A stretch of 64,000 bases of DNA from positions 155,509-219,508 of the forward strand of contig NW_019217814.1 in assembly GCF_002571385.2 (NCBI RefSeq), written 5' to 3'. The position numbers and the translations under genes are program-made. Positions 1 through 64,000 of the stretch are shown here, piece by piece. This DNA comes from Stylophora pistillata. Taxonomy: Eukaryota. Every line of letters starts with the position of its first letter. Position 1 is the first letter of the stretch. The notes under the pieces were generated by a model. That model saw only the letters and a list, made by a program, of their open reading frames with translations. It had not been told where the DNA came from and did no database searches.

Positions 1-192
1 AACCCTGCAGGAGACGGGACCTCCATTTATTCGTCCCTATCCGAGAAGACTAGAATATCTAACCATTTCTTGATGTTATAGAAAGGTAGCAAATTCTTCT
101 CAATTATTTTAAAACCTTGAGTGTTGGTCCGGCCGGAGCTCGAACCCTCTACCTCCTGCACAAAAGTCCAGCGCACTATCCATTGGGCTTAG
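1..192 (-). mobile_element. tRNA-derived SINE fragment
   Basis: Near-identical to 57468-57661; the reverse strand has a tRNA-like head (B-box-like GGTTCGAGC). Confidence 0.75.
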
Positions 193-1456
193 TTTATTGA
201 CCAAAGAAATTTTTCATTTCACATAGGTGCGGCAAACACTTAAAATGTTGGAGGATGATCTTGAGGCTCATATGAGTAGAAATTGCACTTTACTGGAGAA
301 CAACGTGTGTGTACAAATTTGAGAAAAGGGCTCTCTTAAACCTTGATTCCAGAACCCAGATGTAGAGTGCTTCCACTAAACATCTTTGTCTACATGAATA
401 ATCTGCAAATCTGAAACACCAGCTACCCTCTCCTAAACTTACAAACAGCCTGAATACAAGTTGCCTGAGTTCCAAAATGCAACCAACTTGAAATGGATGT
501 GAAATTTAGGTGCTATTTTAAAAGCATGTTCAAATTGGTTATTTATCATCCGCTAGTTTTATGAGCAGTGTATTTATTTCCATAAGTTTTATAAAAAGTA
601 TTTAGATAAACAAGAAGTATTCTGTATTTAGTACATCTGACTGATGATGAAAAGGTAGATACTGAAAATAATTTGTACATTATATTCATTTTTGAACTAT
701 AGTGATTTGAAGTGAGTGAGGCAAAGCCTTAAAGAAGTTGTAAATATTATTTTCACCAGATTTAGTTAAAAAGCACAATTGAAATCTTTCAACCATTCTG
801 TGATAACAAGTAAAAGTACAAAGAAACATTTAAAATGAGCCTTGACAGTGCAGGCATTGTCATCTCTCATCTAAAGCAGCGAAGCTGCTGGAGTTTTATG
901 GGTGAATCTTTTGAAAAAATGTAGTTTGAAGAAGTTAGGGATTTTCTTGATATCAAGTTACTGGAGATCAGCGTGGGTTTGGGAATTACTCATTACATAG
1001 CATTTTATATAATTGTTATGTTGGTTAAACCAAAATTGTGTAATTTCTATTAAAAAAAAAACAACATACAGAAATGCAGAAAATGGATTCAATGGATTTT
1101 AACATATGAGTTTGAGTGTAAATAATTTAGTTGAATCCTCGGAAAAGGAGATATTCGATAATGGTAGATTTGAAAATGTTAGGAAATACAATGTAAATTA
1201 AAAAGGAGTATTTAAAAGATTAAAAACTTACAGTGAACTTGAAGTGTTGTGTTCTTACACTATCTGAATTCTGTTCAAGAATGTGAGGCAAGGCTTTATT
1301 GTATCACAGATGTTCTGCATTTAAACCCTTAACTCTTATGAGTGACTAGCATGGAGTTTCTCCCAACATCACCCCTCAATCACACTCTAAGGTCATGAGA
1401 ATGATTAAAGGAAATGATGTTAATTGTTAAACATTGAGTTTCTCCCAACATCCCCC

Positions 1457-1720
1457 CCGCCTCCCGGTTAGCTCAATTGGTCAGAGTGCTGGACCATTGT
1501 GCGGGAGGTCAAGGTCGATGGTTTGAGCCCTGGCTGGACCAACACTCCAGGTCTTAAAATAACTGAGGAGAATGCACTACCTTTCTATAATATCAAGAAA
1601 TGAATAGACATTCTAGTGTTCTTGGATAAGGACGAATAAACCGTAGGTCCAGTCTCCTGCATCTATTAATTAGTCATTTTGGTTAGGCAGGGGACATTAA
1701 AGAACCCACTCACAAGATAA
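1457..1720 (+). mobile_element. tRNA-derived SINE (same family as 1-192 and 57468-57661)
   Basis: CCGCCTCCCGGTTAGCTCAATTGG A-box head followed by the shared body CCAACACTC..GGTCTTAAAATAACTGAG..GGATAAGGACGAATAAA. Confidence 0.75.
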
Positions 1721-2461
1721 CTGTGATGTTGTCTGGCCTGTTTACTGGGAGTTGGGGGGAGGGGGCATCTTCAAATAAGTTCCCTTTGATTGTTTGTAAA
1801 CTGCTGATGCAGTCTGGCCACCTAAGTCCCCCAAAAATGTGTTGTGATGTGCATTTGATCATATCCACATGTTAATTTGCGCAATATAAATATTAAATTA
1901 CTATTTTATTAATATTATCACACACTAAGGTCATCAGAATAATTAAAGGTTATGATGTTAATTGTTAAACACATTCTCCATGAAATGAGAACAGTATGGA
2001 GAATATGCATTCTGATTTTAGGGTGGAAGCGGTTACCTAATAAGCCAATCATTTAAAAGGGTACAAAATTCTTTAACAGGCTCCACCATTATTCATTTTC
2101 ATTAGGAGAAAAAATTCTGCATGGATACACATTAACCAATTTCTCCTGTTTAGCTCCTTTACTTTCTCAGCAGCACTATTAAAATGCATGTAATAGGCTA
2201 CCTTTTAATCAAGGGGAGAAGAGAAATTGGTTAAATTTGCCTATCTCTAATGTTTGATTTTATCTACCAGCTTTGAAGTGGTGAGCATTACTTCTTCTGA
2301 TATGGGTGACCCCATGGCAGGAAGGGACTGAGTCCCAATGCTAAGCTGAGGCTAAAACAACATGCATACTCCCCCTCCATGTATGTTAGTAGTGGTTCAA
2401 CAAATTCTTTCCTGCTTCTACAGGGAGGGAGGCTTTTCCTCCAGAAATGAATAAAGGGGGA

Positions 2462-2600
2462 AGTTTTTAAAGAAACTGTGGTGCTGCCAGTGGGGGTAAC
2501 AAGGTAATTTGGTTATATCAACTAAGTTGAAATTGTAAATTGGCCACCGTAAAAAGTTAAAAAGCTAACATTTCAAGTGTTAGCCCTTCATCAGAGCAAA
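2462..2600 (-). mobile_element. Penelope-like element terminal fragment with a degenerate minimal hammerhead motif
   Basis: Homologous to 6421-6620 and 14497-14752; the minus strand reads GCT-CTGATGA-AGGGCTAACACTT-GAAAT-GTT-AGC. Confidence 0.6.
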
Positions 2601-4329
2601 GATCCCTTCAGAAAAGCTTTATAGATGAGTAATTTATATAGATGGATATAAGGATATTGATGGGAAAAGTTTCATGTTAATCACAACTGAGAGTTAAAGG
2701 AGTTTGAGTTTACCTAGTCAATAAAGATATGTTACAAGCAATGTAACTTGAGTTGGTTATGTAATCAAACTTCCCAAGTAACTGTCGACAAGAATCACGC
2801 ATTCAGTTCATATTAGTTTAATGTGCCAACATTTCTCCTTTTATCTAAAACATAACAGTGTTTCACACCAATAAATGATTAATTGAAAAATGGATATCTA
2901 ATTGCATTTAATGTCACTCGTATACATTCCCAAATAATAAGTGGTTACTAATTTCAGAGTTTGGTTCGAAACTCATTTGGCTCCAAATCTGGTTTGTGTG
3001 TTGACTGACAACTATTGGATGGTCATAAAACAAAGTAAAGTCATTTCTTGGCAAATCCATTTTTAAAGCCTTCTTCAAATGAGTCATGCACCTGATAGAA
3101 GCATTGATATTTTGTCAATTGTCGCTGGGAAAAACTGTTAATTTATAGCTTCAAATAACCACTTTATGAAAAATATCCAGGACCAATGGTGGTCCAAATC
3201 TACATCTAACTTGTCCTGTGAATTTCTACAGAAGTTTCAAGTGAGTTTCTACCATTCCACTAACTGTTTAAGTTATATGGTTAAGTTACTTGGTCCACTA
3301 ACTTATCTCATTCCAAAGGCAAGAGATGACCAGTGAAATAAAATTTATTAGATAAAAATTCAATAAGTTTTAATGGCAGAATAAATTAACTGGTCAAAAA
3401 ACAATGAAATTACAAAAAAAACAAAGATAATTCATGCCTACTATATATGCATTTAACTATGTCATAACTAGAGGTCAGTTTGGATAAATTTCTAGCTTGG
3501 CACTATAATACTAGTTTTCCTTCTGTACAAAAATTCATTGTAAAAAAAAAAAAACAAATAATAAAAGAAAGAAAATTGGAAACATAGCAAAACAAAGAAA
3601 TTGACCATTAAAAAAATTCCTGAAAATTTGCTAAATTCTTTCTTTTTTTTTTGCCCTATTTACAGCACTGTCCAAACTCAGTTGAGATATCATTGTTATC
3701 ATTAATTTAAAAACCCCCCCAAAAATATGAACTTTGTAATTCTCCAAAAAAGTTGACCAAATGTAGATTGATAGAGGATGTAAACAGCTCTACTCAAAAG
3801 TGAAATGTTTTGCATCATCACTTGCTTATCATTTATGCTCAGTCGACAGCTTTTGTACATCCAAATTAGCAATCAATCCTTAGTCAACCATAAATAGAGG
3901 AAATAAAGACTTTTTACCACAGAAATAGTATCATTACTCAGTTCAAGGTACCCAAAAAGAGCATTAGCCAAAGAACAAGGGACAGTATTCACTCAATGTA
4001 AGAAAAGCTTCGAACAATATATACAGCGTCATTTTTCAGCGATTTTATACATCAATAATTTCCACACTCTAACAAAAAAAAGTTCATATGAATGACAAGA
4101 CAATTAGTGAGTAAAGAAATCTAGTCACAGTTTTCCATGAAATTAGTGATGAAATTTCATATCTCTTTTGCTTCAACATACTGACCTTGAAAGATGTTTG
4201 ATCTGTACTAGATACAATTTTGTTCTATTTCCCAGAAAAAGTATACCCCTCCAAAAAAAACATATTCTTTAAGTTAATATCATAAAATTGTTCATAACCT
4301 TAATAAATTAAGTCCACTGAATTAATACA

Positions 4330-5812
4330 CTAAGCAACTGCCACTAGGGGCCTGCCTCGTCCAAAACCTACATGGAAGCCTTTGGTACCATCAGGTCCTT
4401 TGGGGAGTCTTTGAACTCCCTCCAACTGAATCATCCTGTGTCGAGGGCTGGTTGAATCAACCAACGGGCTGGATTTTTGCGAATGGCTGCTGTTCGGTGA
4501 TCCAAACTTGCGGCGCTGAGACCATGGACTGTTAGGAGCACTGTTACTTCCTTCCTTGGCAGAAACGTTGGCCAGCTTCCTGGGCAGTTCTGGACTACTC
4601 TGAGGTGATCGGCGGGCACCTAGAACCCCTTGTCGAGGGCCAATGGTGGGAGATCCAGCCCTCTCAGGTGTTGGACTTCCACCACCGTTGTACCTGCGTC
4701 GGGAAGTACTGAATGATGAGTAGGAATTATCTGTATCGGAAGAACAGGAACTAGAGAATCTATCATCTGAGTTCTTGCCCATCAACTCTTGCAAACGTTT
4801 ATTTTTCTTTCTGTTCCGGCGTTTCTTTGTAGAATCGTCGTGTTCCTCGTCTGAGTCTCGCCCGCCGTCGCTTCCCCTTTCTTTGGATTTCGTCTTGGAC
4901 TTTGATTTCTCCTTCTTAGCGCCTTGTTTGCCGAGTTCTACCACTTTCATGCCGCCTTCCTTTGAAAATTCACTACATGCACGAGCAGCTGCGGCCATCG
5001 TTTCGAAGGCTACAACCGCAGTGGTTTCTTTCTCGAGTTCCGGATGTTTGGCAAAGTAAGACTTTAAGTCAGCAGGGATTGCTTTTCCTGGGCGAATAAT
5101 GCGGATTAATTCAATCTCGCCGCATTTTGAGAAAATCTCGCTTACACCTTCCATCGTAGCGTTCTCTATTCGTGTGACCACAACAGTTCTCCCTGGATTA
5201 CGTTCGAGTAGTTCGGAAGGAAGAGGTTCATTTCTTCTCACCTTTGTCTTCTCTGAATTCAGCGAGAGCTCTTTTGACTTTTCCAAGGCTTCGGCGACCA
5301 CTCTGTAATCTTTTGTTAGCGTCTTCACTTTCTTGAACGACGTTATAAGCTTCAAGTTGACGTAACCTTCTTTGTTACGGCGGACATGCTTGAGTAAGAA
5401 GGCATCTTTAGCAAGGTTATCGTCGCTTAAGTAAAACTCGACTTGGGACACAATTTTTTCCGCCAGTTCATCGCTAGGAGGCTGAAAAGGTTCAGTTCCA
5501 TCTTTACTATCGTTGTCAGAGTGGGAATCGACGGGAGACTGCCGATATTTGCGATCGACTTCATCTTCTGAATGCGACGAACCTGCTACGTCATGATCTG
5601 AACAAGCGGTGAAACTTACTTCTTGTCCATTCAACAACAACTTAGGCGAAGCCTCGACTTTCTCTGCGTTTGTCTTTCCTAAACTTTCTTCCCTCTGAAC
5701 GTCTGCCATCTCTAATAAAATGCAAAAAGGCAGATGGCCCGTCAGGTAAATCTCACAACCCACACACCACTTCGTAAAACTGCTACTGACCCTGAAATCC
5801 TTCGGCCGCCAT
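4330..5812 (-). CDS. LARP6: La-related protein 6 (La motif + RRM + C-terminal LSA/SUZ-C motif); probable exons 5812-5791 and 5711-4330
   Basis: La motif (KIVSQVEFYLSDDNLAKDAFLLKHVRRNKEGYVNLKLITSFKKVK), RRM (FSKCGEIELIRIIRPGK) and C-terminal RLPKGPDGTKGF. An upstream aaaATGGCGG start splices in frame through a 79-nt GTCAGT..TTAG intron (5790-5712). The alternative start is the ATG at 5709. Confidence 0.92.
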
Positions 5813-5819
5813 TTTTATA

Positions 5820-5880
5820 ACCCTCACGTGGACCAAGAACGGATGACGTAAGAAAGAACAATTCTTTCACTTCCGGTTGC
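5820..5880 (-). promoter_or_regulatory. Likely LARP6 proximal promoter/5' region (E-box CACGTG, CRE-like TGACGTAA, ETS CCGGAAGT)
   Basis: Motifs read directly just upstream of the 5812 start codon; no functional data. Confidence 0.4.
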
Positions 5881-6420
5881 TATATGAAATGTTTCACATT
5901 TCAGACAAAATCAATCATACGGCTATTTTTACTTCTTCCTCCAAAAATAAAACGTTTCGTTTTGCTCGTATATAATGCAAACATGTTATTTATTCCAAAC
6001 TTTCGGCAGTTTACGGGGAAAAACCGCCATATCCAAAATATTTCGGACGTGAAAGCAGTCACGGAACTCTCGAGATATTTTAGACAGGGCACGTTGCATC
6101 GGACACGTTTCAAAAAATAAATCACCCGGTGTCATGTTATTTACTTCTTGTCACGATTACGTTCGCTGATAAAAACTGAAATTATTAGTATTCCTAAGTT
6201 ATCACAGATTCCTGCCTCATCATATTTGGAGAAAAATCGTTAGAAAATGCGTCACGGCGATGCCATTTTACCGTAAGACTCCAAATCAAAACGTATATTA
6301 TTTAATTCTAAAAGAGGATTACACCATAAAATACTTTGATCAACATGATGCAAAGTTCGTCAAATAATATACTTTGCAGCGCGACATCACGTCTATATTT
6401 CAAAAACCAACAATACTATT

Positions 6421-6620
6421 AATAAAGGCTGATAGTTTCTAAAGAAACTGTTTGGGGCTGCGTCGGTGGTGGTAACGAAATAATTTGGATATATCAACAA
6501 AGTTGAAGTGGTAAATTGGCCACCGTAACGATTACAAAAGCTGATGTTTCGAGCGTTAGCCCTTCGTCATTCGCTCTGACCAAGGGCTAACGCTCGAAAC
6601 GTCAGCTTTTGTAATCGTTA
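6421..6620. mobile_element. Penelope-like foldback remnant with two inverted, mutated hammerhead motifs
   Basis: Inverted repeat centred near 6572 (TTAGCCCTTCGTCA..TGACCAAGGGCTAA); flanked by an approximate duplication AATA(C/T)TATTAAT. Confidence 0.65.
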
Positions 6621-9408
6621 ATATTATTAATTGAGCTTTGTGTTCTAGGCATCACAGCTTTGTTAAAGGTTTTTGAAAGTTGAACATAAATTTTTGTTAT
6701 GTTTCCTCCTGAATCTCGCCGCGCGGTTGAGTGCTTTTCCCCGAGCGATTGTCAACCGCTAAATTCCTTTTATTTGGTTACAATATCCACAGGTAAAAAT
6801 TTCAAAGAAAATATATTTCCGTTCGTTAAACAAAAATCTCGCTGTGTATTTATCATCACATATTTAAGACAGAGCAGCCAAAAACTCTCATGATCGATAA
6901 TAACTTGAAAGATCTAAGGTCTTAAACTCTCATGATCGATAATAACTTGAAAGATCTAAGGTCTGATTTTCACTATTGCATAAATAGCGCTCTCTACTTT
7001 GAGGATCGTGCATCATACGTATCTATAACCGCAGTTCAAAATATATGAACTCCATATATTCATCGTATTTGAAAGATCTAGACGGCCAAGAGCTTCCTGA
7101 ACCGAAATTAGGAATCGAGAGGATTTATTTGAGAGTTGAAAAAAAAATCCCGTTATATACGTGGGAGTAAAACCGTTTCAGGTTTTATCCTCTCTTTTAG
7201 TCACTGATTTGTTTTCACATTATGTTTTTTACAAATAAATGTTTTTAACTTAATCAAATACTAAACAGTAAAATGTCGTATACAAAGTAGATTTACCAAA
7301 TCATCTGAGATTATAAATTTCAAAGTGATGTGTTCAGAATTCCGGTTTTACTTAAAAAATATGGTATAAGGAAGAATATAACGTTGGTGAACGTTGACTG
7401 AGATTGCGGAAGCATTTCGGCCCAAATTAGATTCGAACGCTCATGGATCATAACTTATTTATTGTTTTATCTTGTTTTTGTGTGCTTTGCGTAAATCTAT
7501 TTTACCAGACTCTTGTGTTACATCATAGCCTTCTTTCCATCATATCTACGTTTTTTAGAGTTGTATACAGGCATACACAACTTTTGTTTCTGTACCAGCA
7601 CTTTGGGGAAATATCTTGTTTCAAAATCGGATTTTTTCCCCAAATTCGATACCCAAAGGAAACGACAGTTTCTGTTTTCACGGAAATAAAGTCGTTTATT
7701 ATTCATAAATAATCTTCAAATTCTGATCCAAGACTGGCTGTTTTTTTTTTTCTTTTTTTTCGTTACATTGTTCTTATACAGTCCTAGTGGAAACTGAAAG
7801 AAATTGATAATATTAGCATGTTTAAGTTATTGATGGAAAACGACCTCCAAGAGCAGTGTCAGCATTCAGGATCCGCCCGATTAGTGTAACTATAGTATTA
7901 CACCAGTATCTGTTTCCGTAAGTGAAAAAGGAACGACGTCTGAGTGTGAAGTTGCCCTTCCTTGTAGCAATGTGGTAACAGTTGGAGAGGGTGAATCGTG
8001 ACCTTATCACGAAAATACGCGGTGCAAGTATGTCTGTATTAAAAACTTCCGTGAATATTTCATGAGTTTACGTGTCTGTTCTGCTTCGCTGAAGCGAAAC
8101 GTGCCTCATTCTTCTTCCATCTTTGCTGAAACAAACAGATGTACGCGAAACCTCCTTGAAAACGATAGCAATTGTTTGAACTATTGAAATTTTGCAGAAC
8201 ATTGTTAACAAAACCACTAATGATTATGTGGAAGGTTTATCAGCCCCACCAAACAACAACCGGTATGATTTACCGGTTGTGTTTTGGTAGTTTTGAAACG
8301 TTCATGCGAAATGTCTTGCTACACGAAGCAGAACAAAGGAACTTTATTACAGATGCATGTTATATGGAGGGGGGAGGGGGGGAGGGTGGGTATTTCATTG
8401 GGTTATTTTTGATACACTACTATGGAGTCTCGTTTGTTATGGCAAAGTTTTCGGTACAGATCGCGATTCCACCTACTGTGTGCGTGAGTATCATGTATTT
8501 TATTGATCAAATTTTAAACAAAATTCGGTGTTTTGAGACAATAATTAATGTTCTTTCCAAAGCTTTTACAATGGTGATTACGGAAGTCGGTACAAGGAAT
8601 TACATTTCTGTTATCATTACTTTTAAGATAAACGAAGCCCTTACGTATTGTGTTCCGAATGCGTGTCCTCCCTTAACTGAATTGGAAATTGTTGTGAGTA
8701 GCAGAAATATATGCTTATTGGATATGGCTCACTGAGTTTATGGACAGGAATGAAATATTCCGATTGAAAAATACGGCTCAAAGTTGATAAAATTCAAATC
8801 ATCCCTAAGTATTGCAATTCATTGTTCCGAATAAGTTTCTCTCTCAAAACAAACGTAGTCTTCTTATATTCAGATTCTCGCTTGATCATTCTTCTTCTTA
8901 GTAAAGCAACAATGGTAATCTAGCGATGGGCTCCTGCGTATATTTAATATGCATAGAATAACAGGTGAGGGCCGTATCTAGCCAACCATAAAATATAGTA
9001 GGTCGAGAACCACACCGTTGCTGATTACTAAGTCACGTTCAAAACGGTTATTTTCATCTTCAGATATGATTAAAATACCCGTAATGTTTGGTGTGTGCTT
9101 GACAGGATTTTTTATTTTTAGATTTAAAGGAAAAGTAGGACGTATCGTATCCGGCGGAATTCTAAACTGAAATGTGTTCTGATGTCTGCGGTTTCACGGG
9201 CAGGTAAAATAACCCATTTATGGGATCCTGGGGACTTGACACCCCCATATCCTAATTTAATGTGCAGTTCGGCAGTGAGGAAATGGGTAACAGACAAAAA
9301 GAAATTTATAGGCAACCTTGAAGTCAAATCGTACTCGTGTTACCAAACAACGGGTAACTACGTACAGTGAGCTCTGAGAACAACCCAGAAATAAAGCTTT
9401 ATTATCTC

Positions 9409-12400
9409 TCAAGGCGTAACACAGACTCTGAAATACACTTGCTGTTTGGATTGCTCCAAGGCTTGTTCAAAATCTGTCAGTTTGAAAGATGGACTGAAGA
9501 GTTCATCGTACGGATATTTATCACAAGTTCTGGAAAGAAACGAAACAGCTTCATCCAGATGTTGAGGACCATAGTTGTGTATTCCTGATGAAGATCAATG
9601 AAAGGGAAAAGGAAAACAGAGAGTAAAACCGGTAAACACCGTTGATGGCAATGAAAACATTACTCAGACCCAGTCTCTTGCCTGAGAGTAGGCTCTCATT
9701 ATTACTGCTGAAGGACGCAGGTTTCTTCTTCCGCGGAAAGATTTGAGACGAGTCGGAGAGAGGTTTGTAGGGGGTCTGGCACTAGTAATTATCAGTTTTA
9801 AACCTCCTGCAGACCTCTCGTCAACTTGTTACTCAAGGCCTTATCGACCTCCAACAGCTTTTAGAGTTGCTTATAAGGACAAACTAAAAATAAATGAAAT
9901 AAATATACTGAGCCTTAACGGTGATTTGTAACTGGAAAAAAAAATCCCCGAATTTTCAACACGAGTAATAAGAATAATATCATACTATTGATAAAATAAT
10001 AAATATAATAATATATCATGAAAATGATAATAATGGCTAAGAAGAAATTTAAGGAAAATCTAATTTTGGCTACTGGTCCACGTACATTTGATTTGGGTCA
10101 ACTGACTACTAACGAGAGCTAAGGGAACTGAAGCCAGTTACTGTACCGCTAAATTTTTTTCCTGCTGTCATTTTAGTTACGATGTAACTACAAACCCAGT
10201 AAATTAACAAAATAAGTGCTATTTTACATGGAAAATAGTATGATAATCAATTCTGATCACCTTTAATAGTGATACACTTTTGTATAATTTGTTCTCCATT
10301 GATGTCCAACTTGGAATCTGGATGAACCATACCAGCAAATACATATAAACCTCCGGCCCGAAGGAGTTTCATCCCAACGGGTATCACGCTCGAGTCCCCG
10401 CAAACCTATCAAATATAGCGCGGTAATAAATACAGCAATACAACGAATGATTGACAGTTTCGATTGAGTGCTGTCAAACGAAAACCAAACCTCTATAATC
10501 ACATCCACTGAGTTGTTATGGAGACCATTAGAAGTGTGTGTACCTGTCAGTAAGAAAAATGAAATGTCATCTACCTTAAATTTGGAACACGAGAGTTATA
10601 TGTACATCTTTTTTTTACAGGCTTCTCTACCTACTCATACGTTTAAATATATACATTTCTTTCTCTGTTTCTCTGCTTTCTTCCTTAACCCAGTGCAGAT
10701 ACTCTGGGCGCTAAAAAGAATGAATACGAATAAAAAACAACTAAGCAAAAAAAAAATAAATAATAATAATAATAATAATAATAGACAATTAGCACCATTT
10801 TGCTAAAAGAAATCCAGACGACAAAGTCTAAAGCTAGAAGAGCACCAAATTTTCATTAACTTCATTTTCAAAATTTCAGTATCAAATGCGACAGAATGAT
10901 TTTAAAATAACTGCTTAATGGCTCTGTTAGGACCCAATCCTTACGCACACCCAGAGACCGTTTCCTCGTACCTCTTTGGTGGTAGTATTCGGAGGACGGA
11001 GGGCTGAGGCAAACAGTTTTATTTGAATTAAAACCCTTGAGCGCATGAGGCTGACAAGAACAGCCAAAGCTTTTCCTCTTTTACATATTTTCGAAATATC
11101 GGATATAGAGTTATTTTGAGTAGAAAATTGACGCAGAAATGAAAATTCTAACCTTCTACGATAGGAATACCTCCAAACTTTGGAACCATTTCGAGCCTCT
11201 TGGGATTGGTACCAACACAGAAAACTTTGCAGAAGCCAGCTTCATGAAGAAGCACACACCCATAGATTCCTAGAAGACCACATCCCTACAATGTAACGAG
11301 CCCAATATGAATCCTTAAAAAAAATTAATGAATTTTACAATTTTACAATTTGAGTTTTCCTTTTACGAGTGTGTTTCTACTTTGTCATTGCACGAACAGC
11401 GCATTCTTCGCAGTTGTGATGGGTCATGATGATAAACAACTAGTGTGAGCAAGCGACAGGTCTGCAAGAAGTCTGGGACGGTTCTAGCACACGCACAAAT
11501 ATTCCTGACCTCTAACAGACCTCTCGCACACACTCGCTTCCGACTCGAATCTCACGGGCTCTGCCAGATTAACTGACTTCGCGGCGGTCTCTTGAAATCT
11601 AACATCCCGCCTTCAGCCCTCGCTTCCTTCCTTGTACCCAACCCCTTAGATGGATAACATACCTGAATGACAACAACTGTGTCATAAGGACTACGTTTTT
11701 CAAGCACGTCGGATACTGCATTAATCATGGTCGCCAATGCACAGTTTGCTGTAGCAGCCATCTTATCTTGCACATGATCAGGTATTTTTACAACATGTGT
11801 CCCACAGTGGATGACAATGTGAGATGCGTAACAACCGTTTAGTTGCGAGTCTTCTGTCATGGTGGAGTGACCATACTGTAGAAAAATTTATAGAGGATAC
11901 GGATCGAAATTGAAAAAATAATTTTTTCGGACAAGCCACCATGTTATGTAAAAATCAGTTACCTAGCTTATCGAGATATGACTGCATAAGAAGCACAAGA
12001 TCATTGCATTTCTCAATTAATTTCACGTCTTTTTTTTCCATTTTCAGCAAAAATGAAAAATAATTTGTTCGAGGTCACATTTTATACCTTGGCAGCTTGG
12101 TGACCATCGTAGACGACGTTAAGCTGACGCACTAAAACTTTAGGCACACTCGTCTTCAAACTACTCATTACAGGCTAAAATAAAGGATATCACGGATTTG
12201 ATGCGTCAGTTCTTACTATGATATGCTACCACTGCGCATGCGTGATGCATCAAAAGTTCGCAAAGAGTCGGCCACCGAAGTGTTTCTGTCTTTTTACTTA
12301 TTATAGGCTGGGTCTGATGTGGCCATGGTGTCGGTTAAAAACATACCTTTAACAAGGACGTGCATTTCTGTTGAAGTCCACCTCTACAGTTCTCACACTC

Positions 12401-13200
12401 ATCGCAACAGTCTGCTATATGAAATGTCAGCCTATCTCCTCTTTGGAAGCTGGCGTCTGAACGTAGATGATCAATTACTTCGATGATACCTTCATGCCCA
12501 AGAATACTATGATCAGAAAATTACAAATATTTATTAAAGAACATGATCTCACTGCATTGATAGCATAGCTGGTAAATTCGTGGGATCAAACGCAACTGAG
12601 CGAGCCTGTTTCATATTATCATTGTTTGCCGATGACGTGTGCGAAAACTTTGAAGCATTAGGATAAAGAACCTGCTCAAAGTGTCCAATAGATACACAGG
12701 GCAGTTTTCAACTGACTGACAAAAAACGAAAACCAAAAAAGCTCAAAACGACCTATAAGCGCCTAAAATAAAAACGGGAAAACCGCCACAAGCGTGGGAA
12801 AACGAAGGCAACTACGGTCAGCACTCGTCATCGTATTGCGTCTGATTGGTTTAGAATATGGCGCGAGTTTGGCAAACCAATCATCGACCGAAGTAAAGCA
12901 AAACCACAGCAGTACCGGATTGCTATGACGCTCAATTCAAAATTGCTCAACTGCCTGACAAAGTAAGAAATTTTCGATGACTACGTGTATGAAAAGTTCA
13001 AGTTACCAAGGTGTAGCCTTTTTTCTCCTTCCACTTATTGTGTGTAGATCCGACTTACAAATTGTCGCCATGCGCATCTTTCCAAGAATTTCACCAGATT
13101 TCAATTTTGGAATAGAAACAACTTCCTGAATAATGCATGGCTCTGATTGGCTGCCAAGAAATACAAACCGACGGGCCATATTGCCAGTATCTTGAGACAT
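9409..13200 (-). CDS. Zinc-dependent medium-chain alcohol dehydrogenase, HpnZ-like, paralog A (357 aa); exons 13200-13007, 12506-12347, 11875-11663, 11285-11153, 10543-10491, 10405-10261, 9584-9409
   Basis: All introns are GT-AG, the phases add up and there are no stops. Motifs: CKSDLH, ILGHEG, structural-Zn cysteines CCDECENC..QQKC, Rossmann GCGLLG, C-terminal GIHNYGPQHLDEAVSFL. Confidence 0.88.
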
Positions 13201-13251
13201 TCTACCTTCAAATCAAGTTCAGCTTGGCCTCTGACTGCAAGACATATAAGA

Positions 13252-13482
13252 AAATTGGTTTTATCAACTGAGTTGATAATGTAAATTAGCCACCGTAAAG
13301 AGTTAAAAAGCTGAAGAAAAGAGTGCAAGACTGAAAAATGTCCTTCTCTCTGACGAAGGGCTAACGCTCGAAACGTCAGCTTCAAACTCCTCACTGTGGC
13401 CAATTTAATTACATTGTTAACTAAGCTGATAAAACCAAATTCTCTTATTATACTTCCCTACCAACGTAGCACCACACCCCCT
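13252..13482. mobile_element. Penelope-like foldback remnant upstream of dehydrogenase A
   Basis: Inverted arms (TTGGTTTTATCAAC..GATAAAACCAAATT); same family as 6421 and 14497. Confidence 0.65.
13347..13380 (+). ncRNA. Minimal type I hammerhead ribozyme motif (Penelope type)
   Basis: CTGACGA-A-GGGC-TAAC-GCTC-GAAAC-GTC-AGC: intact catalytic boxes, helix II and palindromic ACGT helix III. Helix I is short in this copy. Confidence 0.6.
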
Positions 13483-28324: not shown

Positions 28325-29815
28325 AAACCACAAGATTCTCAAACTGGACAAAAGCAATTAAGTGGAACATTGCATTGTATTTCTGTTAAGGATGAAGCAA
28401 GGAAGGAAGGCAGAGTTGATTTGGGCTATGAAAGTGGTTGGTTCAAAAAGGTTGTGTGTAACAGAATCACAGCATTACTAAAGTGTGGCAGATGTAGTCT
28501 TAAATTATTCATTCTAGCACTGAAAATTAATTTTTTTCTCTTTTGACAGCAACATGTTACAAATTAAAACAAAACACAATTTGTTCAAATGAAATAACAT
28601 ATTGTGTCACAGGAGTTTAGCTGCAAATGAATGTCTTGTCGTTTACCATAATTCATTACTCCATCAGATAGCGAAAACGTACAGAAGAATTTGATATGTG
28701 CATGAGATTTTTTTTCATCGTTCAGAATTATCTCCATTCAAAGTAAAAACTCAGAAACTGTTGAGATAAGTTATGTAAGATATTCACACCAAATTTTTTA
28801 AATTGTGAGCCTCAGCACATTGTAACAGAAGCCACATTACCGAAGGTGGCAGTTGCTTGTTGAGCAGTGTTGTATTCTTTGTAGAGATTCCTCCATAAAA
28901 TTGTCACTAACCTTTCTCTTCATGCACTATACACCTGACATTTGAGCAGACATTAAGTTATAAGATAAGTCAGCAATTTACTTACAGTATTGCTGGGATT
29001 GGAGATGAATTGTAGCTACTTCTTTACGCAACAATAGCGGTCCGGAAGTGTGTATAAACATTTACATCGCAATATTACAGTAGCGCTGGTAGCGTGCCGA
29101 TCGGCGTTGCAATGAATAAATTTGTGTAGCGACCCGTATGTAGGTGATGACGCAACGAAGGCATCGTGACCTAAAATTTGAGCGCCAAAGTGTAGCGAAG
29201 TGAAGTTTTAGGATTGAGTTGAGAATATGGTGGAAGGGCTATGGGTTCTCGCGAATAAACTTCGAAATTTGCAAATATAAGAAAGAGATTACTAAGATCA
29301 GTAGGATTGACATCGGTACTATAAAAGAGCTAAGTATAAAACCAATAAGTAGGTAGCGAGTGTATTTCCACAAAGCAGACGACTTCAAAGCAATAGAAAG
29401 CAGATATTTTTTCAAAGCAACAAAGTAGACGATCGATTGATCGATAGATACATAATACAGATCCAAACGATCTTACATGAAGTCTAGAAGTGTCTAAGGT
29501 GAAAGGAAATAAGGTAAGAGCGTTAAAATCTAAGAAAGAAAATTAAAAAAAAAAAGAAAAAAAAGGAATGTGGTATTGGTTGGATGCAACAGCTGGAGTT
29601 CGAACTCTTATCGTTAGATTACCAGTCCAGCGCCCTAAAGCTGTACCATGAAATTTTATAAGCGATACCCACAAACGCCTCCGCATACGTGGCGTGAGCA
29701 TGTTGAAGTTGAAGTTGGCGAACCGTTCGATTGATTTATCACCGATCTAAATCGTGGATCTATTTTGCCTTTCAAACTGGAATGTAAGGAGGCTACTTAA
29801 ACGAACATTGTTAAT

Positions 29816-29816
<1 letters not shown>

Positions 29817-29868
<52 letters not shown>
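29817..29868. repeat. (TGCT)n microsatellite
   Basis: Direct reading. Confidence 0.95.
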
Positions 29869-30905
29869 AAGAACATATACCAAAGCAGTAATAGACATAA
29901 GTTATTTCACAGTTNNNNNNNNNNNNNNNNNNNNNNNNNNNNNNNNNNNNNNNNNNNNNNNNNNNNNNNNNNNNNNNNNNNNNNNNNNNNNNNNNNNNNN
30001 NNNNNNNNNNNNNNNNNNNNNNNNNNNNNNNNNNNNNNNNNNNNNNNNNNNNNNNNNNNNNNNNNNNNNNNNNNNNNNNNNNNNNNNNNNNNNNNNNNNN
30101 NNNNNNNNNNNNNNNNNNNNNNNNNNNNNNNNNNNNNNNNNNNNNNNNNNNNNNNNNNNNNNNNNNNNNNNNNNNNNNNNNNNNNNNNNNNNNNNNNNNN
30201 NNNNNNNNNNNNNNNNNNNNNNNNNNNNNNNNNNNNNNNNNNNNNNNNNNNNNNNNNNNNNNNNNNNNNNNNNNNNNNNNNNNNNNNNNNNNNNNNNNNN
30301 NNNNNNNNNNNNNNNNNNNNNNNNNNNNNNNNNNNNNNNNNNNNNNNNNNNNNNNNNNNNNNNNNNNNNNNNNNNNNNNNNNNNNNNNNNNNNNNNNNNN
30401 NNNNNNNNNNNNNNNNNNNNNNNNNNNNNNNNNNNNNNNNNNNNNNNNNNNNNNNNNNNNNNNNNNNNNNNNNNNNNNNNNNNNNNNNNNNNNNNNNNNN
30501 NNNNNNNNNNNNNNNNNNNNNNNNNNNNNNNNNNNNNNNNNNNNNNNNNNNNNNNNNNNNNNNNNNNNNNNNNNNNNNNNNNNNNNNNNNNNNNNNNNNN
30601 NNNNNNNNNNNNNNNNNNNNNNNNNNNNNNNNNNNNNNNNNNNNNNNNNNNNNNNNNNNNNNNNNNNNNNNNNNNNNNNNNNNNNNNNNNNNNNNNNNNN
30701 NNNNNNNNNNNNNNNNNNNNNNNNNNNNNNNNNNNNNNNNNNNNNNNNNNNNNNNNNNNNNNNNNNNNNNNNNNNNNNNNNNNNNNNNNNNNNNNNNNNN
30801 NNNNNNNNNNNNNNNNNNNNNNNNNNNNNNNNNNNNNNNNNNNNNNNNNNNNNNNNNNNNNNNNNNNNNNNNNNNNNNNNNNNNNNNNNNNNNNNNNNAT
30901 TTACA

Positions 30906-30906
<1 letters not shown>

Positions 30907-30949
<43 letters not shown>

Positions 30950-30959
30950 CTGCTTGCTC
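30907..30959. repeat. (TGCT)n microsatellite
   Basis: Direct reading; lies across the N-gap from the first copy. Confidence 0.95.
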
Positions 30960-32466
30960 AAGAGCCAGCCAAAAACTTTCAGTACTCGATCGGTAAGCTG
31001 GGAAACACAATGATGCATTCCATGCCAAGCTTATTAAATTTCTTTGAGTATATATAATTGAACTCTATTTCAGATAATAAGCTAAGATTCAAATTGATAG
31101 AAGGTGACTAATACATGCTTTGGTAATAAATGGTAATAATTTGGTAATAATCTATCCTAGATGTTGTTACATGAACAAATTCGTTAGAAATCAGTACTAA
31201 GAGTGTATTGGAAATGAGTTATTTCCATATTTCCCGGCCATGAATTTGCATGAGTTGAAAAATTGATGGCAAAAGCTACAAGAAATCCATTGTTCTCGTG
31301 CATGCATGCAGGTGCCATCAATTGAAAAAGAAAAATTCCTGGGAAAGTTGGAATAAGTACAATGGTGTTGGAATTGCTTCAGGATTAATGCTGAAACCTG
31401 GGAGTTCAGGAACGACCCATCCATAATGGTTTGGTCAATGATATTGTTCGGTGCTTTTTAAATTAGGGAGAGGTTGCTTCAATATAGCACATCCACCAAA
31501 GAAAGAAAAAAGAAAGGTTTGAAGAGAGTTTTGTGTGATTGAATCATAGATCCTGTAAGATTCCTTGAACAATTAATGCCCATGCCTGACTCAGTGATTT
31601 GATGAATGAAAAAATTTGCTAACCAAAAAGTTGCTTCCTGTTCTGCCAAGAGTATTAGTGCTCAGAAAGAACCAGAAAGTAACATTCACTTGTTTTACTA
31701 AATGCTGTAGATTTATCTATCAACCTTTAAATGAAATAGTGGGTTCATTTACAATAATTTGTAATAAGGGGAAAGGAAGGGTGTTAAAAGTGTGAAATGA
31801 TGAAAATGAAATGTTACTGCCTGCCTGCGAAATAAAATTTTGACCTGCCTGATATTGGGTCAGACTTTTCTTAACTTAATATGATTACATTGAAATTAAA
31901 ATGAAAATAAAGACAAAAATACATGAGAAAAGAATAGAAGGAAAATGAAAGATTTTATTTTTAATGGAGCAAAAGTCCTAGAAAGAGTTTATAACTTTAC
32001 AAACAATAATGCAGAACTAGTTAAGTTTGGTTAAAGTTACCTGATTGTCACATAAAGCTCAATATAGCAATCTTTTGTGTCCATCAAATCGCAAAGAAAC
32101 CTTTCGGTTTTTTTTGTTTNNNNNNNNNNNNNNNNNNNNNNNNNNNNNNNNNNNNNNNNNNNNNNNNNNNNNNNNNNNNNNNNNNNNNNNNNNNNNNNNN
32201 NNNNNNNNNNNNNNNNNNNNNNNNNNNNNNNNNNNNNNNNNNNNNNNNNNNNNNNNNNNNNNNNNNNNNNNNNNNNNNNNNNNNNNNNNNNNNNNNNNNN
32301 NNNNNNNNNNNNNNNNNNNNNNNNNNNNNNNNNNNNNNNNNNNNNNNNNNNNNNNNNNNNNNNNNNNNNNNNNNNNNNNNNNNNNNNNNNNNNNNNNNNN
32401 NNNNNNNNNNNNNNNNNNNNNNNNNNNNNNNNNNNNNNNNNNNNNNNNNNNNNNNNNNNNNNNNNA

Positions 32467-33724
32467 GAGTGAGACACACGCGCGAAAGAAGGGGTGAGGC
32501 TTGTACTGACGCATGCCACTTCCACCAAACGCATGAGAACGCGACCAAAATGGAATCCCAGGTTCACTAGACCCAAGGAAGTTCGGGAATAGACGCGCTA
32601 CTCCGGGAAATCAAGGGCGTCGGAGTGGCATGCGTCAGAGTGAGACACACGCGCGAAAGAAGGGGTGAGGCTTGTACTGACGCATGCCACTTCCACCAAA
32701 CGCATGAGAACGCGGACAAAATGGAATCCCAGGTTCACTAGACCCAAGAGAGTTGGGGAATAGACGCGCAACTCCGGGAAATCAGGGGCGCAGGAGTGAC
32801 ATGCGTGAGAGTGAGAGGCTGAGCACTAGGTGGCACATGCACGAAACAAGGGGTGAGGCTTGCACTCACGCATGCCACTTCCACGAAACGCATGACAACG
32901 CGGCCAAAATGGAATCCCAGGTTTACTAGACCCAAAGAACTTCGGGAATAGACGCGCAACTCCGGGAAATCAGGGGTGCCGGAGTAGCATGCGTGAGAGT
33001 GAGACATATGCTCGAAAGGAGGGGTGAGGCTTGCACTCACGCATGCCACTTCCAGGAAACGCATGACAACGCGGCCAAAATGAAATCCCACTTTCACTAC
33101 ACCCAAGGTAGTTCGGGAATAGACGCGCAACTCCGGGAAATCAGGAGCGCCGGAGGGGCATGCGTGAGAGTGAGAGGCTGAGCACTAGGTGGCACATGCG
33201 CGAAAGAAGGGGTGAGGCTTGTACTCACGCATGCCACTTCCCCAAAACGCATGACAACGCGGCCAAAATGGAATGCCAGGTTCACTATACCCAAGGGAGT
33301 TCAGGAATAGACGCGCAACTCCGGGAAATCAAGGACGCCGGAGTGGCATGCGTCAGAGTGAGAGGCTGTGCACTAGGGGGCACATGCTCGAGAGAAGGGG
33401 TGAGGCTTGTATTCACGCATGCCACTTCCACGAAACGCATGAGAACGCGGCTAAAATGCAATCCCAGGTTCAATAGACCCAAGGGAGTTCGGGAATAGAC
33501 GAGCAACTCCGGGAAATCAGGGGCGCCGGAGAGGCATGAGTGAGACTGAGAGGCGGTGCACCAGGAGGCACATGCGCGAAAGAAGGGGTGAGGCTTGTAC
33601 TGACGCATGCCACTTCCATGAAACGCATGAGAACGCGGTCAAAATGGAATCACAGGTTCACTAGACCCAAGGGAGTTTGGGAATAGACGCGCAACTCCGG
33701 GAAAAGAGGGGCGCAGGAGTGGCA
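32467..33724. repeat. GC-rich satellite array, about 7 units of 188 or 171 bp, running into an N-gap
   Basis: GGGGTGAGGCTTG recurs at 32491, 32662, 32850, 33021, 33209, 33397 and 33585. Confidence 0.92.
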
Positions 33725-34129
33725 AAACAGAAAACTTGCTACATCCCACATAAGTACCCTGTTCCGCAAGAAAAAGATGATTTAAGAATATATATTTACA
33801 ATGATAATAATACGTATGATGCATGATCCTCGCAGTAGAGAGCGCTATTTATGCGTATCTAATACGTATCTAATACCGCAGTTCAAAATATATTAACTTC
33901 ATATATACATTGTAAATGATAATAATATTAGCGATAATAATTTAAAGGGATTAGCTCCATGGTTCTCCTACCCCCTAGCAGGCTCCAATAATGACTACTT
34001 ATGCTTCTTGTAATTTCGCCTGTTAATTAGAAATAATTTTTTTTTAATTTCATTGCAACACTCCTTTTCGCTGACTCTCACGTAAGAACAGCATGAAAAA
34101 TACATTCACACCAATCGTCACTCACCAAT

Positions 34130-35520
34130 CGTCACTCACGTTTGGAATCTGTCGCTGTCTACTCATACATGGCCAGACTCCTGGAAGAGGGCAAATGTTA
34201 ATCCTCTCCCCAAAGTGAACATGCCTATAGAGGACTCAGACTACCGTGGTATTAATGTTACTCCCGTTATTGCCCGGTTGTTCGAGAGGGTCGTGTATCG
34301 TACACAAGCAGTCAGTCATTGAGAACAACCTCAGCCACACCCAATTTGTGGGTAGTTGCACAAATGCTTTGCTCGCTATCCAGCACCAGACATGCAAGTA
34401 TTTAGATAGTAGTGACTGTAGCGCGGTGCGAATTTTTACCATGGACTTCAGTAAGGTTTTCGATTTTGTCAACCATGCTATTTTGTCTGCCAAACTGAAA
34501 CAGCTACCTCTAAATCTGTACATTATCGATTGCTATCATAGTTTCCTCTATGCAAGACAACAACGTGTTGTTAGTTATAATTTTTAGGACAGTGGAAATC
34601 TGTCAATAGAGGAACCACACAAGGTAGTGTAAGCGGACCGTATCTTTTTAATATATTTTTGAATGATTTGAAGATTTTTTCAATGGTTGCACTGTGCTTT
34701 TTAAATATGCCGATGACTCCACTATTCTTTCGCCTATCACTAGGAATAGTGACCCGTCTGCCGACATAGTAGGACAGTTCTTAACATGGTGTAAAGACAA
34801 TAGAATGGTCTGCAACCCTTGCAAATGTAAAGAGCTGGTTGTTAGAAAGAAAAATCATAATGTAATCTACTCTCCAATTCATAATATTCCCCAATGTAAT
34901 ACCTTCGTTTTACTAGGAGTAACTTTACAGAGTGACGGAAAATTTGATGAGCATGTAAGATTTACATGTAAGCTTGTCAAAGCAAACAGGTGTTTACACG
35001 TCCTACGAACATTGAGAAAGGAACATTACTCTCAGGCAGAGATTGATCATCTTTTATATCCATTTTTTTGCCTAATTTTAGCTATGCACTTTCAGTCTAT
35101 GGGGCATCTGAGTCCGAAATTACGGTTGTACAAAATTTTTTAGACCGATGTCATAAACGCCGTTTCATCTCATTTCCAGTTTTTGTCAAGAACCTTTTAA
35201 ACAAACAAGACCGAAACATTTTGAAGAAACTAAAATCAACGGATTGCCACCCCCTGCAAGACATTATTCCTGTCCAAAAGACATACGTACATAATCGTAG
35301 GAAAAAAGGCTGCACACGCCCGAAAATTAATACACAGCGCTTTATGAACACCTTTGTAAAAATAGGTTGACATTTAAGCTCCATTTATTGAAATGACATA
35401 CTTTTTAATTTATAATATGTATGTAGATTTCTGTTGTAGTTTTTCCGAATTCATTGTAACATAAGATATGTAGTTTTATCTTATGATGGAATAAAGACTT
35501 TATTATTATTATTATAATAA
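34130..35520 (+). mobile_element. Degenerate L2/CR1-group LINE fragment (same family as 25310-26375)
   Basis: MDFSKVFD, KYADDST, PNFSYALSVYG motifs across frameshifts; AATAAA followed by a (TTA)n tail. Confidence 0.85.
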
Positions 35521-37649
35521 TAATATTGATTGGTTGATTTTAAAATGTTAGCGTAGACGATAACTGGAAGTAAATAGACCTTGTCAGCTACACGGTCAAG
35601 TGGTTTGAAATGAGTTTAAAAAAAAATTCAAATTGGACGAAATTCCTACTTCTCTTGCCACGCTCTGGTTATATGATCGGCGGCCAGTCAAGGTTCTCAA
35701 ATGACTAAATGATATATATTTTTTAATTAACCAAACAGAAAGAACTACACTATCCAAACTTTTATACGTCGACGAGGAGCTACTAAGCGATCCCGAAGTG
35801 ATTTACAAATCTGATCTCCAACGCTCACTGACTGCGTTTCCTTTTATGTCATCTCCGGTCANNNNNNNNNNNNNNNNNNNNNNNNNNNNNNNNNNNNNNN
35901 NNNNNNNNNNNNNNNNNNNNNNNNNNNNNNNNNNNNNNNNNNNNNNNNNNNNNNNNNNNNNNNNNNNNNNNNNNNNNNNNNNNNNNNNNNNNNNNNNNNN
36001 NNNNNNNNNNNNNNNNNNNNNNNNNNNNNNNNNNNNNNNNNNNNNNNNNNNNNNNNNNNNNNNNNNNNNNNNNNNNNNNNNNNNNNNNNNNNNNNNNNNN
36101 NNNNNNNNNNNNNNNNNNNNNNNNNNNNNNNNNNNNNNNNNNNNNNNNNNNNNNNNNNNNNNNNNNNNNNNNNNNNNNNNNNNNNNNNNNNNNNNNNNNN
36201 NNNNNNNNNNNNNNNNNNNNNNNNNNNNNNNNNNNNNNNNNNNNNNNNNNNNNNNNNNNNNNNNNNNNNNNNNNNNNNNNNNNNNNNNNNNNNNNNNNNN
36301 NNNNNNNNNNNNNNNNNNNNNNNNNNNNNNNNNNNNNNNNNNNNNNNNNNNNNNNNNNNNNNNNNNNNNNNNNNNNNNNNNNNNNNNNNNNNNNNNNNNN
36401 NNNNNNNNNNNNNNNNNNNNNNNNNNNNNNNNNNNNNNNNNNNNNNNNNNNNNNNNNNNNNNNNNNNNNNNNNNNNNNNNNNNNNNNNNNNNNNNNNNNN
36501 NNNNNNNNNNNNNNNNNNNNNNNNNNNNNNNNNNNNNNNNNNNNNNNNNNNNNNNNNNNNNNNNNNNNNNNNNNNNNNNNNNNNNNNNNNNNNNNNNNNN
36601 NNNNNNNNNNNNNNNNNNNNNNNNNNNNNNNNNNNNNNNNNNNNNNNNNNNNNNNNNNNNNNNNNNNNNNNNNNNNNNNNNNNNNNNNNNNNNNNNNNNN
36701 NNAGATAGTGATTCATGGTCATGATCGAGTATATAGCGGTGTTCTGCTTGCTTGCTCGTTAGCTTGCTTGGTTAAGGGGGCTCGAAAAAAGGTTAAGCAC
36801 CACTCTAGCTAGGCAGATGAAAACAGGCTCCTATTCATAAATACTAGGGCTCATTAAAACGCTACCGATGACTAGAGAACGGACATAGTAGACTGAAGAA
36901 GTTTATTTCTTTGCATTATGAATAATTCCATTTAAGATCAAAAAAATGTTCAAATCACTTTTCAGATCTGGACCATAAAAGTTGTCGGAGAAACTTCATT
37001 CTATCAATAAGAATTTAGCCCGATAATTCATGATTCATTTGTAATTTTCTTTCGATATCAACATTTCAAATTCTAACTTTCATTTTGTAAGTAATGATTC
37101 CCAAGTTTTGAACACGAAAATTCATGGTATCTTCCCCATGGTCCTTCTTATTTAATCACTGTGATTCATTCTTGTTCGTGGTTCATGATTCCGCTTTCAT
37201 CTCAATCTGCTAACGGATGTCGTAAAAAAGACCTATTTCAATCCATTTGAAGTATCGACAGATGCTTCTTTAGAATTATAAGAAAGCTAAGCGAGGTTTG
37301 TGACTCTACATTTTCCGCCACTTAAACGATTCAAAACAATGGATTGGAAGATGTATGAAAACAATCAAAGCAATGACATGTGGATAATTTTTTGGCATAT
37401 TTTTCCTTTTTCCTTTAGCATAAGAATGATGACTTTTTTTTTATAATACATTACTTCAATAAATTGACGGTGGTTTATCAGAAAGGTCAAAATATTTCTG
37501 CGAGAGGCTTGTTGATAGGACCCCGGTGCGCGTGATATCGAAAAGCGCGGTTGCACAGGCGTTCTCTGTGACGCAACGTTTACCATTTCCCGCGAAATTG
37601 TAAAAACGATAAAACAGTATTTAAGAGATCAGATTGAAAAATTTTGTTA

Positions 37650-40600
37650 ATGGATCCAGAGGAAGTGAAAGTTGTTGGTAAGGAGCGATTTAGTACAAAA
37701 TCATACTGCAGTCATGGAGAATATAACTTTACCTTTCTCGCTTTTTCTTGTTCGTAGTTTATGCGGCTCGAAATCTACAGCCCAAGAAAGGAGAAAGTAA
37801 GTCGATGTGTCTTCCACACCCAGTGTGAAGTGTTTGCGCGTGGGTCTCCATGTTGTTAACAAAAACTTCTTGTTGTAATCTTCCAGGTGTATGTAATGCA
37901 TCGGTTGTTTTTGGCATTGGCAAGCACAAATATCGAACGGAGTCCGTTCGAGACAACGATCCGACTTGGAACGAGGAAACTACGATGTGAGTGTCATGTT
38001 TCTTGTTATTTTCTTTGAAAAAATACGAATATATTGATATCATCAATTTTGTGTTCATTTCTACCAAAGAGAAAATTATACTGGAATATTCGATAAATGG
38101 TCATAGAAATGAACAAAAGGCAATAATTCTGTCTGAAATATAAGAACCATCCTTCTAAATGCGAATTAATTGTGCTTTTCTTATGTAAATCAAAAATCGA
38201 AAGTTAATGCTAAGCAAACAGCGTCATTTCATGCTTTAAACAATTTTAATCAAGGCGAAAGGAGTTACTGACTTGTTTAATTTTTTTTTAATTGAAAGTT
38301 CTTTATTTCTGTTTGGTCATTCGCCCATGCCGTACTGATGAGCGAAAACTTCGTATTTATCGGAAACTGTAATAACGATTTATGGGACTGTTTCTGTATA
38401 TATTATCTATTCTTATACTATTTACGTTAATAAGAAACATCTGCCTTTAAATTTTGGTCTTTCAAGACTAGTGAACTGTGATTACACATGTTTTTTTATC
38501 CTTTCACTAGCTCTGGAGAATTGGTATCGAGAATTCATAATTGACGCTGGATAGTTACAATCTCCAATCACTCTAAAGCTTCTAACACACTTTTACTAAG
38601 GAAGATTCAGCCAAGCTCACCGAAAAAAAAAAATACAAACAACTCAGATCGAAAGGAATCAAAACAAAAAGAAAACAGTAGAAAAAAAAATATCAACGCA
38701 ACTTATCTTAAATTTTACCAAAAAGAAGGGAACAAAAGTCACGAAACAATTAAAACTAAAGATCACGTTGATTATACGTTATGCAAATTATCTTAGTGGT
38801 AAACAGTTGAGAAGGGGGGGAGGGGTGGGGAATCGACAGGTTATTCTTGGGACTAGCTCTCGCTCATAACGCGTCTCCAAAGTATTTCAAAAATTTGCAC
38901 CAATGTTAAAAAAATAATCTCTTATTTGTTCTCGCTCTTTTTAATGAGTTCGTTTGTCCAAATTGACTCAGTTTCTTTTAAGTATATCTGTATTCACTGA
39001 CACCTAAGGTCAAAAACAACAGCCAAATTTTTTCAATACTACACCGTCTTGTTAATGTTGTTAATGATGAACTCGCAAAAGTGGGTGACTGGTTGGACGC
39101 AAACAAACTTTCTCTTAACACTAGTAAATCTAACTTTGTTATTTTCCATCCTTACCAACGCAAATTGGACTACATAGTTCACTTGAAAATTTATAATAAC
39201 GATCTTAAAAAAAGTGTATCTCTAGAACAAAAAACTTTTGTGAAATATCTAGGAATTCTGATAGATAATAACCTCTCTTGGAAGTATCATATTGATTATA
39301 TCTCATCTAAAGTTAGTAAAGGAATTGGTATAATTGCCAGGTTAAGACATCTTGTCCCATTTGCCACACTTCTTAACATCTACCGCTCCTTAATTGAACC
39401 CTATATCTCTTATGGTCTTATTGCCTGGGGACAAGCTGCTAACACTCATTTAAATAAGGTTCTCATTTTACAAAAACGTGCTCTACGACTAATGTATTTT
39501 GCGGATAGCAAAACTCATAGTGCCCCGCTATTTGTTAACTCCAGAATCTTACCAATAACTATGCTCTATTCTCATTTGGTTTCCTCTTTGATGCATGACA
39601 TTGATAATCACCGTGCCCCGTCTAATATTTCTATGCTCTTTCTCCACTCCGAGCAGGTTCATCACCATTTCACAAGATTCTCAGCAACGGCTAATCTATA
39701 CGTTAAAGCGTCTAGAACTAACCAACTTTTATTTTCTTTTGCTAGAATAGGTGTAAGATTGTGGAATAGCATCCCAAAAGAACTTCGTATTAAAAACAGA
39801 ACCCCGTTTAAGCGTGAACTTAAAAATCGCCTGTTAAAACTTTTGGAAAATGAGGAGATGAATGTTGATATACGCTGCTCAGAAATTTGTAAATATCTCT
39901 TGATAAAGTAACTCTTCGTTTAAGTCTTGTTTCAATTGTATTATATATCTTGATANCCATGATGAATAAGTCTATCTCAACGGGTATTTATCCCCATCTT
40001 TTGAAGCATGCCAAAGTAATTCCTATCTACAAATCGGGAGACGAAACTGATCCATGTAATTACCGCCCAATTTCCCTCCTTTCTGTCTTCAATCGATTAT
40101 TTGAGAAATTGATGGCTAAACGTCTTAAATCACATTGCGAAAAAAATGGTATCTTTTTTACTTCTCAATATGGATTTAGAGACAAGTGTTCAACCCAACA
40201 TGCAATTTTAGATATCTTAAGCAAAATTCAAACTAATATTGATGCAAAGTTATTCTCTTGTGGTATTTTTATTGACCTAAAAAAGGCATTTGATACGGTG
40301 GATCACTCAATCTTACTGCACAAATTATATCATTATGGAGTCAGAGGAATAATTAATAACTGGTTCTCTTCGTACTTGTTGAACAGGAACCAGTCGACTC
40401 AAATTGGTTCAACCGTATCGAATATAGAAGAGATAGTTTGTGGTGTCCCTCAAGGGTCTGTACTTGGCCCCCTTCTCTTTTTGATTTATGTTAACGACAT
40501 TTACCGTTGCTCCCAGATTTTTGAGTTTTACCTATTTGCTGACGATACTAACTTGCTTTATTCAAACAAAGATCTTAAGGATCTTGAAAAAGTTGTTAAT

Positions 40601-43600
40601 GATGAACTCGCAAAAGTGGGTGACTGGTTGGACGCAAACAAACTTTCTCTTAACACTAGTAAATCTAACTTTGTTATTTTCCATCCTTACCAACGCAAAT
40701 TGGACTACATAGTTCACTTGAAAATTTATAATAACGATCTTAAAAAAAGTGTATCTCTAGAACAAAAAACTTTTGTGAAATATCTAGGAATTCTGATAGA
40801 TAATAACCTCTCTTGGAAGTATCATATTGATTATATCTCATCTAAAGTTAGTAAAGGAATTGGTATAATTGCCAGGTTAAGACATCTTGTCCCATTTGCC
40901 ACACTTCTTAACATCTACCGCTCCTTAATTGAACCCTATATCTCTTATGGTCTTATTGCCTGGGGACAAGCTGCTAACACTCATTTAAATAAGGTTCTCA
41001 TTTTACAAAAACGTGCTCTACGACTAATGTATTTTGCGGATAGCAAAACTCATAGTGCCCCGCTATTTGTTAACTCCAGAATCTTACCAATAACTATGCT
41101 CTATTCTCATTTGGTTTCCTCTTTGATGCATGACATTGATAATCACCGTGCCCCGTCTAATATTTCTATGCTCTTTCTCCACTCCGAGCAGGTTCATCAC
41201 CATTTCACAAGATTCTCAGCAACGGCTAATCTATACGTTAAAGCGTCTAGAACTAACCAACTTTTATTTTCTTTTGCTAGAATAGGTGTAAGATTGTGGA
41301 ATAGCATCCCAAAAGAACTTCGTATTAAAAACAGAACCCCGTTTAAGCGTGAACTTAAAAATCGCCTGTTAAAACTTTTGGAAAATGAGGAGATGAATGT
41401 TGATATACGCTGCTCAGAAATTTGTAAATATCTCTTGATAAAGTAACTCTTCGTTTAAGTCTTGTTTCAATTGTATTATATATCTTGATAACTTTGCAAT
41501 TGATTATTTAATTATTCAACGGACTTAATTTTATTTTATTTTATTTAACAATTGTATTTTTATTTAATGATTATCTTTGTTTAATTGTATCGGTATGTGA
41601 TCATTAGCAGAGACAGCACTTGTTTTAGAAGGGTGGCCCGCCTAGAATAGCTTGCTAATTGCGGGTCACCTAGGACTGTGATAATATTGTATTGCTAACA
41701 AATAAATAAATTGATTGATTGAAATTGAATTGATTTCCTGAATTGTATATCTAATAGTACCATCACTCCATTTTGTTTCTTCTCTCAGAAAAGTATCCAA
41801 ACCAGCTGCACTGATATTTACAGTGATGGATCGAGAGGAGTCCCTTGGAACAGTGAGTTTACCACTTGCACAAATTCCCTCCGTGGCTCATCGTCGCCGA
41901 TGGATTCCGTTGACGACAAAAAATTCTCAAGCTATGGGCGACTTGTGCATCGACTGTTGGGTCCTTTCCTTCAAGAAGGCTGGAGAGGGAAGTAAATGGA
42001 ATGCCTTGATACCTTTAGTGGGCCGTATAGGAGGGGGCGGGCGAGATCGGTCCAAAAGAAGAGCCTCGATTGAAGCTGCTTCTATTTCTGTGAAAGGATC
42101 CAGGTCGATAGAAAATTTATACTCCAATCCTGCGCCTAAAACTGACATTAATTTGGATGCTACGAACCCATTTAAGAATCCTGACCCTGGATCGCCAAGT
42201 CCCAAACTGTCTCCTAAATCATCGTCCAGTGCCACAAATTTAGCACCCCTTGCTTTGTTCAAACCCCGTCTCGCTCCCACTTTGGGTCAGGTACTGTCCT
42301 CCAGTCGCGCTCCGGAGATTACGGGACTTTCTCCAAAAGCGGGTCTTTTGTCTGGTGGCACACGGATTACAGTGCGCGGTTGCAACCTGGGTAACTCAAA
42401 AGATGATATAGTATCTGTAACTCTCTGTGGCTGTGACCTGTACTCCACACTTGAATACCACAGTCCAGCAAAGCTTGTGGTTGTAACGAAACCTTGGAAT
42501 GGCTCCGGACCTGTTGTAGTGGAAACGAAGTCTGGTGGACGTGGTACATCGACTCTCAATTTTACATTTCAGGATAAAGCTCCAGGTGGGTAGCCATATA
42601 AGTAGCCATTGATTTGGTTGTAACTATTGTTTTTTTTTTTTTTTAACCCTTAAATATGGTATGAAGATGGGCTGTACTGCCCTTTGCAGATCAGACATTT
42701 AGATTAGAGTCGGTACACGACTCCATGGGGAAAGTTTTGTGCGAATATACTGGTATGCCTAAAACTCCTTGCCACTTATAAGGAATACACGCGCATAATA
42801 GGTGCCTGATGAAATCAGGAATTAAAACTTGCCACCAAAGAATGAATCATTGCTGATGAAATAATCAGAACAGAGACCTTAATAAGGACAGAGATGTTTT
42901 AATTCTCAGAAGTCCCAGCTTTGGCAAGCTTATGACGAACTCCCCAGGAAGTTATCAATATCAGAAGGAAACGTTTTTTTCAAGTTATAGAACTAAAGTT
43001 TTAATCGTCTGTGTCACTTTTGTCATGTTTATTCTCTCTTGTATTCCATGACCTCATTGTAGACGTTCTCTAGATTTCTTAGATTTGGCTGAATCAGCCA
43101 TTTTCTCTTTCGTGTGAATTAAAATCTTTTTCCGTCACATGAGTTCAGTTCAGACTTTCGCATCGTAAGAACAAACCGTACGAAAAATTAGCAAAAACCT
43201 TTGCGTAACTGCGCCTAATCATTTACATTTCTATAGTAAAATATGTCTTTATAACCTCAAAATTGAATTTGTGACGAAGACACTTCTTAAATAACTTCAA
43301 TTTACGCAGCTTTGTATCATTCAAAATGTCATTTGTGCGGTTAAATCACTTGTTATTATGACAACTAGCCATGACATCACACCAGAATACTTCCCATGTT
43401 ACTAAAATTATTGTGTCCAAACTTGTTAAGAATCGTAGTATACTTACCCCTAATAATTTAAGGACTAAAACAGGTCAAACATAAATGATATTGTCAATTG
43501 TCGGTTTTCCCTTTGGAAGGAAAAGCCTTTTTGGAAAATTTTAAAATGCCTTCAGTGTTGGACTGATTAATTTTTTTCGGTTTTTACACCATGATCAACA

Positions 43601-43964
43601 GCGTCAAGCAAAGCGTCGAGCAAAAAAGATAAAGCTTCACGTGCTGAACTTTTAACAGAAATAACTCAACTAAGAGAGGTGATAGATGGTAAGTTTATTC
43701 TCTTCAATTAATCATTGTAATCGGTGATGTTTCCACTTACGATAAAATTAGGAATTGAACTCCTTCAACTACTGCAGTTGTTTCAATTCAAAGAAAATTT
43801 TGTTAAGTATGAGCTGGAACATAAATTGGTAAAGTTCTCTCTTCTTTTTTATTTCAGATTTGGCTGACGAGAATCGTTCAATGAAGATCTACATAGATAA
43901 ACTAATGATGATTCTCATGGAAAGGTTTCCAGAAGTACTAGAAAATTTAGGTTCTTCTCTCTAA
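37650..43964 (+). CDS. Rab11-FIP-like protein: N-terminal C2, central Sec5/EXOC2-like IPT/TIG domain, C-terminal FIP Rab-binding domain (385 aa); exons 37650-37677, 37758-37796, 37887-37986, 41789-42585, 43602-43688, 43858-43964
   Basis: GT-AG splicing gives one open frame: MDPEEVKVVVYAARNLQPKKGESVCNASVVFGIGKHKYRTESVRDNDPTWNEETTI (C2) ... PEITGLSPKAG..TRITVRGCNLG..VETKSGGRGTSTLNFTF (IPT) ... SRAELLTEITQLREVIDDLADENRSMKIYIDKLMMILMERFPEVLE (FIP-RBD with YID motif). Confidence 0.82.
39057..41735 (+). mobile_element. Young CR1/L2-group LINE (RT domain and 3' UTR) in intron 3 of the Rab11-FIP-like gene; 3' part appears twice
   Basis: Uninterrupted ~495-aa RT ORF (YRPISLL, DLKKAFDTVDH, GVPQGSVLGP, LFADD), 3' hairpin at 41632-41670 and a short (TTGA)n tail. 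Confidence 0.9.
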
Positions 43965-44559
43965 GGACAAGTGTGTACAAGCTAGAAGAATTTTTTTTCT
44001 ATTAAGAATATGTAAGCCAAGCCAAAATGAACAGTTTGCTAATCAGTGTTAGCTGATGGAGCACACGATGCAGTTCATTTTCCGTTTTCGCAAAGCGAAT
44101 AAAATCCCTTGGGCACTCTTAAATTTGAATTTAGTCAACAGGCTGATCAGTGAAAGGGGAATTAATCTTTTCCATTCTCACACTTATGCCACACTAACCA
44201 GGTGAAATTGATTAATAAAGCTCAAAATATAATTTCAATGGTTCCTTTCATTATCGAAAAACTGAAATTATTGCATGGTTGTCAGTAACCGTGTCACTTC
44301 CAAAATATGCTTACGTAATTCTTCACCACTCCTCAAACGTTCGGTCTGTTACGGAAGATTATAATCAAACAATTATCTATTGTTATAAAAGCAAACTTTC
44401 TAGGTGTTTCTTCAGGATAGCGTCTTCCCTATTCGAAACAGTTGGCCAACTTGGCTCAAATTGCATTATTGAACTTCCACTTACAAATTGTGGCCAGATA
44501 TAATCAAATAAAAATCAATGAATAATTTCCAATCCCTATGCGTTAAAAAACCTTATGAG

Positions 44560-47500
44560 TCAAAATAAGGCGTCTTTAATCGGTGACAACTTTACCATGA
44601 CCACCCCTGTGGGATTTACTTTGGCACTAACGAAATTGGTAAACTGACCCAAGTCTTTACCAGCAAACAAGTCTCTGGCAGAGGCTGTCTTCGATGTCAA
44701 TCCAATCTGTAGCACCAAAAGAAAGAAAGGTGTAGTTGTTTGTAACTCTGATATGTTGTTAATTACTGGCTAAACTTTTATGTAAAAGCTCTACAGATGT
44801 GAAAGTGTTAAAACTATAGAATTGTTTCTTGTTCCAAGTGCAATCAACTCTTAAACAGCTCTTTTCCCTTCCTCCCTTAAATTCTTCCCGTTACGCAATC
44901 CAGACGAACATCTTAGAGGGTTTCAGAGGAGTAGCAAATATTGTATAGGGTGGTTGGCCTTTAACGTGCATGACTCAGGAACACAGCTCCATAAAAAAAT
45001 TCCTTTGATAACAAAGTACTGTCAATTCCCACATACCAATTCAAAATCAGCTTTGATTTCCTGTGCTGAGTCTCGGTTGCGATTAAACAGCACGGCAGCC
45101 ACACTGCCATTAAACAAAGCACGTGACCAAACTTCTACATCTTTTTCAGCGAACTGTTGAGGTAAGGACAACATAACTTAAGAGGGGAATACAGGGTTGA
45201 TTATGGAAAGAGTTGGGTCGTTGACCATAGAAATTCCTCATGAAGACCTAGTCCATCACCATCACAGTAGCTATGGTCTTCCCCGTGCTGTTAGCACGGA
45301 GCTAAAACAATGACTAAATGTCTTATTAACGCATGGTATCAAATCTCAGCGACGCTGTTTTGAGAATCATCGAGCAATTTGGCCACTGATGTGGATAGCG
45401 TTTGGTGTGAGGATGGAATTTATGCCTTTTGTCACCGTATGAATTTTTAAATTAGAGAGACTTAGCAATGCGTTTACGTGAAACGTGAACAGCAGAAGAG
45501 ACCACGTGAACTTGTTTTTCCCGCCATTTTTTCACGATTGCCGGTTGCGCTTTGCAGTTTCTGCGTGAAAGTAACCTGTTTCACTTTTGCCGTGCACGTA
45601 AAAATTTTCTTCACTTTTTTTTCTCACAGAGTAGAAGTTAATTGCCGGAAAAAGGGCGCCAAAACTATTCCTTGTAAGTCACACAAGGGCGCCTTCAAGT
45701 CCACTATGACGTGAGCTCCCGCGAAGCTAAAACAGCAAAGTTCGCAACATTTTACGTTAAACTTGAAAGGGCAAGCTGACGTTTGCCGTTTCACGTAAAC
45801 GCGGTACCAAATCTCTCTTTTAACAAACAGATTTCATGTTTCCATGCGTCTGTTCAGGACTAAATCACAGATGACGTCAAAATGTAGTAAGAACAAAAAA
45901 GGTGGCACACGAGGTGCATCCCAGTGTGCCACAGACGCTCTGAGCACATTGTGACGTCATCTGTGATCTGTTACTGCCGGAACAGACCTCCGGCAGTATA
46001 GAATTTATTGGTTTTATATGATAAAAGAGAAAATGTTGGTGAAGGTGATGTCATCTATGTGTCTCCTCCAGTAGTTCATTGGAACAATCAAAATGCAAGT
46101 GTACTTTAGCCTATCATGTGACATAAAAAAGTATACACACCACTCTTCTCCCCATTTTTCCCAGCTTGTCTTGATCAACAGCAATTACTTCTCTGATGGT
46201 AAAAAGCACAAGAGTAAAATAGTGATATTTACGACCTTAAAGCTAACAAGTAACTCAAACAGCTGAGTAGCCCGGCCAAAAGGACTTAGTTCTTCAGGAT
46301 TTTCCTCACTTGTAGGATCTCACCCCAACTCATCTGTTGAACAATGCATGTTAAACGATGCGATGATTACCTGTTTAGAAGAATGTCTTTGGCCTCCTTT
46401 GAGATGTTCCTTAAATCATTTGACATGATAAGTGGCTGTGCATTAAAATAAAGACATGTGATCAACCAGTATTTAATAAATAGGTATATAGAGACATAAG
46501 GGTGTAATGTAATACGAGGTAGTGTTTTATGGTTTGGTGACATCAGAAAAAAATTATCACTTCATTCCTCTATGGTGTACAATTTATGGCGCACAATCTG
46601 AGAGTGCATTCTCCCTTACGGCCTACAAAGAAAACAACTTTTGTAAAGAAATTCCTTTAAAAGATCAGACATTTCCAAAGCTGACCATCTTCGTTTTCTC
46701 CTTCGGAAATCGTCTATGTTCCACAGCAAAAGAAAATCCAAGGGCTGAAAATCCCGAGGATCGGGGCACTCCCTGGTTGGCATTCCCGACCGTTTATTAC
46801 GGTAAATGTTGAGAGCAGATTGCTTGTCCAAGGCGTAAAAATGCCTGACATACGCAAGGATGTCAAAAGATTCAATCCTGGCTTCATCTGCTTAAACGTA
46901 TCACTTGTGCGATATACAGTGACGGGGAAGAAGGCTAAACTCACTGCAGCTAGGATTGACCAAAGTGCAAACTGTGCTTTAGATTGTTCGTAGTTCAGCC
47001 CAAAATTACCAATGACAAGCTGTACAGGTAAATCAAAACAAAACTATTAAAAATGTATGAATATGAGTGATTTCCCGAATACCATGTAATTTGTTGTATT
47101 GAGAACCAAAGTTGTTACAGCGGCCAATCAGAACAAAGAACAAATCTAATTACCCTCAACCGAGGGAAACCCATAATTACGCATGTTAATGAACAAGTCG
47201 TGATTGAGGTTAGTGTTGTGTTGTCTCTGGTTGGTTGAGGATGTAGCGCGAATTCTCTGAATCAATCAAAAAGTAAAGTAAAGCTAAGCCAATGAGATTC
47301 TAATTTACGTTGAACAATTGGGTGAACTATCAAGTGAAAGCTACTCTAAGTAAGGTGTATGTCTAATATATTAATGACTTGGTAGTGATCATTCGTTACA
47401 AGCCGGCTGGTTTAGCATTTTACCATGTCTGGGTCATTCCAGTGCCCAGGTCCCGCTGCTGGAACGAACGTGTCTTGGTTCTCCGCAAAATGATCCAAAA

Positions 47501-50500
47501 TTCCTAGAACACTATTCCACGAGTCCTGTTAAGGAAAATCGAAAAAACGGTGTAGGAGTTGTCAATTCCTAGTAATATGGTCCACACACATTGCACCACA
47601 CTAAAAAAAATTAGTGCTAAGTTAAATAGGAACCAGTTTCCACAGGAAAGAATGAGAAGATAAGTGCCGAATAGCTTAAACGAAAAAAATGAAGAATTAA
47701 TAAATCACTGAGAATAAACGGATGGATGAATAGACTTTCCAACCTGTACATCTTGGTAATTTCTCCAGGTGTTGCAGTTTCTAGCAATAGCAGCATAGTC
47801 AGGCTAAAATAGAAGTATTTTTAATAAATAAATAATAAATAAATAATAATTTAGCAATGGACATTCCACTGGGTGGCTCTCCTTGTCCACTGTTTCCAGA
47901 TCGAATTGGAATTTGGAATGTTGGTTTTTGTGGAGGGAGGAAAACCGGAGGACCTGGAGAAAAACCCTCAGAGCAAGGATGAGAACCAACAACAAACTCA
48001 ACCCACATGGGACGCCAGGTCCGGGAATCGAACCGGGGCCACAGTGGTGGGAGGCAAGTGCTCTCACCACTGCGCCATCCCTGCTCCCGGTAGGTCAAGG
48101 AATGCTGACTTTGGACGGTGCTGTAACGTTGTTTTATAAATCCCTCTGTAATTACTAATTCTCAACCTTTACTTGTTAATGAACTATCACCCCAACACTC
48201 AACAGAAAATTGTAGGCAGCAAAAACAGATTCTTCTATTGTGCAAATTACCAAAGGCTTTCCTACGCATAACATAAAGTTTGGTGGGGAGGGTATAAGGA
48301 GGAGAGTGGGAGATTGGAAAGAGGAGGGAATGATGTACCACAATCCTAAGAAAGGCTGGAAGAGGCTCTGCTAGTATGAGCCATTTTGGGATTTTACACA
48401 ATTACTGATGACTTATTATTTTTCTAACCAGACAGCTATAGGTGAGCAAAGTTGAGATTCTTCATAAAATGAAATGAAATAACTGTCTTGTAGCAATTTT
48501 CTCTTAAAATAGTGTTTTAGTCATACGTCCAGTGAGTATAAAAGATTTGTTAATCTAAGCACATAACAATGTAAATGGTAAATATGATTCTTGTCTCTGT
48601 GTGAATCGAACCTTTATTCCAATTTTGGATTGGTAATCAGGCCATTCACAGCTCAGTAATATTGGGCGTCCTGTTGCATTTAGAGCTTGAGTAAATTTTG
48701 GGTAGCCAACATCAAACAGAGCAGGGTCTGCATAACAACCATCCACTTTGAGATAATCCACTTCCCAACTTGCAAATGTCTGAAAAGTATGATGATAACT
48801 GTGAGAGGAAAGGATCCATGATCTTAAAGTTAAAACACAGCCTGCAGTTACCCTCCTAACAATGAGGCAAGGCTGTGGTCTAGCAGCATCCAGTGACCCC
48901 TGGCTCCTTACTTTTGCTCTTGGGTGACTCAGGAATTTTAGTTTTTTCATATAAAGCATATGCTGGGCACCCTGGATTTCACAGATTCAGAGCATTGGGT
49001 TCCATTCAATTTTCCTTAGAGTACAGCCTTGACGAGGGAACGCAGTAATGCAAAGGTTAAGGATTAAAGTGCTGTTGAAGTTTAAAAATTGGCTAATAAT
49101 TTCGAGTTACATATTAAATTTGTGATTTTACATTAAATAGTCTGCATGGATTTGAACTGATTGAGACTTTACCAGGCCTCCCATTCCACTTCATGGTCTA
49201 GCATCAAAGAGATTTTAATTATGTGTATGTTTTCAAGCAGTAAATGGATGAGAACAAAGCAAAACTATCACCCAATTGACATCATTTGACACATGATTAT
49301 TAGGGCTAAACTTATAAGCAATTTACTGAATACACAGTAGACAGACCAATTCAAGGCATTGATTAGGCTTTGGGTTAGAAGGGCTAACTTTCTGTCACAC
49401 TGCCTATAGTTTCAACAACCCAAGGGGAAGTCATCATCAGAGTAAGTAATTTCCTTGTATCTAGTGATGACCTCCACTTGGTTAGTAGACATTCGCCAGT
49501 ATCACTGATGGGGCTCCTTCTCAGGAGTACCTAATTACTAGGATGATGATTCCATATGATCAAAAGTGAAGTTATATTTATCAACAGCTTACTTGTGCAT
49601 CTTGTTCAATGTGATCAATACTTCCAGGGTAACCAGCACATGTTAAGATGCCATAATCTGTTGGAGATCACACAAACAAAGAAAAGGGTTGTTTTTTTTT
49701 TAATACACGATGATATATTTACAAATATCTTTCTAATGGTTAATACTTCTGCAGAAATATTTTCAGAAAAGAAAAAAAAGCATTTACACTGCAATGCAAG
49801 CAGCTCAGCTCACCTCTAATATAAAAAATGTTGCCTTTTCTGCTGGCAACAGAAGTAAATTATTAAATCTGCTTTTAACAAATCACTTATAGAAGTAACT
49901 TCAGAGGTGACTGATTACATCTAAAAGGATTATGTATTCTGACTTTAGGGCTTAGAATGTCAATAACTAGATACTTGCCAGCATACATTCCAAGTTTCAG
50001 TCTTTTGCTATGTAACTATATAGAATTAGAAAAGAAACAAATACCAATGGTTAACACTTCAATAGAGTAGTATAAAATAAACAATATCATGAATTCATTC
50101 TAAAATGGCTAAAAAAGAGGTAAAGTCTGGAGAAAGAGAACCATTCATGATAAAAGAAGAATAGACATTCCTGTGTAGTCAGTTGGTCAGCCACAATCAT
50201 GTGAAAAAGTGGAGGATTGCAACTGCAGGAGAGCTTTGCACTTGGGAATGCTTCCAATAACTACAAGTATGGATGCATTATGATAATCTTACATATTCTG
50301 CCAAAGCTTTCATCCCACTTGGAAATCTTGTACTGTTAGGCTGAAGATTTCCAGAAGAATCACGCTCTTTGTTTGACCAACAGTCCTGAAATATAATATT
50401 AAGTTAAATCCAACAAGGATATCATCATCATCCCCACAGTTATCAATGTCACTGTCAATGTCACCATCATCATCATTATCATCATCACAAGTACATTAAC

Positions 50501-52132
50501 AAGAGATTAAGGCACTTACATCAATGCTAACATAATCATATCCAGCATCTCGATAACCATCTTCAGCAAGACGATCAGCCATCTGCTTGATCAGATGTTC
50601 ACTGAAACAGACAATTAAGACAGACAATTAAGTATATACACATGGAGCCCACACAAGCGGTGTGTCTGGCCATTTGTTCGAAATGTAAAGAAATGTATGG
50701 AAGAATATTGAAGAGTCGTTATATCATAATCTTATATCGAGAAATGTCAATGTTAAGGCTCAAAATAAATGTAAACCTACCTCACTTGCCGTGTATTGTC
50801 GTTTCTGTGGTTCTAAATGGCGAATTTGAGCGATTTGGTAGATTTTGCGCTGACTGTTACTCTACTGTATAAGGAGACAAATCTCCTTGACTGTTACTCT
50901 ACTGTATAAGAAGACAAGACTCTTCAATATTCTCCCATACTTTTCTTTATATTTCAAACAAACGACCAGACACGCCCCTTGCACGGGTCCCCTGTGGTAC
51001 ATATAACAATTTCAGCTCCTGGTCAAATTTAAAATGAAAGTTGCCTCTCGAATTCACTTTGAAATATTTGTGACTTTTCCACTTTAAATTTTCCTTTTGA
51101 CTTATGTCTGTGTTGTGAATGATGAAGATCACAGGGAAGGAAAGGACTTACATGTTCTGATTAGGATATTTAGACAACACAGGAAGACTTTGGGTATGAA
51201 ATTCCAAAACTTGTAATGGCCATTATTTTCAAGCTAGCTTTTTAAATAAACTGATTCTCTAAGGTAATACACAATACAGACTACGTGTGTCACGGGTACC
51301 CCAACCACGATAAACACCCCTTTCCCTACCCAGCCCCTCCCCCCCCCAGTCCTCGGCTTTGATCAAAGGTAGCAAAGGGGACGGGGGTGCTGATCCCATT
51401 ACACGCACAAATTTTAGAAACATTCAGGTGTCATGTGCACTTTAGATAGTATTTCATGCGTCACGAATGAAAAATAGAATATTTTAATCTCACCTGATCT
51501 TGTCTATTGCTAAAAAAAAACTCACGTCATGTATTAATTTTCGCTCAATCACGCGCACGTACAAACCATGGCCTTTGCTACATCCTGATCCTTACTAATA
51601 ATTTTTACAAAGACCTTTGGTGCTTTTACGTAAATTATTTTAAAACGATATGTATCAAACAACAGTACTTCTATACACCCAGCTCTTACTGATCAACACA
51701 AAGCTTTTGATCCGAGAGTGTGTGATGCACTTCCGTAATTCGGTAACGAGCACTGCCTTTTAGCTATCTTCGATCTCCCAGCTTCTATCAACGCACTTAC
51801 CTTATGCAGTTTTCTGGATCCTTGTTGCAATCGATGTTGCATCTAAATCTTTCCCAATCCATCCATCCCACTATTTAAATGGAGCAAACCCGAACGATGC
51901 GTCAGTTTCGTGAAAAATTATCTCAGGAGAAAAGCACATAATTTTAAATCGGTGTCCTACGCAAATCAGCTGAACACTGGTCAACTTTTTCAACTTATGA
52001 ATTGCACTGAGTAACCTTACTTGGTGGTGTAAGTGCTAAGCCATTATTCAATCCAACAACTGCATACTTGTTAAAGAAGGGTACTAAAATAACCAGAGTT
52101 ACGGCCGCAAAAGCCCAGTTACTATCCGCCAT
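44560..52132 (-). CDS. GH27 glycosidase, alpha-galactosidase-like (SCEWP motif), signal peptide; 14 exons: 52132-52021, 51870-51801, 50601-50520, 50385-50293, 50015-49979, 49657-49593, 48779-48612, 47803-47744, 47525-47424, 47019-46945, 46435-46371, 46192-46141, 45153-45037, 44706-44560
   Basis: [26 protein letters not shown], nucleophile motif YLKVDGC, WRNYQDV (acid/base Asp), [18 protein letters not shown]. Exon phases are consistent; one GC-AG intron is required. Confidence 0.9.
45454..45818. mobile_element. MITE-like element
   Basis: Imperfect TIRs AGAGAGACTTAGCAATGCGTTTACGTGAAAC / GTTTCACGTAAACGCGGTACCAAATCTCTCT. Confidence 0.65.
47822..48088 (-). mobile_element. Full-length tRNA-derived SINE in a GH27 intron
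   Basis: Minus strand GGGAGCAGGGATGGCGCAGTGGTGAGAGCAC (A box), GGTTCGATTCC (B box), (TTTA)n tail. Confidence 0.85.
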
Positions 52133-52434
52133 TTTCAGTTCAGGCTCAAGAAATCACGAGATCACTCGTTGCACAGGCATCCCACCCTAGAGGGAAAACT
52201 CCCGCTCTCCGCGCGAGGGAACAGCTTGTGTGTTCCAAGCATTCGATGGAGAATTAACCAGTCTGTCAGACACTCAAAACGTGAGTTCTTTATAATAATC
52301 GTTCCTTTTTCGTTACAGAACAGCACAGGTTTTTCCCACTCGTGAGGAGACATTTCAAACAAACGTTTCTCACTATTTTATTGATTGCAACAAAAAAATT
52401 AATTAGTAAACACAGTCAAGAGCTCCTGATTATG

Positions 52435-52690
52435 TCAACAACTGGTCAAGCAGCAACTCTTCTTATGTTTTTCTTTTCCTTTTCCTTTTCTCTTTTTGAC
52501 TATATTTTTTTCCTCTTCACAGATCGGTGTCAGCTTCATCATGACCACTCCACTGGGGTTCACTCTGGCTATGAATGTTTCATTATACATTCCTAGCTGC
52601 TGATGAGAGAATAGATCACGTGCGCAGGCACTTTTTGTTGAAATTCCAACCTAAGTTCGAATAGAAACAGTTAGTTTAATAAGTATGATG

Positions 52691-52735
<45 letters not shown>

Positions 52736-55700
52736 CTGGGTGGGGGAGGGGGGGGAAGGAACGAAGCCACCCTTCTCCGAGGAAGATATCCTGTATCCTG
52801 ATACCCCACGAGGAAATCGTTTTGTATTAAGTCGGAAAACATTAGACGTTTTAGAGGGGGAGATTTACTCCAAGACAATAGATCTAAACTAAGTTTTGAA
52901 ATAAGTATTCGCCTTGATCAAAAGGGTGGGAACGTCTGAAGAGAACTTCCTCCAGAACTTCTGGAGGAAGTTCTCTTCTGAGAAGGGTATCATGTACCCT
53001 CAGGATGTTTTAGTAAAAGAGAAGGCCGCACATCACGCACGCTCAGAAAAAATCCTGGAAAGGATGATCGATGTTAGATTTGGTACTTCCTGTCAAAAAG
53101 CTTTAGTGAGAGAATTGAATTCAGATGCTTACGTCTGAGAACGGGGCTTCCACATCGGACGGTAGATCTGATCTCAGGCTAAGCAGCACCACAGCTACGC
53201 TTCCGCAGTCTGACAAGGGGCGCGCCCATACCTCTGTAAATGTTTCTTTGTTCTACAGAAAAGAAACTTGATTTAAGCCATTATGTTAATACTAAACTAA
53301 GAGAAGAATGGGAATTTTGAGCTCGGTCATCGTTTCCGATATTGCTACCAGACCTTTGCAGTATGTAGGACTAACAGTTGTCATGTATATAAACCTCATG
53401 AATAGCCTGGTTTACCATCGATTTCACGAGAGTGAACCGAACTGACGGTGAAATCGGAGGGTCCTGAAATCTGAGTCCTCCTGAGCGCTTTTTTCAAATA
53501 GTTATCGTCTGTCTTATTTCTAATGAATTGTCCGAATGAATTATAGCAGCTTAGCATTTCAAGCAATCCTGATGAAAGAATATTAATAACAATTACCTAA
53601 AAAAAGACGCGGGTATGTATTGCGGTCATGGATGCTTGAAACCACCCCTCCAGATGTAGGGGGTTTTTTTGCTCAAAATTACTAATGCTGCTGAATTTCG
53701 CTGTACCTTAATCACTCGCTTTCCTTGTTTTCCGAGCTTGTCTTGGTTTACGGCGATTATTTCTCTGTAAAATATATTTTAATTTCCGGCTAAGTTATTT
53801 TCAGGAGTGAAAAAAAATTGGGTTTCAGTTGGAATGTAAATAATCCCTTTTACAGTTGTGGGCTTGGTGGCCAAGCCTTTGAACAGGAATGAGGCTAAGA
53901 GTGACCCTGTCGTGATAGAGACCTGTATCTAGTTAGCATGATAACAAAGAAATTTGCATTTGAAAAGCAGCAACATCTCTATCATAACAAGGTCACCCTT
54001 AGCCTCACTCCTGTTCAAAGGCTTGGCCACCAAGCCCACAACTGTAAAAGGGACTGTTGTTTCTCATGAAATCATTGGTGGTTTCATGGCGCTGTCTGCA
54101 TTTAGGACTCTTTCGATTCTTCCTTAATTAAAATGACACAGAGACTTGATTTGTAAAAAACGCGATGGAAGTTGAAAGGAAATGCTGACCTCAGCAGTGC
54201 TCGTGACAGCGCACGTGACTTACGTGTTCAGAAGAATTTCTCTGGATCTGGCATCAATGTCCCGTAAATCGTTTGACATGAGCAAAGGCTGATGACGAAA
54301 ATCATGCAAAGAATAATTTCAAAAGCATGAATTGCTGTCAAAGAGACTCAGTCAAGAAACTTCTTCAAGGATTGCAACTGGTTGCCCTTAGCCATTAATA
54401 AGTCATTACTGCTATAACTACTTATTCCCGAGAGAGAGAAATAGAAAGAGAGAAATAATCCCGTTTTAAAACGAACTCGTTCTCGAGCGAAAAAAAGGGA
54501 AATTCATAATTACTGAAGAGCCAATCTATAAACCCTTCTAAGATAGAGAAACACGACTTGAAGAACTTATTTTTATTTGACCGTATTTGCAATAAAAATT
54601 AAATCGGTTGCAATGGAATTTTTTGACCATTGTTTTTCAATCTAAGGACTGAAATCAAGGGCTTTCTTGGGTCACTAGGAAATACTTACAGATGCCAATA
54701 TGGCCCAAAGAGCAAACTGTAGCTTGGACTGTTCATGACTCAGACCAAAGTTTCCAATTATTAGCTGAGAGAGAAAATATGGGTCAAAAAAGAAATGAGA
54801 TAATTCCTACTTATCCTTTTGGTTCATTTGAGGCTCTCCCTATGATTTTAATTAATTAAATAAAAGATAATAAGTTCATGTTTTCTCTTGTCAGAGTATT
54901 TGGTAAGGGGCGGGGTTAGCAGAATTTACATTTGGATCACGGTCCATCGATGATAAAAAGAGCAGTGTAACATTTACATGAGGAACGTGAATAAGAATTG
55001 TTTTAATATAGTTAAATAAAGAAACTTTTGACAATAATGGGTAAATATGAACCAGTTCTGGGTCGAGGAAAAGCGCTGTTTGCAGTTTTCCCACCGAGGT
55101 TATGAGGTTGCAAAATAAGGATGTCAATCTGATGACGTCCTGAATTCAAAAGGCTTTTTGTCACGTGGACACGTAAAACTCGAGCTCTGTACTACCTACG
55201 ACTAAACGTCAAGGAACGTCCAGTTCAAAGCCTGGAGAAAGGAATCATGGTATCAAGAGGATACAGCGAGTGTGCATGCTTTTCAAAGAGAGTCCACTTA
55301 CCATATCAGGGTCGTTCCAGTGTCCGCTACCTGCCACTGGTATCATGTCATCCTGATTGTCTCCATACCAACTTAAAATGTTCACCAAGCTCTGGAATGA
55401 ATCCTGCAAATTAAAAGCCAAGGTTTTTGTGAATGCCCTACGAATCAGTATGTATGATTTGAAACGCTGGGATTAAACTTCAGCCTACAGTGTTTTAAGC
55501 CAAAATATTTCATATTCGAGGATATATGCTGCAATAGAGGAGGAGTCCAACACGTCCTGTATTCCTTTTCTCCCAAATCGCAATGAAATGTGAAGCGTTG
55601 CGACAAAAAGCGTGATTATATTATTCTTAGGTTTACCTGTATATCACCATAATTTCTCCATAAATTGCAATATTTCGCGATCTTCTTGTAGTTGGGCTGC

Positions 55701-58700
55701 AAATAAATTTACAAAAAACTTATTTCATCTTTGATACTACGCCAAGACCTAGCAACTGAAAAAATATTATTACATTGGTTGTGATGTAGCATTAGTAACG
55801 AATCACGAAATGAAAGTAATCTGTTCATGTTTTCCTTCAGCAGCATTGCTAAAATATACACAAATTAATCGAATGAAGCCTTACACTGCTGTAAAAAGTA
55901 AAATGTTTTAAAATTCCGAGCTTTCTCCGATCAACGGCATCATCAGGGAACTCTTATGATGCCGTTGATCGGCGAAAGTTCGGGTTTTTAAAACATTTTA
56001 CTTTTTACAGCAGTGTAAGGCTTCATTCGATTAATTTGAATATACATGAAAAGAAAGTTGTCATGAACCTTTTCGATTTTGTTTCCCCTCTTTCAGCTTT
56101 TGCTACCGCAAAAATTTTAGCCCCTAAGCACGCTTCTCTACAAGAACAAAATCAAAACGAAAACGAACTTATTTTCTTGGATAAGCGCAAACCACTTTTC
56201 AAAAGAAAAAAAACCTTGCATCCTGAGAAACAATGTCATACCCACTTTTATGCCCGTGAAGACTTGGTACGCAGGCCAACTGCATGAAAACACTATGGGG
56301 CGGCCTGTCTTATTCAGTGCCTTGGCAAACTTTGGGTATCCTTTGTCCATCTTTTTGGGGTTTGCATAACAACCATCCAGCTTGAGGTAATCCACTCCCC
56401 AATCTGCAAATGTCTGAGAAGAGAAACCAGCTTAGAGTGACACTAAAAAAATATTTGCCCACTGTGAACGAGAAAGAAAAAGAGTCAGTTTTTACGGAGT
56501 GCGATTGTTTCAACTGGTGTACAAACCTGTGCATCTTTCTTTATATGATGGATGCTCCCTGGGTACCCTGCGCATGTCTTGGTTCCATAATCTGAAATTG
56601 TTCAAAGAAATCAGAAGGTTACATGCAGACTGATCTGACGACGAGACTGGAGAAAACATGAACTCAAGGTTTCAAAATAAGAAGTTTATAAAGGACCAAG
56701 GTACCTGCATAGATTCCCAACTTAAGACCCCTTGCATGAACCTGGAAATGTCATCAGTGCAAATATGCTTTAGCTTCAAGGAGGAAAGACCCTTCCAGAA
56801 GATAACTGCAGTAAATATATCATGACATAAGAAACAACAGAGATAAGTAAGATGACTTGAAACATAATGCTCTACGTACGTAATCTGCTAGCTTTTTAAT
56901 TCCGTTTGGGAAACGTTTTGGATCCGCCCGCAGCCGACCATCTTTTGTTCGACTCATATCGGTCCAGCAATCCTGAAATTGAAGGAAAACAGAGAAATGG
57001 AAATTAAGGCAATGAAGAACTGAGAACGAAATCTGAAATACCAAGCGCTTGGTTGAAAAGATATAGAATTAAGAGCGAAAGCTGAAGTATGATCAGGAAA
57101 GAACTCAAGATATAATTTTCACGCTTGTCTTCGGCTTGGAATCAAAAACGTCTTAAGACAAAGATAATCTGATATCTAGATATGGAGCAGTAAAATTAGA
57201 AGCGTTAGAGTGAAATAATTGGATGATATAACTAGCATTTTCTATCAATTTCACTTTGACAAGAGTTGTAAAGCAAATGGAGAAAATGTTCAAACTTTGA
57301 TTGTTTCTAAAGATTTGTACATTCTACAGGTGGAAGAACAATAGGACACGTAGTCCCCCACAAGGTTCATCCACCTAAACCCAACCCACCCATCCCACCC
57401 CAGGTAAGGACATCCATCACACAGTAATCTCGTATGTGGGAAATTACCGTCTCCTACCCCTCTTGCCAGGAGACGGGACCTCCATTTATTCGTCCCTATC
57501 CGAGAAGACTAGAATATCTAACCATTTCTTGATGTTATAGAAAGGAAGCATATTCTTCTAAATTATTTTAAGGCCTTGAGTGTTGGTCCGGCCGGGGCTT
57601 GAACCCTCGACCTCCCGCACAACAGTTCAGCGCTCTATCCATTGAGCTAACTGGGAGGCGGTTTAAAAATGTTCGTTTGAAAAGAAAATGTTCGTTTGAA
57701 ATGAAAATGTTCGTTTGAAATGAAAATGGTAGTATTTGTTATTTAGCTGGAGAATTCCTCACATCAATGCAGATATACTTGTAGCCAACAGTGCTATATC
57801 CACCAAAATACATTGCATCTGCCATTTCCATGTAAAGTCTTTCACTGCAGTNNNNNNNNNNNNNNNNNNNNNNNNNNNNNNNNNNNNNNNNNNNNNNNNN
57901 NNNNNNNNNNNNNNNNNNNNNNNNNNNNNNNNNNNNNNNNNNNNNNNNNNNNNNNNNNNNNNNNNNNNNNNNNNNNNNNNNNNNNNNNNNATCAATCAAG
58001 CTATCAAACAATGAATCAGTCAATATAGTTATGGTGTTAATAAGTAAAAACTATGGTGCATTGTGAGTAGTGAATATAACCTATCATGTTCAATAGTCTT
58101 GATTTATTAGATCACAGCATCTTGAGTCCCTCCATTTTTACCTGATGCAGTTTCTAGGATCCTTCTCGCAATCTGTAACACAGCGAAATCTCTCCCACGA
58201 CATCCATCCCACTATAACAAACGCACACAAAAGTTCTTAGAATTAATTTACTCTTGTCAAGAGAAGATTGACAAAAGATAGTCCTCGCGTGACTTTCAAT
58301 TACGGACAACAGCAACACAGATGACCAAAAAAGCATTATCAAACATGATTGCTCCGTGCAAATTCACCGTGTCTTATTCCGCGTGTGGGAATTTTTGCAT
58401 AGACTCAGAAACGTGCTTTTAATTCAAATTAGCTGAGATGGAAGTGTATACCCTAAGAAGCTATTTCCATAGTATACAGAGCAACTATCAATGCTATTCA
58501 GAATTTAAGCTTTTGCACTGAAATTGCTATGTAGCTGTAATATTCTTGAATTTGGAGAGCTATCAAAGACGCCTGTTGAATAATGTCCTTCCCTTTCGGA
58601 AATTTAGGAAAAATTTCTTTGAAGCTACGTTTTGTTCTGTTGTGATCTGATATGCTAACTAGTGTAATTTCAAAACCAGAGAACTTATCTTGTTAGATTC

Positions 58701-59563
58701 AGTGTTAGCCGAATGATACTAAGACTTTTTAATCTCGTACCCAGGGAATTTGCCCTTCAAAATGGGGAGGGGCCTTGGGGACAAGGTTGATGTTGCTATG
58801 TGATGACAAATTGAACCTTCGTTCGAATTAATGTTCTTGAGCTTATCTGAAAATGTTTGTACAATCTATCTTATTTCTAGATCATAGAAATCATGAATTC
58901 TTCAAACTTGCACTAGCATTTCTCTCTTTAGTGAATACCAGTCATATTCGCTTCAAAATGGTTTATTTAATCGGCTTTCATTTTCATTCATTTTCTCGCT
59001 GAAAAGATTTTGCTCACCCATATAAATCATCTTTTTTCCAATTCTTAAGGATAAACTTACAACAACTGACAGGCGTGGCTCAAGGTTGTGCATTTACTGG
59101 GATCAAATTTTCATTTCGTTGTGAAGGAACCACCAAAAAATTATTTTTCCTGTCATCAATATTTACTGATCTCTTGACGGGTGTAACAGGTACCAAGCAG
59201 CGACGAAGAACGCATTGTCACCAAGGAAATGGTAATAAATTATGAAACTAAACGATAAAGGGAGAATCGAATTTTACAAAAAGAGAAAAACAACGGTCAT
59301 ATAGGCCGGAAAACGGTGCTAAGATGCAATAATTTTACCAAACCATTGCCAGGATGCGAGCAAAATTGTTCAAGACCAGTTCTGAAATCAGCCTCGAGAA
59401 AAATGGAGTTTGTTGTTTATAATTTTTGTAGAATTTAGTTCCTCTAAAACAAAACTAACTACTTACTTGGTGGAGTTACTGCGAGGCCATTATCCAGCGA
59501 GCAAACTTGTTGTAAAATCGTCGAAAACAGGCATAAAAACACTGCTTCGCCCAAAGCAGACAT
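52435..59563 (-). CDS. NAGA: GH27 alpha-N-acetylgalactosaminidase-like (SCSWPAY motif), signal peptide, 14 exons (first 59563-59467, last 52650-52435)
   Basis: [73 protein letters not shown]. Intron positions closely parallel the neighbouring paralog. An N-gap falls within intron 2. Confidence 0.88.
52693..52733. repeat. (TG)n microsatellite
   Basis: Direct reading. Confidence 0.95.
53844..54053. mobile_element. Near-perfect foldback MITE in a NAGA-like intron
   Basis: About 75-bp inverted arms TCCCTTTTACAGTTGTGGGCTTGGTGGCCAAGCCTTTGAACAGG... and their reverse complement. Confidence 0.8.
55861..56038. mobile_element. Foldback element of a second Penelope-like family with a central minimal hammerhead motif
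   Basis: About 85-bp inverted arms; minus strand 55950-55914 reads TTCC-CTGATGA-T-GCCG-TTGAT-CGGA-GAAAG-CTC-GGAA. Confidence 0.7.
57468..57661 (-). mobile_element. tRNA-derived SINE
   Basis: The minus strand begins CCGCCTCCCAGTTAGCTCAATGGATAGAGCG, with B-box GGTTCAAGCC; shared with window position 1-192. Confidence 0.8.
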
Positions 59564-62452
59564 TGCTTTTAAGAGCTGTTTTGTTACAAATGCTGGCTGT
59601 TTATTAAAAGCTACTGCACCGTGACCTCAGAGCAAAATCATTGCTAAGATTTACCAGTAAATAAACAATTTCACCCGTGTTTCCATTTAAAGGCTGATAC
59701 TTCGTAATATTTGTTTTTTGTTCGTCTGCGCACTTTGAAAGGCGAAAGAGCGAGAATCTCGAAATGTCGCTCACTACGTTTTTTTTTGTCAATTATATCA
59801 AGTTAGTTTTCTTTAATGGCAGCCTTTTTCAATCAATCATGACAAAATTTGTTCAAAATTAGTTGCTATGGTAACCGATTATAACAGCGAACTCACGACC
59901 TCCGCATCACCGGGTCCGATTTTTTTGCCAAGGTTACTGGTTATCAAGTGGATCTTCTCGAACAGTGGAATGACGTTAGGGAATTCATTGGACTCTAGTC
60001 AGTCAGTTTTCCAACAGAGAATTAACCAAGGAAAACTCGTTAATGTAGGTTGTGGTTTCAGAAAATAAACTGCTAATTACATAATTCTTAATCTCATTAG
60101 ACAAAAAAAACCTTCAAGCTAATCAGTCGCTAATGAAATCATGTCGACTGTTGACGGAATTTTAGAGAGCTAAATGGTATCTTTGCAACCATGAAGAAAT
60201 GTTCTTCTGGCGGATTAATAGCTCTCGGTAGCACTGTAGATCTCATATGTCCAGATAGTTGTATTACAGCTGGTTTGTGAAATTTCGTGAAATTTTTACA
60301 AAATAAAGTACTGCATCCATTTTGCCTTGAAAATATTCGACTCATCGCTTTTGTAATGTGATAATGCGATCAAAACTGGAATACTCTGTGGTGTTGAAAT
60401 CCATAAGTGTCAACATCAGCTTAGTGTCAGCAAAGATATATATCTACGAGAAAAAAAAGACTTCTTGATTTTACTTTTGTCTGGTTCTCAAACAGAAAAG
60501 GAAATGGCTCTCCTTGAGAAACTGTTGGCATAATTGGCGACTATGGACTCAGACAGGTAGAGAATCAGAATAAGTTGTCGTTCAGCCCTGTTAAACTATC
60601 GCCTTTTCATACATACGTCCGAACAACATGGTTTACAGTTCAGCACTTCATTCAGTATGGAGGGTGTTCAGTTACTCTTTTTGCTTCACTTTTACGAGAG
60701 ACAAGAAAATGGACCCGACTCGCTATATTTGTGTTAAGGGGGGATGGGGGGTGGGAGTGGGGGAGTGTGGTCTGTTTCCTTACTCTCGCCAGTACTTTCC
60801 TAGCTGCCTTATTCAATTTTCAATAAGCCAGAGCAATGTCAAAGTAATAAAAAAAAGGGAAATAAAAGTAAAGCTGTGGTCTCATAGAATGGCTCCCCTG
60901 GCTAGTCGAGTTATGACGACAAACTGTCTTGGTGGGGTCTAATAAATAGTGTCTTTCATATGTATGGCTAGTATGTCCCCTGTTTGACAACAAAATGTCT
61001 AAGAAGGGTCTAATGTATGGTATGTCTATCGTGGCCTGTGTGTCCCCTGTTTGTCCCACCCACCATCTTGGTGTTGTGCGCTGTTACAATTAAGATCAGT
61101 GTATATGAAGCGTACGTTCGACAATTATTCATGTTGAAGATCAACACAAAACACAAACATAAACACATGTTCATTAATTGGATTCATCAGTGAAACATAC
61201 TTCATTGACCTGCAGCTTAGTGGCTTCATTCGACCTGGCATTTTTGCCACATAGAACTTTTCTCTCGACAACAACCATTTAACAGTCCTTATCTTTATCG
61301 TATGTTGCTTCTCAATACAGCTAGCTCGTGTCAGCTAGCCGCTTGATTGCGGGTGAATTGGTAACCTGACTCAGTCAAGCGCTGAAATCCAGTACGACTG
61401 AATTTTTTTCTCTTCCATAGAGTAGGCGAACAAAGGCGTTTTCGTTTCAAGACAAGGCCGCTGATTCACATGAAAACTTAAAAAAATTGATTAAACACTC
61501 CGACATGCTTCGTATAACGGATAATTGTTCTTCAAGCATAAGGAAGTATTCGACAAACCCCCTGTCTATTGACACAAATAATCAACCTCGTTGGAATGAT
61601 GACTGACAACGAGATTACAAACAAGACAGACAAATTAAGATGAGAATCAACGGAGGTGAGTTCAGGAAAATTAAAACTTCATAAATCAGGATTTTTCTTA
61701 TCACAGAACGCCATACAGGGTCACACCAATCCGAAATCTGTATGAAACTAACGCGTCTTTATCATTACACCATTTGTATCTAACTTATATAAGGCCTAAA
61801 CTTACGAGCAAGGTCGTGATACTAATTTTGATATTCGAAACCCATTATCCTGGTGGCTATTACTGCTGAATGACGGTTATCAATTTAAGTAGTCTTTTGT
61901 ATTTCCATTGACAATTTTAATTTTTTCATTAAGCAAAGATACTTTTTTTTTTTACCCTTTGAACCGAAAGAGCGATGGTTCCTTCAAAATTTTGACGAAA
62001 CCTGTTTCACCAAGCACTGACATGATTCATAGATTACTCTAAAAATATAAATTACCCAAATTGTTCTTATTTCAAGTTTAACCGTGAATTCCACAGTCCT
62101 TTTTATCCTTCCCTCAGTTAAGAGGTATCTAGTCACCTGTTACACTCAAGCGCGATTAATCAGTAAAGAAACTGATGAGCAAGCAGTTCTCCCATTCGTC
62201 TTCGAGAGCGCCGATCTCGTCGACGCGTCTGTAGTCAGATTTTATGTGCAAACTGCACTTCAACCTATTTGAGGAACCTCTTCCTCGATACATCTTACTA
62301 CCATTTACTTTCCATGTAATCAATCATTTGATCATTGTTCGACTCGAATAAACGGCGAGGCAGATTTCATTCACTGATCCAAGGGAGTACAAAAGTTTAA
62401 GAACATTTCGCCCTTGAACTGCGAGCCGATTTTCGCACTTTTTGTGTGCCGG

Positions 62453-63160
62453 CTACGTGAAGGTCATGGCTCGCTCTCGTCCTCGTACTTTAACCAGATT
62501 CCTGTCCGTAAATCCGTCTTTAATATGACTGATACTCGCGCCTTTTTCGATAAGAAAGCGCGCGCAGTCAAATTCTCCTTCGCAAACCGCAGCATCCAGC
62601 GGCGAGGACCCTTCTTTGTCGCGAACCTCCAGCTGCGCACCTTTGGTCACGAGATACTGAAGACATTCAAGGCTCCCTGTGCTAGCAGCTCGATGTAAGG
62701 CATACGACCCATCAACTCCTGGAGCATTAAGATCGACTTTCGTGCCTTCCACTACATTTTTTAAGGTATCAACATCATTGTACGTGGCAGCCCACTGGAG
62801 TACTAGTTGTGGATCCAACGATAAGCTTTGTTTTCTTCTCCTCGCTGATTTATCATCTGGCTTCAGTTTACCATCATCTTTTTGCGTTTCTATTCTTTCT
62901 TCGCTGATTCTTCTCAAGACACAGTTTCTTGCCGGAAATTTTAACGCAGTCTTTGTGGCAGAGCACATGTCTATTCCAAGATGATCTAGATTGGTGTGTG
63001 AGTTCTTGTTTTCATCTGTTGACTGCCAAGATTGCACGCAAATATCTGGTATCTCCTTGTCTTTAGGGCCCTCACGGGTTGGTGGGGATAATGTTTTGGC
63101 TTCTAGAGTTTCATTTCCTGTAAGCAGATTTGTTTTGGTGAAAGTTTTGGTTGTGCACAT
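62453..63160 (-). CDS. Ankyrin-repeat protein (about 3 repeats), loosely PPP1R27/MYPT-like, with a disordered N-terminus
   Basis: 235-aa ORF with DGSYALHRAASTGSLECLQYLVTKGA and EGSSPLDAAVCEGEFDCARFLIEKGA ankyrin consensus. Confidence 0.8.
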   Translation of the reverse strand: MCTTKTFTKTNLLTGNETLEAKTLSPPTREGPKDKEIPDICVQSWQSTDENKNSHTNLDHLGIDMCSATKTALKFPARNCVLRRISEERIETQKDDGKLKPDDKSARRRKQSLSLDPQLVLQWAATYNDVDTLKNVVEGTKVDLNAPGVDGSYALHRAASTGSLECLQYLVTKGAQLEVRDKEGSSPLDAAVCEGEFDCARFLIEKGASISHIKDGFTDRNLVKVRGRERAMTFT

Positions 63161-64000
63161 TTCGTTGATTGTAACTATATGTCGCTCTCTTTTGGGCCGT
63201 TTTCACAATTTCACCTTCCAATGCCTGAAGGCAATCGTGACTAAAAAATTCCAATATTTGCGATGATAAATCAGGTTTTAAAGACGTCATTGTTGTATTC
63301 AATTAAGAGCTTGTTTTCTTTCGCTATCTTTGATCATGGTTGACTTTAGGCTAATTTGAACATTCCTGTGGTCTTTCACAGGTCAGCGAACTTTCTGGTC
63401 CGGCTTAACAAATCAGTTGACTTCCTAGATTAACTTGACCTCTTGTATATTTATTTTTGTCATATTACTAAAACAAAGTTGAAGTGGTAAAACAATTTCT
63501 TTCTTTTTTTTTTTTTTTTTCTACAAACTTTCCAATTTGTTTCTATTGGCCGGTTGGAATCGTTCTTTATTATGCCTGAAAGCGTAAAATAAGTGTTATC
63601 TCTAAAAATCGATGACATTGTTAGAACTGAGCTCTTTCAATTTCTTTGAATCCACTGTGTGACGCGTTTATCGTCAGCTTGATCCAATTTAATTGGCCCG
63701 CAACCGAGTGTGATATTAGTTTAACAAACAAAGGAGCGTAAGCTGAAGGTTTGCATTGCAATTGACGTCAGTAAAGATACTGAAGGCTATTGATGTTTCT
63801 CTATGGCGACGGTTTATGCTGTGGATATTTTATGCCGCTGAGTAACCATTCATTCGCGGATCGGGGAGAAGGTCGGGGATTCTGAATATCCCCACCCCCC
63901 CCCCCCCACAGACTTGGGGGTTTTATTGATTGATTGACAACTTAATTCTTACAAGTAAGACATTCCTTTAACATCTAATTCTACTTCGCTGAGTAAGATA

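What the first reader, a model, noticed from the sequence alone, without database searches (positions are those of the whole stretch)
37650..43964. Rab11-FIP-like protein with an embedded Sec5-type Ral-binding IPT domain: candidate Rab11/Ral dual-GTPase adaptor
Seen: six exons splice into a 385-aa protein with an N-terminal C2 domain, an IPT domain (about 42310-42570) and a C-terminal coiled coil ending YIDKLMMILMERFPEVL. The ORF track shows only the middle exon. Known: class I Rab11-FIPs are C2 plus FIP-RBD (YID motif) with an unstructured middle. The N-terminal IPT domain of exocyst Sec5/EXOC2 binds RalA through Thr11 and Arg27 and ends TKSGGRGTST. Here that decamer is identical and the Thr/Arg equivalents are kept (PEITG, TVRG). 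I know of no described FIP with this domain. Inference: one adaptor could couple Rab11 recycling endosomes to Ral signalling, or compete with the exocyst for Ral. Rab11 has been linked to symbiosome handling in anemones, so a role in symbiosis is conceivable but speculative.
Basis: partly seen in the sequence, partly recalled or inferred. Interest (0 to 1): 0.85.

Follow-up and report, generated by a model that had tools for sequence, protein, structure and literature searches.

The report
Rab11-FIP carrying a Sec5-type Ral-binding domain
This coral gene really does encode a small vesicle-traffic adaptor that joins a lipid-binding C2 domain, a copy of the exocyst's Ral-binding domain and a Rab11-binding helix, but it is one member of an old, widespread and so far unstudied family rather than a coral oddity.

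Summary
Six GT-AG exons (CDS 37650-43964, + strand) encode a 385-aa protein. Every junction is seen in RNA: a 99%-identical cDNA contig, and polyA RNA-seq contigs and raw reads from several studies.

- **Domains:** C2 (51 bits), a disordered linker, IPT/TIG (42 bits), and a C-terminal helix that scores at Pfam's RBD-FIP cut-off. A family profile matches solved FIP1/2/3 Rab11-binding domains (5.5e-6 to 1e-4).
- **IPT type:** Sec5-like. The best PDB hit is 1UAD chain C (1.6e-17; Foldseek rmsd 1.4 A, 40% identity). The Thr11 and Arg27 equivalents and TKSGGRGTST are present. In a tree it groups with two Sec5 IPTs against 44 multi-IPT domains (UFBoot 99).
- **Genome context:** the genome also has a separate canonical Sec5 gene and a Ral gene.
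- **Ral binding:** a model of IPT + coral Ral-GTP scores 0.87 (best control 0.01) in the Sec5 binding mode. This may be memory of 1UAD, so binding is supported, not shown.
the architecture is not unique. C2-IPT-RBD proteins occur in corals, anemones, octocorals, sponges, molluscs, annelids, nemerteans, a nematomorph, a crinoid, a hemichordate, ichthyosporeans and a nucleariid. All are "uncharacterized" or misnamed Sec5. I found no paper describing them.

The parts
37650..37677 (+). Coding exon 1 (MDPEEVKVV, phase 1). The transcript's 5' UTR starts at or before 37599.
   Evidence: Sequence; cDNA L001 aligns 37599-37677; orthologues start MDPEEVKVVVY.
37758..37796 (+). Coding exon 2 (C2 strand 1, VYAARNLQPKKGE).
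   Evidence: GT..AG introns of 80 and 90 nt.
37887..37986 (+). Coding exon 3 (middle of the C2 domain).
   Evidence: Its last 30 nt appear as the loose end joined to 41789 in RNA contigs X3, X4 and X1.
37987..41788 (+). Intron 3 (3802 nt as assembled). It holds a sense-oriented non-LTR retrotransposon with an RT ORF. A roughly 910-nt partial copy (39047-39955) and a longer copy (39957-41493) are separated by a single N at 39956.
   Evidence: Pfam RVT_1 119 bits; direct repeat; position of the N.
41789..42585 (+). Coding exon 4. It encodes the end of C2 (to about 41972), a disordered Ser-rich linker and the whole IPT domain.
   Evidence: AlphaFold pLDDT is below 50 for P0001 residues 117-221 and about 95 for 222-317.
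42057..42122 (+). Conserved linker motif RRASIEAASISVKGSRSIENLY. One Ser is invariant across 30 family members, and RRxS is a basophilic-kinase-type site.
   Evidence: Alignment A3, invariant S155; coordinates. A kinase-site role is inference only.
42312..42572 (+). Sec5-type IPT/TIG domain. It carries PEITG (T = Sec5 Thr11), TVRG (R = Sec5 Arg27) and TKSGGRGTST.
   Evidence: Pfam TIG 41.9 bits; 1uad_C 1.6e-17; Foldseek 1uad_C E 5.3e-9, TM 0.89, rmsd 1.4 A; tree; complex model.
43602..43688 (+). Coding exon 5 (start of the C-terminal helix, ...RAELLTEITQLREVID).
   Evidence: joints 42585->43602 and 43688->43858.
43858..43964 (+). Coding exon 6. It holds the Rab11-binding-domain core (NRSMKIYIDKLMMILMERFPEVLE) and the stop codon at 43962-43964.
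   Evidence: Pfam RBD-FIP 23.3 bits, equal to the cut-off. The family profile hits the FIP1, FIP3 and FIP2 Rab11-binding domains 4d0g_C (5.5e-6), 2d7c_C (7e-5) and 2gzd_C (1.2e-4). Helix 330-378 has pLDDT about 90.

Best explanation
This is a real, expressed gene for a 385-aa cytosolic trafficking adaptor with a class-I Rab11-FIP layout: an N-terminal C2 domain and a C-terminal coiled-coil Rab11-binding domain with the YID motif. Its otherwise disordered middle carries an IPT domain of the same subtype as the Ral-binding domain of exocyst Sec5.

Proposed mechanism (inferred):
- The C-terminal helix dimerises and binds Rab11-GTP on recycling or secretory vesicles, as in FIP1/2/3.
- The C2 domain binds acidic membrane lipids. 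It lacks the usual Ca-binding aspartates in loop 1.
- The IPT binds Ral-GTP by pairing its first strand (TGLSPKAG) with Ral switch I/strand 2, with the Arg of TVRG alongside. This is the Sec5 mode.
- The protein would therefore tie Rab11 carriers to sites of active Ral, either in parallel with the exocyst or in competition with it.

It belongs to an ancient opisthokont family. No vertebrate, arthropod or nematode member turned up among the clusters I could name.
For: - **Gene model and expression:**
- **Domains:**
- **RBD homology to solved Rab11-FIP complexes:** (5.5e-6 to 1.2e-4). The YID motif is kept in most family members.
- **Sec5-type IPT:**
  - phmmer gives Sec5 1.6e-17 against plexin 3.2e-10.
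  - The family profile gives Sec5 99 bits in one domain.
  - Foldseek's top hit is 1uad_C, at 40% identity and rmsd 1.4 A.
  - In the careful ML tree, 39 FIP-IPTs, 2 Sec5 IPTs and 8 fragments split from 44 multi-IPT domains with UFBoot 99 / SH-aLRT 90.
  - The Arg27 column is R in 22 of 39 FIP-IPTs, 2 of 2 Sec5 IPTs and only 3 of 44 multi-IPT domains.
- **Partners in the same genome:** a Ral gene with the YEPTKADSY effector loop and a CAAX box.
- **Complex model** of IPT + coral Ral (P0204 residues 8-181) + GTP + Mg:
  - The score is 0.87 in each of 3 runs, and the best of 3 controls is 0.01.
  - That mark was reached by 51 of 78 solved complexes and 2 of 108 mismatched pairs.
  - The runs share at least 83% of contacts, and the partner's pLDDT is at least 91.
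  - The interface is Ral 32-33, 43-50, 64-67 and 75 with IPT 10-17 and 28-29, which is the Sec5 T11/R27 surface against Ral switch I.
  - Sec5 T11 hydrogen-bonds RalA Y36, and T11A lowers affinity (Fukai 2003, as cited in 10.1101/2025.08.28.672893).
Against: - No binding experiment exists for any member of the family.
- The complex model can score high from memory of 1UAD. A close relative of a true partner passes this test whether or not it still binds (caveats).
- Only one Ras-family GTPase was tried, so specificity is unknown.
- RBD-FIP scores sit at or below Pfam's cut-off for the coral protein: 23.3 bits for exon 6, and 16.8 bits for P0001.
- The Arg27 equivalent is replaced in some lineages. 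It is V or I in molluscs and E in others, so any Ral binding is not uniform across the family.
- The C2 domain has no specific match to a solved FIP C2.
Confidence: 0.6

Rival explanations
1. The IPT is Sec5-like only by descent. In this family it binds a different partner (another Ras-family GTPase, a lipid, or itself) or acts as a rigid spacer, so the protein is simply a Rab11-FIP with an extra module and has no link to Ral.
For: - The Arg27-equivalent column is not conserved across the family: 17 of 39 are not R, and molluscs have V or I.
- Some members carry 2-3 IPT copies.
- The FIP-IPT keeps the generic 'SGGT' loop, which animal Sec5 has shortened.
- The complex model may only echo 1UAD.
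Against: - In cnidarians, sponges, deuterostomes and unicellular relatives the Thr/Ser and Arg positions and the TKSGG strand are kept.
- The model places Ral exactly on that surface, with a score of 0.87 against 0.01 for the best control.
- Sec5 is the nearest solved structure by both sequence and fold.
Confidence: 0.28
2. The C-terminal helix is a generic coiled coil and not a working Rab11-binding domain. The protein would then be a C2-IPT scaffold unrelated in function to the Rab11-FIPs.
For: Pfam RBD-FIP scores are at or below the gathering cut-off in the coral protein: 16.8 and 23.3 bits against a cut-off of 23.3. Weak hits to other coiled-coil families also appear.
Against: - Orthologues reach 28.9-33 bits.
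- The family profile hits only Rab11-FIP1/2/3 RBD chains in that region, at 5.5e-6 to 1.2e-4.
- The motif YID-x-L...ME..PE.LE is kept from nucleariids to corals.
- The position of the helix at the extreme C-terminus matches all FIPs.
Confidence: 0.1
3. The six-exon model is an artefact, for example a chimeric contig or a mis-join of two neighbouring genes.
For: The tail of the cDNA contig L001 (past about 44560) is probably chimeric with a convergent minus-strand transcript, because the junction 44706->45037 is CT..AC.
Against: - All five coding junctions are GT..AG, in frame, and seen in RNA from several studies, including raw reads.
- C2 and IPT share one exon.
- The same architecture is predicted independently in more than 20 named species.
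Confidence: 0.02

Closest known systems
Class I Rab11-FIPs (Rab11-FIP1/RCP, FIP2, FIP5/Rip11; Drosophila Rip11)
   Same: An N-terminal C2 domain, a largely disordered middle, and a C-terminal alpha-helical Rab11-binding domain with the YID motif at the very end of the protein. The family profile matches solved FIP1/FIP2/FIP3 RBDs.
   Different: It carries a folded Sec5-type IPT domain between C2 and RBD, which no described FIP has (from my own knowledge; 0 papers). It is also much shorter (385 aa). Whether it is the orthologue of the class I FIPs or a separate paralogue was not resolved. The genome has at least two other RBD-FIP loci, on C437 and C147.
Ral-binding IPT domain of exocyst Sec5/EXOC2 (PDB 1UAD, 1HK6)
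   Same: The fold is the same (TM 0.89, rmsd 1.4 A, 40% identity). The Thr11 and Arg27 equivalents are present, and the TKSGGRGTST strand is identical. The two group together in the tree. Ral switch I is predicted to dock in the same way.
   Different: The domain is internal, not N-terminal. There is no Sec5 helical domain (PF15469), so this is not an exocyst subunit. It keeps the two-residue 'GG' of the generic IPT loop, which animal Sec5 lacks. The coral's own Sec5 is a separate gene on contig C208 and reads TTRSGGQGSCTV.
Plexin / MET / multi-IPT proteins
   Same: They share the IPT/TIG fold and the P..I..I.P..GP..GGT..TI.G.NLG framework.
   Different: They are more distant: plexin-A1 scores 3.2e-10 against 1.6e-17 for Sec5. 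They separate in the tree at UFBoot 99. Arg at the Sec5-R27 column occurs in only 3 of 44. They are extracellular, whereas this protein has no signal peptide or transmembrane segment evident.

Membership tests
Rab11-FIP family (Pfam RBD-FIP, PF09457) | A C-terminal RBD-FIP helix scoring above Pfam's gathering cut-off (23.3 bits). | tested here: inconclusive
   Exon 6 alone scores 23.3 bits, exactly the cut-off. P0001 scores 16.8. Orthologues score 20-33 bits. In the genome scan it scores 20.9 bits, below the cut-off.
Rab11-FIP family (Pfam RBD-FIP, PF09457) | Homology of the helix to solved Rab11-binding domains, with the YID motif conserved. | tested here: met
   The family profile hits FIP1 4d0g_C (5.5e-6), FIP3 2d7c_C (7e-5) and FIP2 3tso_C/2gzd_C (about 1e-4) at profile positions 370-417. 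YIDKLMMILMERFPEVLE is present in the window, and Y and D are at least 90% conserved in A3.
Rab11-FIP family (Pfam RBD-FIP, PF09457) | GTP-dependent binding to Rab11. | not testable with these tools
Class I Rab11-FIP | An N-terminal C2 domain. | tested here: met
   Pfam C2 scores 51 bits at P0001 residues 2-92. AlphaFold gives a beta-sandwich at residues 1-116 with pLDDT above 90. Foldseek returns C2 hits.
Class I Rab11-FIP | Orthology to FIP1/2/5 or Rip11 (C2 and RBD closer to class I than to other C2 or FIP proteins). | tested here: inconclusive
   The C2 matches only generic C2 domains in PDB and the Atlas. No C2 of this type lies within 20 kb upstream of the other two RBD-FIP loci. C437 shows a weak Rab11-FIP3-domain hit. 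No named class I FIP sequences were on hand for a tree.
Sec5-type Ral-binding IPT domain | An IPT/TIG fold whose nearest solved relative is the Sec5 RBD. | tested here: met
Sec5-type Ral-binding IPT domain | Ral-contact residues Thr11 and Arg27 are conserved. | tested here: met
The alignment to 1uad_C puts T of PEITG on T11 and R of TVRG on R27. The R column is specific to the Sec5/FIP group. The importance of T11 comes from Fukai 2003, as cited in 10.1101/2025.08.28.672893.
Sec5-type Ral-binding IPT domain | It groups with Sec5 IPTs rather than with plexin-like IPTs in a phylogeny. | tested here: met
   The careful ML tree has 96 domains and the split has UFBoot 99 / SH-aLRT 90. Only two bona fide Sec5 rows were available (Corallochytrium P0135 and the animal fragment P0150). 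No vertebrate plexin was in the tree.
Sec5-type Ral-binding IPT domain | It binds Ral-GTP. | tested here: inconclusive
   The complex model scores 0.87 against a best control of 0.01. That mark was reached by 51 of 78 solved complexes and 2 of 108 mismatched pairs. Contact agreement is at least 83% and the partner's pLDDT is at least 91. A like complex (1UAD) is solved, so the pass may be memory. This is no measurement.
Exocyst subunit Sec5/EXOC2 (the name UniRef gives to some orthologues) | The Sec5 helical domain (PF15469). | tested here: not met
   No PF15469 hit appears in P0001 or in any orthologue scanned. The genome's PF15469 exons lie on contig C208, downstream of a separate IPT exon pair.

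The most novel reading that the evidence does not exclude
C2-IPT-RBD proteins are a previously unrecognised, ancient (pre-metazoan, opisthokont-wide) class of Ral effector. They couple active Ral directly to Rab11 carriers without the exocyst. The Ral-binding module of Sec5 and this one share a single origin by domain shuffling. The family would have been lost in vertebrates, arthropods and nematodes, which would explain why it escaped study.
Probability: 0.4. Interest if true: 0.75.

Novelty: new variant of a known kind. Interest (0 to 1): 0.6.

Why it matters
Few direct Ral effectors are known, and the link between Rab11 carriers and Ral is currently thought to run through the exocyst. A conserved protein that holds a Rab11-binding helix and a Sec5-type Ral-binding domain in one 385-aa chain would be a direct and easily testable bridge between the two GTPases.

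Its spread from nucleariids and ichthyosporeans to corals, molluscs and hemichordates would date that bridge to before animals. No member was seen in the usual model animals.

For annotation, several database entries called 'Exocyst complex component 2' are in fact this family.

Tried and rejected
- **Named Sec5 set.** A word-indexed search with the IPT of Corallochytrium Sec5 (P0135, region 1-100) found no other Sec5. The tree therefore holds only two Sec5 rows. The coral's own Sec5 IPT is split over two exons.
- **Class I or separate paralogue.** A six-frame HMM scan of 20 kb upstream of the other two RBD-FIP loci found no FIP-type C2. An Atlas search on the C2 gave only generic C2 clusters. 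A PF25450 scan gave one weak hit near the C437 locus. All three were inconclusive.
- **P0115/P0132.** These looked like C2-IPT-Sec5 fusions by BLAST, but Pfam finds no Sec5 domain. I dropped the idea.
- **Literature.** Six searches found nothing on a FIP with an IPT/TIG domain.
- **Joined protein.** Exons were searched by reference. The database protein P0001, from a cDNA contig and 99% identical, stood in for the full length.
- **Symbiosis.** The suggested link to symbiosis was not tested.
Full report
**1. The observation**

The + strand between 37650 and 43964 carries six coding exons:
- 37650-37677
- 37758-37796
- 37887-37986
- 41789-42585
- 43602-43688
- 43858-43964

All five introns are GT..AG. 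The exons sum to 1158 nt, which gives 385 codons plus TAA.

Exons were searched by reference. For full-length work I used P0001, a database protein that the search for homologous proteins returned. P0001 is 380 aa and 99% identical. It is called from a GTG five codons into the same reading frame.

**2. Transcript evidence**

P0001 is encoded on a 2067-nt Logan contig (L001). That is too short to hold the 6.3-kb gene, so it is cDNA. It aligns to the window in precisely the six blocks above.

RNA-seq laid on 41500-45200 shows three things:
- The joint 42585->43602 (GT..AG) is seen in 2 raw reads of a stranded run (X24) and in polyA RNA-seq contigs X3, X4 and X1.
- The joint 43688->43858 is seen in X3 and X4.
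- In X3, X4 and X1 a loose end before 41789 reads as the last 30 nt of exon 3.

The end of C2, the linker and the whole IPT lie in one exon, so that part of the architecture needs no splicing argument at all.

**3. Domains**

- **Pfam.** C2 scores 51 bits, TIG 40-42 bits, and RBD-FIP 23.3 bits for exon 6 alone. That last score equals the gathering cut-off, and P0001 scores 16.8.
- **AlphaFold2 model from a 30-sequence family alignment.**
  - Residues 1-116 form a confident beta-sandwich.
  - Residues 117-221 are a disordered linker (pLDDT below 50).
  - Residues 222-317 form a confident IPT (pLDDT about 95).
  - Residues 330-378 form a single long helix.
- **RBD homology.** A profile of the family hits the solved Rab11-binding domains of FIP1 (4d0g_C, 5.5e-6), FIP3 (2d7c_C, 7e-5) and FIP2 (3tso_C and 2gzd_C, about 1e-4) with its last 45 positions. 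The motif YID-x-L...ME..PE.LE is conserved throughout the family.

I therefore accept the helix as a FIP-type RBD by homology. Binding to Rab11 is inferred.

**4. The IPT is of the Sec5 type**

- **Sequence.** phmmer against PDB gives rat Sec5 (1uad_C) 1.6e-17 over the whole domain and plexin-A1 3.2e-10 over part of it. The alignment puts T of PEITG on Sec5 Thr11 and R of TVRG on Arg27, and it shows the identical TKSGGRGTST.
- **Fold.** Foldseek with the full-length model returns 1uad_C first (E 5.3e-9, TM 0.89, rmsd 1.4 A, 40% identity). 1hk6 comes second.
- **Tree.** I built a maximum-likelihood tree of 96 IPT domains.
  - The 49 rows on the Sec5/FIP side were 39 FIP-type domains, Corallochytrium Sec5 (P0135), an animal Sec5 N-terminal fragment (P0150) and 8 unassigned fragments.
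  - They split from 44 domains of the nearest multi-IPT proteins with UFBoot 99 / SH-aLRT 90 (the quick version is).
  - Three long-branch extra IPT copies from ichthyosporean members (Amoebidium copy 1 and both copies of Creolimax P0085) fall on the multi-IPT side.
  - The place of Sec5 inside the group is unresolved.
- **Arg27 column.** It is R in 22 of 39 FIP-IPTs, 2 of 2 Sec5 IPTs, 8 of 8 fragments and only 3 of 44 multi-IPT domains. The Thr11 column is less discriminating.
- **One difference.** The FIP-IPTs keep the generic '..SGGT' loop, whereas animal Sec5 is two residues shorter there.

**5. The genome's own Sec5 and Ral**

A canonical Sec5 gene lies on contig C208, on the minus strand:
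- Its first IPT exon reads MRPPPVVTGISPAEGPPGTKVIIRGEHLG....
- Its second IPT exon reads ...VIVTTRSGGQGSCTVQF.
- PF15469 exons follow downstream.

The window's gene is therefore not a mis-assembled piece of Sec5. At the decamer, the FIP-IPT is closer to vertebrate Sec5 than the coral's own Sec5 is.

A Ral gene with two coding exons lies on C14. It encodes 198 aa, with the effector loop YEPTKADSY and the CAAX box CEIL.

**6. Does the IPT bind Ral?**

The single complex job used the window's IPT (42294-42592), a coral Ral 95% identical to the genome's own (P0204, residues 8-181), GTP and Mg.
- The score was 0.87 in each of three runs, and the best of three controls was 0.01.
- That mark was reached by 51 of 78 solved complexes and 2 of 108 mismatched pairs.
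- The runs agree in at least 83% of contacts, and the partner's pLDDT is at least 91.
- The confident interface is Ral 32-33, 43-50 (T-K-A-D-S-Y-R-K of switch I/strand 2), 64-67 and 75, against IPT 10-17 (TGLSPKAG) and 28-29 (RG).
- This is the Sec5 Thr11/Arg27 surface. Coral Ral Y33 corresponds to RalA Y36.
- Fukai et al. 2003, as quoted in 10.1101/2025.08.28.672893, describe Y36 as the hydrogen-bond partner of Sec5 Thr11.

The tool itself warns that a pair resembling a solved complex can pass from memory, and that close relatives of a true partner pass whether or not they still bind. I take the result as support for 'can dock like Sec5', not as evidence of binding. My odds for Ral binding are about 0.55-0.6.

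**7. How widespread is it?**

An exhaustive HMMER search of 1.84 billion cluster representatives with P0001 found 279 hits at E <= 1e-10. I scanned the top 150 locally with family HMMs. Several dozen have C2 + IPT (one to three copies) + RBD, and Pfam confirmed this on a sample.

Named members:
- **Scleractinians:** Orbicella, Porites, Acropora, Montipora, Oculina.
- **Other cnidarians:** Nematostella; the octocorals Paramuricea and Dendronephthya.
- **Sponges:** Ephydatia, Oscarella, Sycon.
- **Molluscs:** Argopecten, Crassostrea, Liolophura, Sinanodonta, Gigantopelta.
- **Annelids:** Owenia, Paralvinella.
- **Other bilaterians:** a nemertean (Tubulanus), a nematomorph (Gordionus), a crinoid (Anneissia) and a hemichordate (Ptychodera).
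- **Unicellular relatives of animals and fungi:** the ichthyosporeans Amoebidium and Creolimax; Pigoraptor; the nucleariid Lithocolla.

No vertebrate, arthropod or nematode turned up among the clusters I could name. That is 'not seen', not proven absence.

All members are labelled 'uncharacterized', 'hypothetical' or 'C2 domain-containing', or wrongly 'Exocyst complex component 2'. Six full-text searches found no paper on a FIP with an IPT/TIG domain.

The family is catalogued and widespread, but it is undescribed.

**8. Verdict**

- The protein is best described as a Rab11-FIP variant with a Sec5-type, probably Ral-binding, IPT domain.
- It is a member of an old opisthokont family.
- It is not an exocyst subunit, because it has no PF15469 domain.
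- Whether it is the cnidarian orthologue of the class I FIPs or a parallel lineage is open.
- The symbiosis idea has no support here.

Novelty is 'new variant of a known kind'. Interest is about 0.6: a cheap and decisive biochemical test exists, and a positive result would add a new, ancient Ral effector class. All functional claims so far rest on homology and modelling.

Noticed in passing
window 43732-45154, minus strand: A convergent minus-strand transcript overlaps the last exon and 3' UTR of the FIP gene. The RNA junction 44706->45037 has CT..AC ends, which is GT..AG on the minus strand. In the stranded run X24, reads over 43732-44723 have the opposite mate orientation to those over exon 4. 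The tail of cDNA contig L001 (a minus-strand ORF called at L001 1819-2067) is therefore probably a chimera of the two transcripts. The minus-strand gene may be the GH27 gene noted by the scan at 44560-59563.
   Followed up: partly
window 39047-41493 (intron 3): A sense-oriented non-LTR retrotransposon with an intact-looking RT ORF (39950-41446, RVT_1 119 bits). A partial copy of about 910 nt lies directly in front of it, separated by a single N at 39956. This could be a scaffold join or a true tandem, so the real length of intron 3 is uncertain.
   Followed up: partly
window 42057-42122: The linker motif RRASIEAASISVKGSRSIENLY is conserved across the family. One Ser is invariant in 30 sequences from nucleariid to coral. 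It looks like a regulated phospho-site (RRxS), and no test was possible.
   Followed up: no
P0178 vs P0334 (Crassostrea/Magallana gigas): An oyster database entry (266 aa) is 89-97% identical to the flanks of the oyster C2-IPT-RBD protein but skips residues 191-363, which hold the IPT and the following linker. Molluscs may make an IPT-less, classical class-I-like isoform. It could also be a gene-model artefact.
   Followed up: partly
G000:C208 about 211200-235600, minus strand (L003, L020, L012-L018): This is the coral's canonical Sec5/EXOC2 gene. Its IPT is split over two exons and reads TTRSGGQGSCTV, where vertebrate Sec5 and the FIP-IPT read TKSGGRGTST. The Thr11 and Arg27 equivalents are kept.
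   Followed up: partly
G000:C14:878831-879637 (L019 1171-1977): A Ral GTPase gene with only two coding exons, encoding 198 aa with CAAX box CEIL. The best database match is only 95% identical, although the FIP gene has a 99% match.
   Followed up: partly
UniRef names of P0038, P0048, P0063, P0067: Orthologues of this C2-IPT-RBD family in Paramuricea, Paralvinella, Owenia and Sycon are named 'Exocyst complex component 2', although they have no Sec5 domain. This is an annotation error spread by the Sec5-like IPT.
   Followed up: yes
G000:C437:190746-190859 and G000:C147:186375-186455: Two further RBD-FIP loci in the genome score 57.7 and 25.8 bits. C437 has a weak Rab11-FIP3-domain hit 4.4 kb upstream, so it is probably class II. 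C147 (…LKQYLDQILKVIL…) is unclassified.
   Followed up: partly

Follow-up and report, generated by a model that had tools for sequence, protein, structure and literature searches.

Two adjacent genes of glycoside hydrolase family GH27 in the coral Stylophora pistillata differ at the two recognition-loop positions that distinguish human alpha-galactosidase A (GLA, the enzyme of Fabry disease) from alpha-N-acetylgalactosaminidase (NAGA, that of Schindler disease), and the question is how a GLA-like and a NAGA-like loop came to lie side by side. An earlier note on this DNA had offered two explanations, either a preserved tandem trace of an ancient GLA/NAGA duplication or an independent re-evolution of alpha-galactosidase specificity. 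In this study, we examined a window of 64,000 nucleotides (contig NW_019217814.1) together with reads, homologous proteins and phylogenetic trees. With moderate confidence, we conclude that genes A and B are intact tandem GH27 paralogues, gene A being a predicted alpha-NAGAL and gene B a likely alpha-galactosidase, and that the Ser-to-Glu switch of gene B likely took place within cnidarians, independently of vertebrate GLA.

Structure and transcripts of the tandem pair

First, the two genes were found to form an intact GH27 tandem pair, head-to-tail on the minus strand with 302 bp between them (Table 1). They are indeed adjoining 14-exon paralogs, as had been claimed: frames are open throughout, intron phases are the same, and the outer coordinates given in the earlier note fall exactly on the ATG of gene A and the stop of gene B. 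Both loop motifs were likewise recovered on the minus strand at the sites it had named. AG was present at every acceptor and GT at 25 of the 26 donors, the remaining one (gene B intron 5) having GC. The two products are identical at 234 of 409 aligned residues (57%); this divergence, orthologues in anemones and introns lacking colinear similarity beyond short matches ruled out a recent lineage-specific duplication or a false one in the assembly. Two more Ser/Ala paralogues beyond A and B are present in the S. pistillata genome. The kind of C-terminal tail found in gene A is conserved in scleractinian A orthologues, where it reaches a length of about 230 aa.

Gene B is expressed and spliced. 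Nine of its 13 introns were seen as joints in reads, the GC-AG intron included, and for two further introns loose read ends matched the exon that follows. A sequencing error at the Glu codon, which would have undermined the whole comparison, was rejected, as RNA and DNA reads and other corals carry Glu: RNA run X24 had a mean depth of 27.5 over the bin that holds this codon (48588-48695), the codon also lies within a DNA contig from run X18 (depth 164), and no alternative letter was listed in the reads for exon 7, which confirmed both the Glu and the Asp codons. For gene A, no joint was found among the read joints listed, and its model is supported by open frames and by 75-89% identity to orthologues. 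Coverage of gene A was almost nil in X24 and low in X21, with the opposite pattern for the 5' exons of gene B; depths were low throughout and give no ground for relative expression.

Table 1. Features of the GH27 pair (positions in the window)
Feature	Positions	Strand	Remarks
Gene A, GH27 of alpha-NAGAL type (Ser193/Ala196)	52435..59563	-	14 exons, 435 aa; open frame, GT-AG introns
Gene A exons	59563-59467, 58211-58142, 57844-57763, 56972-56880, 56741-56705, 56591-56527, 56413-56246, 55696-55637, 55403-55302, 54764-54690, 54288-54224, 53764-53707, 53252-53133, 52650-52435	-	
Gene A recognition loop SCSWPAY	56267..56287	-	Ser AGT 56281-56279, Ala GCG 56272-56270
Gene A catalytic nucleophile Asp161	56375..56377	-	coordinate from exon model
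Gene A acid/base Asp222	55643..55645	-	coordinate from exon model
Gene A C-terminal tail	52438..52521	-	Lys-rich, Cys cluster at end; gene B without it
Gap, A stop to B ATG	52133..52434	.	302 bp
Gene B, GH27 with GLA-type Glu198 and Asp201	44560..52132	-	14 exons, 414 aa; open frame, splicing in reads
Gene B exons	52132-52021, 51870-51801, 50601-50520, 50385-50293, 50015-49979, 49657-49593, 48779-48612, 47803-47744, 47525-47424, 47019-46945, 46435-46371, 46192-46141, 45153-45037, 44706-44560	-	
Gene B intron 5, GC-AG	49658..49978	-	joint seen in X24 (17 reads) and X22 (2 reads)
Gene B 2-position recognition loop SCEWPDY	48633..48653	-	Glu GAA 48647-48645, Asp GAT 48638-48636
Gene B catalytic nucleophile Asp166 (aligns with human GLA D170)	48741..48743	-	coordinate from exon model
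Gene B acid/base Asp227 (human GLA D231)	47750..47752	-	coordinate from exon model

Pocket residues and predicted specificities

GH27 enzymes are retaining exo-glycosidases that act by double displacement. Both catalytic aspartates, D170 and D231 in human GLA according to excerpts of PMC7918333, are present in A and in B. Gene A carries all 13 alpha-NAGAL pocket residues, including Ser193/Ala196, and is predicted to encode an alpha-N-acetylgalactosaminidase. Gene B carries all 11 shared pocket residues (listed as in PMC5445309) and Glu198 at GLA position 203, which makes it a likely alpha-galactosidase; at position 206, where the GLA type has the bulky hydrophobic residue Leu, it has Asp201, and Leu was observed only in Acropora and Montipora orthologues. 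Exon 7 matched Pfam PF16499 (Melibiase_2) in both genes (E 3.7e-22 for A and 2.1e-18 for B), and the full-length orthologues P0002 and P0097 matched PF16499, PF17450 and PF17801. The model of P0002, a B orthologue (81% identical), had a pLDDT of 92.6 and TM-scores of 0.89-0.90 to NAGA and GLA structures (1KTB, 3H53 and 3HG4), which points to the (beta/alpha)8 barrel plus beta-sandwich fold. The N-termini of A and B appeared hydrophobic by eye, with two and four sequons, respectively. By GH27 precedent, both enzymes would probably act in lysosomes or digestive vacuoles.

Human NAGA (PDB 3H53; chicken 1KTB) has the same 13 pocket residues as gene A; it was also the best PDB match for the exon-7 queries of both genes and gave a TM-score of 0.89 to the P0002 model. 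However, gene A belongs to a set of several paralogues in hexacorallians rather than being a one-to-one NAGA orthologue, and differs in its 14 exons and its Lys-rich tail with a Cys end. Human GLA (PDB 1R46) and gene B have in common Glu at 203, the 11 shared residues of the pocket, Phe at dimer position 273 and four disulfide pairs, whereas gene B has Asp for Leu206, lacks the 378-382 cysteines, and is overall nearer to NAGA-like invertebrate enzymes, standing apart from GLA in the best trees. The human motifs quoted in the earlier note agreed with the PDB chains, and its statement that exchanging the two residues interconverts specificity accords with the accounts in the accessible parts of PMC5645117 and PMC7918333. 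Engineered GLA E203S/L206A and NAGA S188E/A191L (PDB 3LX9 series; PMC5645117, in part) differ at the same two positions as A and B; compared with these swaps, Glu/Asp would be a natural half-way or alternative state.

Second, Asp at the second site had been regarded as atypical, which is wrong for GH27: of 120 motifs from the best matches, 38 had it (34 Ser/Asp and 4 Glu/Asp), and its carriers among these matches included sponges, echinoderms, hemichordates, crustaceans and an amoebozoan. The combination of Glu and Asp was confined to stony corals within the sample. Beside Glu, anemones had Ser at the second site, most of the stony corals sampled had Asp, and Acroporidae had Leu; the B orthologues of Acroporidae have the exact human Glu/Leu pair.

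These residues leave some room, albeit in our view limited, for an independent origin in which Glu198/Asp201 does not give GLA-like specificity, gene B being instead a dual NAGAL/GAL enzyme or preferring a different galactoside with a charge or a 2-substituent (for example galactosamine) or a marine compound such as floridoside. Gene B lacks Leu, half of the human switch, with a small Ser at this site in anemones, and GalNAc may still fit beside Glu when the second residue is Asp (or Ser), given that both residues were exchanged in the human swap. The loop has two acidic residues, floridoside is an alpha-galactoside produced by symbionts (PMC5559212, in the text available), and starfish loop variants alter specificity in other ways (PMC5445309). 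On the other hand, among the coral and anemone B orthologues whose loops were inspected, all but one fragment with Lys (P0013) kept Glu, the change to Leu in Acroporidae is consistent with selection to exclude GalNAc, and the clade is present in anemones whatever their symbiosis. The occurrence of Glu-type orthologues in Nematostella and Actinia weakened the suggested role in using algal galactosides, as did a Desmophyllum model (loop missing) that was placed in the same clade. Nematostella and Desmophyllum are not known to harbour algal symbionts. Our literature search found no report on the activity of any Glu/Asp GH27 enzyme.

Phylogenetic position of the Glu-type gene

The synteny comparison that had been proposed showed that the A/B pair recurs in other stony corals. 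Pocillopora damicornis and Oculina have fused A+B models in the same order as here, which predictors likely produced because of the 302-bp gap, and near-consecutive accessions of the pair were found in three Acropora species and in Actinia. A fused two-domain enzyme was rejected for the S. pistillata genome, since gene A has a stop and gene B its own ATG and hydrophobic leader.

Trees were built without the two specificity columns from 42 rows using short searches (support as SH-aLRT/UFBoot). AU tests were performed under LG+G4 and C20-PMSF (p values in this order), with constrained trees from short searches and a PMSF profile guided by the favoured tree, which may inflate rejections; GLA candidates of fish, lamprey, tunicate, placozoan and annelid were not purposely sampled. 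In the 42-row tree, coral and anemone Glu copies formed a clade (98.8/100), gene B was placed inside Cnidaria with all cnidarian rows together (94.2/87), and vertebrate GLA and NAGA fell in a bilaterian clade (97.8/95). Glu and Ser copies were also united in hemichordates (98.9/100) and spiders (99.6/100), as was the beetle pair (100/100). The hexacorallian Glu+Ser node was weak (58.5/55), as were the deep nodes among hexacorallian paralogues, and the B clade was unplaced in a 58-row tree, on which six Glu/non-Glu changes were counted. A and B as mutual closest paralogues were not favoured (p 0.10/0.02). A single clade of all Glu-type copies was rejected (p 4e-5/2e-75); the p values were 0.002/0.001 for GLA with hemichordate Glu, 0.015/0.010 for GLA with spider Glu, and <1e-9 under both models for cnidarian with spider Glu. 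Thus, with a single Glu origin rejected, gene B inside Cnidaria and Glu copies pairing with their own Ser relatives, independent re-evolution was the favoured one of the two original alternatives, and the ancient tandem trace less so, the grouping of B with GLA being borderline.

That grouping matters, because gene B might instead be a true GLA orthologue, the GLA/NAGA duplication predating the cnidarian-bilaterian split, the tandem surviving in corals and GLA being lost in most invertebrates. Monophyly of the B clade with vertebrate GLA, a long branch, gave p values of 0.047-0.076 (0.047-0.053 under LG+G4 and 0.076 under PMSF), the tandem is old, and Acroporidae share Glu/Leu with human GLA. 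Nevertheless, such orthology was absent from the best trees and is disfavoured by the bilaterian clade holding both GLA and NAGA, and the reciprocal versions, in which gene A or the anthozoan Ser copies go with NAGA and gene B with GLA, were rejected (p 0.003/6e-8). Cnidarian Glu copies are 49% identical to GLA, compared with 50% for cnidarian Ser copies. Orthology would also require many losses, and spiders, hemichordates and beetles would each still need a Glu origin of their own. We therefore consider it unlikely.

A widely kept single Glu-type gene, homogenised outside the specificity loop by conversion with a Ser-type neighbour so as to mimic convergence, appeared very improbable: although the coral paralogues are tandem, AGY Ser is three base changes from Glu and gastropod models contain duplicated loop-bearing segments inside one gene, Glu-type copies were not unusually similar to one another in 30-column windows round the loop (mean excess 0.00), and within-lineage Glu/Ser pairs only 51-66% identical, with A/B fourfold-degenerate sites matching at 38 of 92, show that there was no recent conversion.

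Proposed recurrence of the switch in animals

Under the favoured independent origin, an ancestral Ser-type gene would have given rise to several copies before the divergence of sea anemones from stony corals, and one copy would have gained Glu, crowding the pocket for the 2-N-acetyl group and favouring terminal alpha-galactose. The second site may then have varied towards its present Ser, Asp and Leu states. Gene A and the two other paralogues use AGT or AGC for this Ser, and all three bases must change to give GAA, so the switch was not one-step. Position 203 was the sole column with a residue common to all five contrasted lineages against their Ser-type sisters, and the same switch was likely repeated in vertebrates, spiders, hemichordates and beetles, and probably in gastropods. 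In its widest form, we give an even chance to the view that the Fabry/Schindler switch is recurrent: in each of at least five animal lineages (corals with anemones, vertebrates, spiders, hemichordates and beetles), a NAGA-like gene would have been duplicated and an alpha-galactosidase would have arisen independently by Ser-to-Glu, several then reaching Glu/Leu. On this view, corals would retain Glu/Ser, Glu/Asp and Glu/Leu as successive steps of a natural series, and alternative exons within a single gene may let some gastropods exchange their loops.

Because the locus involves known chemistry in a known family, its value is evolutionary rather than a new mechanism. If at least five origins hold true, the switch would be a clear-cut example from nature of enzyme evolution repeating itself, and at residues that have been structurally solved and swapped by mutagenesis; the coral/anemone series (Ser/Ala, Glu/Ser, Glu/Asp and Glu/Leu) would test which human residue sets specificity, and many invertebrate genes labelled "NAGA-like" would probably be alpha-galactosidases. 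No paper on a repeated Ser-to-Glu switch in GH27 was found in our literature search. In the usual picture, as given in the sections of PMC548690 available, invertebrates have one enzyme with dual activity and GAL and NAGA split once, near vertebrates, in higher metazoans, with a separate insect duplication suggested; Glu-type invertebrate paralogues are not reported in those sections. The Caenorhabditis elegans enzyme GANA-1 described there resembles gene A as an invertebrate GH27 member with a Ser/Ala loop and a supported dual activity (NAGAL>GAL), but is a single gene, unlike the coral tandem. In the starfish (PMC5445309), likewise a marine invertebrate, two GH27 forms occur together and owe their differing specificities to the recognition loop; however, the starfish variant (loop SGSAPAY) has no Glu and loses alpha-Gal activity, which is the opposite direction to gene B.

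Tandem GH27 genes and their relatives in the genome

Our results indicate that the tandem A/B pair is real and old, and the most fitting interpretation is that cnidarians duplicated the gene and acquired, by convergence, the glutamate typical of GLA, the human Fabry enzyme. As the earlier note had reported, both recognition motifs were present on the minus strand: SCSWPAY (56287-56267) in gene A and SCEWPDY (48653-48633) in gene B. The exon models, built from coordinates, had identical intron phases and open reading frames, with 302 bp between the genes; an N stretch within intron 2 of gene A affected no exon. Among named proteins, Pocillopora damicornis pdam_00011398 came nearest, with 93-94% identity to A and to B across the columns used for the trees, which points to a pocilloporid-like stony coral as the source.

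Features of the window and of contig C468 of the same genome (G000)
Feature	Position	Strand	Description
Gene A, GH27 Ser/Ala type	59563-52435	-	14 exons, 435 aa, coordinate-built exon model
Gene B, GH27 Glu/Asp type	52132-44560	-	14 exons, 414 aa, coordinate-built exon model
Second GH27 pair (loci L005-L007)	G000:C468:59701-52199 and 48669-43149		14-exon Ser/Ala genes
La-domain/SUZ-C gene	4333-5814	-	
DUF4528 ORF	22738-23226	+	
Reading frame with TIG-domain match	41742-42590	+	
Reverse-transcriptase ORF of retroelement	39959-41443	+	

Gene B was checked in four runs over window 47400-50610. RNA run X24 gave strand-specific exon coverage, with a depth of 27.5 at the loop bin, and run X18 supplied a DNA contig spanning exon 7; neither showed an alternative letter at this exon, which speaks against the sequencing error in the Glu codon that had been considered earlier. 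Depth was low in X22, and exon 7 was uncovered by X3. All six introns of gene B within this stretch, including a GC-AG intron, were seen as read joints, as were three further ones in a second read listing. Gene A was thinly covered (0.6-2.2 in those repeat-free bins of run X21 having any depth, and near zero in X24), with no splice joints among the read rows listed. Introns of both genes hold high-copy dispersed repeats (window about 57224-57774, 47857-48407 and 53918-54468) that were abundant on both strands in DNA and RNA runs. Two ankyrin-repeat ORFs upstream of gene A, each a single exon, resemble one another and lie on opposite strands (window 62456-63010, -; L011:2001-2513, +).

A genome search with exon 7 of gene B returned four matches, all four of which were scored. 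The other two form a second tandem pair on C468, both Ser/Ala and of the same 14-exon layout, and thus the window pair makes up two members of a family of four. Pairwise comparison of these genes gave 59-69% identity, A versus B itself being given as 57% (234/409 aligned residues). In this assembly, exon 10 of one C468 gene contains an in-frame stop, and the other gene has one base too many at exon 11. Close orthologues are intact, and a transcript-derived protein 98.6% identical to the second gene reads through the place of the extra base, pointing to either an assembly error or a null allele. Members of the clade of one C468 paralogue (G000:C468:52199-52342; orthologues P0072, P0074, P0075, P0499-P0512) end in HYEL, LDEL or QDEL, which we take to resemble an ER-retrieval signal; such endings would hint at an ER-resident GH27.

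Origin of the glutamate-type gene

A Ser/Ala half followed by a Glu/Asp half was found in fused models of P. damicornis and Oculina patagonica. Outside these models, adjacency was inferred from accessions and scaffold sizes, not from DNA. In Acropora muricata, A. millepora and A. cervicornis, the A and B orthologues share a scaffold and have consecutive or near-consecutive accessions; in A. palmata they share a chromosome, with accessions 119 apart; in Desmophyllum their locus tags were close, the B model, which has no loop, being assigned by the tree. In Actinia, a Glu/Ser gene has the accession immediately before the one of a Ser/Ala gene. The two orthologues of Nematostella, and likewise those of Exaiptasia, share scaffolds as judged by identical scaffold size. 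In an annotated isoform of Montipora foliosa (P0487), the body is B-type and the last exon and tail are A-type, representing either an annotation chimera or real cross-gene splicing.

About 450 retrieved proteins yielded a 144-row overview (FastTree, specificity columns kept) and smaller trees of 58 (quick C20-PMSF) and 42 rows, from both of which the pair of specificity columns was taken out; rows that were long, partial, synthetic or redundant were excluded by choice. In all three trees, Glu-type proteins of spiders, hemichordates and beetles each paired with Ser-type proteins of their own group, and coral and anemone Glu-type proteins formed one clade (the B clade) outside the bilaterian group holding GLA and NAGA, the support of which was only 80 in the overview. 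The best 42-row trees placed the B clade beside hexacorallian Ser-type paralogues. Supports there (SH-aLRT/UFBoot, 101 iterations) were 97.8/95 (bilaterian clade), 94.2/87 (the cnidarian rows together) and only 58.5/55 (hexacorallian Glu plus Ser). Parsimony on the 58-row tree required six changes, or five if GLA joins a gastropod row, a grouping (54/55) that may be long-branch attraction.

Nine alternatives, and later six more, were compared with the best 42-row tree by AU tests under LG+G4 and C20-PMSF. Because each constrained tree came from one to six short searches and the favoured tree guided the site profile, the p values could be underestimates. The unconstrained tree, anthozoan monophyly and GLA+NAGA+amphioxus were not rejected, and A and B as sisters gave p = 0.10 and 0.02. 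Independent re-evolution, one of two origins proposed in the earlier note, was favoured by trees and tests. The other, a tandem trace of an ancient GLA/NAGA duplication, was less favoured: B+GLA with anthozoan Ser+NAGA was rejected under both models (p ≤0.003), though B+GLA alone was borderline (0.047 under LG+G4, 0.076 under PMSF). Rejection under both models (p ≤0.003) extended to a single clade of every Glu-type copy, a clade of the bilaterian Glu-type copies, B+GLA+gastropod and its reciprocal form; all five cross-lineage pairings of Glu-type groups were rejected too (p ≤0.015). In sliding windows near the loop, Glu-type copies showed no surplus similarity to one another, and the column at position 203 was the sole one common to all five Glu versus Ser contrasts; both argue against the idea that gene conversion kept an ancient Glu loop intact.

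PMC548690 proposes that invertebrates had one ancestral gene and notes a possible separate duplication in insects; PMC8791529 gives a GH27 tree, small and built for schistosomes, whose listed sequences include no cnidarians. In article listings and the opening lines of abstracts, from literature that took in few subscription journals, we found nothing published about GH27 paralogues of cnidarians or about a Glu switch arising more than once, although an earlier mention may exist. This is ordinary enzymology in a well-known family, and its value lies in testable repeated evolution at a medically famous residue pair.

Pocket residues, predicted activities and the second specificity site

Genes A and B were compared with human GLA (P0368) and a rodent NAGA, using human numbering matched to the P0368 sequence. 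Equivalents of W47, D92, D93, Y134, C142, K168, D170, C172, Y207, R227 and D231, four disulfide pairs and the F273 equivalent are kept in both; the specificity residues are Ser193/Ala196 in A and Glu198/Asp201 in B. A predicted model of a B orthologue gave TM-scores of 0.89-0.90 against NAGA and GLA. According to two reviews (PMC5645117, PMC7918333) and one table row of PMC4580623, Glu/Leu blocks larger C-2 substituents and double residue swaps interchange specificity.

Judged from these residues, the gene A product would cleave off terminal alpha-GalNAc and have some side activity on alpha-Gal, as reported for NAGA-type enzymes (PMC548690; PMC5445309). The gene B product would remove terminal alpha-Gal, since Glu198 is predicted to crowd the pocket for the N-acetyl group. 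Floridoside, an alpha-galactoside, is produced by symbiotic algae, and the synthase homologue is missing from two coral genomes (PMC5559212). Floridoside is thus a fair candidate substrate. Given the lifestyles of its members, however, the B clade is older than alga-hosting corals and is not confined to them, so general turnover or digestion of alpha-galactosides is the simpler role.

The motif census covered the 120 best matches, 119 with a readable loop and one of them with two, giving 120 motifs. Although Asp at the second site had been regarded as atypical, it was common in this sample, which is biased by ranking on likeness to the coral query: Ser/Ala 39, Ser/Asp 34, Glu/Leu 11, Ser/Val 11, Ser/Phe 10, Glu/Asp 4, Glu/Ser 3, Glu/Phe 3, Glu/Trp 2, Gln/Gly 2 and Ser/Tyr 1. 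Within the B clade, three anemones have Ser at this site, Pocillopora, Porites, Orbicella and Oculina have Asp, and Acropora and Montipora have Leu, which, from the trees, is best read as derived there.

Several structural variants were also observed. Acropora B orthologues (P0064, P0479-P0485) carry Tyr for the Cys directly preceding Glu and have thereby lost one loop disulfide, the same one that starfish GalNAcase II lacks. The tail of the gene A clade (window 52438-52521; P0082, P0084, P0103, P0467) is rich in Lys and Glu, measures 28 to about 230 aa and has a terminal Cys cluster; it might anchor or oligomerise the enzyme. Echinoderm loci (P0091-P0134; Antedon, Asterias, Amphiura) have many annotated isoforms with a common Ser/Asp loop and differing C-terminal parts. 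Gastropod models P0109, P0120 and P0126 contain tandem duplicated internal segments that look like mutually exclusive exons; P0109 has both Glu/Leu and Gln/Gly loops, and splicing might switch specificity.
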